Assembly (NCBI GenBank): GCA_964291315.2 | Contig: OZ219752.1 | Coordinates: forward strand, 224,001-288,000 | Reading direction: 5' to 3' | Source of the DNA: Candidatus Poribacteria bacterium | Lineage (GTDB): Bacteria; Poribacteria; WGA-4E; WGA-3G | DNA: 64,000 nucleotides | Shown here: one piece after another, positions 1 through 64,000 of the stretch | Numbering within the stretch: position 1 is the stretch's first letter | Layout: each line of letters opens with the position of its first letter | Notes under the pieces: model-generated | The model's database searches: none | What the model saw: only the letters and a program-made list of their open reading frames with translations | What the model was told of the DNA's origin: nothing | Position numbers and translations under genes: made by a program

Positions 1-22
1 GTTGATAGTGAAGTAATCGGCT

Positions 23-102
23 GTAGCATAACCTGTTAGGTTGTGCATTGTGTCACGGTTGCTTGTAAGGATTTACTTGTGGCATAACCTGTTAGGTTGT
101 GC
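23..102. repeat. Two copies of the palindromic REP-like element GT(A/G)GCATAACCTGTTAGGTTGTGC (23-46, 79-102)
   Basis: Hairpin GCATAACCT-GTT-AGGTTGTGC preceded by GTAG/GTGG; further single copies at 2266-2290 and 31828-31852. Confidence 0.8.
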
Positions 103-127
103 GTTGTATCAAAAATATTAAATATAA

Positions 128-1357
128 ATGAAAAGACGGAGAAATGGTGTGAGAAGGACAGTGTTTGTTCTGTCAACTGTTGCGGTGCTGATGTTTTCGG
201 TTGTTCAGTTAGCAGCGGCACAATGGAAGGCGAACCATGTAACGAATCAGACAGATGAGAGTTTGTATGTGATCCATTCGACGTGGCGTCCTGCAAAGGA
301 CAATATTCCGAGCGGATTTCGGACGCGCGGATATTATCATCTGTTGGCGGGTGAGACTCGGAAGTTTTATGCGTGGTCAGACAATAGCATCTATTTCCGC
401 ATCCTTCGTTCGGACCAGGCGATAAAACCGAACGTTAATGAGGTGACGTTTGGGTTTTGGGTTCATCCGTCTCGCGCGTTTATGATAGTCTCGGACGAGC
501 TGAGTGCTGCTGTGAAGTTGTCTGATTTGAGTTATGTGAATCGTCCTCGCGATGGTTTTGTTCGCGAGGATGGTTTTATGAAGTATTCGAATGGTTCTGT
601 TGTGAATATCACGTCGGGTTGGGTGTCCGTGGTTCCGGATGCGCCAGTCCCGGATGCGCCGGACGCTGGCGGCGTTGTAGATCTGCCGGGTGCTCCGCCC
701 GAGGGCATGGTATTGATTCCAGCGGGTACATTTCAGATGGGTAGCAACAGTGGTAGAGGCCATGAAAAACCCGTTCATTCTGTGTCTATAGATGCGTTTT
801 ATATGGATACACATGAAGTAACAAACGCAGAATACACGGTGTTTCTCAATGCGAAGGGCAAACATGCCGATGCGGGTCAGATATGGTTGGATATCGGCGG
901 TTTCGGCACGCGCATTGAGCTTGTAGCGGGTGCGTACCGTTCTATGTCGGAGTATACGAATCATCCTGTCGTTAACGTAAGTTGGTATGGTGCGATGGCG
1001 TATGCTGCGTGGGCAGGCAAACGGCTGCCGACGGAAGCGGAGTGGGAGTATGCGGCTCGCGGCGGTTTAGCCGGTAAGAAGTATCCATGGGGCAACACGA
1101 TAGACTCCAGTCGTGCCAATTATGATGATCATAAAAAATTTTTTGAAACAACAGAAGTGGGTTCATATCCAGCGAATGGGTATGGTTTGCACGATATGAC
1201 GGGGAATGTCTGGGAATGGTGCTTAGATGAGTATGACAGGGGGTTCTACGCCAGTTCTCCTGCTCAGAATCCCCTATCGGGTTCCCCCGATATTCAGACG
1301 TTATTAGATACCTACACCTCAATTAAATGGTTTGGTGTCTTGCGTGGCGGCTCCTAG
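128..1357 (+). CDS. Secreted FGE-sulfatase (SUMF1/CLec-fold) domain protein, C-terminally truncated
   Basis: Signal peptide, unknown N-domain, Pro-rich linker, then MVLIPAGTFQMGS, RLPTEAEWEYAARGG, NGYGLHDMTGNVWEW; stops at VLRGGS-TAG before the usual W...GFRC tail. Confidence 0.85.
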   Translation: MKRRRNGVRRTVFVLSTVAVLMFSVVQLAAAQWKANHVTNQTDESLYVIHSTWRPAKDNIPSGFRTRGYYHLLAGETRKFYAWSDNSIYFRILRSDQAIKPNVNEVTFGFWVHPSRAFMIVSDELSAAVKLSDLSYVNRPRDGFVREDGFMKYSNGSVVNITSGWVSVVPDAPVPDAPDAGGVVDLPGAPPEGMVLIPAGTFQMGSNSGRGHEKPVHSVSIDAFYMDTHEVTNAEYTVFLNAKGKHADAGQIWLDIGGFGTRIELVAGAYRSMSEYTNHPVVNVSWYGAMAYAAWAGKRLPTEAEWEYAARGGLAGKKYPWGNTIDSSRANYDDHKKFFETTEVGSYPANGYGLHDMTGNVWEWCLDEYDRGFYASSPAQNPLSGSPDIQTLLDTYTSIKWFGVLRGGS

Positions 1358-2077
1358 ATGGGCAGCAACGACGCAGATTCTCTTGAGCACGAGCAGCCCG
1401 TTCATACTGTCTACGTAGATGCGTTTTATATGGACACGCATGAAGTGACGAACGCAGATTTCCAGCGATTTGTGTTGGCGAACCCGCAGTGGCAGAAGAG
1501 CCGTATTCCGCGCAACTTACACACTGGGTACTACCTATCTCATTGGGATGATGATAACAACTACCCTGCGGACAAGGCGAACCATCCTGTCGTTGAAGTG
1601 AGTTGGTATGCTGCGGTGGCTTATGCTGCGTGGGCAGGCAAACGGCTGCCGACGGAAGCGGAGTGGGAGTATGCGGCTCGCGGCGGACTCGCCGGGAAGA
1701 AATATCCATGGGGAGATACGATTGACATAAGTCATGCGAACTACGGCAATGAGGTCCGTGGGACGACACCGGTAGGGCATTATGCGCCGAATGGGTATGG
1801 TCTCTATGATATGGCCGGGAATGTCGATGAATGGTGCTTAGATGAGTATGACGAGGGGTTTTACGCCAGTTCTCCTGCTCAGAATCCCCTATCGGGTTCC
1901 CCCGATATTCAGACGTTATTAGATAACTATACATCAGCTGGACTGTTCCACGTCTTGCGTGGCGGCTCCTGGGACATCGCAGCTGAGGGCGTGCGGGTCT
2001 CCGAGCGCTACTCCCTTCCACCGTCGTACACGAACGGCGGTGCCGGATTTCGTTGCGCATGGTCTGTATCCCCTTGA
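1358..2077 (+). CDS. FGE-sulfatase (CLec-fold) domain protein lacking its N-terminus
   Basis: Starts at MGSND directly after the TAG of the previous ORF, same frame; RLPTEAEWE, RGGSW...GFRCA; no RBS or signal peptide. Confidence 0.8.
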   Translation: MGSNDADSLEHEQPVHTVYVDAFYMDTHEVTNADFQRFVLANPQWQKSRIPRNLHTGYYLSHWDDDNNYPADKANHPVVEVSWYAAVAYAAWAGKRLPTEAEWEYAARGGLAGKKYPWGDTIDISHANYGNEVRGTTPVGHYAPNGYGLYDMAGNVDEWCLDEYDEGFYASSPAQNPLSGSPDIQTLLDNYTSAGLFHVLRGGSWDIAAEGVRVSERYSLPPSYTNGGAGFRCAWSVSP

Positions 2078-2121
2078 ATCTTTTATTCATTAACATCTGA
2101 TATGAGATAAAATATACCCTC

Positions 2122-2217
2122 AGGGCGTGATAGCAGGTAGGTTTCTGCTGACAGCTATCATGCCCCTTTTATTGCTGCCTGGAGGAGGAAACTCCGATTT
2201 CCGATGACACAATAGAT
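2122..2217 (+). repeat. ~95-bp repeat with terminator-like hairpin (copy 1; copy 2 at 3432-3527)
   Basis: GGGCGTGATAGC...GCTATCATGCCC followed by TTTT; near-identical to 3432-3527. Confidence 0.75.
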
Positions 2218-2368
2218 ACTAAGTGTGCTATAATAGTCATAACGGGAAGGCGACGGCAGTGCCTTGTTGCATAACCTGTCAGGTTGTGCAACTTAACCCC
2301 GATTTTACACCGATCCCGCTATGCAGGTGTGGGCAATCCAACAATCAACGCATGAAACGAGGTGAAAC

Positions 2369-3238
2369 ATGTCTAAATGGAAATTGACAACCGTTGTTTT
2401 AATAAGTGTCACTCTCTGTAGCTGCCCCCAATCAAAAGAGATAAATAACAGAACTCAGGAGGACACCGCTCCTATGGGCATGGTGTTGATCCCTGCGGGC
2501 GATTTTCAGATGGGCAGCAACGATGCAGACTCTGACTCGGATGAGCAGCCCATTCATACCGTCTACGTGGATGCGTTCTATATAGATACGCATGAAGTGA
2601 CAAATTTGGACTTCAAGCGTTTTGTGTTGGCGAACCCGCAGTGGCAGAAGAGCCGGATTCCAAGCAGTTTACACACTGGAAACTACCTATCTCAGTGGGA
2701 TGATGATAACAACTACCCTGCGGGCAAGGCGAACCATCCGGTGGTGTATGTGAGTTGGTATGCTGCTGTGGCGTATGCGAAGTGGGCAGGCAAACGGCTG
2801 CCGACGGAGGCGGAGTGGGAGAGAGCTGCGCGCGGTGGCAAGTCTGGGCTGAAGTATCCCTGGGGAAACACGATTAGCAGCACACAAGCGAACTACGTCT
2901 TTAATGTCGGTGGGACGACGGCAGTGGGTGTGTATCCCGCGAATGGGTATGGTCTGTATGATATGGTGGGGAATGTCTGGGAGTGGTGTCTGGATGCGTA
3001 TAACAAGGACTACTATTTTAGTTCGCCGTCTCGTAATCCGCTGTCAGACGTAAATACGTTATCCAATGCAGACCTGATATTAGATAACTATACACAAATA
3101 AAGTCATCCCGCGTCTTGCGTGGCGGCTCCTGGTACTATGCAGCACGGGACGTGCGGGTCGCCGACCGCTACGACGATGCGCCAACGAGCACGTTCAACG
3201 ACTTCGGTTTTCGTTGTGCGAGGTCTGTATCGCCCTGA
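2369..3238 (+). CDS. FGE-sulfatase (CLec-fold) domain lipoprotein
   Basis: RBS GAGGTG; lipobox-like TLCSC; complete FGE-sulfatase motifs; lacks the catalytic Cys pair of true FGE. Confidence 0.9.
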   Translation: MSKWKLTTVVLISVTLCSCPQSKEINNRTQEDTAPMGMVLIPAGDFQMGSNDADSDSDEQPIHTVYVDAFYIDTHEVTNLDFKRFVLANPQWQKSRIPSSLHTGNYLSQWDDDNNYPAGKANHPVVYVSWYAAVAYAKWAGKRLPTEAEWERAARGGKSGLKYPWGNTISSTQANYVFNVGGTTAVGVYPANGYGLYDMVGNVWEWCLDAYNKDYYFSSPSRNPLSDVNTLSNADLILDNYTQIKSSRVLRGGSWYYAARDVRVADRYDDAPTSTFNDFGFRCARSVSP

Positions 3239-3431
3239 GTCTTAAATACTTAACATATTTTACTCTACGCCTGCAATGCAGGCGTTTGCGGCCCAAAATC
3301 AGTGTTTTACTTAACTGATGATTACTGATTGAATAGATTCTCAAAATGCCAGCTTCCACAGTTCAAGCCGTTCCTCTCTCCTAAGGGCTTAGAAGTTTCC
3401 GCTCGGTGGAGTTGAGCCAAAGATACAATCC

Positions 3432-3527
3432 GGGGCGTGGTGGCAGGTAGGCTTCTGCTGACAGCTAGCACGTCCCTTTTATTGCTGCCTGCAGGAGGAA
3501 ACTCCAACTTCCGACGACACAATAGAT
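3432..3527 (+). repeat. ~95-bp repeat copy 2, terminator-like hairpin
   Basis: GGGGCGTGGTGGC...GCTAGCACGTCCC TTTT; matches 2122-2217. Confidence 0.75.
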
Positions 3528-3614
3528 GCCAACTGTGTAAACAGGAAGCCTACATCCGGTTTAGGAGAGAGTCCTCTGCACAACATAAACAGGCACCAAA
3601 CTTTATACCGACAC

Positions 3615-5003
3615 TCAACCCTGCACCGGCAACCACATCAAGACCGTCGTCCCTTCACCCTGAACGCTCTCAATTTCAACGCGTCCGCCGTGTTCATCGA
3701 ATATCCGTTTCACGTTTGCCAATCCGAGGCCGGTGCCTTTCGTTTTTCGAGTAAAAAACGGCTCAAAGAGATGTTCTAAATCCGCTTCTGGTATTCCTGC
3801 TCCTGTATCCTCTACCTTTATGCAGACGCTGTCATTTTCTGTAAAGGTAGTCACTTTCAGTACCCCTCCTTGTGGCATCGCCTCTATTGCATTCAGGACA
3901 ACGTTCATAAACGCCTGCTTCAATTTATCTGAATCAAATTTAGCCTCTGGGGTTTCGGGTGACAACCGTAGCATCAACTGAATCTGATGGTGTGCCAAGT
4001 TGGCTGCCATCACGTCTAAAATGCCCTGCAGGAGCGGCGCGATAGGTTGTCGCTTGAGGGTAAGGGCTGTCGGACGCGAAAAGTCCATCAACCCTTTGAC
4101 GATGGCATCGATTCGCTCAATCTCTTCAAGAATAAAGCGGAGCGATTGTTGATGTTTTTCCGTTGCCATATCGGGTTTCTTCATCAACATTTGTGCTAGC
4201 ATCCGCATAGATGAGAGTGGGTTTCGAATCTCGTGTGCAAACGAAGCGGACATTTTTCCGGCTGTCGCCAAACGTTCGGCTTGAATTAGTTGGTCCCTTG
4301 ACTGTTTTAGGTCTAGGGTCATCTGATTGAACGCAGCAGCGAGGTCTCCGATCTCGTCGTGTGTTTTAAGTTCACACTGTTCATCTAAGTTGCCTGCGGC
4401 GACGCGCGCAGTGGAATCGACTAGCACCTTGATTGGAGTTGTCAGATTTTTTCCAATCTGTTGACTCATAAACGCGACCAAGACAAGAACGAGAATGGCG
4501 ATGCTGAACATATACCATGTGAACGTCTGTTTTGCTTCGGCGATTGCTTCTAGCGGACGCAGCAAGCAGTAGAAACGCCCGAAGTCGAGCAGCAGATAAA
4601 AAACTTTATACGGTTTTCCCGCAAGCGTAACGTCCTGTGTAACGGATGTCTCGTCTGGGTTCTCGAAACGCTGCTTGACCTGATGGAGCCGCATTTTATC
4701 CGCCAAATTCGCCCAGTCCTGCTCTGCATCGGAGAGTTTGTCAAACGTATGATAGTTTAGCGTGTAATCGGAACCGAAGATCATAATTTCAACGCTGTAG
4801 GCGCGTTTAAGTTTTTCCTGATCTTGCTCAATATATCCTGTTTCCACGATGGTATCAAGCCATCCCTCTGTTTCGCGCGTAAATTGCTCGCTGTACTTCC
4901 AGGCAAAGATTTCAATGGCTACCCAAGGTAGTACAACAACGACCACGGCAAAAAGAAGCAGGAACGGAAGAACGATTTTCGTTTGAATGCTATATCGACG
5001 CAT
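3615..5003 (-). CDS. Membrane sensor histidine kinase (HAMP-HisKA-HATPase, NtrB/AtoS-like)
   Basis: Two TM segments, HAMP, FAHEIRNPL H-box, NAIEAM, DTGAGI, GTGLGL. Confidence 0.92.
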   Translation of the reverse strand: MRRYSIQTKIVLPFLLLFAVVVVVLPWVAIEIFAWKYSEQFTRETEGWLDTIVETGYIEQDQEKLKRAYSVEIMIFGSDYTLNYHTFDKLSDAEQDWANLADKMRLHQVKQRFENPDETSVTQDVTLAGKPYKVFYLLLDFGRFYCLLRPLEAIAEAKQTFTWYMFSIAILVLVLVAFMSQQIGKNLTTPIKVLVDSTARVAAGNLDEQCELKTHDEIGDLAAAFNQMTLDLKQSRDQLIQAERLATAGKMSASFAHEIRNPLSSMRMLAQMLMKKPDMATEKHQQSLRFILEEIERIDAIVKGLMDFSRPTALTLKRQPIAPLLQGILDVMAANLAHHQIQLMLRLSPETPEAKFDSDKLKQAFMNVVLNAIEAMPQGGVLKVTTFTENDSVCIKVEDTGAGIPEADLEHLFEPFFTRKTKGTGLGLANVKRIFDEHGGRVEIESVQGEGTTVLMWLPVQG

Positions 5004-5305
5004 CAGAATACCTTCTTTTGCTCACAACCAGGGACGACTTCTATAAGTTTCAACGCTGTTGTCAGTATACCCTAAGATGGTTAACGCGTCAATTTCGCAT
5101 TTGACGTCGCCCGTTCTTTGCACAACACCGACAAAAAGCAGTTGAATTTTAAATTGAACGAAAACTGCACTGAGTATGTCTAATAGGGAAAAAAAGGAAC
5201 TTTTTAGCAGTTAGGGTGTATAAATTTTGCCTCGTTGTTTCTATTTGATACTATGAAACGAAGGTTTTCAAACTTTAAATATTGTTCCCCATGGAGAAAA
5301 CACAA

Positions 5306-5965
5306 ATGACAAATAGGATAGAATTCCGTACTTCGCCTACGGACCTAGAACATGCAGACACAGATCTTGATCAGGCGTGTGAGGATGAACTGATTGAGCG
5401 TTTCCAGCGAGGTGACAGAGAAGCCCTCAATCCGCTTGTTCTGAAGTACCAAAAAAAGATATACAATTTCTTGTATCGGCGCATTCGCGATAGAGAAGCG
5501 GCAGAAGATCTCTGCCAAGAGGTGTTTTTGAAGGCATTTAAAGCGCTCCCTAATTTCAAGGGCGACTCCACGTTTTATAGTTGGATCTATAGGATCGCTA
5601 TCAATTGCAGTATAGATTTTCAACGTCAGCGAAACCGGGCCAAAGTTCTCACATTTGAAGAATTATCATTTGATGCCGATGAGGTGCTGAGAATGGTGGA
5701 TTCGGATCCGTCCCCGGAGACAATCACTGAAATGGAGGAGCTCGGGCACATCATTCGCAAGGCTGTGGAGAAACTTCCACCTGGCCAGCGGCGTGTCTTT
5801 AATCTGCGTCACCGGAGCGATCTTGCTATTAAAGAGATTGCGGCTTTGTTAAATAGGTCGGAGGGGACGGTTAAAGCGCACCTGCATCATGCACACCAGC
5901 GGTTGCGGAGCATGCTGCTTCCCTATTTGCAAAATCAATCGATCGAATGGCACACGGAAACTTAA
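5306..5965 (+). CDS. ECF RNA polymerase sigma-70 factor
   Basis: AEDLCQEVFLKAF, FYSWIYRIAIN, region 4 EIAALLNRSEGTVKAHLHHA; start chosen from the GGAGA RBS (5291 is an alternative). Confidence 0.9.
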   Translation: MTNRIEFRTSPTDLEHADTDLDQACEDELIERFQRGDREALNPLVLKYQKKIYNFLYRRIRDREAAEDLCQEVFLKAFKALPNFKGDSTFYSWIYRIAINCSIDFQRQRNRAKVLTFEELSFDADEVLRMVDSDPSPETITEMEELGHIIRKAVEKLPPGQRRVFNLRHRSDLAIKEIAALLNRSEGTVKAHLHHAHQRLRSMLLPYLQNQSIEWHTET

Positions 5966-6167
5966 TAAAGAGCTTCCTAAGAGGTCGGTGGGATTTCCAA
6001 ACCTCGACGTTTACGCTATGATTTTAATAAAAATAGATAGGTAGGTATACTGCTAGGCGGGAATTCGGCAGAAGTGTTCCCGTCTTTGCTTGTAGGACTT
6101 AGAGGTGTGTATCTACAACGTTGTCAGGTTTTCGTCTTCCGGAAAAACAGGGTGTATTTGATTTAAC

Positions 6168-6196
6168 TTGACAATTTTCCTGAAATATAGTATAAT
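6168..6196 (+). promoter_or_regulatory. Consensus sigma-70 promoter of the tRNA operon
   Basis: TTGACA-17 nt-TATAAT perfect match, 24 nt upstream of tRNA-Ser. Confidence 0.9.
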
Positions 6197-6219
6197 AATA
6201 TATAAACTTCAGAGCGTCA

Positions 6220-6304
6220 GGTGGGATGGCTGAGTGGACGAAAGCGGCGGTCTTGAAAACCGTTATGGCGTAAGCCATCGTGGGTTCGAATCCTACTCCC
6301 ACCG
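6220..6304 (+). tRNA. tRNA-Ser(TGA)
   Basis: GGTGGGA/TCCCACC acceptor stem, anticodon loop CT-TGA-AA, long variable arm, GTTCGAATC. Confidence 0.95.
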
Positions 6305-6311
6305 CTGTTAA

Positions 6312-6396
6312 GGAGAGGTGCAGGAGTGGTTGAACTGGACTGCCTGCTAAGCAGTTATGGCGTAAGCCATCGTGGGTTCGAATCCCACCCTCTCCG
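6312..6396 (+). tRNA. tRNA-Ser(GCT)
   Basis: GGAGAGG/CCTCTCC, ACTGC-CT-GCT-AA-GCAGT, long variable arm. Confidence 0.95.
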
Positions 6397-6407
6397 TTCT
6401 ACAATAT

Positions 6408-6481
6408 GCGCCTGTAGCTCAGTGGATTAGAGCATCTGACTACGGATCAGAAGGCCGGGGGTTCGAATCCTCTCAGGCGCT
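6408..6481 (+). tRNA. tRNA-Arg(ACG)
   Basis: GCGCCTG/CAGGCGC, TCTGA-CT-ACG-GA-TCAGA. Confidence 0.95.
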
Positions 6482-6505
6482 TTCAAATCTTATATTGGAC
6501 AAAAT

Positions 6506-6961
6506 TTGGATCGCGATGTCTTTTGGATGCAGCAAGCAGTTGAATTAGCGCAACAAGCGGCAGAAAAGAGCGAAGTTCCAGTCGCCGCAATTCTAATTAA
6601 AGAGGACAGTTTAATTGCGCAAGCTCACAATTTGCGTGAGTCCTGTGGCAGCCCCATCGCTCATGCAGAAATATTGGTGATGCAAGCGGCGGCTGAAAAA
6701 ATTAGGAATTGGCGTTTTACTGACACAACTTTGTATGTGACCTTGGAGCCTTGCCCGATGTGTGCTGGAGCTATTGTGTTAGCTCGAATTCCAAAGGTTG
6801 TTTATGCTGCAGCAGATCCGAAATCCGGGGCAGCCGGAACGCTCTATAACATTCTACAAGATGACCGTTTGAATCATCGGGTTGAATTAGTGAGTGGTGT
6901 ATTAGCAGAGGAGAGTAGTGCACTTCTGAAGTCCTTCTTCCAAAAACGTCGCCGGAGATAA
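6506..6961 (+). CDS. tadA: tRNA adenosine(34) deaminase
   Basis: HAE and TLEPCPMCAGA zinc motifs, DPKSGAAG, FFQKRR end. Confidence 0.95.
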   Translation: MDRDVFWMQQAVELAQQAAEKSEVPVAAILIKEDSLIAQAHNLRESCGSPIAHAEILVMQAAAEKIRNWRFTDTTLYVTLEPCPMCAGAIVLARIPKVVYAAADPKSGAAGTLYNILQDDRLNHRVELVSGVLAEESSALLKSFFQKRRRR

Positions 6962-7103
6962 AAATGAATAATAGGCGGAAGCGGGAGTCTAAACGAGGTT
7001 TACTGTGCTGCCAGGACATCTCATCATAGCACCTCTAGTAATCTCATAAATCATGTTTCAGATATTCATCGGTGGGCGACAATCGAAGGTCCATAGTCAA
7101 TGC

Positions 7104-7188
7104 GGAGAGATGCAGGAGTGGTTGAACTGGACAGTCTCGAAAACTGTTGTGGCGCAAGTCACCGTGGGTTCGAATCCCACTCTCTCCG
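7104..7188 (+). tRNA. tRNA-Ser(CGA)
   Basis: GGAGAGA/TCTCTCC, ACAGT-CT-CGA-AA-ACTGT, long variable arm. Confidence 0.95.
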
Positions 7189-7264
7189 TTTTTAAGTATT
7201 TGTTACGTGAATCGTAGTGTTCGAAGAGTTAATTGCTGTCAGATGATTAAGTCTTTCAGTCTGT

Positions 7265-7337
7265 GGGGCAGTAGCTCAGTTGGGAGAGCGCATCCCTCGC
7301 ACGGATGAGGTCACGGGTTCAAATCCCGTCTGCTCCA
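7265..7337 (+). tRNA. tRNA-Ala(CGC)
   Basis: GGGGCAG/CTGCTCC with G3:U70, CATCC-CT-CGC-AC-GGATG. Confidence 0.95.
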
Positions 7338-7476
7338 TTTTTCTTTAGATCGTCTATTTCATGTTGTTTAAGAAGTGTTGATAAGAAGTGATTTGTAGCG
7401 TGAAACTTACCGCAATTCTCATAAGTCGTACTAATCGCTGTCCGCCTCTGTGCTTCATGAGATAAATATATTTTAT

Positions 7477-7568
7477 GGAGAGATGCAGGAGTTGGTTGAA
7501 CTGGCATGACTGGAAATCATGTGTGCTGTTTTGCAGTACCGTGGGTTCGAATCCCACTCTCTCCGCCA
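7477..7568 (+). tRNA. tRNA-Ser(GGA)
   Basis: GGAGAGA/TCTCTCC-G-CCA, CATGA-CT-GGA-AA-TCATG. Confidence 0.95.
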
Positions 7569-7684
7569 CTTTTAATGCAGAATTCTTGTAGCTATTAGCG
7601 TGTGGGCGTAGCAAGCTTAGATGTCCACCGGTTAGGCAGCAGGGAGCAGACTCGCTTTTTAACTATTCAGATAATTAACGTCTT

Positions 7685-7954
7685 GACTATGCTAGGTGGG
7701 GAGGTAGCGGTGCCCTGTATCTGCAATCCGCTAAAGCAGGACTGAATCCCTAGCATGCGGCCTGTTTCTGTGGGGCCTGTCCTATGCACGTGGTGTTGAT
7801 AGTTGGGTCTTGAGCAACGAGTGCTTGTTGAACCCCGTCAGGTCCGGAAGGAAGCAGCGGTAGGTAGGTTACTCGTGTGACGCAAGGGTGCCTGACTTGA
7901 GCTAACGACGTAGGCAACGCTCGGAGAAGCTTGTCAACTCTGGGTGCATAGTCA
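7685..7954 (+). ncRNA. ffs: Signal recognition particle RNA, large (Alu-domain, Bacillus scRNA-type)
   Basis: Helix 8 motif TCAGGTCCGGAAGGAAGCAGC; 5' Alu-like GGGGAGGTAGCGGTGCCCTG; terminal pairing GACTATGC/GCATAGTC; located upstream of dnaX. Confidence 0.92.
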
Positions 7955-8026
7955 ACTTTGAGGCGTGTTAATCGGACTGGCAACCCCCAATTCCGGAGTT
8001 CATGTCGTTTAAGGAAGGATTGTGCG

Positions 8027-9796
8027 ATGTCTTACGAGGTTCTCGCCCAAAAATGGCGTCCCCAAAAGTTCAGTGATGTTGTCGGGCAAGAGCACGTTAC
8101 GACTACCCTGAAGAATCAGATTTTGTCGGAGCGCGTTGGACATGCATACCTCTTCTGGGGGCCACGGGGCACTGGTAAGACGACTGTTGCCCGGATTTTT
8201 GCTAAGGCTGTCAACTGTCCTAACCGCCTTCAAGAAACCCAGTTTGATGAGACCCTAACCCCGGAACCCTGCAACGAATGTGGATTTTGTGATGAGATTT
8301 CGCACGGTAGGTCCCTGGATGTGTTTGAGATGGATGCTGCTTCCAACCGTGGCATCGATACTATTCGGGATCTCCGCGAAAACGTTAAGCTCTCTCCGGC
8401 TGCCTGTCGCTATAAAATCTATATCATAGATGAAGCACACATGCTGTCTTCGGAAGCTTTTAACGCCTTACTTAAAACGCTTGAAGAGCCGCCCCCACAT
8501 GTTATCTTCATCATGGCGACAACTGAGCATGCCAAGATTCCTAAAACCATCAGTTCTCGCTGCCAAGATTTCGATTTCCGACATCTAGAAGACGAAAAGA
8601 TAATAGAACGTTTGCAGCTGATTGTCAAAGACGAAGAGGTTTCGGTAGATTTGGACGTGCTCACACTCATCACTCGTCAGTCTGAAGGATGCCTCCGAGA
8701 CGCGGAGAACCTGTTAGAGCGCCTCATTGCCTCAGCAGGAAAAGATTTGACGATCGAGGCTGTTGAGCAAACTATTGGACTCGGCTCGTCTTCTCTGCTG
8801 CGTGACCTTGCTGTAGCAATTATAAAAAGGCATCTTGCGAAGGGATTGAAAACCCTAAATGACTTGACAAAGCAAGGAACTGATCTGTCGAAATGTCTCG
8901 ATCAACTCATCAGCTATTTCCGAGATCTCCGACTCTTGGCAATCGACAGCAACCTAAGCGAACTTATTCAGAGTCCTAAGTCAGATCTCCCTGAACTTAA
9001 ACAACAGGCTGAACAGATGTCGGTGAGGCGCCTATCTCGGATTGTTAGAATCTTGATGTATACGAGTCATGAGATCAGACAGTACGGATACCCGCAACTC
9101 CAATTAGAAACTGCATTCATTCAACTTAATTCACTTGAAGAAGGCATTTACCTCGGAAAGATTGTCGATAAATTATCGGCATTAGAGCGGAAATTTGATA
9201 CGGTAGGGGTTCCAACAACAGCGGAGATACCGCCGCGACAGGTTGCCGTACCTTCATCTGAAAACCCGAAAAATATACAAACTGCATTCCGGGGGCCTCC
9301 TTTAACCACATCCGGCAACGGTGCAGCGAGGGCATATGATGGCAAGCAACCTGCAACGCCGGCTTCACCCGCCTCGGGCGTATCGATTGCTTCACCGACC
9401 TCGCCGCCTATATGTTCACTATCAGAATTACCTGAATTTTGGGAGGAGATAAAATCGGGACTCCCTACAAGGATTTGTCATGGTCTACTTGCAGACTCCG
9501 TTCTATCTGTCAACGCTACCGATGTGGTTGAAATCGGGTGTTTGCCTTCATCTTTCCCTGTAATTATGGATCGCGACAAAGCAGCTATAATTGAGGCGCT
9601 GACGGAGGCTGTCGGTCAGCCTGTAAAGATTCGTCTAGTTGTTTTAGAAACTGTTCCTGGAGCCGCAGGAGCTAGGAACATGCCCGAACAGAAGAATCGG
9701 AAAACGCCACATATGCGGAAAGTAGAGGCTGAGGACGATCCACAACTTAAAACAGCGCTGACGCTCTTTAGGGCCACAGTTATAGGGACCGAATAA
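8027..9796 (+). CDS. dnaX: DNA polymerase III subunit gamma/tau
   Basis: MSYEVLAQKWRP, GPRGTGKTT, DAASNRG, IIDEAHML, NALLKTLEEPP, SRCQ; ATG after AAGGAAGG. Confidence 0.97.
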   Translation: MSYEVLAQKWRPQKFSDVVGQEHVTTTLKNQILSERVGHAYLFWGPRGTGKTTVARIFAKAVNCPNRLQETQFDETLTPEPCNECGFCDEISHGRSLDVFEMDAASNRGIDTIRDLRENVKLSPAACRYKIYIIDEAHMLSSEAFNALLKTLEEPPPHVIFIMATTEHAKIPKTISSRCQDFDFRHLEDEKIIERLQLIVKDEEVSVDLDVLTLITRQSEGCLRDAENLLERLIASAGKDLTIEAVEQTIGLGSSSLLRDLAVAIIKRHLAKGLKTLNDLTKQGTDLSKCLDQLISYFRDLRLLAIDSNLSELIQSPKSDLPELKQQAEQMSVRRLSRIVRILMYTSHEIRQYGYPQLQLETAFIQLNSLEEGIYLGKIVDKLSALERKFDTVGVPTTAEIPPRQVAVPSSENPKNIQTAFRGPPLTTSGNGAARAYDGKQPATPASPASGVSIASPTSPPICSLSELPEFWEEIKSGLPTRICHGLLADSVLSVNATDVVEIGCLPSSFPVIMDRDKAAIIEALTEAVGQPVKIRLVVLETVPGAAGARNMPEQKNRKTPHMRKVEAEDDPQLKTALTLFRATVIGTE

Positions 9797-9915
9797 CCGC
9801 GTCCGAATATGAAAGACATATTCTTATAAGGAAATTTCTATTGTACTAAGCATTTTTGTAAGGCGTCAACCGCTTATACGTATACGATATAAAATTGTTT
9901 GGAGGCAGAAAAACT

Positions 9916-10224
9916 ATGAAAATGAATGACCTGATGAAGCAGGCGCAACAGATGCAAAAGCGGATGCTTGAGATCCGTGAGGAACTTGCAAATAGAACAG
10001 TTGAAGCAACTGTCGGAGGCGGGATGGTAACAGCTATCGTCAATGGACAGCAGGAAATTGTTTCGCTCCATATTACCCCTGAAGTCGTTGATCCGGATGA
10101 TACTGAAATGCTTGAAGACTTGGTTGTCGCTGCTATTAATGAAGCACTGCAACAATCGCAAGAATTGATGTCCTCGGAAATGAATAAATTAACCGGTGGA
10201 CTTAAGATTCCAGGACTCCCCTAA
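9916..10224 (+). CDS. ybaB: YbaB/EbfC nucleoid-associated protein
   Basis: LMKQAQQMQ, GGGMVT, EMLEDLVVAAINEA; between dnaX and recR. Confidence 0.95.
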   Translation: MKMNDLMKQAQQMQKRMLEIREELANRTVEATVGGGMVTAIVNGQQEIVSLHITPEVVDPDDTEMLEDLVVAAINEALQQSQELMSSEMNKLTGGLKIPGLP

Positions 10225-10282
10225 CCGGAATTGGGGCAAGGTTTAGATAACGCCTGCCTCTCGGGCTGCCCATCGTAAAAAA

Positions 10283-10897
10283 ATGCAAGAATACCCGAAA
10301 CCGCTAGCGAGACTTATTTCTGAGCTTCAGAAACTGCCAACAATTGGGCAAAAGACAGCGCAGCGCTTAGCATTTTTTATGCTAAAATTACCTGATAGCG
10401 AGACTGCCCAAATCGCAGATGCGATTGCACAAGTAAAGAATCTCTTAGGTTACTGCGGTATTTGTAGTGCTATTACAGATGCCAATCCGTGCTATATCTG
10501 TACAAACCCACGCCGCGACCAACAGATCGTCTGCGTTGTTGAAGAGTCTGATGACCTATGGGCAATTGAGCGAACGAATGGCTATAAGGGTCTTTACCAT
10601 GTCCTCGGAGGCGTTTTATCCCCATTAGATGGAACTGGGCCCGATGAACTCGGCATTAATAAACTTTTTCAACGGATTCGGCAACCTGCTGTAGCAACAG
10701 AGCCTATTCAGGAGGTAATACTCGCCACAAATTGGACCACTGAAGGCCAAGCGACGGCTCTCTACCTTACGCAGCACTTGGAAATGTTTGATGTCGCTGT
10801 TACTCGAATTGCTTACGGTATTCCGGTTGGTGGGGATCTAGAGTATATTGACGAGGTAACCCTTGCAAAGGCATTAGAGGGTAGGCGAAGAGCTTAA
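10283..10897 (+). CDS. recR: Recombination mediator RecR
   Basis: LPTIGQKTAQRLAF, C4 zinc finger, YHVLGGVLSPLDG, Toprim domain. Confidence 0.97.
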   Translation: MQEYPKPLARLISELQKLPTIGQKTAQRLAFFMLKLPDSETAQIADAIAQVKNLLGYCGICSAITDANPCYICTNPRRDQQIVCVVEESDDLWAIERTNGYKGLYHVLGGVLSPLDGTGPDELGINKLFQRIRQPAVATEPIQEVILATNWTTEGQATALYLTQHLEMFDVAVTRIAYGIPVGGDLEYIDEVTLAKALEGRRRA

Positions 10898-11890
10898 ATG
10901 AAAAAACAAACGTTCGTACTCATAGCACTCTTTATAGTGGTTAGTGGCCAGCTGTCAGCTGTTGGTAAAGAGGACGTTCTATCAGGAACCCGTGCAGGTG
11001 CTGCCACAAATGAGTTGCCGATAACTGGTAACCGACAACCAACAGCCGTCTTTGATGCACAACGTGCTTTTGCAATATTAGAAAAACAGTGTGAATTCGG
11101 ACCGCGCCCGCCCGGTTCGCCAGCACACCTTCAAACGCAGCAGTATTTGTTCACTGAGCTAGAAAAATATGCGAATAACGTAACATTCCAGCCGCATCAG
11201 CACAAAACACAGGGGGGCACACTTCAACTAAATAATATCTTAGCGGAATTTAATCCTGCTGCCTCAACCGTTCTGGGGAATGCCTCGAGTGCGGATACGC
11301 TCCTACTCGCTGCGCATTGGGATACGCGCCCCGTTGCTGACCGAGATCCAAAGCCCGAGAATCGAGATAAACCGATTCTCGGGGCCAATGATGGTGCTTC
11401 AGGGGTCGCTGTCCTTCTTGAGATTGCTAGGGTGTTAAAGCAACGACCACCGCCCCGTCGAGTGATTATCGTTCTTTTTGATGGGGAGGACTACGGTCTA
11501 TCGACGGATGACATGTTTATTGGTTCTCGTTACTTTGCCCAAAATCTGGGAAACTGGCGACCAGACTACGGCATACTGCTAGACATGGTTGGGGATAAAG
11601 ATTTGAGCATTCCAATAGAGGGTTACTCTTGGAGTGCAAATCGCGAATTCACCCAGGCAATCTGGGATCGGGCAGCAGCGCTCGCGTTGTCTCCGTTCCA
11701 ACAACGCTTAGGGGCGGCGATCTTGGACGATCATGTTCCACTCATCAAAGTAGGTATTCCAATGGTTAATATTATTGATTTCACGTATCCATATTGGCAT
11801 ACGGTTGAAGACACAGTTGACAAGTGTAGTCCAAAAAGCCTTGAAGTTGTCGGTACCCTGGTCATGAGTATTATTTATGATGGACTTTAA
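10898..11890 (+). CDS. M28 family peptidase (glutaminyl cyclase-like), secreted
   Basis: AHWDTRP, GANDGASGVAVLLE, FDGEDYG, LLDMVG, DDH, YWHTVEDT. Confidence 0.88.
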   Translation: MKKQTFVLIALFIVVSGQLSAVGKEDVLSGTRAGAATNELPITGNRQPTAVFDAQRAFAILEKQCEFGPRPPGSPAHLQTQQYLFTELEKYANNVTFQPHQHKTQGGTLQLNNILAEFNPAASTVLGNASSADTLLLAAHWDTRPVADRDPKPENRDKPILGANDGASGVAVLLEIARVLKQRPPPRRVIIVLFDGEDYGLSTDDMFIGSRYFAQNLGNWRPDYGILLDMVGDKDLSIPIEGYSWSANREFTQAIWDRAAALALSPFQQRLGAAILDDHVPLIKVGIPMVNIIDFTYPYWHTVEDTVDKCSPKSLEVVGTLVMSIIYDGL

Positions 11891-11928
11891 TCAAATTTTG
11901 TGGTCTTCTTTGCTAACAGGGAAGAGAT

Positions 11929-13833
11929 ATGAATACGTATCAGAAACATTACGATGTTATTGTAGTTGGAGCAGGACACGCGGGGTGTGAGGCTGGGCTT
12001 GCCGCTGCGCGGATGGGATGTGAAACACTCATTCTCACTATCAATCTTGATACAATCGCAAAAATGTCTTGTAACCCGGCTATCGGCGGTCTTGCGAAGG
12101 GACATCTTGTTAAAGAAATTGATGCCCTCGGGGGCGAGATGGCGAAGAACATTGATAAAACAGGCATTCAATTCCGGCGTCTAAATACCAAAAAGGGGCC
12201 AGCGGTTAGGTCGAGTCGGGCGCAAGCGGATAAGAAGGCGTACCAAGATGAAATGAAACGCGTCTTAGAGGCGCAAGAACGACTTGACATCAAACAGGTA
12301 CTCGTGGAAGAGCTCCTCGTTGAAAACGGCAAATGCGTTGGAATTCTCAGTCAGACGCGGACTGCCTATTTGGGTGAAGCTGTAATTCTTACGACCGGAA
12401 CTTTCTTGCAAGGCATAATTCATATCGGTGATGTTTCGTATAAGGCGGGTAGAGCGGGGGAATCCTCTGCGGAGAAGCTGTCGGAGAGTTTTTTGAACCT
12501 CGGCTTTGAAATTGGTAGACTCAAAACAGGTACTCCCCCTCGCGTCAATGCGCACACAATTGACTTCAGCCAGATGGAAATTCAACCTGGTGATGAAGAA
12601 CCACTCCCTTTCTCCTTCACAACCGAACGGATTACGCAGCCCCAACTGCCCTGTTATCTGACTTACACGAATGAAAAAACCCATGCCATTATCCGTGAAA
12701 ATCTTCATCGGTCTGCAATGTACAGTGGTCGTATTGTTGGCATCGGCCCCCGGTATTGTCCGTCGATTGAGGACAAAATTGTTCGCTTCGCCGAAAAAAC
12801 TGGGCATCAAGTTTTCGTCGAACCGGAGGGTAGAGCTACAGAGGAAGTCTACCTAAACGGAATTTCTGCAAGTTTACCTGAAGATGTGCAGGTGAAGATG
12901 GTGCACAGTATCAAGGGGCTAGAGAGCGCTGAAATCATGCGCTTCGGATACGCTGTTGAATACGATTTTGCTCCGGCGACCCAGCTGCGGTCAACCCTTG
13001 AGACGAAGCTCGTCTCTGGTCTCTATTTCGCGGGACAACTCAATGGCACGACCGGCTATGAGGAAGCCGCTGCGCAGGGGCTTATGGCAGGGATCAATGC
13101 AGCTTTAAAGGTGAAAGGTGAAAAACCGCTTGTTCTTGACAGGGCACAAGCCTACATAGCCGTGCTGTTGGACGACCTTGTCACCTTGGACATTCGTGAA
13201 CCTTACCGGATGTTCACATCTCGTGCTGAATATAGACTCACATTGCGAGAGGACAATGCTGATCTAAGGCTTACTGAAGTAGGGAGACAGATTGGACTCG
13301 TCGAAGACAATAGATATCGCCAATTTCAGAAGAAATCCGAAAATATCCAAACAGAATTGAGGCGGTTGCAGAAGACCGTTCTCAGACCGGGACACCCACC
13401 GTTTACTAGAGATGGGGAGGGCGTGCCTATTGAGATCTGGACGAATATAGCTAAAACGGGTGAATTAAAACAACCTACCTCCTTGGCAGAACTGCTGAGA
13501 CGTCCTGAGCTTCATTATGGAGAAATAAGCCAGCTTGCACCATCACCGGAAATTCTGTCAGAAGTCGTAAAGGAGCAAGTAGAGATTCAAATTAAATACG
13601 ACGGCTACATTCAACGACAGCAGCGACAAATTCACCAATTCAAAAAGATGGAGAACTTCCTAATACCCGAGTCATTTGACTACATGGATGTTCCTGGGTT
13701 AAAGGCGGAAGCCCGTGAGAAACTCATGCAGATCAGGCCTACTTCTATCGGACAAGCCTCGCGCCTGCCTGGGGTTTCGCCTGCTGATGTCTCAATATTA
13801 ACAGTTGTTCTTCATAGATACAACGCAACATAA
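11929..13833 (+). CDS. mnmG: tRNA uridine-5-carboxymethylaminomethyl(34) synthesis enzyme
   Basis: [52 protein letters not shown]. Confidence 0.98.
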
Positions 13834-13925
13834 TTGTCGGCAGAAGGGCGTGTGGACGCTATCTATGTCGCCGGCACCTATCACACATTCTCCTACTGGC
13901 TGAAAGCTGATGGTCATAAAAATAA

Positions 13926-14594
13926 TTGGTAAATTATAGACAGCACTTAAAAGAAGCGTTTAATGATTACGGATTTCCCTTGAAGACACATCAAGTCGCA
14001 CAACTTGCCCGATACCGGGATGAGTTACTGCGTTGGAATGCATGTATGAATTTAACCGCAATCACGAATGATGAGGAGATTATTCATAAACATTTTCTTG
14101 ACTCACTGAGTATCTTGAAATACATTACTTTGGAAGATGGTGATGCCGTTATTGATGTCGGGACAGGTGCTGGATTTCCAGGAGTTGTACTCAAAATCTA
14201 TGTGCCTGGGATCCGGCTAACACTCGTCGAATCTTCAGAAAAGAAAGCAAGTTTTCTAAAGTTTCTTGTTCCACAATTGCAGTTGCATCAAATGGGGAGC
14301 GTTGCAATACTCGCTGAGCGCGCGGAAGTTTCTATACAGAACCAAGTCCACCTTGCGGCATACGATTGGCTTTTTACTCGTTATGTTGCTACCATTGCAG
14401 ATTCAGCAAATTATTGTCTGCCCTTGCTAAAGGTGGGCGGCAAGTGGATAGCTTACAAGTCTATCGAGAATAACATTAGAGCTGAAGTCGACAAAAGTAC
14501 GACGCGTCTCAATAGCCTCGGCGGAACAGTTGAAACCGTCATTACGAGCCCGAAATTTAACCGGAGTTATGTTGTGATGTGCCGTGTTAGATAG
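13926..14594 (+). CDS. rsmG: 16S rRNA (guanine527-N7)-methyltransferase
   Basis: WN..MNLTAI, HFLDSL, DVGTGAGFPG; follows mnmG. Confidence 0.93.
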   Translation: MVNYRQHLKEAFNDYGFPLKTHQVAQLARYRDELLRWNACMNLTAITNDEEIIHKHFLDSLSILKYITLEDGDAVIDVGTGAGFPGVVLKIYVPGIRLTLVESSEKKASFLKFLVPQLQLHQMGSVAILAERAEVSIQNQVHLAAYDWLFTRYVATIADSANYCLPLLKVGGKWIAYKSIENNIRAEVDKSTTRLNSLGGTVETVITSPKFNRSYVVMCRVR

Positions 14595-14739
14595 TGTGTC
14601 TAACAGCGGAGAATAAAGATTTTCGTATGCAAGGCGTCGTATAAGCAGGGCATGAAGCCTAAAAGATTCGCGTTGTAGGAAACTAGAACGGCATTTTCAA
14701 AAGTATAATTTGGCTAAATAAGATACTGAGGAAAAATCT

Positions 14740-15078
14740 ATGAATTTCGATACAACAATTGGGGAAAAAAATATTCCTATTCTTCATGTAGAGGGAAAAA
14801 TTCTCGGAAATGCAGCTGATATATTTCGCACGGAAATGAAACAGCAACTTCAAATAGCGAGCGGTAAGCTAGTTGTTGATTTGATGAATGTGCCCTTAAT
14901 TGACAGCAATGCGTTAGGGGCGATTGTACTCATAGTGAAATATTGTCAGGAATCGGGCGGTAAATTAGTTTTGCTCAATCCACAGAAAGCTGTCCGCGAT
15001 GTTTTAGAGGTAACCCAGCTTGCAACCGTTGTTGAAATTTATGACACAGAGGAGAGCGCTAGTGCCGCTTTAATGTAA
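14740..15078 (+). CDS. STAS-domain anti-sigma factor antagonist (RsbV-like)
   Basis: VVDLMNVPLIDSNALG with phosphoacceptor Ser. Confidence 0.88.
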   Translation: MNFDTTIGEKNIPILHVEGKILGNAADIFRTEMKQQLQIASGKLVVDLMNVPLIDSNALGAIVLIVKYCQESGGKLVLLNPQKAVRDVLEVTQLATVVEIYDTEESASAALM

Positions 15079-15134
15079 CAAAACAGAACCTGCCCGCAAA
15101 AATTGCCGTGATGAAGACGGGAGGTAAGGATCCT

Positions 15135-17522
15135 ATGGAGCGTTCTCGATTTAAGGTCGGGTTGCGAGGTCAACAGATTGTCCTCTTTCTGTTAGTTGCC
15201 CTGATGCCGTTGTTTGCTGTTTCATTAGTCATAAAAATTCTTGGGGAGAATGCTCTCAAGGACAATGTTGGAGAAAGCCTCGTACTCCTTGCCGAAGAAA
15301 AACTTGCACGCGCAGATGATGCTATCTTCCAACGGATCGCAAACATTCAAGCGGAGCTGCCGAACATCAAAGCAGCGGTTGTGCGATCGAATAGTGCGCA
15401 AGGCCAGCAAGCAGTATTTTTGAGCGTATGGGCGCGACTAGAAGACAGTGTTCGTTTGCTTGAGACTTATGCTGGCTATAAAACTGAGGTAACGATCACA
15501 AATGCTTCGGGCTACGTCCTACGCTCGAACAACCGACAGTTGGATTACGACACAACAAAGAAACGTCCGTATACCATAAAAGACAAGAAGTGGTGGAAAA
15601 GAGCTTACAATAATGGAATAGGCTACCAATTTGTGGAAGATGTCATTTATGATAGGGTGCGCGGGATATACATTCTGCCAATCGCGTTCCCTATACGCAC
15701 AGATGTTAAGATTTCTAGTTCGCGACAGGAAAAGAATACAGTCGGGGTGCTCAGAACAATTTTGTTGCTGCCTGAGCTTGCCAGTTTAGTCAAGGCGCGA
15801 GGTGAGCTAGCGGGAACATATACCGTTTTAACGAATGATTCTGGTAAAATCATAGCAGCTTCGGCTGAAAGCGGATATCGTATAGATAATTACATGGAGA
15901 TGAATAATGCTGTAGAAGAAGCAATTATTGAGGGGAAAAAGGGCAGTAGTGGGAAGTATTATGACTATGAATCGGACGGTGAAACGGACGCCCTCGGTGA
16001 AGAGCGTGTCTACGGTTGGGCGCGGACTCGGGCTTCGACTGCCGAACCCTGGAAGGTACAACAGAATTTTAGCAATTGGATACTCTTTATTTCTCGTCCT
16101 ACCTCTTCGGCTTACGCCGGGGTCGTTAAGCTAAGTAGGTACATTTTTTATGTTACCATTGCATCAAGCGGTATCGTTGTAATTATTGCCTGCTGGGCTG
16201 CCCAAAGGATAGCAAGACCGATATTGGAAGTGGCGGCGGCAGCGGACAGCATTGGACAAGGAGAATTTGACAGTCAAATTCGCGTTCAGAGCGATGATGA
16301 AGTCGGAGTACTCGCCGAAAAATTTAATGAAATGCGACACAACCTCAAAATTGCGGTTGAGAAACTAAGGCAAGAAGAGAAAAAGCTTACCGCTATTGTT
16401 GAGAACCTCGGTGAAGGGCTTGTTGTTGTTGAACTCGATGGACAAGTGTTATATGTTAATCCTGTAGCTGAGCGCCTTTTGGATATTGGAAGAACTGCTG
16501 GCTATCAAAATTTTATCGATGTTGATACGGAAATCGGCACGATCACTTGGAGGAAGCGATTAATCGGCGCAGCAGATGTGACTGCACATACAAAAACGGT
16601 TGATCTAAAAATCTTGTCCTCTGCACCGCACCGGATAGAGCGTCACCAAGCAATGATTGCCGAGATGGAAGTCAATCGGAATCACTCAGATACTGAAAAG
16701 CGGGTGCTTCGGATTATAGCTAGTCATTTTTCTGATGAGGCTAATAATGTGGCAGGAACTGTTTATGTCTTTGATGACATCACACATCAGCACGAAATAG
16801 AGCAGATGAAATCGGAATTCGTTTCATTGGTGTCCCATGAATTGCGGACGCCCTTAACCTCTATTATCGGATTTATTTCGCTGATACTTGATGGAAAAAC
16901 AGGGAGAATAAATCAGAAACAGTATGAAAGTTTGACTCGAGCACACCGCCAGTCAAAGCGCCTCGCTGACCTTATCAACGATTTGCTTGATATCTCCCGC
17001 ATTGAGGCGGGACGTATTGAGATGAAGCGGGAGCAGGTCCAAGTAGACCGGATCGCTAGACGGAGGATTGAAGAACTCCGCCCGCAAGCGGATGAAAAAG
17101 CTATCGCTTTGTTATTGGATGCTAAACCGGGCCTGCCGGTATTGATTTCCGATGCAGATCGGATTGGACAAGTCTTTATTAATCTCATCGGAAACGCGAT
17201 TAAGTTTACCCCCTATGGTGGGAAAGTGACGGTGAGAATATCAACATCTCCGCGGAATGTAAGCCCTGCCGAGGGGATTCATGTTGAAATCATTGACACG
17301 GGCCCCGGCATCCCGCCTGAAGACCGCGAAAAAGTTTTTGATAAATTCCAGCAACTCAGGAACGATCGAACGCAACAGCAGGGCGGCACCGGATTAGGGC
17401 TCTCAATTGCCTCTAGGATAGTTGAAGCGCACCGAGGAAGACTATGGGTCGATACCGGTGATAACGGTCAAGGCTGCAACTTCCAATTTTTTATCCCGAG
17501 AGGACAAGAGGAAAATGGCTGA
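15135..17522 (+). CDS. Membrane sensor histidine kinase (Cache-like, HAMP, PAS, HisKA, HATPase)
   Basis: VSHELRTPLTSI, NAIKFT, DTGPGI, GGTGLGL; start chosen from the GGAGG RBS. Confidence 0.92.
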   Translation: MERSRFKVGLRGQQIVLFLLVALMPLFAVSLVIKILGENALKDNVGESLVLLAEEKLARADDAIFQRIANIQAELPNIKAAVVRSNSAQGQQAVFLSVWARLEDSVRLLETYAGYKTEVTITNASGYVLRSNNRQLDYDTTKKRPYTIKDKKWWKRAYNNGIGYQFVEDVIYDRVRGIYILPIAFPIRTDVKISSSRQEKNTVGVLRTILLLPELASLVKARGELAGTYTVLTNDSGKIIAASAESGYRIDNYMEMNNAVEEAIIEGKKGSSGKYYDYESDGETDALGEERVYGWARTRASTAEPWKVQQNFSNWILFISRPTSSAYAGVVKLSRYIFYVTIASSGIVVIIACWAAQRIARPILEVAAAADSIGQGEFDSQIRVQSDDEVGVLAEKFNEMRHNLKIAVEKLRQEEKKLTAIVENLGEGLVVVELDGQVLYVNPVAERLLDIGRTAGYQNFIDVDTEIGTITWRKRLIGAADVTAHTKTVDLKILSSAPHRIERHQAMIAEMEVNRNHSDTEKRVLRIIASHFSDEANNVAGTVYVFDDITHQHEIEQMKSEFVSLVSHELRTPLTSIIGFISLILDGKTGRINQKQYESLTRAHRQSKRLADLINDLLDISRIEAGRIEMKREQVQVDRIARRRIEELRPQADEKAIALLLDAKPGLPVLISDADRIGQVFINLIGNAIKFTPYGGKVTVRISTSPRNVSPAEGIHVEIIDTGPGIPPEDREKVFDKFQQLRNDRTQQQGGTGLGLSIASRIVEAHRGRLWVDTGDNGQGCNFQFFIPRGQEENG

Positions 17523-18759
17523 AACAATTTTAGTTGTTGATGATGATCTAGACATTCTTGAGCTGCTCAGGATGAACTTGGAACCTGAGGGATACGATGT
17601 ACGGACCGCGAGTGACGGCAAGCAGGCAGTGGAAGTCGCCTTCGTGAACCCACCGGATCTTATTCTTCTTGATGTCATGATGCCGCATAAAGATGGCTTC
17701 CAAGTCATTGAAGAACTGAAAACCAGGGAGGAGACTAAAACTGTTCCCGTTATTCTCCTCACGGCGCGTGGCCAAACGGAGGACAAGGTTCAAGGATTAG
17801 ATGCCGGTGCAGATGATTACATTACTAAACCGTTTGATCTCCCCGAGGTGACAGCGCGGGTTAAGGCGGTTCTCGGAAGAACACAGCCCATCAAATATAT
17901 CAATCCGCTTATGCGTGCAATGGGGGCTGGATTCAACGAGGCAGGCATTCAACAGCTCGCTGGACATCTGCAAGCTGCCGCTGCTATTCAGAAAAAGCTG
18001 TTACCAGAGCGAGCCCCTGATTTTCAAGGGTTTGACATCGGTATCCTTCTTCAGAGTTCTATGTCAGTTTCTGGAGATTTCTACGATTTCATTCCGTTAA
18101 GTGATACACGCCTCGGGGTCGTCCTTGCTGATGTCAAGGGAAGCGGAATCCCCGCAGCACTTTTGATGGTGATGATTCGTACAGCGCTGCGTCTACTCTG
18201 TCGGGAAGAGGAAGATCCTGCTTTAATTCTCAAACGGATTAATGATTTGGTTGTCCGGGACACTGAGGCGACCCTCTTTGCAACAATGATTTATGGGGTA
18301 CTGGACACGGCGACTTCCACCTTCGCCTATGCTAACGGTGGACACTGCCACCCGTTGCACCGGAAAAGTACGGGGATAATAGATGTTTTAAAAACGAGCA
18401 GCATGTTGGTTGGTGCATTTGAAGAAGCGGTGTTTGCAAGTAATACCTGCCGCTTAGCCCCGGGGGATATTGTTGTTTTCTACACAGACGGTATTACTGA
18501 AACTAACGGTGGCGATGCCCCGAGGCTTCATCAAGATAAGGGAGCATTGGAAAATTCAGAGGAAGCTAACGTATGTCAGGCAGCAACCCCGGCGGATATG
18601 TTTTATGGTCAGCATCAACTTGCTGCCTGCGTTTCTAAAAACGCTGAATTGTCTGCATCGGCATTATGTGAGGCAATTGTCGAAGACTTATCCGTGTTTT
18701 CTGGAAGCACAGAACCTCATGACGACAGAGCTTTAGTTGTGATCAAACGCAACGTTTGA
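17515..18759 (+). CDS. Response regulator fused to SpoIIE/PP2C phosphatase (RsbU/RsbP-like)
   Basis: ILVVDDD, LLDVMMP, KPF receiver; VSGDFYD, ADVKGSG, YTDGITE, HDDRALVV. Confidence 0.92.
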   Translation: MAETILVVDDDLDILELLRMNLEPEGYDVRTASDGKQAVEVAFVNPPDLILLDVMMPHKDGFQVIEELKTREETKTVPVILLTARGQTEDKVQGLDAGADDYITKPFDLPEVTARVKAVLGRTQPIKYINPLMRAMGAGFNEAGIQQLAGHLQAAAAIQKKLLPERAPDFQGFDIGILLQSSMSVSGDFYDFIPLSDTRLGVVLADVKGSGIPAALLMVMIRTALRLLCREEEDPALILKRINDLVVRDTEATLFATMIYGVLDTATSTFAYANGGHCHPLHRKSTGIIDVLKTSSMLVGAFEEAVFASNTCRLAPGDIVVFYTDGITETNGGDAPRLHQDKGALENSEEANVCQAATPADMFYGQHQLAACVSKNAELSASALCEAIVEDLSVFSGSTEPHDDRALVVIKRNV

Positions 18760-18997
18760 ATTAAAACGGGCATTCGTTATGGTTTTGCTTGTATAGCATG
18801 CTTTTAACGTGATGAATATTATTCAGTTATTTTCTGGATTCGCTTTTCGGGTCTAAGATCTCGGCAGATTAACCGTATTTTCAGCTGTAGTCGAGAAAAT
18901 TACTGAATTAAATTTCTCAACGTCATCAAGCTAAAACTTAAACTAAAATTACAAAAGACGGGCTTACTCTCAAAACCCGTAAAGAAGGAGCTTCAAC

Positions 18998-19411
18998 GTG
19001 GGCGAGAGAACTGAACAGGTTATTACGCTTTCTCTCCCAAGCTCAATGCAACATGTTTACCTCCTCGATGTTGTCGTCACTGAGATATTAAAAGAGATGA
19101 GTTTCAGTGAGGATATCCAAGAGCAGATTAACCTTGCTGTCATTGAAGCGGGTACAAATGCAATCAAGCACGGCAATAAAGAGGACCTCGGCAAAAAAGC
19201 CGCTTTTGACTTCATTCTTGCTGAGGATAGACTAACCATTGTCATTGAGGACGAGGGAGACGGATTCACGCGTCAAGAGGTCGCAGATCCACTGCACCCA
19301 GAGAATTTACTCAAAAGCAGTGGGAGGGGTCTATTTTTGATGGAGTCTTGTATGGACTCTGTAACTTATGAAGCCAAAGGCACGATTATTAAAATGGTGA
19401 AATATAAATAG
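18998..19411 (+). CDS. Anti-sigma factor Ser/Thr kinase (RsbW-like)
   Basis: EAGTNAIKHGN, DEGDGF, SGRGLFLM. Confidence 0.9.
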   Translation: MGERTEQVITLSLPSSMQHVYLLDVVVTEILKEMSFSEDIQEQINLAVIEAGTNAIKHGNKEDLGKKAAFDFILAEDRLTIVIEDEGDGFTRQEVADPLHPENLLKSSGRGLFLMESCMDSVTYEAKGTIIKMVKYK

Positions 19412-19636
19412 ACACCAGAACTATAACCTTATCCAATTTTAAATCCGTGCAAATTTGTGAACATCACCTGGGTTGAAAACCGCTTACGAGATGGCTTACA
19501 GGTTGTATCCAAACCGCTGCGTTTGTACGTTTCAATTTGTCAAAATGGAAATTCATTTTCCAGACGAAGGCGCGCAGATTCACACACGGATTAATCCCTA
19601 ACACTTATAGACATTTCAAATCTTCAAGGAATTTTT

Positions 19637-20002
19637 ATGCAAGTCAACATTCGACACAAAGGCAGTATTACAATTCTTGATATTGAAGGGAAAATTATTG
19701 GAACAGATGCCTTAGCTCTTAAATCTATCATTGATGAACGGATTCAAATTGCTGATAGCCAAAGCGATCAGTCCGGATGTCTCAATTTGATTTTGAACAT
19801 GGAACGCGTCCAGATGATGGATAGTTCGGGCTTAGGATCCCTCATTGCTGCCTATACCGCTATCCGACGAAATGGTGGGCGGATTGTTCTCCTTAATCTC
19901 GGTGGGAACATCAAGAGTCTGATTGTTATGGCAAAACTGATGACTATTTTCGACTGTTATGATTCGGAAGCAGAAGCAATAGTAGGAATTGTGCGGTCTT
20001 AA
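19637..20002 (+). CDS. STAS-domain anti-sigma factor antagonist
   Basis: LNMERVQMMDSSGLGSLI. Confidence 0.9.
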   Translation: MQVNIRHKGSITILDIEGKIIGTDALALKSIIDERIQIADSQSDQSGCLNLILNMERVQMMDSSGLGSLIAAYTAIRRNGGRIVLLNLGGNIKSLIVMAKLMTIFDCYDSEAEAIVGIVRS

Positions 20003-20042
20003 ATGTGCATTCCTAAAAATAAATCTCGGAGTAAGATAAAAG

Positions 20043-20765
20043 ATGAAAGCACGTATTGCTACCGATACAGAACAGAACAGCAACTTATGGTATAAATGTA
20101 CCAGCTGCCGGGAGTTTGCTTTCACAGGTCAACTTGAACGGAATCTTTATACTTGCACGTATTGTGGGGCTCTATTCCCGTTACTTGCTGAAAAACGGAT
20201 CCAGTATTTGCTAGATGATGCGCCGACAAGAGAAATTATATCTGTTGATGCCGCAGGGGTTGCTGTTGAGGGGACAATTTCAGGCTATCCCGCTTCTCTT
20301 TTCGTTGTGGATAGCGACGTGATTTCCGTAGACATCGACATAGCCCGCCTGCTTACTGCTATGGAGAGAGGATTACAGCAGCGGATGCCCTTAATTAATG
20401 TTGTAGCATGTCAACCGGAGAATCCAGAGTTTAATCCTCTTGAGCTCACCTACTTGACAATGCAAATGGAACGATTCACAGACGCATCGCTCCCTTATAT
20501 TACTGTTTTAACTGAAACGGAGGTATATCCACTTGCAACATATCTTCCTATCGGAGAATTGGTTATCGCCGAGGGAAGCGGACCCAGTCAGAAACGGACA
20601 GTCCCAAATATGCAACCTGCATTGCATGCCCCCGAAGAACAGCTTTTGGCGCAACCCCCAGTGTCAGATATAGATATAGAAACTGATATAAGCGTTGATT
20701 GTTATGTTCCGCGCGCTGAGTTACCTGAAACATTAGGACGATTCCTAAAATTCTTTTATCCATGA
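20043..20765 (+). CDS. Degenerate AccD-like protein (zinc ribbon plus divergent carboxyltransferase beta fold)
   Basis: LWYKCTSC...NLYTCTYCG...KRIQYLLD matches the AccD N-terminus; C-terminal VDCYVPRAEL...L; GGS and SGGARMQE motifs absent. Confidence 0.6.
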   Translation: MKARIATDTEQNSNLWYKCTSCREFAFTGQLERNLYTCTYCGALFPLLAEKRIQYLLDDAPTREIISVDAAGVAVEGTISGYPASLFVVDSDVISVDIDIARLLTAMERGLQQRMPLINVVACQPENPEFNPLELTYLTMQMERFTDASLPYITVLTETEVYPLATYLPIGELVIAEGSGPSQKRTVPNMQPALHAPEEQLLAQPPVSDIDIETDISVDCYVPRAELPETLGRFLKFFYP

Positions 20766-20893
20766 TTGTGTGCCGGTTACCGGCCTTCAATGGGCCGTTA
20801 TCAGCAAGCGACCCCTGTGTCGTAGGCATAGAAGGGATCGGCTAAAAGCACGACTGACAAATAACGACCGATGGTTATTCTAGTGGAGATGCC

Positions 20894-22183
20894 ATGAGAC
20901 AAGGTACTTTTATTGATAGTTCAAGCACCTCAGACAGCCTCGAAAATAGACAGGTGCGTCTTGCTACTGTTAGACAAAGATTTCAGGCTATCTTTGGTGA
21001 TTCGCCAACTTTCATTGTATCTGCCCCAGGTCGGGTGAACTTAATCGGTGAACATACGGATTATAACGATGGTTATGTATTTCCTGTAGCGATTGATAAG
21101 TATATCCACATCGCTGTACGTAAGCGATCAGATCGGCGTCTCCTTCTGCATGCGTTAGATGTCAAGGGGTCCGTTGACTTGAACCTTGATGCTCTTCGAC
21201 CTATTCCCGCAAACGCACCGACTTGGAGTTATTATTTGATAGGAGTTGCGTCCCTCCTTCAAGAATCGGTTGATACAATACCCGGGATAGACGCTGTTAT
21301 CATGGGAGATGTGCCAATTGGTGCCGGCTTGAGTTCTTCAGCTGCCCTTTCGGTTGCGGCGGCCCTCGCTTTTTTCCGTAGCTCTAAGTTTGCCACATCT
21401 ATAGAAACTGAGGCAGAGAAAAAACAACTTGCAGCTTTGTGTCAACGAGTAGAACACGAATTTATAGGAGTCAATTGTGGTATCATGGATCAGACAATCT
21501 CGTTCTTGGGGCAGGCTGGTCATGGGTTATTTCTTGACTGCCGCTCGCTTGAATATGAACATGTTCCCCTCAATTTAGGGGCACACTGCATCGTGATTTG
21601 TAACACGAAAGTAGAACGAGAGCTTGCTAACTCTGAATACAACAGACGCCGCACGGAATGTGAGAGAGGCGTTAGCATATTGAAGCAGTGGCTACCCGGT
21701 ATATCTTCTCTTCGCGATGTTACACTGCCAGATTTCAAGAAACATGAAGAAAATCTCCCCGCGCTCACACAAAAAAGATGTGACTATGTCGTTAAAGAGA
21801 ACGCGCGTGTGCTGAAGGCAGTTTCTACCTTCAAAACGGAGAAATGCCAAAGATCCGGGAAGAGAGATGATCCACTGATAGAATTTGGCAAGTTAATGAA
21901 TGCCTCGCACGCCGGGCTACGCGATGATTACGAGGTTAGCTGCAGCGAATTGGATCTACTTATCGACATTGCATGCAGCATCGATGGTGTGATTGGAACT
22001 CGAATGACGGGGGCAGGTTTTGGGGGCTGTACAGTCAGCATTGTTCATAGGGATGCTTTAGTAACATTCCGTAACCGGGTAATGACCGAATACCACAAAC
22101 AGACCGGCATTGAGCCTGAAATTTATTTCTGTAATGTTAGCAATGGTGCGCAAGTTTTTCCGAACTCAGAACTATTTTCATGA
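20894..22183 (+). CDS. galK: Galactokinase
   Basis: APGRVNLIGEHTDYNDG, PIGAGLSSSAA, CGIMDQ, RMTGAGFGGC. Confidence 0.96.
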   Translation: MRQGTFIDSSSTSDSLENRQVRLATVRQRFQAIFGDSPTFIVSAPGRVNLIGEHTDYNDGYVFPVAIDKYIHIAVRKRSDRRLLLHALDVKGSVDLNLDALRPIPANAPTWSYYLIGVASLLQESVDTIPGIDAVIMGDVPIGAGLSSSAALSVAAALAFFRSSKFATSIETEAEKKQLAALCQRVEHEFIGVNCGIMDQTISFLGQAGHGLFLDCRSLEYEHVPLNLGAHCIVICNTKVERELANSEYNRRRTECERGVSILKQWLPGISSLRDVTLPDFKKHEENLPALTQKRCDYVVKENARVLKAVSTFKTEKCQRSGKRDDPLIEFGKLMNASHAGLRDDYEVSCSELDLLIDIACSIDGVIGTRMTGAGFGGCTVSIVHRDALVTFRNRVMTEYHKQTGIEPEIYFCNVSNGAQVFPNSELFS

Positions 22184-22195
22184 ATTGTAGAGAAA

Positions 22196-23266
22196 ATGGA
22201 ATATAGCATTGGCGTTGATTTAGGGGGAACCGACATCAAGGCTGGATTGGTCTCATCGGCAGGTGATATTTCTTGTGGTGTCGTCCTTCCAACGGATGTG
22301 AAAACAGGTGGTCCCAAAGTAGTAGCAGCTCGAATTGCAGAAGCTGTTCGCCAAGTTCTTGTGCAGGTTGATACTGCAGGCCCCCGTGGCAATCAACCCA
22401 TAACGGGCAACACACGCGATATCTCGGTCGGATTGGGGGTGCCAGGGCTTATCATCGCTGAAACAGGAGTCATCCACTTTTCACCTAACTTTCCGGGGTG
22501 GAGCGATATTCCAATCGTCGATTATGTCAATGAGGAGCTGTCAAAGTTAGACGTTCCAAAGAGCATTATAGAGCATAATCTGCAAGCAGATAGAAATAAA
22601 AAATATAACCCGGTCTTAAAAGGCATGGACAACGATGTGAATGCTATGACGTTTGGAGAACTTCTTCATGGGGCTGGGGTGGGGTATAAAAGTATTGTTG
22701 CGTTGGCACTTGGAACAGGTGTCGGTGGTGGTGTTGTGATTGATGGGCAGGTTTACCATGGGAGTCAGAATACTGCTGGAGAATTGGGGCATACGGTTGT
22801 TGAACCGTATGGACGTTACTGCGGTTGTGGCAATCAGGGCTGCCTTGAGGCTTACGCCGGCGCGAAAAATATTGTCGAGCGAACCCAAGAGCAGATAAAA
22901 GCCGGACGTAGCACGATTTTGGCACTTCCAACGAAAGATATTCCCACACTTACTCCGCGGAGGATAGCAGACGCAGCGCAGGCAGGTGATCGGTTGGCGA
23001 TCGAAATTTTTGCCGAAACCGGACGCTACATAGGGATCGCCTTGACCTCAATAGCACATATTCTTAACCCACAAATTGCAGTCATTGGGGGAGGGATTGC
23101 CAACGCTGGGGAAAAATTACTTCTTGAACCTATCCGATCTGAACTTTCTAAACGTGCTATGGATATCCCTGCACGAATGAAAATTGTAAAAGCGCGTCTC
23201 GGAAATCATGCTGGTATCGTCGGGGCCGCAATGCTTGCTCTCAAAAGCGAGAAGCTAGCGTTGTAG
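22196..23266 (+). CDS. ROK family sugar kinase (glucokinase-like)
   Basis: GVDLGGT, DNDVNA, GTGVGGG, GELGH, CGCGNQGCLE. Confidence 0.92.
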   Translation: MEYSIGVDLGGTDIKAGLVSSAGDISCGVVLPTDVKTGGPKVVAARIAEAVRQVLVQVDTAGPRGNQPITGNTRDISVGLGVPGLIIAETGVIHFSPNFPGWSDIPIVDYVNEELSKLDVPKSIIEHNLQADRNKKYNPVLKGMDNDVNAMTFGELLHGAGVGYKSIVALALGTGVGGGVVIDGQVYHGSQNTAGELGHTVVEPYGRYCGCGNQGCLEAYAGAKNIVERTQEQIKAGRSTILALPTKDIPTLTPRRIADAAQAGDRLAIEIFAETGRYIGIALTSIAHILNPQIAVIGGGIANAGEKLLLEPIRSELSKRAMDIPARMKIVKARLGNHAGIVGAAMLALKSEKLAL

Positions 23267-23380
23267 GTCGGAATCCGTAGGTTTTCTACAAACGCCCGCG
23301 TTTTTGAAACCGAGGCTCCCGTAGCAACCGATATACGTGGCAAAACAGGTAAATCTTCTAAGCGGGCCCTGGAGAAAAAA

Positions 23381-24100
23381 ATGAACAATAAGACAAATTG
23401 GTTGAAAACTGTGCCATTTTTGCAAAGCCGACAGTCTGAGAATCCTAGAGAGATAAGAGATGCAGATCTTTCTCGAAGGTCGGTCTTGCAAATCTTAGGC
23501 GGCATTTGTCTCTCATTCACACCGTTGAGCTGCTCAAAGGTCCCGGATTTCATCAAAGACACTTTTCAACCTGAGATGATTGTCCCGGTGTTTGACCCAG
23601 ATGCTGTTATTATGCCACAGACAGGTACTGTCGTTTATGTAAAGAATGGTGTGACAGCAATGGCACTTCCTCTCAACAACGTGAAGGCGGTTGATGCGTT
23701 TGCTATCTTTATCTATAACGGCACAGACTATTGGATTTCCTTCAAGAAAAAGGATTGCCAGATGCTTGATGGTACGGGAAACGTGACCAAACCAATAGAC
23801 AAGTCTCAAGAATCCTTTTACCTGAAAAAGAATTTCACACCTGAACTCCCCCCTGAATTTGCAGCTGAAATATTCCGATGGGATAAGACTATCAGGATAC
23901 AGGGCGATCCTGCAATACTGCCCAGAGAAGATATTGAGAAAACAACGGTGATGCCACGGCAGCATACAAGATTTTTCCTCTACTTCCGCAAACGCAGCAT
24001 CAACTATAGCAGCCTGCGAATTATCGTTCCAAGAGTCACGAGCGATTTCAATGAACAGCAAACCACGTTCGTTTTCAGATTTAAGGTGCAACGGGGTTAA
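23381..24100 (+). CDS. Hypothetical (Tat-)lipoprotein
   Basis: SRRSVLQILGG twin-arginine-like segment followed by PLSC; RBS GGAG. Confidence 0.6.
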   Translation: MNNKTNWLKTVPFLQSRQSENPREIRDADLSRRSVLQILGGICLSFTPLSCSKVPDFIKDTFQPEMIVPVFDPDAVIMPQTGTVVYVKNGVTAMALPLNNVKAVDAFAIFIYNGTDYWISFKKKDCQMLDGTGNVTKPIDKSQESFYLKKNFTPELPPEFAAEIFRWDKTIRIQGDPAILPREDIEKTTVMPRQHTRFFLYFRKRSINYSSLRIIVPRVTSDFNEQQTTFVFRFKVQRG

Positions 24101-25151
24101 GCTGACGCGTATTAAACAGAAACCTCAAGTATCACTGCTGGTGCTCCTGCCATGTGCTAAAAATCTGAGTTACCTCCTTCTCGCCTTCTGTTTGAGTTGT
24201 ACCTTGCCTAAAACTGAAAAAAAAGAATCTCCGCCGCTACCTCGGTCGGCATTGATTGAAATCCTCCCCGCGAATCGTGAGCGGAAGGCAGCGCCTATAG
24301 TGGGTATCAGTTACGTTGAAACAATCGGTAGTGTTGGACAGGCGGTTGGTCAATTTCGGGCGCCATTGGGGCTCACTATGGATGAACAGCAGCGTCTCTA
24401 TGTCGCTGATGCAGGAAACAATCGCATCCAAGTGATTGGCCCCACTGGCGGTTTTATCACTGAATTTGGAGGCCGTGGATGGCAGACAGGCGAATTTGAT
24501 CACCCGACAGACGTGGCATTGGGCTTCCAAGGGAGCTACCGTCTCTATATCGCTGATACGGGCAACGATCGGGTCCAATTCTGCAATTTTGTTGATCAGA
24601 TTTTTTATCCGCTCCCTGAAATTGTAGACGACATTTTGCTTGATCGACCTGAAGGTATTGGTATCGGGCGAAATGGGCAGCTTTATGTTGTTGATACAGG
24701 GAACCATCGCTGGATCGAGTTCAATGCGACAGGGGTTCCCGTCGGCGCACATGGAAGCTTTGGGAGGGGCAGAGAGCAGCTCTGGAATCCAACCGACCTC
24801 GGTGTTGATTCACATGGAAACGTTTATGTTGTTGATGCTGGCAACCATCTCATCAAAAAATACGACTTCAGCGGCAACCCTATGAGTGCATGGGGCGGAG
24901 AAGGAGACGAGCTTGGACAGTTGCGGGATCCTAAGTGCATCGCTCTTGACGAATGGAATTATCTCTACGTGACAGATAGCGGGAATCGACGTGTCCAAGT
25001 CTTTTCACCCGATGGAAAGAGCATGATAGAATTTAGCACTTCTGGACTCATACTGCCAGCCGGTATTGCAGTATCGAAGACCGGGCGCGTTTTTGTGAGC
25101 GATGCTGAAGCAAATGATATAAAGGTATTCCAAGTTTTTCGTAAAAAGTAG
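24051..25151 (+). CDS. NHL-repeat beta-propeller lipoprotein (true start probably downstream)
   Basis: Six NHL repeats (LYVADAGNNRIQ, IADTGNDRVQ, VTDSGNRRVQVF); lipobox-like CLSC. Confidence 0.85.
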   Translation: MNSKPRSFSDLRCNGVKLTRIKQKPQVSLLVLLPCAKNLSYLLLAFCLSCTLPKTEKKESPPLPRSALIEILPANRERKAAPIVGISYVETIGSVGQAVGQFRAPLGLTMDEQQRLYVADAGNNRIQVIGPTGGFITEFGGRGWQTGEFDHPTDVALGFQGSYRLYIADTGNDRVQFCNFVDQIFYPLPEIVDDILLDRPEGIGIGRNGQLYVVDTGNHRWIEFNATGVPVGAHGSFGRGREQLWNPTDLGVDSHGNVYVVDAGNHLIKKYDFSGNPMSAWGGEGDELGQLRDPKCIALDEWNYLYVTDSGNRRVQVFSPDGKSMIEFSTSGLILPAGIAVSKTGRVFVSDAEANDIKVFQVFRKK

Positions 25152-25239
25152 AAACCCAGAGCGACTAACATACTGAGTACAAGGCCGTTACTCTTCCCTT
25201 ACTTTCAATTCTTAAAAAACTTTTGATAATGCAGAAGCG

Positions 25240-28200
25240 GTGAAATTGACCGAAAACCGGGCCCGCTCATTACGGAGAGGCGTGAAACGAAGTGGAACGG
25301 TGATCAGATTCAATAGACTAAAAATCATTTTTCTTACCTTCTGCTTGTGCGTCCTGCCACGTTCAGGAAATACAGCGCAAGGATCCCCGGAGAATAAAAC
25401 AGGTGTTCTCGAACTACCTACCTTTTCTGTCCTTCAAAAATCTGAATCCTTTGAAGTAAAAACGGGCACGCTTGAGTTTACGGTGAAGTATCCGCCAATT
25501 CTCCCGAACAGTGAACAGATAACAGCGAAAAGCGGGAAAGTTCTCGTGCGAGGTGTAGATTACCAAATCGATGCCTATTTGGGCAAAATCACTTTAAGTG
25601 AGCCGGATACTACTCTTGAAGCAGATCTACCCTATAGACTGACGATAAATTACTGGACGTTGCCCTTTGCGATAAAACAGGTTTACAAACGCGATCTTTA
25701 CGGTATAGGGGTCGGCTTGCAGCAAGAGGGCAATCAGCAGACAGGAATTAACGATCAACAACAAGGTTTTCTTGCGGATAATCGGCAGCCGGTAGCAGGC
25801 AACCAGTTAGAAGTTTCTGGCAGTCAGACGTTTGGAATTTCACTTGGTAGTGGCCGCGGTGTGACACCGAATCAGGAGCTGCGGATCAACGTAGAAGGAA
25901 AAGCCTCTGAGAATATTAGTGTATTGGCAATGCTATCCGACCAAGATTTACCTATCCAGCCTGAAGGCACAACAGAAAATATACAAGACATCGATCAGAA
26001 ACTAATTCGTATCAGACATCCAAATATGAGAGGGACATTGGGAGATTTTGAAGGATCGCTCGGGCCGTCAGAATTTATCTTTTTCCCTCGTGCCTTAGAA
26101 GGTGTGCAAGTTGGAGGTAATTTTAATTGGATAGACTTCCATCTTATTCCGAGCGCAATTCCGAAAGGACAGTCTACTAGCTTAGTTCTCCGGGGCGAAG
26201 AAGGACGTAGCGAATATCGACTGACAGTTGATGGGCAATATGTCATTGTGAAAGCCGGCAGCGAAATCGTCTGGCTGAACGGTGAAAGAATGAGACGTGG
26301 CAAAAATAACGATTATGTTATCCGTGAATATGGAGACCCTATTGTCGAATTCAATAGCAAGCACCTGATAACAAGCAACGACGTGATTCGCATTGACTTT
26401 GAATACATTCCCGAGGAGCATGCTTATCAACAAAATCTTTACGGTCTCAGTAGCATCTTCACGTTACCTGGCGATTGGTTTTCTTTCGGGGCCTCCTATG
26501 CGGTTGAGACAGACCTGAGTCAGCCGGAGCAGGCTTTAATCACTTTCGCAGAGGAGGATTTAAAAGCGCTCCGCCAAAATATACTCGATCCCGATGGAGA
26601 CGGAGCAGCCCTCATAGCCCCTCAAAAACATAGTGTATGGGGACTCGAAAGCCGCCTGAATATCACTGAAGAAGCTCATATTCAAGGGGAACTCGCTTAT
26701 AGTGCTGTTGATAAAAACACCTATTCTACGGCTGATCGCAAAGAGGTGAGTCGGGCATGGAAACTCATCGGTTATGCAGACTGGGACTTTGCGGCCTGGA
26801 CAGACAAATTTCGTCCTAAGTTAATAGCGAACCTCGATGTTCGCTCAATGGACGCTGACTTTGTACCTGTTGGTGCTTCAAGCACCAATCGCACCCGTTC
26901 CCGGTATGAGACACAATACGCTAAAGAGGGGTTTGATGATGCGTTTCTGCTGGATATCGCCGGTTCCTCGCGAGCTCCGAGAGATGAGCAGACGATGAAC
27001 TTCGACATCCGAGTACTTCCAATCAACTGGCTCGAAGTTGATGCCGGTGTCGGTAGGAGCCAAGCGAAAGATTCTCGGCTTAATAGTCAATCAGCAACAA
27101 CGCGTGATAATTACAATTGGGGTATAAATTTTAATCGCAGTCGACAGCCGGCGGTCAGTCGCTTGTCAGCCTCGGTGCCCGGAGAAAACGTTTTTGAACG
27201 TCGCAGCGGGGTCCCGGCAAAGGACACTCGACGACCAACAACTTTAAGAAAGTGGATCCCGAACCTGCGCTGGGACGACTATAGAAGTAGCTCGCGTGTG
27301 GAGAGTATCAATTCGACCTCAAGACAATTACAGCAAAAGTCTCGGCAAGAAGGCAATCTCTCTTATCCTATTGGTCCCTTCAGGATTATGGGTACACTCG
27401 GCAAAGTGGAATCAAACGAGGCGCTCAACGCGGCACTTAACCGGAAGCGGAACCGCACAATCGGGCGCGTCACTCTCGCGAAAGATTGGGCATCCTTCGA
27501 TACCCGTTATGAGCTTGAAGAGGCTTTTAAAAAAGAACCGTTGCTTACTCTCGATACTGAACCTATCGGTTTGTCCGATTGGCAACTAAGCACTACCGCT
27601 CGAACGTGGAAAGTTGGGGCTTTCTCACAACAAGAGTCTTTCCTCAAAGGTGTTGTCAATCTAACAGCGAACGTCACACGTCGCGTGTTGAAGAGCCACA
27701 ACGCTCTCGGGGCCAAGACGACAACCCAACTCGCTGATATTAGTCTTCAGTTGACCCCCTTAAGCCGCGCAATTGACATGGAAATCACCTACGAATTGGA
27801 CAAAAAACTGACTAGCCAACGCCGTGAAGTCTACACTAACATTCATCCTCACACTGGTTTCCCAATCCGACCGGGTGAAGGATATTACGTAAAATTGGAC
27901 GACCTGCACTACATAGAAGATCCAGAAGAAGGCACCTATATCAAAATCTACCAAAACGTCGGTGATAAACCGACGACAGCAGTAGATGCAGAGTTTCGGT
28001 TGCGTTTTCAACCTCGTCAATTTTTTGCACGCCGTGCCCGTGAACGTCAAAAACAGCAGCATGCTACGATGCAGAGTCGTGATAGCTTACGTCCAAAGCC
28101 TGTGCCCGACCTACCAAGCATCAACGACCAACAATCGAAAGTTTCTGATAGTCAACAATCATCCCGCCTAGAACGGTTTCTGAGTGCGCTAAGAGGCCAA

Positions 28201-29001
28201 ACTCGATTCTGGGTGACCGAGGAACAGGAGGTAGAGGATGCGGTGTCGCTGTATCTGCTTCAAAACTTACAAGGTTCAGATACGCTTTTTGGACGGTTGA
28301 ATCAACACCACAGGCTTGAATTTTCACCCTCACCCGCTTTCAGCTGTGAATTCAACCTTCGTACTGGTGAAACACTCAATCGCCGGGTCAATAACCAAGA
28401 ACGTCAGAGGCACCATCAAACGTGGGATCTTACTGTGTCTGTTAATCCGACTCAACGAATGGCTGTCAATGTGAACTGGGAGCAAGGTTGGGAAACCGAG
28501 AAATATAGTCAATTCGATGTTGACAGACTTAATCAAGGGGCCGGTACTCTGGCAAGTGAAACGGCGTCTTTGCCAATATCTATCTCCGACCTACGCCAAT
28601 TTGAACGGATTACTGAATTGGGACTCCGATACGAGCTGAGCAAATCGGTACGATGGAGCGGCACTGCCGGATACAGATGGACAGCTGACGAAGAGCAGTT
28701 AGATGAGGAACCCGAAGCTAGAACGCGTACCCTTTTCTATGAGAACCGTGTTGTATATAGTCTTGTCGGTAAAGGCCGCATTGACATCAATTACAAACTC
28801 GGCTACGGTGAAAGTCGCGGCAGTATACCGTTTGCACAATATACTTTCTATGAAGGCATCAGTCATGAAGTTCGAAAAACTGCTGATTACAGGTTGCGGA
28901 GATTCACCGATCTCTTGTTTCGACTCAATTACCGCTTGCTTTCAACCAAACAGCGCAAGCCTGAGCACCGCTTAGAAATGAAGGTGAGTGCAGAACTTTA
29001 G
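25240..29001 (+). CDS. Large putative outer-membrane/secreted protein
   Basis: 1253-aa ORF, signal-like N-terminus, amphipathic beta-strand C-terminal half; LSDQDLPIQPEGTT resembles, from recall, conserved FCB-group hypothetical OM proteins. Confidence 0.65.
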   Translation: MKLTENRARSLRRGVKRSGTVIRFNRLKIIFLTFCLCVLPRSGNTAQGSPENKTGVLELPTFSVLQKSESFEVKTGTLEFTVKYPPILPNSEQITAKSGKVLVRGVDYQIDAYLGKITLSEPDTTLEADLPYRLTINYWTLPFAIKQVYKRDLYGIGVGLQQEGNQQTGINDQQQGFLADNRQPVAGNQLEVSGSQTFGISLGSGRGVTPNQELRINVEGKASENISVLAMLSDQDLPIQPEGTTENIQDIDQKLIRIRHPNMRGTLGDFEGSLGPSEFIFFPRALEGVQVGGNFNWIDFHLIPSAIPKGQSTSLVLRGEEGRSEYRLTVDGQYVIVKAGSEIVWLNGERMRRGKNNDYVIREYGDPIVEFNSKHLITSNDVIRIDFEYIPEEHAYQQNLYGLSSIFTLPGDWFSFGASYAVETDLSQPEQALITFAEEDLKALRQNILDPDGDGAALIAPQKHSVWGLESRLNITEEAHIQGELAYSAVDKNTYSTADRKEVSRAWKLIGYADWDFAAWTDKFRPKLIANLDVRSMDADFVPVGASSTNRTRSRYETQYAKEGFDDAFLLDIAGSSRAPRDEQTMNFDIRVLPINWLEVDAGVGRSQAKDSRLNSQSATTRDNYNWGINFNRSRQPAVSRLSASVPGENVFERRSGVPAKDTRRPTTLRKWIPNLRWDDYRSSSRVESINSTSRQLQQKSRQEGNLSYPIGPFRIMGTLGKVESNEALNAALNRKRNRTIGRVTLAKDWASFDTRYELEEAFKKEPLLTLDTEPIGLSDWQLSTTARTWKVGAFSQQESFLKGVVNLTANVTRRVLKSHNALGAKTTTQLADISLQLTPLSRAIDMEITYELDKKLTSQRREVYTNIHPHTGFPIRPGEGYYVKLDDLHYIEDPEEGTYIKIYQNVGDKPTTAVDAEFRLRFQPRQFFARRARERQKQQHATMQSRDSLRPKPVPDLPSINDQQSKVSDSQQSSRLERFLSALRGQTRFWVTEEQEVEDAVSLYLLQNLQGSDTLFGRLNQHHRLEFSPSPAFSCEFNLRTGETLNRRVNNQERQRHHQTWDLTVSVNPTQRMAVNVNWEQGWETEKYSQFDVDRLNQGAGTLASETASLPISISDLRQFERITELGLRYELSKSVRWSGTAGYRWTADEEQLDEEPEARTRTLFYENRVVYSLVGKGRIDINYKLGYGESRGSIPFAQYTFYEGISHEVRKTADYRLRRFTDLLFRLNYRLLSTKQRKPEHRLEMKVSAEL

Positions 29002-29074
29002 AAACGCCTCCGAAAAACAGTAGATTAGGGGCAGTTTTAAGGGGTTTTCTGCAAATTAGGCATTCCATCCGTCC

Positions 29075-29103
29075 TGTTAGCGCGTTTTGTCGGCGCGCTA
29101 ACA
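29075..29103. terminator. Hairpin between convergent genes
   Basis: TGTTAGCGCG-9 nt-CGCGCTAACA perfect 10-bp stem. Confidence 0.6.
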
Positions 29104-29114
29104 AGATACATTAA

Positions 29115-31127
29115 CTAATCTTCGTCTGGAGGCACGATATCATAAATGAACCATATACCTTCCACTTTTCGCATTTTGACAGATGCCTCTGGAGGAGATA
29201 ACATCTGTGGCAACTTCAACCGGAAATGGAATTCATCCCCTACATGTTGATGGTTCAATACCTCCACCTCGCTGAACGCCAGACTGAGCTGCTCGCGCGA
29301 CTCTTCTGGGATGTCCTGACTTGCAAGCTCTTCCATGGCACGCCCTATTACCATTGGGTGCAGCGCATCTGAGTCAAGATTCTTAAGTGCTGTCACGAAA
29401 GCGTTCATCAAATCTTCTGCAGATTTGTATGAATGGGTTGGAGCTTCTTCTTTCCAATCCTGCATCTGCCCCGGTTCAACAGAGATTTCTGCCAGAAAAC
29501 CGTTGATGTTCCGTTGCTCGTTGAACCAGCTACCGGTAACCCCCAACTTAAAGGACTGCCCCTGCGGAAAATAATACTCAATGACGCGTCTATCTTCAGA
29601 TGGAACGTCCCATGCAGAGATAAGCGCCCCTTGTGGCGCTCCTTTCGTAGGGAGTTTGCTATTGCCATCATACAGATCAAATGACCCCATGGCTCCGGCA
29701 TCTCCAACTTGGAGTGAGATAGTGAGCCAACCGCCGTTTTCAAATGCTGTCGCATCAATCTCGACAACAGTATAGTCTTGATAGCCGGGTTCTGGAGTCC
29801 GAAAGGTACTCAAGACTTTCTGCTCCGGATTGTCGTTGGTAAGTACGAGTTTCAAAACGTTGGTCTTTGGGTCATCTGCTTTAAGAACAGAATCCCAATC
29901 GATGGACAAAGGTACCGAGGTATCTTCACGGAGTCCCGGGCGTTTGCCCGCTAAAGATCTCTTAAGAAACATTCTGTAGTGTTCATTGGGCTGCAGCCTG
30001 CTTAGTTCATTGGTCGGCAGCCTGCCCATCAGTTCAAGCTTTGGTGAGATAACCATCGAATCTGACGGGGAGTGCTCCTTCCAACCTTTCATGATCACTT
30101 GGATCAGTGGGTGCGTTTTGTCAAACTGCTCGAACCCCTGATGAAATCTCTTTTCAACGTATGCTTGCTGTTCGGGTGTGCGTTCTAATGTGACATTCGA
30201 CACCCAGATGTTGATGAAATTTTCGTTCAAGAATTCAATAATTCGGTTATTGGAGAGGACACCTGCCCTCAGGCTTTTGCCGCTCCCTCAGCACGCCTCA
30301 TCCGCAAGGGGACCGTCTAAAGAGATGGCGTGAATAGGTTTCACTTGCGTCTGTGCCATCTCCAATGCCTCTTCCGGGGATGTCCAATTAATCTGTTGTG
30401 ACTTGTAGAACCGTTGTATGAGTAGACGTTCAGCTGCTTCTTGGGTAATAGATTCTACGTATTCGACATCTGGCAGGAAATCTCTCGTCCCGGCACGGAG
30501 TGCCATCTCGGAGCAAAAACCTGAATCGGTGCCGAAGTAATTTTTGTCTTTCTCTTTCTCGCGTTTAACATCAAAGTTTACTATGCCTCCGGGGACGTAC
30601 ATCTCGAAAAAAACGACTTTCTCTTCGACTCGGTCAATCACAAGATGTCCTGTAAATTGCGAAGGAGTAAACCGTCCATCTTTTAGTTTGAACTCCGCAT
30701 GAATGCGAAACACAATGTCAGCGAATCTGTCGTTGTAAGCACGCAGGCATGCCCATAAGCCAGATGAGTCTCCCGAGAGCTGTAAGTTTGGATTTGGGTG
30801 CAGTTGCCTGAGCAGGGTCATCACGCCTTCTTCTTTAACTTGCCAGAGTTCGCCAACCGCAATTGTCTTATCAGGCAGAAAATCTTGGAAAACCGAGGCT
30901 GGATACTGCTTTTCTGGTTCAGCAACGCGCAAGTTTGCCAAGGTCTCCCAATTCACGTGGAAATTGAACACGGTATGCTCGATCGGTGCAATGGACCCCT
31001 TCACTAATACCTCTGACGTGCTGTCAAGCTCAAGTTTGATTGTGTTATTAGCTGCCGAGTGGTTATCGGCATTCAGTTGTCCGTTCATCATAATCAAGGT
31101 CAGAAAACCGAAGGCTAAGATTTTCAT
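29115..31127 (-). CDS. Selenoprotein N (SELENON)-like protein, ~670 aa, with in-frame UGA (predicted Sec280) at 30288-30290
   Basis: ORFs 30288-31244 and 29115-30230 share a frame; read-through gives DGPLADEAC-U-GSGKSLRAGVLSNNRIIEFLNENFINIW; also ACLRAY..IVFRIHAEFKL and TPSQFTGHL; AGGAGG RBS and signal peptide at 31127. Confidence 0.88.
30252..30287 (-). promoter_or_regulatory. Candidate bacterial SECIS element
   Basis: 3' of UGA: GAGGGC-AGGU-GUCCUC hairpin (30255-30270) with its loop ~23 nt from the UGA; lower GGAG/CUCC pairing possible. Confidence 0.65.
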
Positions 31128-31149
31128 TTTCAAGCCTCCTTGTAAAACG

Positions 31150-31244
31150 TTCTCGTTAAGGATCAGTGTTGGAATAATACCACGAATACCACTTCTATCG
31201 ATAGATAAAACAGTTCCTCTTATTTTCTTTCGATCATTGGTCAT
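31150..31244 (-). pseudogene. N-terminal remnant of a patatin-like phospholipase
   Basis: TVLSIDRSGIRGIIPTLIL resembles patatin ILSIDGGGIRGII; own AGGAGA RBS; in frame with the SelN-like gene. Confidence 0.5.
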
Positions 31245-32001
31245 TTTGAAACTTCTCCTATTACGTTCGGGTGCTGCTATGCACTACGCAACCTTCGGAC
31301 GACGGATGAGACAGTACAGTATTGCCCCCTATTTTAGCGCTCGGATAGGTATCCACTTATGCGCTTTGACGGCGGTAAAAGAGATTGGGGCGTGCCCCAA
31401 TATGGCAACACAGATAGCCTGCAACGTGCAAGGCACGCACAGGCGCGGAAAAACCACAACAGCAGCAAACACTGACGCTGTTTGGTGAATAAATATGTGA
31501 ATTGAAATACTTATCTTATGTAAATGGGGGGTAGGTAGTCTGTTAACTTATAGATAACAGGACGCTGACTACGGAAAAGCACGCGGCGACAGCACACAGG
31601 CCGCAGAAGGACATCTGAAGCCTCTTTACTCATCCCGAAATCCATATGAAAATACAGCATTGTTTCTACCTCTATATCAAAACTGAAATATTGATAAACG
31701 CTTTAGATAATGTTAATTATACACCTATTTTAATTTTTTTTGTCAACTTTTTTCCAAAAAAATAGAAAAATTATATTGTGCTTGCGCGAATCTAAAAAAG
31801 ACTAGGGGTTACGCGTGGAGCTCTTTTGTAACATAACCTGTTAGGTTGTGCAATGGCTCCGCTCGTTTTTTCGCAGTTTCCGTAGTTAAAAGATCGTTCT
31901 ATGCTCAAAGATGCATAAGTGCTATTGAGAACACTTAAATACCCAATCCTTTCTGCAAATTCCGAAATAGTTAAGTAGTTTTGCGGGGAGTGTGCTACGT
32001 C

Positions 32002-32029
32002 TTGACAAAATAAGATATCTGTGTAAAAT
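32002..32029 (+). promoter_or_regulatory. Sigma-70 promoter of the GH32 gene
   Basis: TTGACA-16 nt-TAAAAT. Confidence 0.6.
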
Positions 32030-32092
32030 AGCATGCAAAGAGATAATAGCTATTATACCTCTTAACCCTCAATATCTGAAAGGAAATCGTTA

Positions 32093-33442
32093 ATGATTCA
32101 AACAGTTTATCAAGAGGCGTATCGTCCGCAGTTCCATTTCACTGCTAAAACCAACTGGATTAACGATCCAAACGGTCTTGTTTACTATAAAGGGGAGTAT
32201 CATCTCTTCTTTCAACACAATCCGGTCGGCATCGATTGGGGAAATATGACATGGGGGCATGCTATTAGTCGCGACCTCGTCCATTGGAAGCAACTTCCAC
32301 ATGCCCTGCATCCTGATGAACTCGGCACAATCTTCTCCGGTTCGGCGGTTGTGGATTGGAAAAACACTGGCGGTTTCCAAACCGGTGATGAGGCAGTTCT
32401 CGTTAACTTTTATACGTCTGCCGGCAGCCACGCCCCCAAAGAATTGCCCTTTACGCAGAGCATTGCTTATAGTAACGACCGCGGGCGAAGTTGGACAAAA
32501 TACCAAAACAATCCTGTGCTTGACCATATTGTCGGCAGCAATCGTGACCCCAAGGTGATATGGCATGAACCGACGCAAAAATGGGTGATGGCGCTCTACC
32601 TCGATCAAAATGATTACGTGCTATTCGGGTCGAGAAACCTTAAGGCATGGACTCCACTGTCCGAGGTTCAAATTCCGGATACAGAGTGCCCTGATATCTT
32701 TGAACTTGCGGTTGATGCCGATCCAAATACTAGGAAATGGGTTTTCTGGGGAGCGGCAGGGCAATATTATGTGGGTGACTTTGACGGAACGACCTTCACG
32801 CCGGAAGGTGATGCTCGGTGCGCCGACTACGGTGCTAATTTTTATGCGGCTCAAACGTGGAGCGATGTTCCGGAGTCGGATGGCAGATGTCTCCAAATTG
32901 CTTGGATGAATGGCAGCAAACCACCGGACATGCCCTTTAATCAGCAGATGAGCTTCCCATGTGAGCTAACCCTTCGGACAACTTCAGATGGTATCCGACT
33001 CCATCGGGAACCGGTAGCGGAGATTGAAAATATCCACACCTATACGCACACATGGAGCAACATTGCCCTGAAGCCGAGTGAGAACCTGCTTTCTGGTTTA
33101 ACAGGCGAACTCTTCGATATCCGCGCTGAGATCGTACTAAACGATGCTGCAGCTGTTGGGTTCAACATTCGTGGAGAGGATGTTCGCTACGACGACGTGG
33201 CGACGCAACAACTTACATTTCTTGAAAGAAGCGGCCCACTTACACCGAAGAATGGAAAAATCAGTTTGCAGATTTTAGTCGATCGCATCTCTCTTGAGGC
33301 GTTCGGCAATGCTGGAGAGCTCTCTATGACCTCCTATTTCCTACCCGATCTGAACAACGCAGACATAGGGATTTATGCAGATGGGGGTACAGCAAGGCTG
33401 GTATCGCTAAAAGTACATGAATTAAGGTCATCGTGGGTGTAA
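32093..33442 (+). CDS. Glycoside hydrolase family 32 (levanase/beta-fructosidase)
   Basis: WINDPNG, WGHAIS.DL..W, FSGSAV, RDP, ECPD. Confidence 0.95.
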   Translation: MIQTVYQEAYRPQFHFTAKTNWINDPNGLVYYKGEYHLFFQHNPVGIDWGNMTWGHAISRDLVHWKQLPHALHPDELGTIFSGSAVVDWKNTGGFQTGDEAVLVNFYTSAGSHAPKELPFTQSIAYSNDRGRSWTKYQNNPVLDHIVGSNRDPKVIWHEPTQKWVMALYLDQNDYVLFGSRNLKAWTPLSEVQIPDTECPDIFELAVDADPNTRKWVFWGAAGQYYVGDFDGTTFTPEGDARCADYGANFYAAQTWSDVPESDGRCLQIAWMNGSKPPDMPFNQQMSFPCELTLRTTSDGIRLHREPVAEIENIHTYTHTWSNIALKPSENLLSGLTGELFDIRAEIVLNDAAAVGFNIRGEDVRYDDVATQQLTFLERSGPLTPKNGKISLQILVDRISLEAFGNAGELSMTSYFLPDLNNADIGIYADGGTARLVSLKVHELRSSWV

Positions 33443-33496
33443 CCGTATTATTTTACGAAAACTCTTTCTACGATAAACTAAAGGAGAGAGACACTC

Positions 33497-33769
33497 ATGC
33501 AGAGACACATAGCCAAACTGACGAAGCAGCGCATCAGCGACTTCTTTGTCAAAGAAGATGGGCATGTTGCCCATAAGAACGCGTTCGTCGCCGGCACTGT
33601 TGCAACTGGAGCAATCCTGGCATCACTCATGCTCACACCTGATGCAGCAGCATGCGATCAGGTTCAATGCGGCCGTTTCGAGACTTGTAGTGTGCCCAAG
33701 GAGATGTGTTGTGCTGAGCAGGTCAGCACTCATCATTGGGTGTACTGGTGTACTTCAGGAACTTGTTAA
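33497..33769 (+). CDS. Small Cys-rich peptide, putative RiPP precursor or secreted mini-protein
   Basis: Strong RBS AAGGAGAG; leader with FFVKEDG and a hydrophobic stretch; 38-aa C-terminal core with 7 Cys. Confidence 0.7.
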   Translation: MQRHIAKLTKQRISDFFVKEDGHVAHKNAFVAGTVATGAILASLMLTPDAAACDQVQCGRFETCSVPKEMCCAEQVSTHHWVYWCTSGTC

Positions 33770-34112
33770 AGGAGTAAGCCGTTTATAGATAGAAGGCTTC
33801 ATCGCAAGAAAAGCGAGGGCTTATGCATTACGTAGAGTCGTATTTGTATAGGTTTTCGCTTCTCTAACAAAACGCTGTGTCCCGTTGATTTTGACTGGTT
33901 TATGTACCCCAAGTTGCTACGTTGTTAGAATAGGTTTTGCTTTATTGAATCCCTTGTGGCAGATCAAACTTGTACCCTTGCAATCCAAAAGTATCGTAAA
34001 CTCTCATCTAATGTGAGTGTTGCAGGATATTTAGGAGATATCCGAAAAGGAGACTGCATAGATTTACAACCAGTCCTTGTTTTTCTAAGGACAAAACATG
34101 GAGATCTGATCA

Positions 34113-35195
34113 ATGTCACCCTTGCTCAAGTGTAAAAAAGCGATCGTTATTATTATCACTGTTTTCGTTTTTTTTTGGATACAAATAGAGGCATTTGCGG
34201 GTGCGGACTGGAAACGGATAACTGAGATGCCGACTGGGAGAAGCGGGTTCGCGGCGGCCGTCGTAGAGAATAAGGTGTATATCATCGGTGGAACACTCTT
34301 TAAAAATCCAGAAGGCCCCTATGGGAGTTCAACCCTTGAGGTGTATGATCCACAAAATCACACTTGGCGGCGCCTGATAGATATGCCAACCCCCCGTCAT
34401 GGTGCGAGATCCGCGGTTGTCAACGGCATCATCTATGTTTTTGGCGGGTATAGTTCAAAAGATAGATTAATTAAGAATTGGAAATTGCCGGTTCACACAG
34501 AGGCATACGATCCTCAAACTGATACTTGGGTCCAGAGAAAGGACATGCTGGTTTCTCGTATCAACTTTCGTCTCGGTGTGTTCGCTGACAAAGTCTATCT
34601 CATCGGCGGGACAACAGGCTTCGGTGAGGCCCATGAACAACGGATGGACCGAGTGGATGTCTATGATCCAAGCACCGATTCCTGGGCGAGGGGAACGAAC
34701 ATGCCGACCCGGCGGGATCCTCTGGCTGTGTCCGTTGTCAACAATCGAATGTATGTCATCGGTGGGCGCGGATGGCCTCAGGCTGTTGATGGTGGCCCTG
34801 TCCTGAAGGTGATTGAGGCATATAAACCGGTAGGTCGCCGGTGGACGCAGAAGCGGGATATGTTAGATGTAAAAAACGGGTTCGAGACGGTTGTTGTTAA
34901 GGATGAGATCTATCTGATTGGGGGGAGCTCTCAAGGTCGTTTTTTATCGACAGTGGATGTGTATAGTCCAGAGAAAGAGGCATGGCGAGAGAGTCCAGAA
35001 CTGCCAATACTTCTGAGTCCGTATGGTGCAGCGACGGTAAACGGAAGGATTTATGTTTTCGGTGGATATAATAGAGAACGTGGGCATATTCCAGATGTTC
35101 TGGTCTTTGATACGCGCTCTCGTGCCGTCGAAGCAAAGCACAAGCTCACTACACGCTGGGGGGAACTCAAAGGCAAACGTCCCGCAAAACCATAA
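34113..35195 (+). CDS. Secreted Kelch-repeat protein
   Basis: Six Kelch repeats (YIIGG..EVYDP..W..MPTPR); signal peptide; C-terminal AVEAKHKLTTRWGELK. Confidence 0.92.
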   Translation: MSPLLKCKKAIVIIITVFVFFWIQIEAFAGADWKRITEMPTGRSGFAAAVVENKVYIIGGTLFKNPEGPYGSSTLEVYDPQNHTWRRLIDMPTPRHGARSAVVNGIIYVFGGYSSKDRLIKNWKLPVHTEAYDPQTDTWVQRKDMLVSRINFRLGVFADKVYLIGGTTGFGEAHEQRMDRVDVYDPSTDSWARGTNMPTRRDPLAVSVVNNRMYVIGGRGWPQAVDGGPVLKVIEAYKPVGRRWTQKRDMLDVKNGFETVVVKDEIYLIGGSSQGRFLSTVDVYSPEKEAWRESPELPILLSPYGAATVNGRIYVFGGYNRERGHIPDVLVFDTRSRAVEAKHKLTTRWGELKGKRPAKP

Positions 35196-35610
35196 AGCGA
35201 CACCTCGGTCATCAGTGCTGAGCGTGATGCCGTTCTCTGCGATTCAACCTCTCAGTACCTCCGCAGTAGCGACAGTAGCGTAGGCACGCAGCAACAGAAA
35301 CTTTCCCTGATATAGACTCATGTATCTGAGTTCTCGGCAGCGTTTGGATTTCGAGACACCTAAGACAGTTAGGATTTGATGCGGGCTGTATAGTCCAAAG
35401 AGATGCCTTGTTGAAAACAAAAGCGAGATTTCGCAGAGCTTGGAGGCACATCGCGAGATACCGCCTATAAAATTGATTGAAAAAAAATCTCGTACCTGAT
35501 AACATCTCCTCACAACTCTGAGGAATGTTAAATAATTATCGGTCGGCTCTAGCGGTAGCAAGTTTATGTGCTTGGTGCCAGTGATTCCCTAACCCTCCGC
35601 CCAAAATCGC

Positions 35611-36021
35611 TTAAGAATAGACTGTGGCCGTGAGGTTACGCCTGCCACCCCGATTTCGGAACTCACATAGGTAGATGCCCTGCCATACGCCTAAATTGAG
35701 GCGATGGTCAGTAATCGGAACCGAGACATTAAAGCCCACGAGTGAGGCTTTAATGTGTGCCGGCATATCGTCGTCACCTTCTATCGTGTGTTGATAGAAC
35801 GGTTCACGTTCCTTGACAAGCCGGTCGAAACTGTTCGCAAAATCTTCGCGGACCGTCGGATCGTCATTCTCGTTGATGGTTAATCCAGCTGAGGTATGCT
35901 TAAGAAAAAGATGCAGGATGCCTTCTTTTGGCAGGGCACCGAGTGGTTTCAGAATTTCATCTGTAACGAGATGAAAGCCACGTGGATATTCAGGCAAGGT
36001 TATTTCTATTTGTTGAATCAT
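35611..36021 (-). CDS. yjbQ: YjbQ/UPF0047 family protein
   Basis: HTSAGLTINENDDP.V..D, HTIEG.DDMPAHIKASL, LGVWQGIYLCEF. Confidence 0.93.
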   Translation of the reverse strand: MIQQIEITLPEYPRGFHLVTDEILKPLGALPKEGILHLFLKHTSAGLTINENDDPTVREDFANSFDRLVKEREPFYQHTIEGDDDMPAHIKASLVGFNVSVPITDHRLNLGVWQGIYLCEFRNRGGRRNLTATVYS

Positions 36022-36239
36022 TTCTCAGTCTGCTCCTCATTTTGGTGATTGATCCTATGGTGAATTATAAAAACATAGCCTTTTCTTGTAGGAGAGATTT
36101 CAAATCTCAATTTCTTCTCCGGCTCGCGATGTCCTGACCCAAAAATTAGATGGACATGGTACTAAGGCGATTGTTACATGGAAAACTCTTAACTAATAGC
36201 TGATAACTAACAACTGAAAACTATGAAAAAGGAGTCTTT

Positions 36240-37034
36240 ATGGAGATTATCTGTGCTTCTATCTGTTACCGGGGCTACGCCGAAGACGAAGTAGCCGCAA
36301 CTTTGGCGTATGCCCCCCAGATCGGCTATCGTCACATGGAAATTCATGGACCTCTAATCTGGAGTGTGGAGGCCGCGCTCGCATTTGATATAGACGGTAT
36401 GAAGACGAAAATTGATGCCTCTGGGATGCAGTGTGCCGGACTCTATCCGCCGGGATGGGGTGGACAAAACAACATCGATGTTGAGGCACGTGCAGGGGCA
36501 ATCGCCAGATGCGTTGAAATTGCCGAAGGGCTGGGCGCGACCCATCTCACGACAAGCGGGGCACAACCTAGAACAGAATCCGGAGCGCTGGACAGAGTCA
36601 TTGCTTGTGTCCAGGAGGTGTTGCAACGCATACCTGAGGAGTGTCAAATCAGGCTAACGCTCGAACCACACCACGGGAATGTTCTTGAACACCGCTCAGA
36701 TTTCCAATCGGTTTTAGATGCGATTCCAGACGAACGAGTCGGGGTCTGTATAGATACAGGGCATTTCCATTCATCTGGTGTCGATACGCTTGCCGCAATT
36801 CGCCAATTCGCATCCCGTCTATATGCAGTGCATCTCAAAGACCATCTTGGTCCCGTGTCTGTCGGCATTGGACGTGGAAATCTCGATCTCAAAGAGATTA
36901 TTGAGACCCTCCAAGAGGTAGACTACCAAGGCGATTTGACTTTGGAATTGGAAGTTGAAGATCCAGAAAATCTACCTCGCTATACTGAAGAAGCTTACTT
37001 CTATCTGAAAGGGATGCTCGGTCTACCCCTATAG
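36240..37034 (+). CDS. Sugar phosphate isomerase/epimerase (AP endonuclease 2 TIM barrel)
   Basis: LEPH, CIDTGHF, VHLKD, LELE metal ligands. Confidence 0.85.
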   Translation: MEIICASICYRGYAEDEVAATLAYAPQIGYRHMEIHGPLIWSVEAALAFDIDGMKTKIDASGMQCAGLYPPGWGGQNNIDVEARAGAIARCVEIAEGLGATHLTTSGAQPRTESGALDRVIACVQEVLQRIPEECQIRLTLEPHHGNVLEHRSDFQSVLDAIPDERVGVCIDTGHFHSSGVDTLAAIRQFASRLYAVHLKDHLGPVSVGIGRGNLDLKEIIETLQEVDYQGDLTLELEVEDPENLPRYTEEAYFYLKGMLGLPL

Positions 37035-37133
37035 TTCCCACGTTTTGATGGAATCATCAATACCGAAATTGGCAGGCATCTCGTTTATGTCGTAGTGCAC
37101 TGAACCGCGTTGAAAACCGAATCAGCAGGGATA

Positions 37134-37865
37134 TTAACCACGTCCGACGTAGAGCTGCCCCATGGGTAAAACGGTTGCCTCTAGCATATTGATGTTCGGT
37201 GGGAGAGTTGCCATCAGAACAGCTGCTTGCGCCAGATCGTCAACGTCCATCATAGGCTCCATTGGTGGCTCTGGGCGACTTTGGTGGCGCTCTACATAAG
37301 TGTTGCCGGGTTGCAAACAGCTGGCTGTGATCCCGAAAGGTCTACCTTCTAATGCTGTTACCTGCGTCAAGCCCCAGATACCGGACTTGCTTGCACTGTA
37401 AGGTGCCGTCCGGGGGCGAACCCGATGTGCAGAGATACTCCCGACATTGATGATGCGTCCTCCTTCACCTTGCTCCTTCATAATTGCGAATGCCTCGCGG
37501 GTGCAAATGAACGGAGCTCGGAGATTCACATTGATGACCCAGTCCCAGTCCTCTATTGCAAGCTCACCTATGGGGCCTCCATTAAATGCCCCTGCGTTGT
37601 TGACGAGGATGTCCAAGCGCCCGTATTCATTCATCGATTTTTCAAAGAGTGTTTTAATCTGTGCCTCGTCCGTTACATCTGTTGGAACGGTTAGCACCTT
37701 TGTGCCGTTGGCTCGAAATTCGTCAGCCGTTTCTGCTAGGAGTTTGGCATCTCTTGCAGCGATCGTTAGCGTAGCGCCTTCTGCCGCAAGTCCTCTTGCA
37801 ATCCCTCTTCCGATTCCGCGATTTCCACCTGTTACAATCGCAAATTTTCCATCTAATTGTCCCAT
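37134..37865 (-). CDS. SDR family oxidoreductase
   Basis: TGGNRGIG, LVNNAG, YSASK. Confidence 0.93.
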   Translation of the reverse strand: MGQLDGKFAIVTGGNRGIGRGIARGLAAEGATLTIAARDAKLLAETADEFRANGTKVLTVPTDVTDEAQIKTLFEKSMNEYGRLDILVNNAGAFNGGPIGELAIEDWDWVINVNLRAPFICTREAFAIMKEQGEGGRIINVGSISAHRVRPRTAPYSASKSGIWGLTQVTALEGRPFGITASCLQPGNTYVERHQSRPEPPMEPMMDVDDLAQAAVLMATLPPNINMLEATVLPMGQLYVGRG

Positions 37866-37914
37866 TGTTTCTCCTGCTCTTTTGAGCCTGTCGCTCAGAG
37901 TGCGAGTTTGTGAT

Positions 37915-38604
37915 CTATGAAAATAATTCTGTCAATACAGATTCTGTTCTGACTGCCTGCACCGTCCCGTTCGCGAATCGCATCGCCGACAAATGTGCAT
38001 ACAGAAAGTCCAGATCTTCAACTGTATCTATATCATACCATGGAGGTAGTAAGCCAACGCTTGCTTTTGCCGAACGTATGCGTGTCATTGTCTGTTGAAA
38101 AACGTCTGCTGTACTCCAAGGAATGTCCTCAAATACAAGCGGCACAGTCGTTGTTACATTCGCTGCAGAAAATCCTATGAGGTAATAGCCTCCATCTGTG
38201 CTCGGTCCAATGACGACATCGCGCCAGTCAAGTTGTGTAAGTGCTTGTGAAATATATGAAATAGGTAGCGTCGGACTGTCAGACCCGACGAGTAAAATTT
38301 TCGTATATCTGTGTTCAGCTGCCCACTGTGTCGCTGAAGCGAGTCTGTTTCCAAGCCCCGTTCCTGTCTGCGCTATATAGATAGGACCTTCTCCGATTAA
38401 CACTCGTAAATCCGATTCTGCTTCTGGTGGGGTATATGCAACGATTAAATCCACATCAGAGAGTTTCTTGATGATTTCACACCAATCTGTGAGGAATGCC
38501 GTGTACAATGTCGCCGCTTGCTCGGGTGACAGTGTTGGAACAAGCCGCGTCTTAACCTGATTCGGCACCGGGTTTTTAGCAAAAACAGTCACGCACATCT
38601 TCAC
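37915..38604 (-). CDS. DUF2064/TIGR04282 family glycosyltransferase
   Basis: FAKNPVPNQVKTRL, Q.G.GLG.RL, GSDSPTL, GPSTDGGYYLIG, IPWST, DIDTVEDL; start overlaps the upstream stop (GTGA). Confidence 0.88.
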   Translation of the reverse strand: MKMCVTVFAKNPVPNQVKTRLVPTLSPEQAATLYTAFLTDWCEIIKKLSDVDLIVAYTPPEAESDLRVLIGEGPIYIAQTGTGLGNRLASATQWAAEHRYTKILLVGSDSPTLPISYISQALTQLDWRDVVIGPSTDGGYYLIGFSAANVTTTVPLVFEDIPWSTADVFQQTMTRIRSAKASVGLLPPWYDIDTVEDLDFLYAHLSAMRFANGTVQAVRTESVLTELFS

Positions 38605-39332
38605 CGATTAAGTTCCTTGTTTGGCATAAAGGGTAGAGAGAGTTGATGCGGAGTCGGTTCGTCGGTTGAAAGAAGTTGGATTTCATCTGTTATAATCTTT
38701 AAATAGCGGTCTCGGTCTTGAAATATTCGTTCATCAACCCATCCATTTTTGGACAATGAAACAAATAGAGCAGCTGCGCGCGCTTGGCAATTGATTCCGC
38801 GCTTTGGGTTGAAAACGATGTCTGAAAAGCCCTGATATGCTTCGAGTTTTTTCACCAGGTCTCTCTCGTTCTGGTGGAGTGCCTTCATATACAACCAGTC
38901 ATAGAAGGCTGTTTTAGGTTCAGTCGGGAATTCTTCGCCACAGAGATCGAAAGCGATGAGTTCTCCTGAATTCCGTAGTCGCTCGTCGGTTTTTGCTGCT
39001 CGACTGGACACGGAGTAAAGCTCATGATAGGGGCCTCCATTTTTAAACACCTTGCTTCCTTGATAGGCACACTCTACGGTTGTCTTCTGGCCCTCCGGTA
39101 TTTCTAGTTGCAGATTAAAAGCACTCAGTGAAACACCCAATTCTAATCTGGATTTACCTGAAATTTCCAAAATAGGGCTGATACTGTATTTTTTGGCGGC
39201 TTCATGTAAGGAATCAATGGATTTTTGCAGTTGAGATTTTGCGAAGCCTGGATACCATTTAAACGTTAAGTCTATTTCATCAACATACGGGAATCCATTG
39301 AGGTTGGACGTGAAAATAGGGCGTTTTGCCAT
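38601..39332 (-). CDS. DarT-associated NADAR-like antitoxin (DUF6977-like)
   Basis: MAKRPIF, W.PGFA.SQ, LEISGKS, LSAFNL, VECAYQGSKVF..GGPY, PKTAFYDWLY, FNP...NCQARAAA. Confidence 0.8.
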   Translation of the reverse strand: MAKRPIFTSNLNGFPYVDEIDLTFKWYPGFAKSQLQKSIDSLHEAAKKYSISPILEISGKSRLELGVSLSAFNLQLEIPEGQKTTVECAYQGSKVFKNGGPYHELYSVSSRAAKTDERLRNSGELIAFDLCGEEFPTEPKTAFYDWLYMKALHQNERDLVKKLEAYQGFSDIVFNPKRGINCQARAAALFVSLSKNGWVDERIFQDRDRYLKIITDEIQLLSTDEPTPHQLSLPFMPNKELNR

Positions 39333-39456
39333 TGTGCTCTGCTCCTAAAACAGTGTGGTACTGATATCTACAGGGAACTTGATCTTACTCATTAACAACG
39401 CACACAATAGAATAAAAAGGTGAGCAGTTTAATGACTTACTCAGGTCGGTTGAGAG

Positions 39457-39642
39457 TTATAGGTTTTTATCTTGGACATATAGGAGTAATCCAGTGTAAA
39501 AACCAAGTGCTGCGAGTTGTAGTCCTATAGCGATCGCGATTATTTGTGATCCTGCTTCTTGAATGAGAAAGAGGACTAGGAGTGATGTTGCCGCTAATAG
39601 CATGACGTTCGCTATTGCCATTAGATGTGTTGCTTTCAACAT
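39457..39642 (-). CDS. Small two-TM hypothetical membrane protein
   Basis: RBS AAGGAG; two hydrophobic helices. Confidence 0.6.
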   Translation of the reverse strand: MLKATHLMAIANVMLLAATSLLVLFLIQEAGSQIIAIAIGLQLAALGFYTGLLLYVQDKNL

Positions 39643-39767
39643 GATTGTCTCCTTAGTTGCGTGCTGTTAGGATAAGGCAACACACCCCACCCCCCAACAC
39701 AATAGATTATTACCTGTATGTCTGCCGTGAGAGGTGCAGGTCGCCCATCACTGCAGACATGAATTCG

Positions 39768-40010
39768 CTATGGCTCCGCGGATCTGTGTAGACGGCTTGT
39801 TTCCCCAGGCTTACCTCCTAGGTTCCCGATGAAGATATAGGAGAGTCCGTACTCACTAGCCCTCGTCCTGAGACGGGGCATATTCAGCTCAGGTCTATAC
39901 CTTGAGTAAGGTCTAGACCTCACGTCTACGAGGTATTGTACCCCTTTGTTCTTGAGGGTTGTTAGCATATCCTCAGGGTTACTGTTCCCATAACCGATTG
40001 TGTAAATCAT
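39768..40010 (-). pseudogene. Truncated DUF488 family protein
   Basis: IYTIGYG, LVDVRSRPYSRY.P, Y......LGGKP; ends before the C-terminal C..E...CHR motif; RBS AAGGAG. Confidence 0.75.
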
Positions 40011-40067
40011 CTAAGGTTCTCCTTGTTAGAGGGCAGGGCATACACCCCACCCCCTCATTTATTACAA

Positions 40068-41456
40068 TTACAACCTTGGCTCATCTTGCCACGTTTCATC
40101 TATCGGATGATAGATGTCATCAGTTTCCCAGAATCCGAGGAGGTTATAGAGATCGCATAACCCGAAATCCTCCCTCAGCTCATGGTTCGCTGAGGCAGCC
40201 ATCCAAAGGGCTGCTGACCTTGCTTGGCAAGCCACCCCTCCTTTCGTGAACTTGAAGAAGAGGTCTGTGAATCCTTCGGCTGGAGAGAGCATTACATCAT
40301 TCTCTATCAGAGCTTTGATGTATATCCAGTCAAAGAATAATGTTTTAGGCCAGGTTGGGATCTCCTGGCCTTTGTAGTTGAACCCTATAAGTTTCCCGGA
40401 GCTTCTTAGACGCTTATCTGTCTTTGCGTTTCTAGGACTCATTTTATAGAGTTCGTGATAAGGTCCCCCATTCTTGAACACCTTACTGCCCTGGTATAGG
40501 CATTCGATGGGTATCCCTTTCAGTTTTAGGTTGAAGGCACTGAGTGCCCTCCATCTTTGTAACGACGACGCTGTGCTAATCTCATAAATAGGGGTGGGCA
40601 GCCCCATCTCGCTCGCAGCAGCGTGTATTGCCCTGACGTTCTCACTATTAGTGCTCCGCCACGCGAATCGGACGGGCACTGTTTTTACGTATCCACACTC
40701 GTAATCAGGGATAAAAACGGGAAGCACGGCTGGAACTACGTCACTAGTTGGGGCGTATGAAAGAGGTATACCATTGGCATCAAGATTTTCACTCTTCCAT
40801 ATACTATAATCAGATCTGGAATCGAAATATTGCCGGGAAATTTTATAATTGGAACTAGTTCTGATGGGCATCAATCTTTCTTGAGCAGCAGCATCCCAAT
40901 AGTGGATTTCCTTAATATATTGTACTGGTATTGGATTAAAAACCAGTACCTCTGCTTGCGGATGTGTTGGATAATTTTGGGGTATTGACAAATCTTGATG
41001 CCTTATACCATAGAAATCTTCAAACAGATCTTTCAATGCTTCGGGTCTTTTTCTATTTTCCAATGGAACGTTGTTAACGCGCCGGCTTGCAGCATTTTCC
41101 TTGCAAAAGGCACACTCAAATTCCCACAACACTTTTGCATCAAGCAAGAGAACAACCCATTGGGCATATTCGACTCCTTCCCAATCTTTTCTAAGCTTAT
41201 AAAACATTTTGTAATTTGGAAAACTAATGCTTAGACAGACCGCGTCCGTATTGTTATCGGCTCGATCGGGATCATTGAACAAAAAATTTCTTCTATCTGC
41301 TTCCAAAGCACTCCGCGACAGCAAGCCATCTTGTAAGATACTCGGTAAGTTTTCAATTCGAGTAAAGTGGCAAAGCGTTGTTATCTCTTTTTCTTCACAA
41401 ATTTGTTGTATCTGCCGTGCTCTCCAATTTTGTTCATAGAAATTTAACATCGGCAT
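40068..41456 (-). CDS. DarT-family ssDNA ADP-ribosyltransferase (DUF4433) fused to a C-terminal NADAR-like domain
   Basis: LCHFTRIENLPSIL.DGLLSR, CLSISFPNYKMFY, PQAEVLV; then EISTAS, LSAFNL, ECLYQGSKVFKNGGPY, FFDWIY, CQARSAA. Confidence 0.8.
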   Translation of the reverse strand: MPMLNFYEQNWRARQIQQICEEKEITTLCHFTRIENLPSILQDGLLSRSALEADRRNFLFNDPDRADNNTDAVCLSISFPNYKMFYKLRKDWEGVEYAQWVVLLLDAKVLWEFECAFCKENAASRRVNNVPLENRKRPEALKDLFEDFYGIRHQDLSIPQNYPTHPQAEVLVFNPIPVQYIKEIHYWDAAAQERLMPIRTSSNYKISRQYFDSRSDYSIWKSENLDANGIPLSYAPTSDVVPAVLPVFIPDYECGYVKTVPVRFAWRSTNSENVRAIHAAASEMGLPTPIYEISTASSLQRWRALSAFNLKLKGIPIECLYQGSKVFKNGGPYHELYKMSPRNAKTDKRLRSSGKLIGFNYKGQEIPTWPKTLFFDWIYIKALIENDVMLSPAEGFTDLFFKFTKGGVACQARSAALWMAASANHELREDFGLCDLYNLLGFWETDDIYHPIDETWQDEPRL

Positions 41457-41560
41457 GCTTCCTTATCTAAAATTGAGTTTGGAAAAGTATACTGCATTTC
41501 AAAAATAAATCAACACCTTTTTATGTCAAAGAATCAGTGGATAACTGATATTACTCGCTG

Positions 41561-42589
41561 CTACCGATCGTCAACCCTCTCACGAACCGCGGGGTTGTCC
41601 GGTTCTACCGGTTCCGGACGCTGATCTAGCCACCACGCGAAGACAACGACAAGACACGCAAGCGCAATTCCACTCAGGGCCATCGGGATACCTGTTGATT
41701 TTCCATCACTTGCATCAATCTGGTATTTTGCAGCAACTGCTGATGCTATCGCAGCTACGGCCATCACGAGGTTCACGAGCCATGGAACTTGACAAAGCAC
41801 CGCAATCAGCGAAACCACAGCGGTAGTCAAACTCAATTGTGCAAGGGGGTGATAAGGTGTTGCGTTAATTTTCTCATCATCGGAGCCTTCTGTGTCTCTA
41901 TGCGAAACTGGAACCGGTGCCCCTTCTTGATATGTCAGCTCAATGAGTCTAATGAATTCTGGTAGTAGCTTTTCCTCTTGAATCCACTCAAAAAGGTCAG
42001 GATATTCGTGCCGGAGAAGGATTACAAATTCTTGACGTTGGGCACTAAAATCTGTAAATTCTTCCCAATCGCTTTCTGGGACCGTGACGTATGGTTCAGG
42101 ACCGACACGAAGTTGATAGCCGTGTTCAGCAATATAGACGACGCTCCCAACCCCTTTGCGTTCAGCGATCCGTAATTCTGTCAAGTCGTCGGGATCCACC
42201 TGTTGACTCCTGTCTTCCTCGACAACAGCCATATCGCGTTGTTTAAGTGCCTGCGCTGTCGCTTCAGATCGCATTGCCATTTCGTTGTCTGTAACAGCTA
42301 CACCGATACGACTTACCAATTCCATTGCCGTTACTTCATGCTCAGGTGCCACAAGAAGCGCGGTTTCACGTTTCTCTTTTAATTCGATCGGTCTGCACCG
42401 GATCTGCTGTGCACTCAGAGTGACTTGAATCAGCTTCACTTCCCATTCATCATGGGTCCGGTGAATCTCTACCCAATCGCGAGTATTGCCGACACCTTCC
42501 CCAAATAACTGCGATACTTGCCTCAACTGGCTTTGACTCACGTGTGTATCTTGTGCTGTGCTGATTGTTTTTTTTCTTTTTTCATTCAT
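41561..42589 (-). CDS. Membrane protein with DUF2007-like N-terminus and DUF4190-like C-terminus
   Basis: WVEIHRTHDEWEVKLIQ..L; C-terminal TM helices with A..QI..S.GK..G..MALSGI. Confidence 0.55.
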   Translation of the reverse strand: MNEKRKKTISTAQDTHVSQSQLRQVSQLFGEGVGNTRDWVEIHRTHDEWEVKLIQVTLSAQQIRCRPIELKEKRETALLVAPEHEVTAMELVSRIGVAVTDNEMAMRSEATAQALKQRDMAVVEEDRSQQVDPDDLTELRIAERKGVGSVVYIAEHGYQLRVGPEPYVTVPESDWEEFTDFSAQRQEFVILLRHEYPDLFEWIQEEKLLPEFIRLIELTYQEGAPVPVSHRDTEGSDDEKINATPYHPLAQLSLTTAVVSLIAVLCQVPWLVNLVMAVAAIASAVAAKYQIDASDGKSTGIPMALSGIALACLVVVFAWWLDQRPEPVEPDNPAVRERVDDR

Positions 42590-42607
42590 AATAATTCCTT
42601 TGGTATG

Positions 42608-43783
42608 TCAAGATACCGTTAACAGTTCTGTATAAACGGCCTCTGTCAAAGCAGTGTTCTTTTTGCTGTTGAAGAGTTGTGCAGCACGTCTGCGGGCGGC
42701 TTCTCCCATTGTTCTTAATCGTTCCCGGTCAGCTGCGAGGTTTGCCATGGCATCAGCAATGGTTAATGCGTCTTCTGGTGGTACTAAAATCCCTGTTTCT
42801 GGCGTGACGAGTTCTTTGCTTCCACCGAGGGGCGTAGCGATAACAGGTTTGCCTGCTGCCATGGCTTCGATAATCGTGCGCGGGCACGCTTCGGGAATAA
42901 TAGAGGGTACTAATACAATATCAATCAAACTTGTTACGATACGCGTATCGGATAAAAATCCGGTGAAGATAACAGAATTTTCAACACCTAAGTCCGCAGC
43001 TTCCTGCTTCAGTTCTTCCATATATGCAACGTCTTTTTGGAAATAGGGACCGCCCACAATCAGTAATTTAATGGATTCTTTTTTCTTAAGTTCTGCCATC
43101 GAACGCACTAAGAAGTGGATACCTTTTTCTCGTGTAATCCTTGTTACGACACCGGCGAGTGTTGCCGTATCAGTTGCATCGGAAAGGATTTCTTTTCGGA
43201 GGGTTTCTACCTCTTTCGGTGATGCCTGAAAAGCGTTTAAGTCGACACCGTTATAGATTAAGGTCTGCTTTGCTGCTGGGGCAAAATCCCAACGCGTCGC
43301 CTCTGACACCAGAATCACGCGATGGAGAAGTCGCTCACAGAAGCGGTCCAAAATACCGTAGGAGGTCGCGTAACGTTTGTGCATCAAGATAGGGATACGA
43401 TTTATTCTTGCAACAACGCCGCCTAACAGTGCCGCTGAAAGCGAATTAGCGTGAATCAGGTCAATTCTGTGTCGCTTTACCGAGCTGTGGATCTGATAAA
43501 CGACTTGCAGCTGCTGAAGATCCTCTAGTAGATCGCGAAACGTGAACCGCTTTACCTTATCAGTTTTATTATGTGCCGCGGGGAGAGACAGCGGGATGAC
43601 GCTCGCTTCTGTCTTTGCCACTTCTGCCGCAAAAGCACTCTCTCCAAGACACCCGACAAAAGGCATAAAGCGGTTCTTGTCCAGTAGGTTCAGCAAGAGT
43701 AAAAGGCTCCGTTGTCCGCCCCCGATTCCCGAACCGCTATCAAGATATAGGATGTTGGATTTCGATGTATCGGATGCTCTCAT
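42608..43783 (-). CDS. Glycosyltransferase family 4
   Basis: IGGGQRSL, IYNGVD, PS..PEA.P.TIIEAMAAGKPVIAT..GG. Confidence 0.9.
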   Translation of the reverse strand: MRASDTSKSNILYLDSGSGIGGGQRSLLLLLNLLDKNRFMPFVGCLGESAFAAEVAKTEASVIPLSLPAAHNKTDKVKRFTFRDLLEDLQQLQVVYQIHSSVKRHRIDLIHANSLSAALLGGVVARINRIPILMHKRYATSYGILDRFCERLLHRVILVSEATRWDFAPAAKQTLIYNGVDLNAFQASPKEVETLRKEILSDATDTATLAGVVTRITREKGIHFLVRSMAELKKKESIKLLIVGGPYFQKDVAYMEELKQEAADLGVENSVIFTGFLSDTRIVTSLIDIVLVPSIIPEACPRTIIEAMAAGKPVIATPLGGSKELVTPETGILVPPEDALTIADAMANLAADRERLRTMGEAARRRAAQLFNSKKNTALTEAVYTELLTVS

Positions 43784-44243
43784 CTGCTTGGCTTCCTGAT
43801 ATCAATCTGTCCGTTTCGCTAGGCGTCCCGTGGGAAATTTTTGTTTCTGCCAACGTTATATAAATCTTTATACAGCCATCGGGCAATAGATCTGCCAACC
43901 GATCTGCCCACTCGATGATACAAATCCCGCCACCTTCTATATATTCGCTGAGTCCAAGTTCGGCGATCTCCTCGCTGTTTTCGAGTCGGTACAAATCAAT
44001 GTGATAGATCGGTACTGTTCCCCTGTATTCGTTGATTAGGATATATGAGGGGCTACTGACAATCTCACCCGGGGCGATACCTACGCCCTGTGAGATGCCT
44101 TGAGTTAGACAGGTTTTCCCGGTCCCGAGCTCTCCGATGAGGGCAATCACATCGCCTTGTTTTAGCGTTTTACCGAGTTTTTCACCGAGAGCTTGCGTTT
44201 CTTCGGGACTCTCTGTTTTAAAGATCTTGTTACTATTTTCCAT
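43740..44243 (-). CDS. tsaE: tRNA threonylcarbamoyladenosine biosynthesis ATPase
   Basis: GELGTGKT, SSPSY.LINEY, HIDLYRL, IEWA. Confidence 0.95.
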   Translation of the reverse strand: MENSNKIFKTESPEETQALGEKLGKTLKQGDVIALIGELGTGKTCLTQGISQGVGIAPGEIVSSPSYILINEYRGTVPIYHIDLYRLENSEEIAELGLSEYIEGGGICIIEWADRLADLLPDGCIKIYITLAETKISHGTPSETDRLISGSQADESIRYIEIQHPIS

Positions 44244-44289
44244 TTGTCACTATGTTTGTCTGGTTTGTATCTCTGCTGTTGTTTTTAAA

Positions 44290-45846
44290 TTAGCTTCCCG
44301 CTGCGCACCTTAAAATATCTTCTTGCGTCAGATTATGATTGATAAATTCACCCGTGATTTTGCCTGCATGTAGCACCAAAATCCGATCACTCATGCCTAA
44401 GATCTCTGGCAGTTCGGAGGATACAAACACAATAGCAACGCCTTCTCGCGCAAGTTTGGCCATTAGCGTGTGGATTTCCGCTTTTGCCCGCACATCGATA
44501 CCGCGTGTCGGTTCATCAAAGAACAGCACCTTCGGACGCGTCATCAACCATTTCCCTAGAACTACCTTCTGTTGATTTCCTCCGCTCAGCTGGTCGACAG
44601 GTATATCTAGCGAGGTTGTTTTAATCTGAAGAGTATCCACATACGTTTCGCTTTTTTGATATGCAGTGTTGTCGTCGATTACGCCATAGAATACAATATC
44701 TGAGGCCGGGTCAAGACTCGCAAGCGTCAAATTACGGACAAGGTCCACATCCAAAATGAGTCCATAACGTTTTCGATCCTCGCTGACCAGTCCCATTCCG
44801 TGTTTTATTGCTTGATGTGGGGCGTGAATTTGGATATGGACCTCGTCTATAAAAACTTTCCCATGCCACTTTCCATCATAAGCCCCAAAAATAGTGCTAA
44901 TCAACTCTGTTCGCCCGGCACCCATCAAGCCCGCGATGCCAAGGATCTCCCCACGCTGGACCTCAAAGCTGACATCTTCAAGCTGCGGGGGTTGCAACGG
45001 ATAGGTGCTTAAGTTTTCTACCCGGAGTGCGACTGATCGTTGGTTTGAGGCATTTTCTCGGTTTGGGAAAAGACCGGTTAACTTTCTACCAACTATCTGC
45101 GAAATTAGTGTTTCTTCGGTGCATTCAGGGGACTCGATGGATTGCGTGGCCACCGTTTTCCCATCTCGTAGCACCGTCACTCGGTCTGCGATCTGAAATA
45201 TCTCTTTGAGCTTATGGGTGATGTAGATACAAGAGACGTTTTTTTCACGGAGTTCCATCACAATGCGCCGAAGGGCTGCGACCTCGGTTTCTGTCAGGGC
45301 AGCCGTTGGTTCGTCAAGCACGAGCAACACTGGACGACTTGATGCGCCTCGATTGGCATGCAAACTACGCCCTAACGTTTTGGCTATTTCCACGAGCTGC
45401 TGCTGACCAATACCGAGCTCGTAAACCGGACGATCCAAAGGGAGTGTCAATCCCAATTGCAAAAGGAGATGTTCGGCATCGTGATATAGACGTTGTTTAT
45501 CTATGATACCAAACCGTTGTGGCTCCTTGCCGAGATAAATGTTCTCAGCGGCTGTCATCTCTGGAATCAACGCTAATTCTTGATGAATAACGGCAATACC
45601 GGCATGTTCCGCGTCCCGCACTGTGTGGAATCTTTGTTCGATGCCATCAATCCGAAATTGCCCATCGTAAGTGCCAGACGGATAAACGCCTCCGAGAATT
45701 TTAATCAGCGTCGATTTACCGGCCCCGTTTTCTCCACAGAGGGCATGAATTTCACCACGACGGACTTCAAAAGAGACGTTGTCTAAAGCGCGCACTCCCG
45801 GAAATTCTTTTGTAATTGCTTGCATGTCGAGGAACGGGGGTGTCAC
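44290..45846 (-). CDS. Sugar ABC transporter ATP-binding protein (XylG/RbsA-like)
   Basis: GENGAGKST, LDEPT twice, EDRK..G, LSGGNQQKV, SSELPE. Confidence 0.93.
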   Translation of the reverse strand: MTPPFLDMQAITKEFPGVRALDNVSFEVRRGEIHALCGENGAGKSTLIKILGGVYPSGTYDGQFRIDGIEQRFHTVRDAEHAGIAVIHQELALIPEMTAAENIYLGKEPQRFGIIDKQRLYHDAEHLLLQLGLTLPLDRPVYELGIGQQQLVEIAKTLGRSLHANRGASSRPVLLVLDEPTAALTETEVAALRRIVMELREKNVSCIYITHKLKEIFQIADRVTVLRDGKTVATQSIESPECTEETLISQIVGRKLTGLFPNRENASNQRSVALRVENLSTYPLQPPQLEDVSFEVQRGEILGIAGLMGAGRTELISTIFGAYDGKWHGKVFIDEVHIQIHAPHQAIKHGMGLVSEDRKRYGLILDVDLVRNLTLASLDPASDIVFYGVIDDNTAYQKSETYVDTLQIKTTSLDIPVDQLSGGNQQKVVLGKWLMTRPKVLFFDEPTRGIDVRAKAEIHTLMAKLAREGVAIVFVSSELPEILGMSDRILVLHAGKITGEFINHNLTQEDILRCAAGS

Positions 45847-46131
45847 GGTTTGTTGGTCCTTAGGATACGCAATTTTCGGTTATTATAGCAGACGTGGAAA
45901 CGGAGATCAAGTTTTTTGTCAGAGCCGGTTCTCTGTCGGTAGACAAAATCTCCTAACCCGGCCGGTCGGTTCTAACAAAACAGTCACCGGAGGCCGGCAA
46001 CCAAATTCAGACGATGGACGCTTGGTGATCCAGTCATTTATCATATCTATTTATTAAAACTGCTCCTCGGACGATGGCAGATGTAGACAGGCCCTGGCAC
46101 CTTGCTTTTGTTCTTGAAATGTGTTAAGATA

Positions 46132-46204
46132 TAGGTAACCTATAGAAAGTATCTGAGAGATTCTTCTTGTAATGACCCCCATAGAGGTTTCCGTAGGTTA
46201 CCTA
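46132..46204. promoter_or_regulatory. Pair of 11-bp palindromes TAGGT(A/T)ACCTA (46132-46142, 46194-46204)
   Basis: Both sites seen directly; first abuts TTGCTT-17 nt-TAAGAT (46102-46130). Confidence 0.5.
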
Positions 46205-46672
46205 CTTGAACTGCATTAGTTGGTTTTTGTGCAAGCGAAGCAATGTTAGCACGACTCACAGCGGAATTTGACTAGCGAAAGATGGTAGACGATGTCAAAA
46301 ACCACTCTCCTTGTAAAAAATAATTTGATTTTTGTTCTTAAATATGTTATCATATATATTGTAGTAATGGCTTTTTTCAGGGAATCTAAGCCACCAAAAT
46401 CGATTCTGAATTTTACAAGAACTTAACAACGAAAATTGAAGGAAAGTTTGATTTCACGAACAGTTTGAAAACGAACAAACCTTATCAAGTGTGACTGTCG
46501 CATATATCTATTAGGTTTGTAGCACTTCCACATAAGCCTTGGTGAAAAATATTGCCCAACTGTCCACGAAACTTCTGGAAAATTCAGAAGTTCTGGATAC
46601 TACACAGTGCTTTTTTCTATGTCAAAAGATACGTTATACCAATTTGTGCCTATTTGAGAATCGGAGGACACT

Positions 46673-47536
46673 ATGGGTGAAGAAAAAAAGAAAGAAATGG
46701 TGCCTGTTACCGCCGAATACGAAGTCGTTGATCAAGTCGATGACCAGGCGATCATTGAGTTAATGACAGGGCAGACGATCCAGGATTACGTCTATTCTTT
46801 TAAACAGGGCGGACGCACGGTTGAGGGGTTAACCTTAGCAGGTATTAACGAGGCAGCCAATCGCCGTGGCGGTATCCAGATCGAAGAAGTTAAATACGAA
46901 GAGCGCGAACATTCTTGGATCGCGACTGCTAAGGCGATTGATACAATTACGGGATCATCTCGCTATGGGGCGTATGAGCAACCGAAAATGATAGGGAGTC
47001 GTCCTGACCCCTTTGCTTTCACCAAGGCAATCCATAAGGCACAGCGGAACGCCATAAAACAGTTAATACCTGTTCCGGTTATCCGTGAGGTGTTGAATTT
47101 CTATCTCCATCGGAAAGCTGGAGGCGGTAACGCTCTGCCCCAATCGCAAGCACAACAGAGCGGTGGGAATATCACTAATGCCCAAAAAGCCGCCTTTGCT
47201 ATCGCTAGCAACCTTGCAGGCCCCCTTGAAAAGAAAAGCATTACGAAGGCGGATCTCTGGAATTATATCAAACGTAGATACAGTGTAGAGTCTCGAAACG
47301 ATATGAGCGAGATGCAATGGACCCAGCTCTCTGCTGAACTCAAAGCAGCGGAAACCGCCCCGCAATTGTTTGATGAGCTCTGTGAGCGCATTAAACAGCT
47401 CACTGCCGCCGCCGAAGAGAGTGAAGTCTCAGCGCCTGAGGCATCAGCAGATCCAGAAACAACATCTGCCAACGATACACAAGTAGAAACTAAGGACGCG
47501 CAGCAGGAAACTACAAAGGGTTCTGCCCCTTTTTAG
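46673..47536 (+). CDS. Putative single-strand annealing protein (Rad52/Sak/RecT-like)
   Basis: RBS GGAGG; beta-sheet region followed by FAFTKAIHKAQRNAIKQLIP helix; C-terminal helical bundle and acidic tail ending APF. Confidence 0.5.
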   Translation: MGEEKKKEMVPVTAEYEVVDQVDDQAIIELMTGQTIQDYVYSFKQGGRTVEGLTLAGINEAANRRGGIQIEEVKYEEREHSWIATAKAIDTITGSSRYGAYEQPKMIGSRPDPFAFTKAIHKAQRNAIKQLIPVPVIREVLNFYLHRKAGGGNALPQSQAQQSGGNITNAQKAAFAIASNLAGPLEKKSITKADLWNYIKRRYSVESRNDMSEMQWTQLSAELKAAETAPQLFDELCERIKQLTAAAEESEVSAPEASADPETTSANDTQVETKDAQQETTKGSAPF

Positions 47537-48468
47537 TCCGTTCTGTTCTTTCTAACAGTATCCGCTGCGTCGATGAGTTTAAACTCAGCCGACAGATATT
47601 CTCTGCTCCGCACAGCATCTTGCAGCGAATGTGCAGTTGGTGTATTCTCAAGAAGTAGGTCACCCCTATACTGCTGCCTTTTCAGATGTTTGGCAATCGA
47701 TCGAAAGTCTACAAACCCATCGCTTACTTCTGAGAGGACCCCCGCTTCTGTCTTCTGTTTGAAGTGCACCGATGTGAGATCTGTCATTTTGACGGACTTC
47801 CAGAATTCGTCTGGAGGATTCACAGTTGTTCCATCGGCGCGGTAGGTATTGCTCTCGTCATACGTCAATTTCGCACCACCGGCAACTGCTAATTTCAAAG
47901 TTAACGTGGCAGTTTGCCTTGCATTTTCTACTGCAAAGGTCATCGGATAGTCCGGGAGCAGGTCGTTGTAATGTTTTAAGTTGGCGATCGCAGCGGATTC
48001 GTCAATGTTTCCTTCGCTTTCGAGATCAACGAGGCGCAACCGTGGCCGTGCCGGGCAAAGTAGATACGCCAATTTCTTTGCACGCACAATCTCTTGGTTA
48101 TCTGCCTTTCTGTCTTTTGGAGATGAGAGCCAAGGGTGCGACATGGCGTAACTCAAGGTGAGCCCGGACGCTTTTTCAGCGAAGGAGGCAATCGTTTCGA
48201 AAAGCATGGAATGATTCGTTTCGTGAACTTTTCCGCTCCAAACAGCGTCGCAGATCGTTCTGAATTCGGCATCGGCGTATATAGGTATTACTGATTCGAG
48301 TTGTTGGATCATCACTCCAAATTCGGAATTCCGGAGGTAATCGCCTTCACGTACCTCCATATCCTTAAACCCATTTGCACCGAATGCCATCATCAGTTCA
48401 TCAAACGTGGTACCGTTGGTCATCTCTTCAGACCAGATATTCGTTACAATTCCGAGTTTTTCAAACAT
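47533..48468 (-). CDS. Xylose-isomerase-like TIM barrel protein
   Basis: FAVENA, YDESN, VHFKQ, LLEN. Confidence 0.65.
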   Translation of the reverse strand: MFEKLGIVTNIWSEEMTNGTTFDELMMAFGANGFKDMEVREGDYLRNSEFGVMIQQLESVIPIYADAEFRTICDAVWSGKVHETNHSMLFETIASFAEKASGLTLSYAMSHPWLSSPKDRKADNQEIVRAKKLAYLLCPARPRLRLVDLESEGNIDESAAIANLKHYNDLLPDYPMTFAVENARQTATLTLKLAVAGGAKLTYDESNTYRADGTTVNPPDEFWKSVKMTDLTSVHFKQKTEAGVLSEVSDGFVDFRSIAKHLKRQQYRGDLLLENTPTAHSLQDAVRSREYLSAEFKLIDAADTVRKNRTD

Positions 48469-48551
48469 TTTGACATCCTTTTCTTCATAGGGTATGAGAT
48501 ATACAGCAAAGAGTGTAGTATGTTTTTAAGGAGCCTCAACAGGGAAGACGT

Positions 48552-49229
48552 ATGGCACAAACCAGAAAATTTACAGATGAACTCAGACACGCTGCAGCAC
48601 CGATTTGGGAAGCCGATCTTAAACACCCTTTCGTTCGCGGTATTGCTGACGGCACGCTCCCCACAGAGAAGTTCACGTTCTACCTCATTCAGGACTATCT
48701 TTTTCTCTTAGAATATAGTCGTGTGTTCGCGCACGGTGTTATCAAAGCGTCCGATGAAGCAACAATGGCGATGTTCGCGCGTCTCCTCGATGAAACGCTG
48801 AACACCGAGATGGATTTGCATCGGGGATATTGCGCGAAATTCGGACTCTCCGTCGCCGAGATGGAAACCGCCTCGGTTGCCCCTACAACGCATGCCTACA
48901 CCCGACATATTCTCAATGTAGCCGAAGCCGGTACGTTGGCAGATCTCGTCGCCGGTGTGTTGCCATGTCAGTGGGGCTATGCCGAAATCGGAACGACACT
49001 TGCCGAACAAGGGGGTTCACCGGAGCCTCTTTATCAGGAATGGATCGATATGTACGCCTCGCCTGAATTTCTCTCATTAGGCAAGTCGCTACGCCGGTTA
49101 CTCAACAATCTGACAGTGGAGTGCAGTCGTTCGGAAAAAGCGCGAATTAAAAACTGCTTCTTGATGAGCAGTCGGTATGAATACCTCTTTTGGGAAATGG
49201 CTTACACAGAAGAAGAATGGAAGATTTAG
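48552..49229 (+). CDS. tenA: Thiaminase II
   Basis: HPFV.GIADGTL, YLIQDYLFL, LPCQWGY.EIG, WIDMY, EYLFWEMAY. Confidence 0.93.
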   Translation: MAQTRKFTDELRHAAAPIWEADLKHPFVRGIADGTLPTEKFTFYLIQDYLFLLEYSRVFAHGVIKASDEATMAMFARLLDETLNTEMDLHRGYCAKFGLSVAEMETASVAPTTHAYTRHILNVAEAGTLADLVAGVLPCQWGYAEIGTTLAEQGGSPEPLYQEWIDMYASPEFLSLGKSLRRLLNNLTVECSRSEKARIKNCFLMSSRYEYLFWEMAYTEEEWKI

Positions 49230-49231
49230 TC

Positions 49232-51055
49232 TCACAATGGCACTGCGACATGAAATATACTCCCTTGTCCTAAAGTGCTGTCCAGCCATATGCGTCCGTT
49301 ATGACGGAGTACAATGTGCTTTGCAATCGCTAGCCCTAAACCGGTCCCCCCTATCTCTTGGGCGCGTCCCTTATCTACCCGATAGAACCGCTCAAACACG
49401 CGAGGTTGCGACTCCATAGGGATGCCGATTCCTGTATCTTGTACATGCACGATAATTTCTTCAGAGGTTAAAATAGACTTTTCGAATACCCGGCTCGCGT
49501 CGATCTCCGCTGAAACCGTAATGGTACCTCCGTCTGGGGTATATTTAATCGCATTGTCAATCAGGTTTACCAAAACCTGCATAAACAATTGTTGGTCTAC
49601 ATTAACCTCCGGAAGCTCATCGGGAATATCCCATTTCAAAACTAATCCCGACTCCTCTATTAGGGGTTCGAATACTTCTAAAACAGGTTCATGAAAAGTA
49701 TTGAGGTGACAAGGTGCTCGTTCCAATTCTACATCGCCCAATTCAAGCCGAGATAATTCTAACAGTTCCGAAACTAATCTTGAGAGTCGGGCTGAATGAT
49801 TGAGGATTTTCACGAGAAATTTTTCTTTTGTTTTTGCTTGAACAGTATCTTCACTGAGTAAGGTTTCGGCGTAGCCTCGGATAGCTGTAAGCGGTGTGCG
49901 GAGTTCATGTGAGACATTCGCCACAAAATCAGCGCGGATACGTTCCAATTGCCGTTCCTTCGTAACATCATGGATAACAATGACATATTCTTGGCCGGCA
50001 GAGACAGGTACGATAGTGACTTCTGCTTCTGGTTCATGTAGGTTCCCGAGTTGAATTTCTGCGAACGCCACGTTTTCTGTCTGTTCTGCTTTTTTTAAGA
50101 GCGTGTGGAGTTCCGGGATCCGATTGATTTCAATCAATGCTTTACCGATATAGTCGTCCGGAAGTTCCAACATAGAGACCGCCCTAGAGTTGGCGTAGGT
50201 AATTTCGGACATCCCATTCAGAAGTAGCACTCCTTCGCCCATGTTGGTTAAAATAGTTTCGGAACGTCGGTGTTCTTCAGAGATTTTGTCGATCTGTTCC
50301 TGCAACCTATCCGCCATCACGTTAAAGTTCTGGGAGAGTTGCCCCAATTCATTTCTCGAATCAACCGGCACACGCGAATTTATATTGCCAGCAGCAAAGG
50401 ATTGCGTCATCTGTGTTAGTTTCTCAATAGGTTCTATAATCGCCCCCGTGCTCAGAACGCTGAATACAATAGCGAGAACTAGACCCGCCAGACTTGCAAT
50501 GAGGACCGTCCGCCGGAGGTTATCAATTGCTGTATTGACGGCTTTCATCGGAAGGGCGACGCGGCAAATACCGATCAAGGTCTCTTCTCCATTTGATGAA
50601 TTTTCAGTACCAGTATTGCGATATACTGGCATCGCGAAGTAACGAAATTCTGTCTGTGTTGTCTCGCTGTATCTGTCCCGAATACCTCTCCCGTTTCTAA
50701 GGGCCTCTTGAATCTCTGGGCGTGTGAGGTGATTGTCCATCGCTTGTAGTGCTTCTCCATCTCGTTCTGTATCGCCCCAGACGGTTCCATCTATACCGAT
50801 GAAGGTTAGTCGAGCCTCTTCCATCTTTCCGAGTCTATCTACAAAGGAATCTATTGCATCGTAACTAAAGTTATCTTCGGCCGGGAGTTTTTCGATGAAG
50901 AGCTCTGTTGTAAGTGCTGCCTGAATTTCCAATTCACTGGTAATTCGTTTGCTCATTGAGTCTTTGAGCATGGCTCCCAGATAGAAATACAGGGCAAGCA
51001 TTACCAAGAGCACAATTCCTATATACCTGAGCGTCTGTTGTGTACGGATGTTCAT
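49232..51055 (-). CDS. PhoR-like sensor histidine kinase
   Basis: MDNHLTRPEI, HAMP, PAS, DFVANVSHELRTPLT, FERFYRVDKGR, GGTGLGLAIAKH. Confidence 0.9.
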   Translation of the reverse strand: MNIRTQQTLRYIGIVLLVMLALYFYLGAMLKDSMSKRITSELEIQAALTTELFIEKLPAEDNFSYDAIDSFVDRLGKMEEARLTFIGIDGTVWGDTERDGEALQAMDNHLTRPEIQEALRNGRGIRDRYSETTQTEFRYFAMPVYRNTGTENSSNGEETLIGICRVALPMKAVNTAIDNLRRTVLIASLAGLVLAIVFSVLSTGAIIEPIEKLTQMTQSFAAGNINSRVPVDSRNELGQLSQNFNVMADRLQEQIDKISEEHRRSETILTNMGEGVLLLNGMSEITYANSRAVSMLELPDDYIGKALIEINRIPELHTLLKKAEQTENVAFAEIQLGNLHEPEAEVTIVPVSAGQEYVIVIHDVTKERQLERIRADFVANVSHELRTPLTAIRGYAETLLSEDTVQAKTKEKFLVKILNHSARLSRLVSELLELSRLELGDVELERAPCHLNTFHEPVLEVFEPLIEESGLVLKWDIPDELPEVNVDQQLFMQVLVNLIDNAIKYTPDGGTITVSAEIDASRVFEKSILTSEEIIVHVQDTGIGIPMESQPRVFERFYRVDKGRAQEIGGTGLGLAIAKHIVLRHNGRIWLDSTLGQGSIFHVAVPL

Positions 51056-51200
51056 TTGCTTCCATGTAGTACTTCTGCATCATCTATCTCCTATCCGGTT
51101 TTGAATCTATTAGCGGATAAGCAAGCCGATGTTCAAAAGTCAAATTTTAACACAATGATAGCACGTTTCAATGTGCCTTGCAAATCTAAATTTATGGAGC

Positions 51201-51229
51201 TTGACATCTGAATCGGATTCTGCTAAACT
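51201..51229 (+). promoter_or_regulatory. Sigma-70 promoter
   Basis: TTGACA-17 nt-TAAACT. Confidence 0.55.
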
Positions 51230-51322
51230 GAATACTTTAAAACTAACGGATAGTCTATACTGCATTCCTTGTGAGTTTGTATTTGTAAGAAAGACTGTAA
51301 TTACTCCCGATAGGAGACATTC

Positions 51323-52222
51323 ATGAATATCCGCCTTGAAGGCATTTTTTCCCCTACAATAACGCCGCTTGATGAAAAGGAACGCGTCGATGAACTCGGG
51401 TTCGTTAACCAACTCAACCGCTTGATTAACAACGGTATTCACGGTATCTATCTGTTGGGAACCTCGGGCGAATTTACAACACTAACCGATACAGAGCGGG
51501 AACGCGCAATGGATATCGCTGTTAAAACTGTCGGTGATCGCGTCCCAATTATCTGTGGTGTAATGGACACAAGCACCCAGCGCGTCATCCAAAACATTGA
51601 AACCGCTGCACAGTTCGGTGTTGATGCCGTTGCAGCAACACCGGGTTACTACTATCCCTCCACCGATGATGCGGACCTGATTCAGTTCTATCACGCTGTT
51701 GCTGCGAGCACAGAGCTTCCTGTTTTTATTTACAATATTCCGGCAACCGTCAAAACAGCAATCAAACCGCAAGTTGTTGCTCAACTCGCTGAGGATTGCG
51801 ATAACATCGTTGGTATCAAAGATAGTTCTGGCGACTGGACGAACTGTCTCAGTCTCTTGGATTTACTCGGGGACCGAACAGATTTTGCTGTCATGCTTGG
51901 TTCGCACACTGCGATTGGTGCAGCCTTGCTATTCGGTGCGGATGGCGGAGTCATTTCTATTTCAAACGTCGCTCCTAAGGAGTCCGTCGCACTCTACAAC
52001 GCTGCGAAAGCCCGCGATATTGATGAAGTCCACCGATTGCAGAGGGTATTGCTCAGGCTCAGCAAAATGTATACGTATGGCCAAGGGGTCAGTGGCATGA
52101 AGGCGTGCTTAGAAATCCTAGGGGTCTGTAACGCGTACACGACGAGTCCCCTGCTGGCTCTCAACGATACAGCGAAGGCTGAACTTCAACAATTACTGAG
52201 GGAAGAGGGAATTCTCGAGTGA
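51323..52222 (+). CDS. Dihydrodipicolinate synthase family protein
   Basis: LGTSGEF, IYNIP, GIKDSSGD. Confidence 0.9.
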   Translation: MNIRLEGIFSPTITPLDEKERVDELGFVNQLNRLINNGIHGIYLLGTSGEFTTLTDTERERAMDIAVKTVGDRVPIICGVMDTSTQRVIQNIETAAQFGVDAVAATPGYYYPSTDDADLIQFYHAVAASTELPVFIYNIPATVKTAIKPQVVAQLAEDCDNIVGIKDSSGDWTNCLSLLDLLGDRTDFAVMLGSHTAIGAALLFGADGGVISISNVAPKESVALYNAAKARDIDEVHRLQRVLLRLSKMYTYGQGVSGMKACLEILGVCNAYTTSPLLALNDTAKAELQQLLREEGILE

Positions 52223-53490
52223 ATGAGATCCAGCCAATTCGCAAGCCGCTTGATGTCACAATAGAGGTCCCCGGCTCTAAAAGCTATACTAACCGGGCAT
52301 TGTTGGTTGCTGCAATGGCAAACGGCGTTTCAACGTTAACCGGTGCCCTCTTTAGTGATGACACACACTATATGTCTACATCGTTGCGAAATCTTGATCT
52401 CCAAATTGATGCTGACGAAAAGCGGGCGACGTTTGAGGTCCATGGAAATGGCGGTAACATTCCGGTGGCGGGGGCCGACCTCTATATCGGAAACTCAGGC
52501 ACTACCTCACGTTCCCTTATCGCTTATGTTTCGTTAGGGCATGGCAAATTTGTCATTGATGGGGATGAACCGATGCGGCGCGGGCGCCCTATCACTGACT
52601 TATTGGACGCACTTACACAGATCAAGGTTTCAGCGCGCTCACAATTTGACAACGGACATCTCCCTGTCGTTATCCAAGCAGATGGGCTTGAGGGCGGGAA
52701 AACCCGAATTGATGTTACGAAGAGCAGTCAATTCTTAACCGCTCTGCTCCTCATCGCCCCTTATGCAAAAAACGGGCTGGAAATTGAGGTGGTCGGCAAA
52801 CGCGAAATGCCCTACATTGACATTACGCTTGCAGTCATGGAGGCGTTTGGTGTACATGCTGTCAACGAAAACTATCAGCATTTTCGGATTGAAGGCGGAC
52901 AGAAGTATCAACCGCGGGTCTACAACATTGAACCCGATGCCTCTAGCGCCTCTTACTTCTTCGCTGCCGCTGCGCTCACAGGGGGACGGGTCACTGTCCA
53001 ACACCTACACGTAGATTCTAAACAAGGCGATGTTCAGTTTGTGCGTATCTTGGAACAGATGGGGTGTCGGGTCATCTTTGCTGATACAGGGATTACTGTT
53101 ACTGGACCTCGCCAATTAAGAGGGATTAATGTAGATATGAGGACGATTTCGGATACTGCCCTCACCCTCGCAGCGATAGCTCCGTTTGCCGACAGCAGAG
53201 TAATCATCCGAAACATTGAACACACACGTTGGCAAGAGACCGACCGGATTCATGCGATGGTGACCGAACTCCGAAAATTAGGCGTTCCTGTCGTTGAACA
53301 TCGAGATGGACTTGAAATTTCACCTGCCCCTATTACTTCTGCGGCCATTGATACCTACGATGATCACCGGATGGCAATGGCATTTTCGCTCATTGGTTTA
53401 AAAGTTCCCGGCATTCAGATAAATAATCCGGAGTGCGTTAGCAAAACGTTTCCTTCTTATTTTCAGGTGCTTGAGGCGTTATGTGCCTGA
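52219..53490 (+). CDS. aroA: 3-phosphoshikimate 1-carboxyvinyltransferase
   Basis: PGSKSYTNRAL, GNSGT..R, SSQF, EPDASSA, ETDRI, DDHRMAM, KTFP. Confidence 0.96.
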   Translation: MNEIQPIRKPLDVTIEVPGSKSYTNRALLVAAMANGVSTLTGALFSDDTHYMSTSLRNLDLQIDADEKRATFEVHGNGGNIPVAGADLYIGNSGTTSRSLIAYVSLGHGKFVIDGDEPMRRGRPITDLLDALTQIKVSARSQFDNGHLPVVIQADGLEGGKTRIDVTKSSQFLTALLLIAPYAKNGLEIEVVGKREMPYIDITLAVMEAFGVHAVNENYQHFRIEGGQKYQPRVYNIEPDASSASYFFAAAALTGGRVTVQHLHVDSKQGDVQFVRILEQMGCRVIFADTGITVTGPRQLRGINVDMRTISDTALTLAAIAPFADSRVIIRNIEHTRWQETDRIHAMVTELRKLGVPVVEHRDGLEISPAPITSAAIDTYDDHRMAMAFSLIGLKVPGIQINNPECVSKTFPSYFQVLEALCA

Positions 53491-53752
53491 GTATGTTAGA
53501 AACAACAATCCGTGCTGAATTTTTCGCTGTAGACGACATTAAGCAAGAAGTCGGGATTTGGAAATCCGTCCTTGCCCGCTATAGGGGGAGCTCCAAATGC
53601 CAACTCTATGATTTGACAAAAATGAATAAATAGGATATGTTTTAAGAAAGTCACCAGTGAGACTTACATCTACAGAAAGACAGAAAGAAAAGGACATCGG
53701 AATTTGGAAATTCCTCCGATGGGAATTCGTGTGTTACAAATAGAGTTGTTGT

Positions 53753-54553
53753 ATGAAAATTCGTGTTTTAATAGGATGCCTGTTTCTCTTATCCTTATGC
53801 AGTATCCTTTTTCTCTATTATTTCCGGGTTGAAGCGGACCTGCGAACACAGCCGGCTGCAGAAGGTGCAGCTTTCTCTCATAACCTATTTGATCAGGTAT
53901 TGCGAGAACACGTCGATGAGAACGGGCAGGTTAACTACGCAAAGCTGAAAGCGAACCCGGAAAAGTTTGAGGCGTATTTGGATTTATTGGCAGTCGCAAA
54001 ACCCGCGGAAGGGTCGTATAACGCACAGCTGGCGTTTTGGATCAATGCCTATAACGCTCTCGTTATCAAAGGGGTGATCGACCGCTATCCGACGACGAGT
54101 GTCCGAAAAGTTAAATGGTTCAACGGTTTTTTCACGCGGCTTAAATTTCAGGTTGCGGGTAAAACCTATACGCTTAATCAGATCGAGCATGATGTTATCC
54201 GTGAAGAGTTTGTAGATCCACGGGTCCACTTTGCACTGGTATGTGCTTCCCGCAGCTGTCCGCCTCTGGAAAACCGTGCTTTTTCTGCCGAAACGGTTGA
54301 AGAACATCTTGAGGCTCTAACGTTCAGTTTTATTCGGAACTCCGAGCAAGTTAGGATTGACAAGGCGAAACGCCGCGTCTACCTTTCAAAAATTTTCAAG
54401 TGGTATGCAGACGATTTTAAGGAGGGCTACACAAGCGTAAAAGATTTCCTCCTTGACTACTTGTCCCTCGAAGACGCAGAATTTCTGTCCTCAACGGACA
54501 TCAAGTTTCACTATCTGAATTACGACTGGACCTTGAACGATCAGAAACCATAG
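53753..54553 (+). CDS. DUF547 domain protein
   Basis: LAFWINAYNA, LNQIEH, DPRVHFALVCASRSCP, LSKIFKWY, YDWTLN. Confidence 0.92.
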   Translation: MKIRVLIGCLFLLSLCSILFLYYFRVEADLRTQPAAEGAAFSHNLFDQVLREHVDENGQVNYAKLKANPEKFEAYLDLLAVAKPAEGSYNAQLAFWINAYNALVIKGVIDRYPTTSVRKVKWFNGFFTRLKFQVAGKTYTLNQIEHDVIREEFVDPRVHFALVCASRSCPPLENRAFSAETVEEHLEALTFSFIRNSEQVRIDKAKRRVYLSKIFKWYADDFKEGYTSVKDFLLDYLSLEDAEFLSSTDIKFHYLNYDWTLNDQKP

Positions 54554-54732
54554 AGGAGCCGGGTCTGGAAACTGCTCCTACATTTGTGGTAAGACCTAAA
54601 AATAGATAGACACTTTCCCCGGTAGGCGAGGTTTCCTAGACCGAGGCTACATCCTAAAAATGGACACCGTCGCCGAGTGTCCAATTAATTCTAAATTTTA
54701 CAATAGGAACGATAGAAGGAGAATTTCTGTTT

Positions 54733-55776
54733 ATGGTGAATACAGCCGTTGTTGGTTACGGATATGCCGGCCGCGCCTTTCACTCCTATCTTGTCGGTTT
54801 AGCGGATGGATTGAACTTTTATGCTATTGCCACACGCGACGCTGAACGGCGTGAGGCCGCACGTCAGGCGTACCCAAACGTGCAGGTGTACCAAACAATT
54901 GACGAAGTTGTCGCAGACGACGCGATCGATCTCGTTGTATTAGCCACACCGCACAACACTCATGCGGAGCTCTCCATCAAAGCGATGAGTGCAGGTAAAC
55001 ACGTTGTAACAGACAAAATCATGGCGATGAATGCTGTCGAAGCCGATGCCATGATTGAAGCGAGTGAGCAGAACAACGTCTTGCTCAGCGTTTTCCACAA
55101 TCGCAGATGGGATTGGGATTACAATACTGTTAAAAAGATTATTGACGATGGTTTGCTTGGAACCCCCTACCTCTATCAGGTAGCGATTATGCGATATGGC
55201 CCTCCTCGTGGTTGGCGTGGGGTCAAAAGTCAGAGCGGCGGTATCCTTTTCGATTGGCCCGCCCACTTCGTTGACCAGGCATTGCAACTCGTAACGGCCC
55301 CAGTCGAAGCTGTGTTCTGTGACGTTCACTACGGCTCAAAATGGGACATTGACATCGGCAGCTACGCCAACCTCATCATTAAGTTTGCAAACGATGTGCG
55401 GTACCACATTGAAATTAGCAACCTCTCCAAAGCAGAGAAGCCGAGATGGTATGTCGTCGGGGATATCGGCGGGTTGATTAAATATGGCTTGGACCCACAA
55501 GAAGGCCCGATGGTAGCCGGGAATATTGATGCCGCACAACAGGACCCAGCCAACTATGCTAAGGTTTGGACAGAAGCAGGCGGTGAAAACCGTGAACTCG
55601 TCATAGAAAGCGTTCAGACGACGTGGAAGTCCTACTACCAAAATATCGCAGACGTGCTGAACAAAGGGGCGACGTTAGCTGTTAAACCTGAAGAGATGCG
55701 TAAACTGATGCAGGTCTACGATGCAGCTATGGAATCCGCAGAAACTGGAGAAACAGTAAAAATGAAGGGATCTTGA
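54733..55776 (+). CDS. Gfo/Idh/MocA family oxidoreductase
   Basis: VGYGYAG, GKHVVTDK, VFHNRRWD, GGILFD..AH.VDQ. Confidence 0.92.
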   Translation: MVNTAVVGYGYAGRAFHSYLVGLADGLNFYAIATRDAERREAARQAYPNVQVYQTIDEVVADDAIDLVVLATPHNTHAELSIKAMSAGKHVVTDKIMAMNAVEADAMIEASEQNNVLLSVFHNRRWDWDYNTVKKIIDDGLLGTPYLYQVAIMRYGPPRGWRGVKSQSGGILFDWPAHFVDQALQLVTAPVEAVFCDVHYGSKWDIDIGSYANLIIKFANDVRYHIEISNLSKAEKPRWYVVGDIGGLIKYGLDPQEGPMVAGNIDAAQQDPANYAKVWTEAGGENRELVIESVQTTWKSYYQNIADVLNKGATLAVKPEEMRKLMQVYDAAMESAETGETVKMKGS

Positions 55777-55975
55777 CAACGGATTTTTGGAGGAATCTGC
55801 TACAAGTCTTTCTGGCAAAGCAGCGTTAAAAATAGACCGTTAGTAGGCCCCTTGATAACGGAATTTAGAGGTAAGAAAGTAGAACCTTCTTTCAATCACC
55901 GCTAAGTGTGTATAGCATTTCATGAGGTGGAAACTTATTTGATAGCATCAACAACCATGGCGAATCGTTCAGTTT

Positions 55976-56068
55976 ATGGACAGCAGTGTCCATTTTTTGA
56001 CGTAATTATCCAATCGGGTCTAAGAATTTGAGCGAAAACCTGTTTTTCGGGTTGGCACTGTATTTGCT
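55976..56068 (+). promoter_or_regulatory. Sigma-54 promoter with candidate upstream activator site
   Basis: TTGGCACTGTATTTGCT (56052-56068) with exact -24 GG/-12 GC spacing; palindrome ATGGACA-GCAG-TGTCCAT (55976-55993). Confidence 0.7.
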
Positions 56069-56115
56069 ATATCTTTTTTGCATAATAAAATAAATTTGTC
56101 AAAAGGGGAGAAACA

Positions 56116-57225
56116 ATGAAGATAAAAAAGCAATACGGATTCATACTGGCACTTTTCTTTGTGTTTGCTCTTGTACAAAACGGTGGAGCCGCGCATCATG
56201 AGACAGATGGAGCATATCACGAATTGAATCAACGGGTCCTAGCAAGCATTGATCGTGGGCTGGAATGGTTAAAGGGACAGCAAGATGGAGAAGGTCTATT
56301 TGCGAGCCATCCTGGAATAACAGCTCTCGCGCTTACTGCTTTTTTACGGCATCCAGAAAATAGATACGCGGAAGCAGAGCATCCATTTATCCAAAAAGGG
56401 ATTCGAAAACTTGTTGAGTTGCAGCGGCCTGACGGGGCCATCTATAATGTTGAGATGCAACCTGCCCTACCGAATTACAATACTGCTATTGCCATAATGG
56501 CACTTGCATCAACGGGAAATCCGGCGTATGCCGATGTTATTGAAAAAGCGCAAGGTTTCTTGAAGGCGTTACAGGTTACCGATGAGGAAAGCGTCTACTA
56601 CGGTGGAATAGGTTACGGTAGTCGCCCAGGAGTGAAAGACTTGTCCAACCTAAACATCGCCATCCAGGCTCTAAAGGAGAGCGGTTCCGACGATCAGGAT
56701 GTCTGGAACAAGGCGATTAAGTTTTTGGAACGCACACAGAATAGGAGTGAAAGCAACGATCAAGCATGGGCAGGCAACGATGGCGGTTTCATCTACTCGC
56801 CTGACGGGGAAAGTAAAGCTGGGACAGACGCTGCCGGGAGTCCGCGCTCCTATGCCAGCATGACGTATGCAGGATTATTGAGCTTCATCTATGCGAACGT
56901 TGACAAAGACGACGAACGCGTTCAAGCTGCGTTCAAGTGGATAAAGAAACACTTCACACTTGAAGAAAACTACGGTATGGGCTCACAAGGGCTATACTAT
57001 CACTATCACACTATGGCGAAGGCACTGCGACTTTATGGCGATACAACCTTTGTGGACGCAAAAGGGGTTGCTCACGATTGGTACCGAGAATTCGCAGAAA
57101 AAATGATTGAACTGCAAAAACCCGAGGGGTTCTGGGTGAATGAAGAAAGTCGCTGGATGGAAGCAGATCCGAGGCTCGTGACGGCTTATATTATTTTAGC
57201 CCTTGATACCGCCTACCCGAAATAG
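56116..57225 (+). CDS. Secreted prenyltransferase/squalene oxidase repeat protein
   Basis: QW-type repeats (GLEWLKGQQDGEG, LVELQRPDG, ELQKPEGFW), NDGGFIY, SMTYAGL; signal peptide. Confidence 0.82.
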   Translation: MKIKKQYGFILALFFVFALVQNGGAAHHETDGAYHELNQRVLASIDRGLEWLKGQQDGEGLFASHPGITALALTAFLRHPENRYAEAEHPFIQKGIRKLVELQRPDGAIYNVEMQPALPNYNTAIAIMALASTGNPAYADVIEKAQGFLKALQVTDEESVYYGGIGYGSRPGVKDLSNLNIAIQALKESGSDDQDVWNKAIKFLERTQNRSESNDQAWAGNDGGFIYSPDGESKAGTDAAGSPRSYASMTYAGLLSFIYANVDKDDERVQAAFKWIKKHFTLEENYGMGSQGLYYHYHTMAKALRLYGDTTFVDAKGVAHDWYREFAEKMIELQKPEGFWVNEESRWMEADPRLVTAYIILALDTAYPK

Positions 57226-57445
57226 GTTAGAAGTTACACATGAAAAGATGGACGGGGGCGGTTTGGAACCGCACCCATTCTGTTCTGTCCGATGAAGAAT
57301 AGTGGCAACCCCGAAGTCTCGAAATGGCAGTCTACTATTAGAAAAATGCAGATCGCTTGCGATGCTGAAACTCTCCTCTTCCTAGCCGCGCCCTTGAAAC
57401 ACTAATCACCCACCGCTAACCCTTAACACCTTGAATGCAAATATT

Positions 57446-57958
57446 TTGACATACTCCCGCAGCTAAAGCATGTGGGATTCCTTTGAAAGTGAATCCCATC
57501 GATGAACTCTGCAAGGGTTGCTCACAATCACAAACCTGATGCCCTCTAAGCCGAAGGTTGAGGGCTCCCTAAACTTTATATTTTTATTTATTGCAGCGTT
57601 TACGTCTCTATGGACAAAATGCTTGATGTGCGGTGAACACGGAACACGTTTTTTCATGAACGCTAACGATTAGTGCTAATTTTGACCTTCCGTGCTCTGC
57701 TGAGAGCTTGTCCAGAGAACTTTTATAGAATTCGGAAAACTGGTATAGTATCGCATCCAAATAGGTGAATATGGTTTTGATACCGAAGTCAAAAACGGAA
57801 CAAGATAGAGGGAAGCAGCTTGACCCATCTTAGGTGACTTCAATTATATATCATACCGTTTTTTCACAATCGTCTAAAATTATTTATTACTTGACACAAC
57901 TTATTGATCACTACGCCCTCGATACAGAGGAACGCGGTTTTGTAGCGGAAGATTTGAT
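57446..57958 (-). mobile_element. Internally deleted IS200/IS605-family (tnpB) element
   Basis: Minus strand: HRDVNAAIN (TnpB RuvC-III), FDFGIKT (RuvC-I remnant), right end GAATCCCACATGCTTTAGCTGCGGGAGTATGTCAA; candidate left-end hairpin ~57905-57958. Confidence 0.75.
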
Positions 57959-58057
57959 AAACCTTTTTGCGTTAATTCTGTCAAATGCTTCAAATATTTC
58001 AACGGGCGATTAAAAAAAAACACATCAAAGATATATCAAAACCCTTGGGAGGAAACT

Positions 58058-59359
58058 ATGCGCTTAATCGAAGGGCTATCTGTTGGAATCGATGCAATTC
58101 GTGCGAACAAGCTGCGTTCGTTACTTACGATGCTCGGGATTATCATCGGTATTGCAGCGGTTCTTGCAATGATAGCTATCGGAGATGGAGCTAAGGAAAT
58201 TGTGCTACAAGATGCCCAAAAAATGGGTGGGGCAACCCGAATCACATTGTACCAGACATCGTACAAACGAAAAGACAACAAGTGGGTGCGTATCCGTACT
58301 AAAGAATACATGGAATATGAAGATGTATTGGCAATCGAGGCGGAATGTCCTTCTGTAAGGGCGGTTGCACCGAGAATTGCCGATTGGCGAGGTGTACTGT
58401 TTCAGGGACCAGGCGGCACTGAAGCCCGCGCTGGCTACAACGGTGTAAATGCCACTTATACAACCGCACTGGATTGGCATGTGAAAGAGGGACGCTTCAT
58501 TACAGACGAAGATGTGCAAAATGCAACAAAAATATGCGTCCTTGGAGATGAACTTGCAACCGAGCTGTTTGGCAATAGATCCCCCTTAGGACAAGAAATT
58601 AAAATCGCAAGAGATGTTCGCTACTACGATCCGCGGGGCAGAAGACGGCGGGATCGATTGACCGAACGTTTCACCGTGGTCGGTACCCTCCTACCGAGAG
58701 GCACCAGCTTCCAGTTTGGATGGAGCTACGATAATCTCGCCTTTATCCCTATATCAACCGTCCAAGAGCGTTTCACTGGGGACGATAAAGTTCACAACAT
58801 TATGGTCTTCGCAAATAATATTGACGTTATTCCGAAAGCGATTGAAGAAGTGCGTTCTGTTATCAGAAGAAGACACAGCAACGAAGACGAATTTGTCAGG
58901 ATCTCTGAGATGCGCGCCGGTATGGCGCAATTAGAGAAAATTAGTAGAGTGATCAAAATAGCCTTGGGGAGTATCGCAGGATTTTCGCTTCTCGTTGGCG
59001 GGATCGGTATTATGAATATGATGCTTGTCGCCGTTAATGAACGTGTCCGCGAAATCGGCTTGCGAAAAGCGCTCGGGGCTAAATCGACTGACATCCTGGT
59101 CCAATTTCTAATAGAAGCGATAATAATTTGTGGTGTAGGCGGCGCAATTGGCGTTGGGCTGGGCATTTTTGCGGGCGAAGGCATGGCGATGCTTGCCGTT
59201 AGAATCGCTAAAATTGTGCCCGAATGGCCATCGGTTGTGTCCATGCAATGGGTTCTGATTTCGGTTTCATTCTCGGCAGCGATCGGTATTTCGTTCGGTA
59301 TCTACCCCGCAATAAAAGCAGCCACTGTCCCACCGGTTGTGGCGCTACGCAAAGATTAA
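58058..59359 (+). CDS. MacB-like ABC transporter permease
   Basis: NKLRSLLTMLGIIIGIAAV, SLLVGGIGIMNMML.AV.ER.REIGLRKALGA, GIYPA.KAA. Confidence 0.93.
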   Translation: MRLIEGLSVGIDAIRANKLRSLLTMLGIIIGIAAVLAMIAIGDGAKEIVLQDAQKMGGATRITLYQTSYKRKDNKWVRIRTKEYMEYEDVLAIEAECPSVRAVAPRIADWRGVLFQGPGGTEARAGYNGVNATYTTALDWHVKEGRFITDEDVQNATKICVLGDELATELFGNRSPLGQEIKIARDVRYYDPRGRRRRDRLTERFTVVGTLLPRGTSFQFGWSYDNLAFIPISTVQERFTGDDKVHNIMVFANNIDVIPKAIEEVRSVIRRRHSNEDEFVRISEMRAGMAQLEKISRVIKIALGSIAGFSLLVGGIGIMNMMLVAVNERVREIGLRKALGAKSTDILVQFLIEAIIICGVGGAIGVGLGIFAGEGMAMLAVRIAKIVPEWPSVVSMQWVLISVSFSAAIGISFGIYPAIKAATVPPVVALRKD

Positions 59360-59464
59360 AAACAGATTAGCTGGTTTTTCTTGCTGTGTGGAGAAGAGGT
59401 TCTCAAGGCTCGTTTATGCGTTTGCCCGCTTGCCCCATTCCTGAAAACCTGCTACAATATCCTT

Positions 59465-62400
59465 ATGTCACAACTCAAACTCAAACCCACCCACAAAGCG
59501 ATCCGCGACTATTACGCCACGCTGCAGGCATACGACCAGCACAAGGCGACACACGAGGGGGCGGTCAGCAATCCGTTCGCCTTCTTGCTCGATACTTGCG
59601 CGAAGCAGATGAAAGCGACGCTCATCCCGCAATATCAGATGCACACCCCCAACGGAAACCGCATCGTGATTGACGGCGCAATCTTGGACGAATACAGCCT
59701 GCCGCTCGCCTACTGGGAGGCAAAAGATATAGATGACGATCTCACGAAGGCTGTTGAAGAAAAACGCGCGGCGGGGTATCCGCTAGACAACATCCTGTTC
59801 CAGAACCCCGAGCGCACGATTGTCTATCAGAACGGACGGGTCGCCTTAGACAGCGACATCCGCAATGCTGCAGGACTGATCGCCGCTCTTGAATGTCTGT
59901 TCGCTTATCTGCCGCCGGCATTGGAAAATTGGCAGTCGGCTGTAAAAGACTTCAAAGAACATGTGCCGGCTCTTGCAGGCAAGTTGAAAGAGCTCATTAA
60001 CCAGCGGCACGCGGTGGATACGGCATTCCAAACGGCGTTTTCTAACTTCTATGAGACCTGCCGCACGACGATCAACCCCGAGCTCTCACAGGAGGCAGTC
60101 GAGGAGATGCTGATCCAACACATCCTCACCGAACGCATCTTCCGAACGGTTTTCAACCGGTCGGACTTTACCTATCGGAACATTATCGCTGTTGAGATAG
60201 AGAACGTGAGTAGTGCGCTGATGCGGCATGCGATGAGTCGAGATGTGTTTCTGGAACCTCTAGATCGTTTCTACAGCGCTATTGAGCAGGCGGCGGCACT
60301 CTGCAAAGACTTCTCACAGAAACAGCACTTCCTCAATACATTCTATGAGCAGTTCTTTCAAGGGTTCTCCGAGAAGACAGCCGATACACACGGGATTGTC
60401 TATACGCCGCAGCCGATCGTGGATTTCATGGTCAACAGCGTACGGCATCTATTAGAGACAGAGTTTGGCCGTTCGCTGTCGGATAGTGGTGTGCATATCA
60501 TCGACCCGTTTGTCGGCACGGGCAACTTTATCGTGCGGTTGATGCACGACATTCAAGGCACGGCACTCGAGACAAAATACCGCGAGGAGCTGCACTGCAA
60601 TGAGGTGATGCTGTTGCCCTACTACATCGCGAGTTTGAACATTGAGCAGGAGTATTTCCGTCGGACGGGTGCGTATCTGCCGTTTGAGGGTATCGTGCTG
60701 GCGGATACATTCGAGCTGCTTGAGCAGGAGCAGGGCCAGCTCTTCACGCGTGAAAACACAGAGCGTGTGAAGCGACAGAAGTCAGCGGAGATGTTCGTGG
60801 TGATCGGCAACCCGCCCTATAACATGGGGCAGGCGAATGAGAACGACAACAATAAGAATAGGAAGTATCCACTCATGGACGCACGGGTTGCGGAGACGTA
60901 TGTGAAAGACTCCACAGCCACGTTGCGGAATAAGCTCTATGATCCGTATGTGAAGGCGATCCGGTGGGCATCCGACCGGATTGGCACAGAGGGCGTTGTG
61001 GCTCTGATAACGAATAACAGTTTTCTGGACGGCATCGCGTTTGATGGTATGCGAAAGCACCTTGCGGAAGACTTCCATGCGATTTACATACTCGACTTAG
61101 GCGGAAATGCCCGGAAGGGATTAAAGGTCTCAAGTGCCAATGTGTTCGGCATTCGGGTAGGCGTGAGTATCAATCTGTTCGTGAAAAACAGGGACAAGTC
61201 ATCAGATGAACCGCGTATCTTTTACTATCGCACGGATGACTTGTGGAACAAAGAGCAGAAGTTCGAGTTCCTGAATAAATGCCGGCATGCGGGCGAGGTT
61301 GCGTGGCAGCCTATTGAACCCGACGCACGCCACGCATGGCTCACGGAGGGGCTGGACCCAGAATTTGACACCTTCACTCCGATGGGCAGCAAAGCGTTAA
61401 AAAGAAAGAAGAGCGGAGCTGGAGCGGCGATTTTTAATCTTTATTCTCTTGGTGTTTGTACGGGCAGAGATGGTTTGGTATACAGCTCTAATCTCACACT
61501 GCTACAAGAACGGGTCCGCACCTTTATTGAAATACATAACACCACAGTAGACCGGAAGCGCCGGCAGGATCCGAACGCCCCGGTTGAACGTTTCATTGAT
61601 ACGACTGATCCGCGCATCAAGTGGAGTCGCCAAACTAAGAGGGCACTGAAGAAATTGGAGCTAAGCACCTACGAGGATAGTCACTTTCGGAAGGTGTTGT
61701 ATCGCCCATTTTGTCAAAAATATCTCTACTTCGATGATTTTTGGAATGAGGAACGTTATCAACAGCATCGGATCTTCCCGACACCAGAGACAGAGGCAGA
61801 AAATCGGGTAATCTGTGTCAACGTGACGCTAGAAAAACCCTTTACTTGTTTGATGACTGCTTGTATTCCTGACCTTGTAGTAACGGGCGGGTTTGGATCA
61901 CCAACCCAATGTTTTTCCTTCTACGCCTACGACGAAGACGGCGCAAATCGCCGCGAAAATATCACCGATTGGGCACTATCTGAATTCCGCTCTCACTACA
62001 AGGACGATGCCATCAGCAAGTGGGACATCTTCCACTACACCTATGGTCTCCTGCATCACTCTGACTATCGAGAGAGATACGAGGCGAACCTCAAGCGCGA
62101 TCTGCCACATATCCCGTTCGCGACAGACTTCTGGGCGTTCGCTACCGCAGGGGCACAACTCGCAGACCTTCACATCAACTACGAAGCCGCACAAAAGTTC
62201 GAATTGAAATACAGAGAAACGCCCGACACCCCCGTAGATTGGTGCGTCGAGAAGATGAAGTTGTCTAAAGATAAGACACAGTTGAAATATAACGCCTTCT
62301 TGACGTTGGAGGGCATCCCTGCCGAGGCGTTTGCGTATCGGCTAGGCACTCGTTCGGCGTTGGAGTGGGTGATAGATCAGTATCGCGTCAAGACGCACAG

Positions 62401-62527
62401 TCGGAGTGGGTTGGTCAACGATCCAAATCGTTCGGATGCGCCGCGGTATATTGTGGATTTAGTGGCGCGGGTTATCAGTGTCAGTCTAAAGACGGTAGAG
62501 ATTGTTAAGAATTTGCCGCAATTGTAA
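59465..62527 (+). CDS. Single-chain restriction-modification enzyme (nuclease, N6-adenine MTase, Type ISP-like C-terminal specificity domain)
   Basis: IDG...YWEAKD nuclease motif, GIVYTPQPIVDFM, DPFVGTGNF, IGNPPY, YRPF, LYFD, SALEWVIDQY; no helicase motifs. Confidence 0.88.
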   Translation: MSQLKLKPTHKAIRDYYATLQAYDQHKATHEGAVSNPFAFLLDTCAKQMKATLIPQYQMHTPNGNRIVIDGAILDEYSLPLAYWEAKDIDDDLTKAVEEKRAAGYPLDNILFQNPERTIVYQNGRVALDSDIRNAAGLIAALECLFAYLPPALENWQSAVKDFKEHVPALAGKLKELINQRHAVDTAFQTAFSNFYETCRTTINPELSQEAVEEMLIQHILTERIFRTVFNRSDFTYRNIIAVEIENVSSALMRHAMSRDVFLEPLDRFYSAIEQAAALCKDFSQKQHFLNTFYEQFFQGFSEKTADTHGIVYTPQPIVDFMVNSVRHLLETEFGRSLSDSGVHIIDPFVGTGNFIVRLMHDIQGTALETKYREELHCNEVMLLPYYIASLNIEQEYFRRTGAYLPFEGIVLADTFELLEQEQGQLFTRENTERVKRQKSAEMFVVIGNPPYNMGQANENDNNKNRKYPLMDARVAETYVKDSTATLRNKLYDPYVKAIRWASDRIGTEGVVALITNNSFLDGIAFDGMRKHLAEDFHAIYILDLGGNARKGLKVSSANVFGIRVGVSINLFVKNRDKSSDEPRIFYYRTDDLWNKEQKFEFLNKCRHAGEVAWQPIEPDARHAWLTEGLDPEFDTFTPMGSKALKRKKSGAGAAIFNLYSLGVCTGRDGLVYSSNLTLLQERVRTFIEIHNTTVDRKRRQDPNAPVERFIDTTDPRIKWSRQTKRALKKLELSTYEDSHFRKVLYRPFCQKYLYFDDFWNEERYQQHRIFPTPETEAENRVICVNVTLEKPFTCLMTACIPDLVVTGGFGSPTQCFSFYAYDEDGANRRENITDWALSEFRSHYKDDAISKWDIFHYTYGLLHHSDYRERYEANLKRDLPHIPFATDFWAFATAGAQLADLHINYEAAQKFELKYRETPDTPVDWCVEKMKLSKDKTQLKYNAFLTLEGIPAEAFAYRLGTRSALEWVIDQYRVKTHSRSGLVNDPNRSDAPRYIVDLVARVISVSLKTVEIVKNLPQL

Positions 62528-62578
62528 AGGGGATCTGCATGCCTACCGTGTTGACTTCTGAACTCAAATAGATCTGAC

Positions 62579-62607
62579 TTGACAATCTGGCGGGTTTGTG
62601 TTAAAAT
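62579..62607 (+). promoter_or_regulatory. Sigma-70 promoter of leuS
   Basis: TTGACA-17 nt-TAAAAT with extended -10 TG. Confidence 0.7.
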
Positions 62608-62660
62608 TTATTCTGAATAGAGCCAATACCAAAATGCTGAAATAGTGAGGATTACGTGGA

Positions 62661-64000
62661 ATGGAGAACCACTCGTACGCCCCGGCGAAAATAGAGGCTT
62701 ACTGGCAGGCCGTGTGGCGAGAAAAAGAGGCATTTAAAATTTCGAACCATATTGAAACGTTAGAAACTAAGCCGAAATTTTATGTGCTTGGAATGTTTCC
62801 GTATACTTCTGGCGCGGGTCTTCATGTGGGGCATGCAAAAAATTATGTGCCAACCGATGTCATCGCAAACCTCCGGCGAATGCAGGGTTACCATGTAATG
62901 CATCCCATGGGCTGGGACGCTTTTGGGCTCCCCACGGAACGTTATGCAGTGCGCGAAAATGAACATCCAGTGGACATCACAAAACGGAATACGGAGACCT
63001 TCCAGCGGCAGATTGGACGCATCGGTCTCTCTTACGACTGGTCCCGCAAAATTGATACCTCCTTGCCCGAATATTATAAATGGACGCAATGGATTTTCCT
63101 CCGGCTCTATGAAAGGGGGCTTGCATATCTCGCCGAGGTCCCCGTCAATTGGTGTCCCGCCCTTGGTACTGTACTTTCAAACGAAGAGGTAAAGGAGGGT
63201 AAATATGTTGAAACTGGTGATCCCGTTGAACGCCGTCTCATGCATCAGTGGATGCTCAAAATTACGGCTTACGCAGAGCGCTTGTTAGATGACTTGGATC
63301 TATTGGATTGGCCCGAAGGGCTCAAAGAGATGCAGCGGCACTGGATCGGCAAATCGGAAGGTGCAGACATCATTTTCGATATCAAAGATAGCGACGAGAC
63401 CTTCACTGTCTTCACAACGCGTCCGGATACGCTTTTCGGGGCAACATATTGCGTGCTGGCCCCTGAACACCCGCTCGTTTCTGAAGTAACACACCCGGAT
63501 GCAGCGTCCACAGTTCAGGCTTACATTAAGGCGGCTGTCAATAAAACTGATCTACAGCGAACAGAGCTCGCCACTGAGAAGACAGGAGTCTTCACAGGTG
63601 CCTATGCTATCAATCCGTGTAACAATACGCCTATCCCAATTTGGGTTGCAGATTATGTCCTCATGACTTATGGCACGGGGGCTATTATGGCGGTTCCGGG
63701 GCATGATGGCCGTGACCACGAGTTTGCTTCAACTTTTGGCATTCCTATCGTTGAGGTTATCAGCGGTGGTGAAAAACCGATCGAAGAGGCCCCTTTTGAG
63801 GGAGAGGGTATCTGCGTGAACTCCGGATTCCTCAACGGCCTGCAGGTTAATGAGGCAAAAAAGAAAATGATAGAGTGGCTCGAAAGTAGATCGAGAGGAT
63901 CCGGGCAGGTTCAGTATCGTTTGCGAGATTGGCTCTTCTCACGGCAGCGTTATTGGGGGGAACCGTTTCCGCTTGTGCACCTTGAAGACGGCACGATTGT
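62661..64000 (+). CDS. leuS: Leucine--tRNA ligase (partial, runs off window; absent from the ORF track)
   Basis: Manual translation: [16 protein letters not shown]...[14 protein letters not shown]...[10 protein letters not shown]...[11 protein letters not shown]...[17 protein letters not shown]. Confidence 0.97.

What the first reader, a model, noticed from the sequence alone, without database searches (positions are those of the whole stretch)
1952..3238. DGR-like hypervariable C-termini in FGE/CLec-fold paralogs with no RT in view
Seen: aligning 1952-2077 with 3113-3238, the flanks (GTCTTGCGTGGCGGCTCCTGG, GTGCGGGTC, TTTCGTTG) are identical. Of the 24 codons between GGSW and GFR, 15 change amino acid and 11 of those keep the third base (GAC/TAC, GGC/GAC, TCC/GAC, CTT/GAT, TAC/AGC, AAC/TTC, GGC/AAC, GCC/TTC etc.), the reverse of neutral drift. 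Established: diversity-generating retroelements mutate adenines of AAY template codons and target this region of FGE-type CLec folds (e.g. Treponema TvpA). Inference: these exported proteins are current or former remote targets of a DGR elsewhere in the genome, forming a diversified surface-receptor repertoire. Some synonymous differences show the copies have also drifted.
Basis: partly seen in the sequence, partly recalled or inferred. Interest (0 to 1): 0.8.

Follow-up and report, generated by a model that had tools for sequence, protein, structure and literature searches.

The report
Retroelement-written variable tips on lectin-fold genes
Two neighbouring genes for lectin-fold proteins end in a short stretch that looks rewritten by a diversity-generating retroelement, a known bacterial way of varying binding proteins, though the retroelement itself is not in this window.

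Summary
Window 128-3238 holds three tandem FGE-sulfatase (C-type-lectin fold) genes. g2 and g3 share adenine-free flanks around 24 codons, of which 15 change the residue and 11 of those keep the third base.

Two copies alone give modest statistics (p=0.003 to 0.04). The wider family settles it:
- In 81 homologues, 13 hypervariable columns carry K/E/Q/M/W in 26 of 1053 cells, against 171 of 958 in variable scaffold columns. Asn is the commonest residue there.
- Those 13 columns, fixed in advance, are exactly the 13 Asn columns of short Asn-rich template-like ORFs found later. Two of the three are labelled Candidatus Poribacteria.
- Excluding the all-permissive Lys column, 14 of 16 (g3) and 14 of 18 (g2) differing codons follow from that template by adenine-only changes.

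So these are DGR-type variable regions of the TvpA/FGE class. No template repeat or reverse transcriptase lies in the 64 kb, and this genome was not in the searchable collection. Active target or orphan relic therefore stays open. g2 is a truncated fragment without a signal peptide.

This is a new member of a known kind and moderately interesting.

The parts
128..1357 (+). g1: FGE-sulfatase paralog. It has a signal-like N-terminus and an unassigned N-terminal region of about 190 residues. It is cut off right after Gly-Gly-Ser by a TAG, so its variable region is missing.
   Evidence: ORF. Pfam PF03781, E=7e-60, covering model positions 3-202 of 255. The 21-mer copy with one mismatch lies at 1337-1357. 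NCBIfam finds nothing in residues 1-191.
1358..2077 (+). g2: FGE-sulfatase paralog fragment. It starts inside the domain straight after g1's stop and has no signal peptide. It carries variable region A.
   Evidence: ORF. Pfam PF03781, E=6e-60, starting at model position 15.
1952..1972 (+). Adenine-free 5' flank of variable region A (Val-Leu-Arg-Gly-Gly-Ser-Trp codons). Sequence identity among the paralogs begins abruptly here.
   Evidence: family D9.
1973..2044 (+). Variable region A: 24 codons between Trp and Gly-Phe-Arg.
   Evidence: 11 of its 13 hypervariable-column codons are NNY. 15 of 19 differing codons are derivable from the P0219 template by adenine-only change.
2045..2077 (+). Conserved tail of g2 (Gly-Phe-Arg-Cys-Ala onward, then stop). 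This is the probable 3' end of template homology.
2369..3238 (+). g3: complete 289-residue FGE-sulfatase paralog with a lipoprotein-like N-terminus. It carries variable region B.
   Evidence: ORF. Pfam PF03781, E=1e-64, model positions 4-255. PDB sequence matches to FGEs (E=9e-38) and TvpA (E=3e-13).
3113..3133 (+). Adenine-free 5' flank of variable region B, identical to 1952-1972.
3134..3205 (+). Variable region B: 24 codons.
   Evidence: 12 of its 13 hypervariable-column codons are NNY. 15 of 17 differing codons are derivable from the P0219 template by adenine-only change.
3206..3238 (+). Conserved tail of g3 (Gly-Phe-Arg-Cys-Ala onward, then stop).

Best explanation
The last ~40 codons of g2 and g3 are variable regions of the FGE-type C-type-lectin class, written by a diversity-generating retroelement (DGR).

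Proposed mechanism (inferred from the known DGR mechanism, not observed here):
1. An Asn-rich template repeat is transcribed.
2. A DGR reverse transcriptase copies it and misincorporates opposite template adenines.
3. The cDNA replaces the stretch between the adenine-free 5' flank (Val-Leu-Arg-Gly-Gly-Ser-Trp) and the Gly-Phe-Arg-Cys-Ala tail.
4. AAY codons become NNY and ACN codons become NCN, while the fold-bearing residues stay fixed.

The proteins are not sulfatase-maturing enzymes. They are secreted or lipid-anchored binding proteins whose ligand-contact surface is varied.

The template and enzyme lie outside this 64-kb window, so they either act in trans or have been lost. g3 is an intact candidate target. 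g2, and g1 which has lost its variable region, are remnants of one deletion.

What is shown: the adenine-type footprint, the fold family and the absence of the enzyme's active-site segment. What is inferred: the retrohoming steps, the export, the binding role and any present-day activity. I put present-day activity at about even odds.
For: 1. Family spectrum.
- 82 of the 120 best homologues have the same 24-residue spacing. The 81 other than the window's own give 13 columns with entropy above 3 bits; the next highest column has 2.57 bits.
- K/E/Q/M/W, the residues NNY codons cannot encode, fill 26 of 1053 cells there. In scaffold columns with entropy above 2.5 bits they fill 171 of 958 (Fisher p=1.6e-33).
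- Asn is the commonest residue (169 of 1053). Columns 16, 18 and 20 are Thr/Ala/Ser/Pro sets, as expected from ACN codons.

2. Codon level in the window. 23 of 26 codons at those columns are NNY, against 52% in the three genes' scaffolds (binomial p=1e-4).

3. Positive control. The same 21-mer heads a textbook variable/template repeat pair, 324 nt apart, in a Brevifollis genome (L004).

4. Cognate templates.
- A profile search returned short ORFs P0238 and P0239, both named Candidatus Poribacteria by NCBI, and P0219.
- Their homology to the family starts at Arg-Val-Leu-Arg-Gly-Gly-Ser-Trp and ends after Gly-Phe-Arg-Cys-Ala-Lys-Thr. Their flanks are unrelated to the FGE domain. Asn makes up 50-58% of the 24 columns.
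- P0219's 13 Asn columns are exactly the 13 hypervariable columns defined earlier (1 chance in 2,496,144).

5. Adenine-only derivability from P0219.
- g3: 29 of 31 codons after Trp. g2: 27 of 31. With template columns permuted the mean is 12.6 and the maximum 23 in 5000 permutations.
- Counting only differing residues: g3 15 of 17, g2 15 of 19, L007 14 of 16. Each count includes the Lys column, which any codon satisfies.
- Background for scaffold codons: 107 of 229 are derivable from Asn and 45 of 232 from Thr.

6. Turnover. The closest homologue, P0002, is 89% identical over 200 scaffold residues but matches at only 1 of 13 hypervariable columns and at 9 of 11 framework columns.

7. Precedent. 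The Treponema denticola DGR has seven dispersed FGE-type targets, and isolates without reverse transcriptase or template keep leftover targets (passages of PMC4891356; PMC5758913).
Against: - No template copy exists in the window (blastn with word size 7; repeat scan). None of the 47 ORFs scanned has a reverse transcriptase or Avd domain.
- The window's genome was not among the 9 loci hit in genome contigs. No reverse transcriptase lies within 2 kb of the matches in the 31 of 121 ORF segments I scanned, covering loci L001, L002 and L004-L008.
- The template-like ORFs are known only as protein sequences from other genomes. Their DNA and neighbours were not seen, so their being non-coding templates beside a reverse transcriptase is inferred.
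- Two (g3) to four (g2) codons are not adenine-derivable from P0219.
- Third-position differences in the variable stretch (6 of 24) are near the scaffold rate (69 of 195). At least three of them involve no adenine in either copy. The two copies were therefore not both rewritten recently from one template.
- P0003, on a contig of the same length as the window's, has 25 residues in this stretch rather than 24.
- No shared inverted repeat follows the two stop codons.
- Binding-site composition bias (Tyr/Ser/Gly/Asn-rich) could mimic part of the residue spectrum. It would not explain the NNY codon choice or the match to the Asn columns.
Confidence: 0.8

Rival explanations
1. Orphan relics. The variable regions were written by a DGR in an ancestor, but this genome no longer has the reverse transcriptase or template, and the copies now only drift.
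For: - No reverse transcriptase or template lies in 64 kb.
- Third-base differences in the variable stretch are near the background rate, and there are non-adenine differences between g2 and g3.
- g1 and g2 are broken.
- 8 of 17 T. denticola isolates keep targets without reverse transcriptase or template (Table 1 passage of PMC4891356).
Against: - g3 is intact, and only 2 of its 17 differing codons are non-derivable.
- DGRs that act on remote targets typically show several non-adenine substitutions and 3-bp indels anyway (passage of PMC5758913).
- 64 kb is a small part of a genome of several Mb.
Confidence: 0.4
2. Ordinary paralog divergence. The ligand-binding loop of a lectin fold evolves fast under diversifying or relaxed selection, with no retroelement involved.
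For: - The two-copy statistics are modest (p=0.003 to 0.04).
- The 15 codons upstream of the flank are also strongly diverged at positions 1 and 2.
- True FGEs share the same conserved framework residues.
Against: - It does not explain 23 of 26 NNY codons.
- It does not explain K/E/Q/M/W at 2.5% against 17.8%.
- It does not explain the Thr/Ala/Ser/Pro-only columns.
- It does not explain the exact coincidence of the 13 variable columns with Asn columns of Asn-rich short ORFs.
Confidence: 0.07
3. Working formylglycine-generating enzymes, or EgtB/GldK-type proteins, that mature the organism's sulfatases. On this view the C-terminal differences are functionally neutral.
For: The best solved-structure matches by sequence are real FGEs (E=9e-38). 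NCBI names relatives 'SUMF1/EgtB/PvdO family'.
Against: - In the alignment to bacterial FGEs, the segment after Gly-Gly-Ser that carries the two cysteines is a 4-residue gap plus non-Cys residues in g3. That these are the catalytic pair is recalled, not tested.
- g2 and g3 have no Cys between Trp and Gly-Phe-Arg-Cys.
- All NCBIfam equivalog matches fall far below their cut-offs, for example GldK at 134.6 bits against a cut-off of 350.
Confidence: 0.02

Closest known systems
Treponema denticola TvpA and its DGR with seven dispersed FGE-type targets (Le Coq and Ghosh 2011 as cited in PMC5758913; PMC4891356)
   Same: - C-terminal variable region in an FGE-subtype C-type-lectin fold.
- Several paralogous target genes, with targets far from the reverse transcriptase.
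- Lipoprotein-type N-termini.
- Truncated or 'suspicious' targets, and strains that keep targets without the retroelement.
- g3 matches TvpA (2y3c) at E=3e-13.
   Different: - By sequence g3 is much closer to true FGEs (E=9e-38) than to TvpA.
- The closest homologues are Poribacteria, not spirochaetes.
- No reverse transcriptase or template has been seen for this genome.
- Family members often carry dockerin or cohesin modules: 35 of the 120 best hits by my count of the Pfam column.
CLec1 / FGE-sulfatase target class, 'category b' of Wu et al. 2018 (PMC5758913)
   Same: - Same domain and same position of the variable region.
- Same framework: Gly-Gly-Ser-Trp, then Asn triplets, Arg, Asn triplet, Thr-Pro, more Asn, then Gly-Phe-Arg.
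- The window's two variable regions align without gaps to 10 of the 11 generic template ORFs used from other phyla; one carries a single-residue insertion.
   Different: - The template variant here has Thr-Pro-Thr-Asn-Thr and a Val-Arg-Val-Ala core where generic templates have Thr-Pro-Asp-Asn-Arg.
- Membership as a live target needs a template and reverse transcriptase, which were not seen.
Trans-diversified remote or incomplete DGR loci of Thiohalocapsa PB-PSB1 (PMC10907252)
   Same: Target genes without their own reverse transcriptase or template that are nevertheless diversified, and C-terminal FGE-type domains as the varied part (passages).
   Different: There the targets are STAND-NTPase conflict proteins and diversification was shown in natural populations. 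Here the targets are small exported proteins and no population data were available.
Formylglycine-generating enzymes (e.g. 6s07, 2q17, 1y1e)
   Same: Same fold family and strong sequence similarity over residues 118-285.
   Different: The cysteine-bearing active-site segment is missing and is replaced by the hypervariable stretch.

Membership tests
DGR target gene / variable region (FGE-type C-type-lectin class) | Variable stretch at the C-terminus of an FGE-sulfatase / C-type-lectin domain | tested here: met
   Pfam PF03781 runs to the last residues of g2 and g3. PDB sequence matches include TvpA.
DGR target gene / variable region (FGE-type C-type-lectin class) | Substitutions confined to template adenines (AAY to NNY, ACN to NCN) | tested here: met
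   NNY in 23 of 26 codons. K/E/Q/M/W in 26 of 1053 cells against 171 of 958. Derivable from P0219: 15 of 17 differing codons in g3 and 15 of 19 in g2. The template used is from another genome and known only as protein.
DGR target gene / variable region (FGE-type C-type-lectin class) | A cognate template repeat in the same genome | tested here: inconclusive
   None in the 64-kb window. The genome was not in genome contigs. Cognate template-like ORFs exist, two of them labelled Candidatus Poribacteria.
DGR target gene / variable region (FGE-type C-type-lectin class) | A DGR-clade reverse transcriptase (with Avd or HRDC accessory) in the same genome | tested here: inconclusive
   None among the 47 window ORFs scanned. 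None in the 31 ORF segments scanned from 7 of the 9 loci. The rest of the genome is out of reach.
DGR target gene / variable region (FGE-type C-type-lectin class) | IMH at the 3' end of the variable region, often followed by a GC-rich inverted repeat | tested here: inconclusive
   The tail from Gly-Phe-Arg-Cys-Ala is conserved, and homology with the template ORFs ends two residues later. g3 has an 8-bp GC-rich hairpin about 30 nt after its stop, while g2 has none until the repeat at 2123. Only 34% of DGRs have such a repeat (passage of PMC5758913).
Formylglycine-generating enzyme | Cysteine pair in the segment after Gly-Gly-Ser (catalytic role recalled, not from a call) | tested here: not met
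   In the alignment to 6s07, 5nxl and 6muj, a 4-residue gap and non-Cys residues stand at those positions. There is no Cys between Trp and Gly-Phe-Arg-Cys.
GldK / EgtB / PvdO / GldJ equivalogs (NCBIfam) | Score above the curated cut-off | tested here: not met
   The best hit is GldK at 134.6 bits against a cut-off of 350. All eight hits per protein fall below their cut-offs.

The most novel reading that the evidence does not exclude
Poribacteria may carry unusually large trans-acting DGR target repertoires. A dozen or more FGE/lectin receptor genes would be scattered over a chromosome. Many would be fused to dockerin or cohesin modules, so that hypervariable lectin heads are mounted on a cellulosome-like surface scaffold. 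One or a few Asn-rich templates of the P0219 type would write all of them.

Support so far:
- Among only the 120 best hits, 9 share a contig length of 4,833,177 and 8 share 4,605,424. Equal length is taken to mean the same chromosome.
- 35 of the 120 carry dockerin.
- The published maximum of non-adjacent targets in the passages I read is seven (PMC5758913).
- My searches of the held library found no paper linking Poribacteria or dockerin with DGRs.
Probability: 0.3. Interest if true: 0.7.

Novelty: new member of a known kind. Interest (0 to 1): 0.45.

Why it matters
Genes annotated as 'SUMF1/EgtB/PvdO family enzymes' in this lineage are better read as hypervariable binding proteins, which changes how their abundance should be interpreted.

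The case also shows that a DGR origin can be recognised without the retroelement in view. The recognisable signs are the NNY codon footprint, the Thr/Ala/Ser/Pro-only columns and the match to Asn columns of template ORFs from relatives. This matters because the metagenome survey of Roux et al. 2021 states that it could not detect remote targets (passage of PMC8144416).

If the family is live and as large as it looks, it would be among the largest programmable receptor repertoires in bacteria.

Tried and rejected
- Template in the window: blastn (word size 7) of both 200-nt ends against the window found only the three paralog copies. The repeat scan found the same.
- Reverse transcriptase in the window: none in 47 ORFs.
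The 21-mer also occurs in non-diversified FGE-family genes with EgtB-like ends (my reading) in L003 and L009, so it is not DGR-specific.
- Pfam on 31 of the 121 ORF segments of at least 110 residues from those loci, all from L001, L002 and L004-L008. I picked the long, non-overlapping-looking ones, and none came from L003 or L009. No reverse transcriptase was found.
- Search with the Brevifollis template ORF: 53 generic template ORFs among 84 candidates, none of the Poribacteria type.
- tblastn of P0239 against phage genomes: no match. The low-complexity filter may have masked the query.
The test was not made.
- Structure prediction of g3 with 38 sequences: mean pLDDT 55, and below 50 from residue 208 onward. 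I judged it too poor for a fold search, so none was run and it supports nothing.
- Atlas look-up of g1's N-terminal region: not available.
- Rfam on 1-8000: only tRNAs and SRP RNA, nothing at the repeats near the genes.
- 'One base of each differing pair is A' as a test: 20 of 34 by hand. This is near the 50% expected by chance, so I dropped it as uninformative.
No supplementary tables were opened, so the phylum lists in the supplements of PMC5758913 and PMC8144416 may already name Poribacteria DGRs.
Full report
ANATOMY

The start of the window holds three head-to-tail genes of the FGE-sulfatase family (Pfam PF03781, E=7e-60, 6e-60 and 1e-64).
- g1 (128-1357) has a signal-like N-terminus and about 190 residues matched by no family. 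It stops right after Gly-Gly-Ser at a TAG.
- g2 (1358-2077) begins at the very next codon, and that codon lies at position 15 of the Pfam model. It therefore has no signal peptide.
- g3 (2369-3238) is complete, with a lipoprotein-like N-terminus. This is my reading; no signal-peptide tool was run.

The rest of the window is ordinary chromosome: dnaX, recR, mnmG, rsmG, leuS, sensor kinases and sugar enzymes. The closest homologues sit on chromosomes of Candidatus Poribacteria MAGs. The window is therefore probably from that phylum, which is an inference.

OBSERVATION

- The 21-mer at 1952-1972 recurs exactly at 3113-3133 and with one mismatch at 1337-1357. None was expected by chance.
- The paralogs diverge immediately upstream of it.
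- None of the shared flanks contains an adenine.
- Of the 24 codons between Trp and Gly-Phe-Arg, 15 change the residue, 2 are synonymous, and 11 of the 15 keep the third base.

Against 195 scaffold codons of the same gene pair the bias is significant but not overwhelming.
- Differences by codon position are 12/10/6 in the variable stretch and 35/28/69 in the scaffold (p=0.003).
- Third base kept in non-synonymous codons: 11 of 15 against 20 of 49 (p=0.039).
- Third-position divergence inside the stretch (6 of 24) is about the scaffold rate (69 of 195).

Two sequences alone could not separate a retroelement from fast loop evolution.

FAMILY TEST

A protein search with g3 gave 7728 hits at E<=1e-20 among 8000 scored candidates, and the best 120 were listed. 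Of these 120, 82 have the same 24-residue spacing. The other 38 have other spacings or lack the motif and were dropped.

In the 81 sequences other than the window's own:
- 13 columns have entropy above 3 bits (1, 2, 3, 6, 11, 13, 14, 15, 19, 21, 22, 23, 24). The next highest column has 2.57 bits.
- In those 13 columns K, E, Q, M and W, the residues NNY codons cannot encode, fill 26 of 1053 cells. Asn is the most frequent residue.
- In scaffold columns of the same proteins with entropy above 2.5 bits, the figure is 171 of 958 (p=1.6e-33).
- Columns 16, 18 and 20 hold almost only Thr, Ala, Ser and Pro. That is what first-base changes of ACN codons give.

In the window's own DNA, 23 of the 26 codons at the 13 columns end in C or T, against 52% in the scaffolds (p=1e-4). 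This codon-level signal cannot come from selection on residue type alone.

TEMPLATE HUNT

The window has no further copy of the stretch and no reverse transcriptase.

- The window's genome is not among them.
- One locus, L004 from a Brevifollis MAG, is a textbook pair. A variable region sits at the end of a PEGA-FGE gene. 324 nt downstream lies a non-coding copy with Asn codons at every varied position. This serves as a positive control.
- The same 21-mer also occurs in non-diversified FGE-family genes (L003, L009), so it is not diagnostic by itself.

Gene callers sometimes translate template repeats, so I searched the protein collection for them.
- The Brevifollis template ORF recovered 53 generic Asn-rich ORFs.
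- A profile of those plus the window's two ends recovered many more.
- Among these were P0238 and P0239, both named Candidatus Poribacteria bacterium by NCBI, and P0219.
- These three share the stretch exemplified by P0219, RVLRGGSWNNNTTNVRVANRNNNTPTNTNNNNGFRCAKT. Their flanks are conserved among the three but unrelated to the FGE domain.
- P0219's 13 Asn columns are exactly the 13 hypervariable columns fixed beforehand (1 chance in 2,496,144). Its Thr columns include 16, 18 and 20.

From this template, 29 of 31 g3 codons and 27 of 31 g2 codons after Trp can be derived by changing adenines only. With template columns permuted the mean is 12.6 and the maximum 23 in 5000 permutations.

Counting only residues that differ gives 15 of 17 for g3, 15 of 19 for g2 and 14 of 16 for L007. 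The Lys column is uninformative because any codon can come from AAA. Without it the counts are 14 of 16 for g3 and 14 of 18 for g2. The background for scaffold codons is 47% for an Asn template and 19% for a Thr template.

The Trp/Arg difference after Cys-Ala in g2 and g3 also fits a Lys codon in the template.

Limits of this evidence:
- These ORFs are proteins from other genomes.
- I could not see their DNA or whether a reverse transcriptase is adjacent.

NOT AN ENZYME

By sequence g3 is nearest to true FGEs (6s07, E=9e-38) and more distant from TvpA (2y3c, E=3e-13). In the alignments, the FGE segment after Gly-Gly-Ser that holds the two cysteines is replaced in g3 by a 4-residue gap and non-Cys residues. 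That these are the catalytic pair is recalled, not tested. The hypervariable stretch occupies exactly that place. NCBIfam equivalogs (GldK, EgtB, SenA, PvdO, GldJ) all score far below their cut-offs. A structure prediction was too poor to use (mean pLDDT 55).

LIVE OR RELIC

For activity:
- g3 is intact and almost fully adenine-derivable.
- The closest homologue, P0002, is 89% identical in the scaffold but matches at only 1 of 13 hypervariable columns.
- DGRs with remote targets are the ones reported to make several non-adenine changes and 3-bp indels (passage of PMC5758913).

For decay:
- g1 and g2 are the two sides of one deletion.
- g2 has four non-derivable codons.
- At least three third-base differences between g2 and g3 involve no adenine in either copy.
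- P0003, on a contig of the same length as the window's, has a 25-residue stretch.
- No common hairpin follows the two stops.

T. denticola shows both states: seven dispersed targets with one template, and 8 of 17 isolates with leftover targets only (passages of PMC4891356). I put present activity at about even odds.

COMPARISON AND NOVELTY

This is the FGE-type C-type-lectin target class. It is the largest class in the survey of Wu et al. (71 of 372 DGRs), where remote targets are documented (passages). It is therefore a new member of a known kind.

What may be new is the host lineage and the scale.
- My searches of the held library found no paper that links Poribacteria with DGRs. Only one cold-seep virus paper holds both words, and in unrelated passages.
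- None links dockerin with DGRs.
- The main texts of PMC8144416, PMC10907252 and PMC11661182 do not mention Poribacteria. Supplements were not opened.
- 35 of the 120 best hits carry dockerin with or without cohesin, and up to 9 share one chromosome-sized contig length.

UNCHECKED

- The rest of this genome.
- The DNA context of the template-like ORFs.
- Read-level polymorphism.
- The closed metagenome and viral collections.

Noticed in passing
window 1337-1372: The g1/g2 junction. g1 runs through the adenine-free flank up to Gly-Gly-Ser and hits TAG where Trp should be. The next codon is the ATG of g2, which corresponds to an internal Met of the FGE domain (compare g3 at about 2510). One deletion seems to have removed g1's variable region, the spacer and g2's N-terminus. 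Its left end sits exactly at the first base pair of the variable stretch. An assembly join cannot be excluded.
   Followed up: partly
window 27-46, 83-102, 2270-2289, 31832-31851: A 20-nt near-palindrome occurs four times on the + strand, three times exactly and once with one mismatch, where 0.01 copies are expected. It lies upstream of g1 (two copies), upstream of g3, and upstream of the GH32 glycoside hydrolase gene at 32093-33442. It looks like a shared operator, which would tie the lectin-fold genes to a sugar-use regulon.
   Followed up: partly
window 2123-2227 and 3433-3537: A 105-nt repeat (88% identical) lies downstream of g2 and of g3. It forms a 12-bp stem with a long loop followed by a T run, and base changes between the copies keep the pairing. 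There is no Rfam match. It is probably a shared terminator module.
   Followed up: partly
window 38601-39332 (-) and 40068-41456 (-): A DarT ADP-ribosyltransferase fused to a NADAR domain, with a second stand-alone DarT1-associated NADAR protein nearby. This is a DarTG-like toxin-antitoxin or defence pair with an unusual fusion.
   Followed up: no
window 59381-62527 (+): A 1048-residue Type ISP restriction-modification enzyme (coupler, N6 methylase and Type ISP C-terminal specificity domains) lies between an ABC-type permease gene and leuS.
   Followed up: no
window 6220-7951: A cluster of six tRNA genes interleaved with a tadA-like deaminase gene, followed by the large SRP RNA at 7687-7951 just upstream of dnaX.
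   Followed up: no
L004 1797-2345 (-): The Brevifollis MAG has a complete variable/template repeat pair headed by the same 21-mer, but no reverse transcriptase within 2 kb on either side. A PIN-domain gene lies upstream. This is another case where the enzyme is not adjacent.
   Followed up: partly
L008 1197-4020 (+): In a Poribacteria chromosome, a small FGE gene with a 23-residue variable stretch is followed directly by an ankyrin-repeat-FGE fusion and preceded by a leucine-rich-repeat gene. The lectin-fold module is combined with eukaryote-like repeat domains in this phylum.
   Followed up: no

Follow-up and report, generated by a model that had tools for sequence, protein, structure and literature searches.

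SELENON (SEPN1) is a selenoprotein of the endoplasmic reticulum (ER) lumen that is mutated in SEPN1-related myopathy. Its chemistry is poorly understood and the field has treated it as an animal protein. Passages of PMC10650576 place its Sec in a Trx domain and describe the animal protein as a sensor-coupled redox protein, and a January 2026 review gives its known orthologs as those of vertebrates and some invertebrates, a term search of that review returning no word beginning with 'bacteri' or 'prokaryot' (PMC12839072). In a 2026 review of the prokaryotic selenoproteome a term search of the main text returned no SelN, Poribacteria or sponge (PMC13188914). The preliminary description of the present locus stated that bacterial SelN-like sequences had been mentioned before. 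This held for automatic names only, 'selenoprotein N' in IMG for P0052 and 'Putative selenoprotein n 1 (Fragment)' for an Atlas cluster; no publication describing a bacterial SelN was found, and supplements (the BSepDB family lists, S9 of PMC4807772) might name SelN. The known bacterial selenoproteins with a thioredoxin fold (Prx-like, DsbA-like, SelW-like and others) have in common with the protein described here SelB-type recoding, a hairpin past the UGA, Cys homologs and a thiol-oxidoreductase fold, and belong to a different family. Mammalian thioredoxin reductase carries a C-terminal Gly-Cys-Sec-Gly on the flexible tail of a flavoenzyme and is the model of the selenenylsulfide switch.

The gene lies in a Candidatus Poribacteria contig, in the stretch of 64,000 nucleotides that was analysed as a whole (the window), and all features given below are on its minus strand. 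Two ORFs, 30288..31244 (318 aa, ending LDGPLADEAC and then TGA) and 29115..30230 (371 aa, TTG start), share one frame (30290-30230 = 60) and are separated by 57 nt (19 codons, 30231-30287) without a stop. When the TGA at 30288..30290 is read as U, no stop interrupts the frame between 31244 and the TAG stop codon at 29117..29115, and the read-through peptide becomes ...LDGPLADEAC-U-GSGKSLRAGVLSNNRIIEFLNENFINIW..., with FRIHAEFKL and TPSQFTGH upstream of the U. It is the single in-frame TGA of the gene and directly follows the TGC codon of Cys279 (30291..30293). Judged from the sequence, 31127 is a better start than 31244, since a Shine-Dalgarno-like AAGGAGG (31135..31141) precedes the ATG at 31127..31125 by 7 nt, orthologs begin MK(I/T)L... 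and the N-terminal fragments of homologs measure 277-282 aa. The coding sequence at 29115..31127, delimited by read-through translation, orthologs and alignment, then comprises 670 codons including Sec280 (U319 when counted from 31244), as the preliminary description had estimated, and orthologs in relatives have 661-680 aa. Owing to a difference in its first base, the start codon reads GTG, likewise a valid start, in runs X2 and X4. Upstream of the gene a promoter-like site (31201..31174) scored at chance level. An inverted repeat, TTAGCGCG...CGCGCTAA (29077..29101), directly past the stop may form a terminator stem; it lacks a T-run and was not among the terminator-scan results. The neighbours are sugar kinases, NHL and Kelch repeat proteins, a GH32 and a family-less 1253-aa ORF, and no redox partner or functional hint was found among them. 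Among the runs listed there was no RNA run with the SelN-like gene. We consider it almost certain that the locus encodes a real Sec-containing SelN homolog, and the fuller reading, in which a single gene encodes a bacterial selenoprotein that is exported and belongs to the SELENON family, very likely.

The homology to animal SELENON spans the stop, as had been proposed. BLASTP gave E-values of 1e-22 and 5e-25, and hhalign a probability of 100 with E 1.5e-56 over 364 aligned columns, covering columns 11-389 of 392 in the bacterial and 96-543 of 548 in the animal profile. A phmmer search against 5.8 billion proteins returned E-values of 1e-11 to 1e-15, with entries named Selenoprotein N at 1.5e-13 and 1.6e-11. 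Between the window protein and animal SelN, identity amounts to only 26-29%. The motifs given for the animal protein in the preliminary description, FRIHAEFQL and SPAQFTGH, were recovered from database sequences as FRIHAEFQL and P.QFTGH; animal fragments end at ...DDQSC and resume at SGRTLRE, P0034 and P0184 read SGRTLRE.VL....IL.LLNE.F.STW, and P0030 ends in an animal-type motif before the Sec site. The common core consists of a beta domain (FRIHAEF, P.QFTGH) and a thioredoxin-like domain up to its last helix, and the Sec columns coincide, with Cys preceding and G-S-G-(K/R)-.-L-R following. On this homology, which is decisive, the predicted gene product belongs to the SELENON family. Outside the core the two proteins differ. 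Animal SELENON has a type II membrane anchor and an EF-hand (animal matches PF13405/PF13499), whereas the window protein has neither, Pfam detecting no EF-hand in it, and instead starts with a cleavable-looking signal peptide and is extended by a beta-sandwich and an NTF2-like tail. The type II anchor and the luminal EF-hand calcium sensor are marks of the animal architecture and not of the homologous core. Redox control of SERCA2 and ER calcium handling, a further property of the animal protein, belongs to an ER setting that bacteria do not have. Sec is specified by a 3'-UTR SECIS in animal SELENON and, as predicted here, by a hairpin in the coding sequence right past the UGA. Animal SELENON faces an oxidising compartment, the ER lumen, and the window protein would likewise face one, the cell envelope.

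The read-through protein gave no match in Pfam, none in NCBIfam and no chain among PDB sequences at E<=1, so that no solved structure matches the bacterial protein by sequence; its domains were delimited on an AF2 model, the arrangement of which is uncertain in view of a pTM of 0.61. Residues 1-20 (31068..31127, MKILAFGFLTLIMMNGQLNA) resemble a signal peptide. Export, the 'secreted' of the preliminary description, is predicted from the MK, hydrophobic stretch and LNA recognised by eye and from a low-pLDDT AF2 helix at 2-16. Many paralogs in relatives apparently have no room for a signal peptide and stand in tandem arrays with 4-nt gaps. Residues of about 26-228 (30444..31052) form a SelN-specific beta domain (pLDDT 95.6) that holds FRIHAEF and TPSQFTGH; Foldseek returned no match to it at E<=0.001, and in a VIA-wide comparison among 48,161 chains the best Z was 5.9, to generic beta-barrels. 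The thioredoxin-like domain follows at about 229-396 (29940..30443). The model places the Cys279-Sec280 pair just before its helix 281-290, and VIA with the model range 241-396 yielded DsbH 2ju5 (Z 13.8), ERp19 1sen (Z 12.2), AGR3 3ph9 (Z 12.2), 7tkv (Z 11.7) and the UAS domain 2dlx (Z 10.3). The extra C-terminal domains of the preliminary description were recovered in the model as a beta-sandwich at about 426-552 (29472..29852; Z 9-10.7), with PliG 4dzg at Z 10.7, the Tk-SP jelly roll and GOLD domains at 9.0-9.4 and PPC within the same range, and as an NTF2-like domain at about 566-668 (29124..29432), for which the match is moderate (Z about 8; YchJ 9vxg 8.4, RsgI9 NTF2 domain 7sjy 8.2).

The best structural matches of the thioredoxin-like domain, DsbH, ERp19 (TXNDC12), AGR2-AGR3 and UAS domains, likewise have their redox residues where the first helix begins. 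These are CxxC or CxxS, whereas the window protein has an adjacent Cys-Sec and no CxxC at that place, and its 200-residue beta domain before the thioredoxin-like fold is absent from them. Given the likeness in fold, the differing redox motif and the lack of a Pfam thioredoxin family, we describe the protein as resembling the DsbH/ERp19 group and do not file it as a member. With thioredoxin reductase it shares the adjacent Cys-Sec followed by Gly; the window pair, however, is located inside a thioredoxin fold and there is no flavin domain.

From these features a mode of action can be proposed. The 670-residue precursor would be exported by means of its N-terminal signal peptide, and after folding the Cys279-Sec280 pair would be placed at the N-terminus of the first helix in a thioredoxin fold of the DsbH/ERp19 type, where ordinary thiol-disulfide oxidoreductases have their CxxC. 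Most likely the pair alternates between selenolate/thiol and selenenylsulfide, like the GCUG end of thioredoxin reductase, and within the cell envelope it would probably act as a reductase on peroxides or on cysteines oxidised to sulfenic acids or disulfides. Its re-reduction could proceed through the single DsbD-type membrane electron carrier encoded in the genome (contig C4, 827424-828059). Binding of a substrate or ligand is the presumed task of the conserved N-terminal beta domain, whose Arg/His in FR.HAEF and P.QF.G residues are invariant, and of the beta-sandwich and NTF2-like tail. Such an envelope reductase would match what has been proposed for SELENON in the lumen of the ER. By analogy, we put the assignment as a reductase-type envelope oxidoreductase at an even chance. 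A module of the same gene and with the same Sec could also serve chiefly as a redox sensor or a peroxidase and not as a protein-thiol reductase. In the relatives' proteins P0137, P0413, P0427 and P0433 a single transmembrane helix links the Cys-Sec module with an ECF sigma-70 factor, as in extracytoplasmic sensors, and the sensor-coupled description of animal SELENON (passages of PMC10650576) points in the same direction, as does the resemblance of the NTF2-like tail to the ROS-sensing regulator YchJ. The Z of 8.4 for the latter is, however, within the range of common arrangements, and the window protein has neither a sigma part nor a membrane anchor. The features described fit sensing and catalysis alike, and we view a sensor or peroxidase as a rather unlikely main function.

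Any such function would require that the TGA is decoded. Taken as a true stop, it would give a 279-residue protein ending in Cys and a separate 371-residue protein starting from the TTG at 30230. Gene callers produce exactly such pieces: the 318-aa N-terminal piece is the separate protein P0185 in the public collection, where 1755 clusters of N-terminal pieces of the family are found, the sequence stops exactly at this Cys in 100 of the best 150 cluster representatives, and 15 begin just past the site. TGA is also an ordinary stop in this genome, terminating 9 of the 26 window ORFs of at least 300 aa (TAA 10, TAG 7), and bacteria are in any case expected to terminate translation at a Sec UGA to some extent. 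The arrangement at the site nevertheless speaks for decoding. C-TGA occupies the same column in 69/69 distinct Poribacteria DNA sites, with TGC as the Cys codon in all 69, and in 54/54 distinct peptide contexts, as well as in 24/24 metagenome loci of a 35-57%-identical group, where the frame goes on as GSGK.LRAGPLS, and only 4 among the matches listed are without an internal stop. TAA or TAG would have been equally good stops. The conserved motif is ...D-E-(A/S)-C-U-G-S-G-K..., and the C-TGA-G arrangement, as read in these alignments, lies far outside what chance would give. No stop interrupts the 19 codons between the pieces, which represent the most conserved part of the family, and in the model a stop would sever the thioredoxin fold after strand 1 and before helix 1. 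Where the Sec column holds Cys (DESCCGSGK in P0042, P0045, P0047 and P0053; DEACCATGK in P0058) or Gly, the homologs are single unbroken ORFs. The Gly is encoded by real GGA/GGC codons; an interpretation of the 557-aa Gly homologs as an artefact of code 25 translation was rejected on the same DNA. A true stop is therefore highly improbable, and the proposal of one selenoprotein gene split by an in-frame UGA, with UGA or Cys at the site in homologs, is upheld.

The UGA could further be read through without Sec, by a near-cognate Trp- or Cys-tRNA or a suppressor inserting an ordinary residue. That the fold tolerates such residues is indeed shown by other members of the family, in which this column holds Cys, Gly, Trp (P0016) or Ala (P0054). 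Against this stands a complete Sec machinery, which the preliminary description had named as a check. The tRNA-Sec scored 78.1 bits (cut-off 47), was called SeC with anticodon tca by ARAGORN and adjoins selB; selA scored 588.9 bits and selD, which itself contains one TGA, 357.3 bits. All four were above the curated cut-offs in a genome that is 95.2% complete, which is thus predicted to be able to decode an in-frame UGA as Sec. The animal homolog is, moreover, an established selenoprotein at the same column, and a hairpin with frozen synonymous sites is found at SECIS distance past the UGA. Together these make an ordinary residue at position 280 scarcely credible.

Bacterial SECIS elements are stem-loops within the coding sequence shortly past the UGA that carry a G in the apical loop. 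At 30255..30270, +20..+35 after the U of the UGA, the MFE fold showed a G+C-rich hairpin of 6 bp with an AGGU loop, GAGGGC-AGGU-GUCCUC, and RNAalifold found the same hairpin. In 69 sequences its pairing was intact in 97.3% of the cells, compared to 47.6-81.4% with slid partners. Synonymous sites over the hairpin were frozen (TGC 69/69, AGG 67/69, CTC 69/69), whereas flanking sites were split about evenly. At the same place, 22/23 readable loci of the distant metagenome group contained a compensated 7-bp variant, GAG(A/G)GCG-GGUC-CGCUCUC, and a similar hairpin with an AGG loop is present in the genome's own selD. Covariation within Poribacteria was thin (3 cells in 2 pairs), Rfam gave no match on 30100-30400 at E<=10, and the 71-nt MFE fold around the hairpin was not better than shuffles (z -1.16). 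Five Gly paralogs, which do not need a SECIS, retain most of the hairpin, so that its conservation may come in part from the protein sequence or from a recent loss of Sec. The hairpin sits where a bacterial SECIS should be and we assign it as a predicted SECIS, to which SelB-GTP-Sec-tRNA would bind on the translating ribosome, Sec being inserted to give the 670-residue precursor. A pseudogene or an assembly error, of which a lone in-frame stop resembling a fresh nonsense mutation might be a sign, is practically negligible given the same codon and column in dozens of independent assemblies and in paralogs 50-60% identical, the protein-level conservation of both halves, and the contigs of the two public runs that could be read at this site (X1 record 8, X2 record 14, among four runs from one study), which span the TGA with zero letter differences.

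The family extends well beyond this gene. The window genome has one Sec copy, whereas same-genus relatives have 7-14 or more per genome, the strict Sec-site signatures in four of them numbering 14, 10, 10 and 7, and paralogs with as little as 50-60% protein identity keep the C-TGA column. SelN-like sequences are also present in metagenome contigs outside Poribacteria, where the group comprises small soluble forms of about 380-420 aa. For the distant groups, two cluster look-ups returned no organism names and the Atlas gave coarse taxa. In the FastTree phylogeny the animal rows fell within the ...DDQSC half, while IQ-TREE recovered the animal-type sequences as one long-branched clade (branch 2.19) at the unresolved base. 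The host-symbiont transfer raised in the preliminary description gains no support from the long animal branch, the low identity to the animal protein and a family reaching beyond Poribacteria; an AU test of Poribacteria and animals as one group gave p 0.50, without rejection, and transfer is on these trees neither supported nor rejected.

As a tentative view, to which we give somewhat less than an even chance, SELENON may not have arisen in animals or eukaryotes but may be an ER-adapted branch of a large prokaryotic family, so far undescribed, whose members are exported oxidoreductases with a Cys-Sec pair and which was multiplied in sponge-associated Poribacteria to at least 7-14 Sec copies per genome, possibly to more than 20 members, including copies with two Sec modules and envelope redox sensors wired to ECF sigma factors. 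If so, Poribacteria would be among the most selenium-committed bacterial lineages by way of a single family, and the myopathy protein would gain tractable bacterial models. The small soluble forms and the natural Cys versions could offer a route to structure, substrates and the residues at disease sites. For genome annotation the consequence is that the SelN-like family is systematically split at the Cys-UGA, and the selenium demand of these sponge symbionts is probably much underestimated. Architecture varies within the family: the beta-sandwich is duplicated in some paralogs, and P0054, of the ...DDQSC half, carries a bacterial lipoprotein signal.

The SelN-like gene at 31127..29115 (-) is a real, mis-annotated selenoprotein gene. 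It represents a prokaryotic form of the SELENON family in which the recoding is of bacterial type, extra domains are present and relatives show a striking lineage-specific expansion. The ORF listing gave an N-terminal ORF at 30288..31244 (-) of 318 aa, whose last residues ...LDGPLADEAC are followed by TGA, and a C-terminal ORF of 371 aa with a TTG start at 29115..30230 (-) in the same frame; they are parted by the TGA (30288-30290) plus 19 codons without a stop. With TGA read as U the frame stayed open as far as the TAG at 29115-29117, which reproduced the read-through peptide of the preliminary description, with FRIHAEFKL and TPSQFTGH upstream of U. Translation most likely begins at ATG 31127, because AAGGAGG is found 7 nt upstream, orthologs begin MK(I/T)L... 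and the N-terminal pieces of homologs measure 277-282 aa. The coding length is then 670 codons, with Cys279-Sec280. In two public sequencing runs from other samples of the same study (X2 and X4) the proposed start codon at 31127 differs in its first base and is GTG, which remains a start codon and thus fits this position as the true start. TGA is also an ordinary stop in the window, where the 26 ORFs of at least 300 aa end in TGA (9), TAA (10) or TAG (7). Of 12 long-type copies with an NTF2 tail in loci L022-L035, the window gene included, nine end at an apparent TGA stop (L024-L031 and L035), and the window gene ends at TAG.

The window spans G000:C3:224001-288000 of the source genome G000 (4.40 Mb in four contigs, 95.2% complete). 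The selenoprotein reading agrees with the gene content of G000, which encodes all four parts of the Sec machinery. The tRNA-Sec (78.1 bits against a cut-off of 47; SeC with anticodon tca by ARAGORN) directly adjoins selB (328.8 bits), and selA scored 588.9 bits. The selD gene (357.3 bits; G000:C4:721940-722863, locus L019) holds one internal TGA, ...VKCAGUASK..., and is itself a selenoprotein gene, with a hairpin GCUCC-AGG-GGAGC 15 nt after its UGA. A tRNA cluster at 6220-7568 of the window comprises six genes, four for tRNA-Ser (tga, gct, cga and gga) plus Arg-acg and Ala-cgc; its tRNA-Ser genes are also sub-threshold matches of the tRNA-Sec model.

The nearest named relatives were Candidatus Poribacteria MAGs or uncultured bacteria at all 24 loci. 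Family matches occurred in 35 of 41 genomes (40 relatives and G000), and among the matches listed for these 41 all but four hold at least one internal TGA. C-U was present at 54/54 distinct sites in 36 relative loci when sites were found via the downstream LNENFIN motif, and TGC-TGA at 69/69 distinct DNA sites collected via the D-E-x-C-U motif. With residues 60-440 of the window protein as query, an exhaustive HMMER search matched 371 cluster representatives at E<=0.001, 252 of them at E<=1e-10. Among the top 150 of the 371, 100 have a final Cys that coincides exactly with the Cys of the query and 15 start just past the site; the break at Cys is the footprint of gene callers halting at the recoded UGA. 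A second, distant group on metagenome contigs (...LFG.LDDESC; 35-57% identical to the query profile) has TGA after Cys in 24/24 loci and, where the contig allows, continues in frame as GSGK.LRAGPLS; its proteins, of about 380-420 aa, consist of signal peptide and core only. Cys-Cys at the Sec column was seen in the five proteins P0042, P0045, P0047, P0053 and P0058, so that homologs bear out either expected state of the site, UGA or Cys. P0016 has Trp and P0054 Ala at this column, and Gly paralogs in Poribacteria carry genuine GGA/GGC codons there. These Gly paralogs form a group of 557 aa (L058-L061 and L063, in G018, G001, G013, G022 and G004), with TGT as the Cys codon in 4/5 and the post-site hairpin mostly retained; their counterpart in G006 (L062) retains TGA. 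The group looks like a recent Sec loss via a single base change.

A hairpin GAGGGC-AGGU-GUCCUC lies at 30270..30255 (-), 20 nt downstream of the UGA (counted from its U). Across 69 sites its codons are near-fixed (Arg AGG 67/69, Ala GCA 62, Val GTC 56, Leu CTC 69/69), as is the Cys codon before UGA (TGC 69/69), whereas adjacent synonymous sites vary freely (GAT/GAC 43:26, TTG/CTG 35:33, TCC/TCT 30:29). At these sites 97.3% of hairpin cells are paired, against 47.6-81.4% with slid partners; double changes occur at two pairs (3 cells), and RNAalifold recovers the identical helix. The distant metagenome group has a 7-bp hairpin GAG(A/G)GCG-GGUC-CGCUCUC at the same position in 22/23 readable loci, which, compared with the Poribacteria form, is a set of compensated changes. 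The selD hairpin shows that a similar small AGG-loop hairpin serves a certain selenoprotein gene in G000. Counting against a SECIS, Rfam gave no match on the hairpin region, the local fold around it was not better than shuffles, and the five Gly paralogs retain most of it.

The proposed kinship with animal SELENON held across the stop. Named animal Selenoprotein N came up at E 1.5e-13 and 1.6e-11 in a word-indexed search (database of 5.8 billion), as did EF-hand-bearing animal-type fragments ending ...[10 protein letters not shown]. Compared with two animal sequences by BLASTP, the window protein gave 1e-22 (26%, 310 residues) and 5e-25 (29%, 242 residues), both alignments covering the Sec column. 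With hhalign, 13 bacterial core sequences and 5 animal sequences aligned over 364 columns (probability 100, E 1.5e-56), which is nearly the full length of the bacterial profile. The animal N-terminus, with its membrane anchor and EF-hand, occupies about 95 profile columns that lack a bacterial counterpart. Automatic names exist: IMG calls P0052 'selenoprotein N', and 'Putative selenoprotein n 1 (Fragment)' is the name of an Atlas cluster that includes Poribacteria. No paper describing bacterial SelN was found in the literature searched, where supplementary tables could carry the family under another name. The available text of a 2026 SelN review (PMC12839072) assigns SelN orthologs to vertebrates and some invertebrates and has no word starting 'bacteri' or 'prokaryot'; the available main text of a 2026 review of prokaryotic selenoproteomes (PMC13188914) is without SelN, Poribacteria or sponge, and 'selenoprotein N' is absent from the available part of the GOS selenoproteome paper.

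In an IQ-TREE tree of 49 N-domains, built without three mis-modelled animal sequences (P0028, P0029 and P0034), the 8 animal-type rows form one clade (branch 2.19 changes per column, SH-aLRT 100) attached at the unresolved base of the other 41 rows; the Poribacteria clade (9 rows and two Cys forms) has 96% support. Constraining Poribacteria and animals together came at no cost (p-AU 0.50), so the tree speaks neither for nor against SelN transfer between sponge host and symbiont, as raised in the preliminary description. A recent transfer is made less likely by the low identity and the long branch. According to the available text of PMC3473315, the sponge Amphimedon encodes a SelN of its own, with a eukaryotic SECIS.

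The full-length AF2 model (mean pLDDT 84.0, pTM 0.61) has a signal-peptide-like helix (residues 2-16), a beta domain (about 26-228; pLDDT 95.6 when folded alone), a thioredoxin-like domain (about 229-396) with strand 265-270, Cys-Sec 279-280 and helix 281-290, and a disordered linker (401-423), followed by a beta-sandwich (426-552) and an NTF2-like domain (566-668), both supported by VIA. When Foldseek candidates were re-aligned by VIA, the thioredoxin-like domain matched DsbH (Z 13.8), ERp19 (12.2), AGR3 (12.2), a Thioredox_DsbH protein (11.7) and a UAS domain (10.3), the beta-sandwich matched PliG (10.7) and jelly-roll, GOLD and collagen-binding domains (8.6-9.4), and the C-terminal tail matched YchJ (8.4) and an RsgI NTF2 domain (8.2). 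For the beta domain no solved relative was found, with 0 Foldseek matches at E<=0.001 and a best VIA-wide Z of 5.9 among 48,161 chains.

The neighbourhood of the gene gave no functional hint. The neighbour at 24051-25151 encodes an NHL-repeat protein, and the ORF of 1253 aa at 25240-29001, which is convergent with the SelN-like gene, has no Pfam family; a GH32 glycoside hydrolase is encoded at 32093-33442 and a protein with six Kelch repeats at 34113-35195. The NHL- and Kelch-repeat proteins are eukaryote-like, a type common in sponge symbionts. By fold position and homology the Cys-Sec pair is probably the redox centre, which the signal peptide would put in the envelope, and G000 encodes one DsbD-type electron carrier. 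On these grounds we favour an exported reductase of oxidised thiols or peroxides that would cycle through a selenenylsulfide; this role would parallel the ER role described for SELENON in the available text of PMC10650576.

The N-domain profile matched 117/151 sampled genomes of the phylum at E<=1e-10 (family f1 97/99, f2 9/10, f3 10/26, f4-f9 0/15). G000 has one copy only. A strict 48-nt Sec-site-plus-hairpin pattern had 1 match there, 14 in G002, 10 each in G008 and G019 and 7 in G018, with 0 for the reversed control pattern in each. Tandem arrays are common among the copies; their 4-nt gaps appear to leave no space for signal peptides. Many paralogs (L036, L038, L042 and other loci) have two beta-sandwich domains and no NTF2-like tail. 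In P0018 the C-terminal part of one SelN module is followed, within a single ORF, by a second N-domain that ends ...DDESC, an arrangement implying two Sec residues. The SelN family is modular.

A sensor role for the Cys-Sec module is a serious rival to the reductase, and sigma-factor fusions in relatives speak for it. In four 576-aa proteins encoded outside the window (P0137, P0413, P0427 and P0433) an ECF sigma-70 factor (PF07638/PF04542/PF04545/PF08281) is joined via one hydrophobic/transmembrane helix to a SelN-like module that ends ...DDESC before the stop. These look like membrane-tethered sigma factors with a Sec-containing outside sensor. In P0024-P0026 the beta-sandwich domain alone is joined to the same sigma part. 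P0078 (1101 aa, from a relative, 314-kb contig) provides a further fusion partner, with the SelN-like module C-terminal to 850 N-terminal residues that look unrelated.

Follow-up and report, generated by a model that had tools for sequence, protein, structure and literature searches.

The window, the whole 64,000-nucleotide stretch of Poribacteria DNA that was analyzed, carries on its minus strand a single open reading frame (ORF) in which a DarT domain is joined to a NADAR domain (hereafter NADAR') and, further downstream, a second NADAR encoded by a free-standing gene (Table 1). Pfam placed all of them where an earlier note on this DNA had reported them, assigning PF14487 and PF22397 to the two halves of the fusion and PF22397 to the free gene. 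The motifs named in that note (H30-F31-T32, Q167-A168-E169, LSAFNL, YQGSKVFKNGGPYHELY, and CQAR.AA) were all present. The stop codon of the free NADAR and the start of the DUF2064 gene overlap by 4 bp. Two candidate promoters, TTGACA-16-TATTTT (10/12) and TTGATT-16-TATACT (9/12), precede the fusion; such matches were no more numerous in the region than in shuffled sequences, and their position alone is suggestive.

Table 1. Features of the DarT1::NADAR' locus and its flanks (window coordinates)
Feature	Position	Strand	Basis or remark
DUF4190-like membrane protein, upstream syntenic anchor	41561..42589	-	Pfam match below cut-off
Two overlapping sigma-70-like promoter matches	41486..41529	-	in 104-bp gap upstream of fusion ORF
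DarT1::NADAR' fusion ORF, 462 aa	40068..41456	-	ORF list, Pfam
DarT1 ADP-ribosyltransferase domain, residues 29-209	40830..41372	-	Pfam PF14487
Linker, residues 216-241	40734..40811	-	tail comparison with clade
NADAR', diverged DarT1-type NADAR domain, residues 246-429	40170..40721	-	Pfam PF22397
G-rich hairpin copy 1	40028..40055	-	between fusion stop and DUF488 ribosome-binding site
Truncated DUF488 ORF, 80 aa, N-terminal half	39768..40010	-	Pfam PF04343, profile positions 3-64 of 121
G-rich hairpin copy 2	39660..39701	-	upstream of small ORF's ribosome-binding site
Hydrophobic ORF, 61 aa	39457..39642	-	no known family
darT/NADAR junction TTTTAGGAGCAGAGCACA: final darT Phe codon and stop, followed by SD spacer	39333..39350	-	abuts free NADAR upstream
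Free canonical DarT1-associated NADAR, 243 aa, predicted trans-acting antitoxin	38601..39332	-	Pfam PF22397
DUF2064, downstream syntenic anchor	37915..38604	-	Pfam

The match of the N-terminal half to PF14487 scored 77.8 bits (E = 1.2e-21; cut-off, 22.5 bits), and in phmmer searches with this half the E. coli C7 DarT1 structure 8baq was the sole DarT matched (1.7e-37). The structural model of the fusion aligned with 8baq at a TM of 0.88 and an rmsd of 2.2 Å, as opposed to TM values of 0.47 to 0.61 for DarT2 chains (Foldseek). In the alignment, residues H30, F31, T32, R65, D67, M84, F85, N121, Q167, and E169 correspond, in this order, to H17, F18, T19, R52, D54, M71, F72, N104, Q150, and E152 of C7 DarT1. 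The residues described as essential in the C7 enzyme are R52, D54, M71, the guanine-coordinating N104, and E152, plus H17, F18, and F72 (Schuller et al. 2023, PMC11543638); when the alignment was read against that paper, all of them were found in the window DarT. R65, D67, M84, N121, E169, H30, F31, and F85 are invariant across 13 fusion proteins. Since the sequence matches lead to 8baq, the structural similarity to it exceeds that to DarT2 chains, and the guanine-coordinating Asn (N121) is present, the domain was assigned to DarT1 rather than DarT2. The NCBIfam DarT equivalog gave 25.5 bits on the window DarT, under its cut-off of 150. The PADLOC DarT model matched the fusion weakly (4.2e-10; best stretch, residues 23 to 54) and no DarTG call resulted, as neither NADAR matched any model; the version used has none that matches NADAR antitoxins. 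The DarT1 half appears catalytically intact and, by homology, would ADP-ribosylate guanine N2 in single-stranded DNA.

The free NADAR matched PF22397 (NADAR-DarT1) end to end (profile positions 1 to 211 of 212; 279.2 bits; E = 2.4e-83) and 8bat at 5e-56, with a median identity of 73.6% to Poribacteria NADARs. It has E87, K94, K114, and D171, and it retains 65 of the 66 positions whose conservation among free DarT1-NADARs is 90% or higher. NADAR' matched the same profile over positions 4 to 200 (165.8 bits; E = 1.2e-48) and 8bat at 4e-24 (Foldseek TM, 0.83). The two copies align over 184 aa with 48% identity (E = 3e-50); this match and their shared motifs are far beyond chance. Both keep the equivalents of E88, K95, K115, and D171 of C7 NADAR, which in NADAR' comprise the catalytic E318, K325, and D398 and the rescue Lys K345.

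NADAR' retains only 43 of the 66 conserved positions. The 23 that are changed include R245L, K272E, K296A, and G302W, together with N402K, P404T, and N409A in the loop after the catalytic Asp, where S407G is also found and pLDDT drops below 50 (residues 403 to 406); a five-residue loop deletion adds to these losses. Given the remodeled post-Asp loop, NADAR' may be a poor hydrolase. Its terminal branch measures 1.18 substitutions/site versus a median of 0.066, and its best relatives among 5.8 billion proteins are 44 to 48% identical, with none above 48%. The net charge of its N-terminal extension is +1 versus a median of +2, inside the family range. Because the free copy is canonical and syntenic and the fused copy is aberrant, the free NADAR is probably the original antitoxin. 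The earlier note had cast it as the backup; the roles are probably reversed.

The linker keeps the proximal part of the C-terminal DarT tail of the clade, DYSIWKSENLDANGIPLSY; the acidic distal end (...DDDIPF), stop codon, spacer, and NADAR start are missing. In the AF2 single-chain model (mean pLDDT, 78.3; pTM, 0.50), both flanking domains are modeled with confidence and the stretch between them is disordered, with pLDDT below 50 at residues 222 to 240; at this pTM and with such a linker, the placement of one domain relative to the other carries no confidence.

From the darT tail to the free NADAR, approximately 1.4 kb of DNA holds NADAR', half of a DUF488 gene, a small ORF, and two hairpins. 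The DUF488 gene is truncated, as had been claimed, in that only half of the profile was matched; its 80-aa product also resembles PADLOC PDC-M45B (9e-15). What had been described as a small membrane gene is present as the 61-aa hydrophobic ORF, which had no family match in Pfam or other profile searches; that it encodes a membrane protein is a putative reading of two hydrophobic stretches. Across the 78 related loci, neither ORF had a match and the 735-bp spacer part of this segment had no counterpart.

The junction that abuts the free NADAR matches that of listed relatives with an acidic DarT tail, such as L002 and L003; L016, L041, and L037, which have no such tail, lack the junction. That the darT-end/SD sequence TTTTAGGAGC..ATGGCAAAACG persists before the free NADAR is consistent with an insertion, or a recombination event, in the darT 3' tail. 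The insertion of some 1.3 kb proposed earlier is thereby supported in part, at about 1.4 kb, whereas its foreign source is unproven, no relative of NADAR' exceeding 48% identity; GC3 was not decisive on this point. Tandem duplication followed by deletion is another possible course of events. Should the insertion be recent, the open frame of the fusion would carry little weight.

The anchor genes of the window locus are common to 24 of the 78 related loci and define a conserved Poribacteria site with the order GT, DUF4190, darT/NADAR, DUF2064, SDR; DUF4190-like orthologues 56 to 77% identical adjoin DarT/NADAR in other Poribacteria. WD40-propeller DarT1 toxins are also found at this site. Its conservation, together with the WD40-type DarT1, suggests that this uncultured symbiont phylum has a DNA-ADP-ribosylation system that is lineage-wide, maintained by vertical descent, and diversifying. 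Phage records contained no match to the window protein. The window locus is probably a chromosomal DarTG1-type toxin-antitoxin and phage-defence locus, a view that forms part of the explanation favored below.

We next consider how widespread the fusion is. DarT and NADAR are combined in at least 15 clusters at 90% identity (13 among the 120 matches listed, plus 2 more), and a fused darT-NADAR ORF occurs at 5 of the 78 genome loci. Several origins were independent, with at least four to six forced by supported branches of the tree. By these counts, and by the precedent of 7omu (see below), the fusion, earlier described as unusual, is not unique. Fusions without a nearby second NADAR (L013 type, Bacillota type, P0005, and P0032) keep 59 to 66 of the 66 conserved positions. 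The L005-type fusion keeps 64, and the free NADAR next to it is nearly identical, a recent copy.

The L006-type loci of Poribacteria (L006, L007, and L025; proteins P0004, P0009, and P0013) consist, like the window, of a DarT-NADAR' fusion followed by a canonical free NADAR. Their NADAR' retains 44 of the 66 positions and shares with that of the window the location of a loop deletion and the R-to-L change at the NADAR N terminus. However, these loci occupy another genomic site, with no anchors in common, belong to another DarT clade (SH-aLRT, 95 and 96), and have a 160-bp gap without inserted genes; the K115-equivalent Lys, kept in the window NADAR', is changed to N in theirs. The dN/dS ratios were 0.24 to 0.37 for NADAR', 0.29 to 0.35 for DarT, and 0.23 to 0.27 for the free NADAR; L006-type NADAR' is under purifying selection. 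The two kinds of NADAR' join on the best tree at 17% support and may still have a single origin. As seen in these two lineages, a diverged fused NADAR appears to go with the presence of a second one.

A writer and an eraser in one chain have a precedent in 7omu (Thermosipho africanus DarTG, PDB), where DarT and a macrodomain form a single chain that matched the Macro and DarT parts of protein P0003 as well as the DarT fold of our fusion model. This structure is reportedly that of Schuller et al. 2021. Like the window protein, it combines DNA-ADP-ribosylation writer and eraser in one polypeptide, but its eraser is a macrodomain (DarTG2, thymine) rather than a NADAR. Systems of the CapRel type also hold toxin and antitoxin domains in one chain, and in both cases the antitoxin domain might also serve as a sensor; the folds are unrelated, however, and the window also keeps a free antitoxin. 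The concept of a fused toxin-antitoxin defence protein is mentioned in 10.1101/2023.12.14.571748.

In DarTG1 of E. coli C7 and Geobacter lovleyi, DarT1 and NADAR are separate proteins, and the NADARs associated with DarT1 are described as mostly free-standing single domains (Schuller et al. 2023, PMC11543638). The introduction of PMC11543638 assigns DarTG1 a role in phage defence, citing its reference 28. The window shares with these systems the two families, the essential residues, and the toxin-then-eraser gene order; it differs in the fusion of the toxin to one NADAR, in having a second NADAR, and in the departure of the fused copy from consensus at 23 of 66 positions. T4-like phages encode orphan NADAR-like anti-DarT1 factors (PMC11257639). 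These are NADARs with no adjacent DarT that neutralize DarT1, and they are phage counter-defence genes; orphan NADARs are also found at the Poribacteria site.

Taken whole, the locus is on balance best explained by an intact DarT1 tethered to an aberrant NADAR' that acts in cis, with the original free NADAR acting in trans, after an insertion. Most parsimoniously, a single insertion or recombination would have brought a segment of about 1.4 kb into the 3' tail of darT. The proximal part of the C-terminal tail of DarT would now serve as a disordered linker, about 25 residues long, that joins NADAR' in frame. NADAR' would be an aberrant paralogue of the guanine-ADP-ribose hydrolase that keeps its fold and the four residues that have been tested functionally but has changed a third of the conserved positions. 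The canonical NADAR, with the ancestral darT/NADAR junction upstream, would be the original diffusible antitoxin, now about 1.4 kb away from darT. Each DarT1 molecule would be synthesized with an eraser-like domain attached at 1:1 to damp the toxin in cis, and the free NADAR, made from a same-strand transcript, would remove stray guanine-ADP-ribose from host DNA in trans.

NADAR' might instead be mainly a cis-acting regulator or sensor that holds DarT1 off until a phage factor binds or cleaves it, in the manner of CapRel, with the free NADAR as the eraser. Basic residues in the N-terminal extension of NADAR have been linked to a putative DNA groove (Schuller et al. 2023, PMC11543638); in the window, the changed positions include such residues (R245L, K272E, and K296A) and the post-Asp loop. 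Moreover, L006-type NADAR' is under selection despite having lost the rescue-essential Lys, a canonical free NADAR is kept in both lineages, and the very long NADAR' branch fits an arms-race surface. Retention of E318, K325, D398, and K345 in the window copy and an extension charge within the family range argue against such a role, as does a pTM that lends no confidence to interdomain packing, and we regard it as unlikely.

We also think it unlikely that the locus reflects an eraser duplication with division of labor, in which Poribacteria DarT1 would have been repeatedly tethered to a fast-diverged NADAR' as a cis gate or phage sensor and the free NADAR would be a housekeeping DNA repair eraser. 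If true, a three-part writer/cis-eraser/trans-eraser system of DNA ADP-ribosylation would be seen here for the first time, and a CapRel-like logic would have been built from an enzyme-enzyme toxin-antitoxin pair. NADAR' keeps its catalytic residues and remodels the N-terminal extension and the post-Asp loop.

The fusion could also be a tolerated accident in a decaying locus, whereby a fragment of another locus, comprising a 5'-truncated NADAR', half of a DUF488 gene, and a small ORF, fell in frame into the darT tail, the chimera is inert or permanently self-neutralized, and only the free NADAR, or nothing, still matters. The inserted segment does contain a truncated gene and lacks a counterpart in relatives, and the window protein is known from one contig only. 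At the same site, five relatives have a NADAR without DarT (L037, L045, L053, L054, and L057), and IS/TnpB and DDE transposase remnants occur there in relatives; among other copies, L007 has a TAA in the linker, L025 has a TAG inside NADAR', and L008 and L024 are broken. However, no tested catalytic residue of either domain has been lost in the 462 codons, and the same architecture is under purifying selection in the L006-type lineage. An unneutralized intact DarT1 would be lethal, and therefore the arrangement must at least neutralize it. On this evidence an accident seems quite improbable. Finally, single in-frame stops in some related long-read MAGs are possible errors in either direction, but an assembly or sequencing artefact, behind which darT and NADAR' would be two genes or would have been joined chimerically, is highly implausible, since synteny is intact on both sides, the stop, spacer, and start codon are all missing from the junction, which is more than a one-base difference, and comparable fusions occur in independent assemblies.

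The DarT1::NADAR' fusion with a separate downstream NADAR thus represents a known toxin-antitoxin defence system in a form that is real, recurring, and undescribed, here on a sponge-symbiont-type Poribacteria chromosome. Its new elements are the placement at a conserved site, the canonical free NADAR, the aberrant NADAR', and the parallel L006-type layout. The natural fusions indicate that DarT1 can work, or at least persist, while covalently tied to an eraser. Fused erasers that are sole copies stay canonical; beside a free copy they diverge strongly, still under selection. Comparison of the two offers a natural experiment to tell the parts of NADAR that serve catalysis from those that serve its antitoxin function, a question that the K115 result in PMC11543638 (Schuller et al. 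2023) did not settle.

DarT/NADAR loci of this type decay elsewhere, as seen in NADAR-only sites and in-frame stops, and the inserted segment of the window holds a broken DUF488 gene. The two G-rich hairpins in this segment have in common the 13-mer GGGGGTGGGGTGT, which occurs twice in the 64 kb versus 0.02 occurrences expected. Copy 1 has a folding energy of -23.1 kcal/mol (z = -2.9) and copy 2 has one of -21.5 kcal/mol (z = -2.0).

Pfam placed a DarT domain (PF14487) at residues 29 to 209 and a DarT1-associated NADAR domain (PF22397) at residues 246 to 429 of the 462-aa fusion ORF, and the latter family again in the separate 243-aa ORF, the free NADAR. The fused domain, NADAR', is 48% identical to the free NADAR across 184 aa. 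These ORF and domain calls upheld in all particulars the earlier note, which had read the locus as a DarT-NADAR single ORF accompanied by a second, free NADAR, a truncated DUF488 gene, and a small ORF. PADLOC and NCBIfam profile searches of the window ORFs made no decisive addition to the Pfam calls.

Features of the DarT1-NADAR' locus in the window
Feature	Position	Strand	Length (aa)	Remarks
Fusion ORF	40068-41456	-	462	
G-rich hairpin GGGGGTGGGGTGT..., copy 1	40028-40055	-		folding energy -23.1 kcal/mol
Truncated DUF488 ORF	39768-40010	-	80	Pfam profile positions 3-64 of 121, N-terminal half only
G-rich hairpin GGGGGTGGGGTGT..., copy 2	39660-39701	-		folding energy -21.5 kcal/mol
Small hydrophobic ORF	39457-39642	-	61	no Pfam family
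Free NADAR ORF	38601-39332	-	243	full-length PF22397

The toxin half is predicted from sequence and fold to be an intact DarT1. Compared by sequence with the solved DarTs, it matched E. coli C7 DarT1 alone (structure 8baq, 1.7e-37). An AF2 model of the fusion (mean pLDDT, 78.3) superposed on 8baq with a TM score of 0.88 and an rmsd of 2.2 Å, and on DarT2 chains with TM scores of 0.47 to 0.61. The residues that Schuller et al. 2023 (PMC11543638) establish as essential in C7 DarT1 have counterparts in the window by alignment (H30-F31-T32, R65, D67, M84, F85, Q167, and E169), and N121 aligns with the guanine-coordinating Asn. All of these residues, N121 included, are invariant across 13 fusion proteins.

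By sequence criteria, the free NADAR is the canonical copy and the fused NADAR' is the aberrant one. The free NADAR has a median identity of 73.6% to Poribacteria NADARs and retains 65 of the 66 alignment columns with 90% or higher conservation in 75 free NADARs, as opposed to 43 in NADAR'. The middle ORF of a split locus, L007, groups with the fused-type clade and was therefore not counted among the 75. In NADAR', the PGFAK loop is shortened by 5 residues, the N-terminal Arg is lost, as are two conserved Lys in the extension, and the loop following the catalytic Asp has been remodelled. On the NADAR domain tree, NADAR' has an end branch of 1.18 substitutions per site (median, 0.066), and as a lone query against 5.8 billion proteins it found no relative above 48% identity. 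NADAR' keeps, by alignment, the equivalents of C7 E88, K95, K115, and D171 (residues described in PMC11543638), and its AF2-predicted fold resembles that of G. lovleyi NADAR (TM score, 0.83). We also considered a loss of positive charge in the N-terminal extension of NADAR'; its net charge of +1 (family median, +2) is within the family range, and the idea was therefore dropped. The NADAR' core (40170 to 40721) is unusually basic, with a net charge of +8 that ranks 91 of 93 NADAR domains.

In the mechanism that we propose, the DarT1 half would modify guanine in single-stranded DNA, NADAR' would damp DarT1 in cis through hydrolysis, binding, or both, and the free NADAR would erase the modification in trans. 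The single-chain AF2 model has a disordered linker (residues 222 to 240) and a pTM of 0.50, without a confident interdomain pose. It seems unlikely that NADAR' is instead a gate or sensor and not an eraser; the columns lost and loops altered in NADAR' favor such a role, and the four retained equivalents of C7 residues weigh against it.

We evaluated how common the fusion is. A search of 5.8 billion proteins with the fusion as query gave 532 matches, 120 of them listed, and the DarT and NADAR Pfam pair is present in at least 13 of the 532 (13 of the 120 listed, the window's own included). Among 63 long proteins listed for a free-NADAR query aimed at longer forms, 8 had DarT and NADAR, and 2 of these were new, giving at least 15 such clusters in both searches combined. 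All ORFs of 78 related genome loci (L-numbers), retrieved by means of the fusion alignment, were also scanned with our own DarT and NADAR profiles. Fifty-nine loci contained separate darT/NADAR pairs, five a fused ORF (L005, L006, L013, L015, and L025), and one (L007) the DarT-NADAR'-NADAR order split into three ORFs; seven had NADAR only, four a partial DarT only, and two were otherwise broken or cut. Thus, the fusion singled out in the earlier note recurs in both sets. On trees restricted to domain hits that cover 170 or more profile positions, and hence free of broken copies, the "fused" label needs 8 changes for NADAR (93 rows; at least 6 forced by supported branches) and 9 for DarT (81 rows; at least 4 forced).

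DarT1-associated NADARs are mostly free-standing according to Schuller et al. (PMC11543638), and our searches of the main text of open-access papers turned up no account of a DarT-NADAR fusion. A DarT and a macrodomain share a single chain in the PDB entry 7omu (Thermosipho africanus DarTG); a writer-eraser chain is already known in structure. The fusion matched 43 plasmid records. Of the 15 rows listed, 13 have two annotated features beneath the match, H7 has three hypothetical proteins, and H10 has none. The phage collection held no record matching the fusion protein.

Three loci, L006, L007, and L025 (proteins P0004, P0009, and P0013), differ from the window in genomic site and DarT clade and have the layout DarT-NADAR', about 160 bp, and canonical NADAR. 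Of the 66 conserved columns, their type of NADAR' retains 44, and the Lys equivalent to K115 is missing from it. It joins the window NADAR' on the best tree with only 17% support, where long-branch attraction is possible, and the DarT halves of the two fall in separate supported clades. Fusions without a nearby second NADAR (L013 type, Bacillota type, P0005, and P0032) keep 59 to 66 of the 66 columns, and the L005-type fused NADAR keeps 64, its adjoining free NADAR being a near-identical recent copy. This pattern, drawn from two lineages whose NADAR' copies (joined at 17% support) may share an origin, suggests that a tethered eraser is freed from part of the family constraints only beside a diffusible one.

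Less probable still than a gate or sensor is a chimera that is a tolerated accident within a decaying locus. In the L006 type, stop codons in the L007 linker (TAA) and, in frame, inside NADAR' of the L025 fused ORF (TAG) favor this reading; against it, pairwise dN/dS for NADAR' (0.24 to 0.37) is similar to that for DarT (0.29 to 0.35) and for the free NADAR (0.23 to 0.27). In its printed translation, the L007 DarT (9971 to 10618) has H-Y-T in place of H-F-T and Lys at the guanine-coordinating Asn position (QKKAAS versus QENAAS); given H-Y-T, the Asn-to-Lys change, and the linker TAA, this toxin may be decaying. An artefactual single ORF is unlikely. No internal start was found for NADAR', in which the ancestral Met is replaced and the only candidate, a GTG at V244, lacks an SD.

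In the window's clade, DarTs encoded apart from NADAR share a conserved C-terminal tail, DYE.W..NFN..GIPLSY...acidic...DDDIPF and the stop, after which another 11 to 12 bp precede the NADAR ATG. The fusion retains this tail to GIPLSY plus 9 residues and then enters NADAR' at about its third residue; none of the distal tail, stop, spacer, or start is present at the joint. The apparent distal darT end (GATATC...TTTTAG) is located upstream of the free NADAR. The free NADAR is directly preceded by TTTTAGGAGCAGAGCACA-ATG; in the listed relatives with an acidic-tailed DarT, TTTTAGGAGCAGAGCACA corresponds to the end of darT (final Phe codon and stop) and the SD spacer. The 78 related loci contain no match to the DNA of the 735-bp spacer, to the DUF488 piece or the small ORF, or to the G-rich motif. 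Given the joint, the displaced tail end, and a spacer without counterpart in these loci, the most economical explanation would be a single insertion or recombination event that brought about 1.4 kb into the tail of darT; a possible alternative route is a tandem duplication, then a deletion and a second insertion. GC3 is 0.35 in the DarT part, 0.51 in NADAR', 0.55 in the DUF488 piece, and 0.42 in the free NADAR, and subtracting the DarT value from the NADAR value gives -0.05 to 0.18 across 26 related pairs. GC3 does not choose between the routes, and so the foreign origin that the earlier note gave the inserted segment stays unproven.

Each G-rich hairpin copy lies immediately upstream of the ribosome-binding site of one inserted ORF. 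A 13-mer of the hairpin occurs twice in the 64-kb window versus 0.02 copies expected, and the hairpins have no Rfam match. Rfam returned no family for 38400 to 41700 at E values up to 1, and a promoter and terminator scan of the locus gave no more matches than shuffles did and no minus-strand terminator.

By pattern, 14 of 65 separate DarT ORFs bear the acidic ...DDDIPF tail (e.g., L003, 6961 to 8952, and L011, 8330 to 10741), with near-misses in L012, L014, and L055; most bearers are Poribacteria, and the tail is absent or cut in all fused forms. The tail could serve for NADAR docking or as a degron, with the covalent link taking its place in the fusions.

Proteins flanking the locus in the window are 70 to 93% identical to Candidatus Poribacteria MAG proteins. 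A darT/NADAR module occupies the same site in 24 of the 78 loci, with a glycosyltransferase and a DUF4190-like gene to one side and DUF2064, SDR, and additional genes to the other. Many relatives carry WD40 propellers at the DarT N terminus, and some loci have a DUF6785/DUF6784 gene, DUF6602, and IS/TnpB or DDE remnants. Because the site is common to these loci and its content varied, we regard the locus as long-resident, diversifying, and chromosomal, and not as an obvious mobile island. Five loci (L037, L045, L053, L054, and L057) have a NADAR at the site (about 9974 to 10840) and no DarT; these NADARs are canonical, directly follow the DUF4190-like gene, and are probably antitoxins remaining after toxin loss. 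A gene of about 650 to 690 aa lies between NADAR and DUF2064 in L016, L017, L020, L021, L037, L041, and L046, and in the four of these seven scanned with Pfam it was assigned DUF6785 plus DUF6784. The window has no gene of this type between the two: the stop of its free NADAR and the start of DUF2064 share 4 bp (38601 to 38604).

Among the matches listed, DarT1 proteins with long N-terminal WD40 beta-propellers are the nearest relatives of the window DarT half, at about 60% identity (L001, L003, L005 at 7664 to 9484, L010, L011, L017, L020, L046, and others; P0007, P0008, P0012, etc., among database proteins). Other DarT1 relatives have ankyrin repeats, and P0110 has sigma-70 domains. The repeat-bearing DarT1s are followed by a separate NADAR, frequently at the Poribacteria site shared with the window. 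Their repeats may act in sensing or targeting; we found no published description of them. Among P0241 to P0297, DarT1-type NADAR is also fused to HEPN_AbiU2 (e.g., P0242), Macro, nucleoside 2-deoxyribosyltransferase PF05014, DUF1156-type methylase PF06634, PF14280, and PF06908, and many proteins of 445 to 476 aa (e.g., P0246) join NADAR to a C-terminal half without family assignment. Locus L005 has two DarT systems in tandem (7664 to 13069), the first a 606-aa WD40-DarT with a frameshifted tail plus NADAR and the second a 748-aa ORF with DarT and NADAR; the two NADARs are almost identical to each other. P0003, the 618-aa database form of the 748-aa ORF, has a Macro domain at its start and combines one writer and two distinct eraser families in a single protein.
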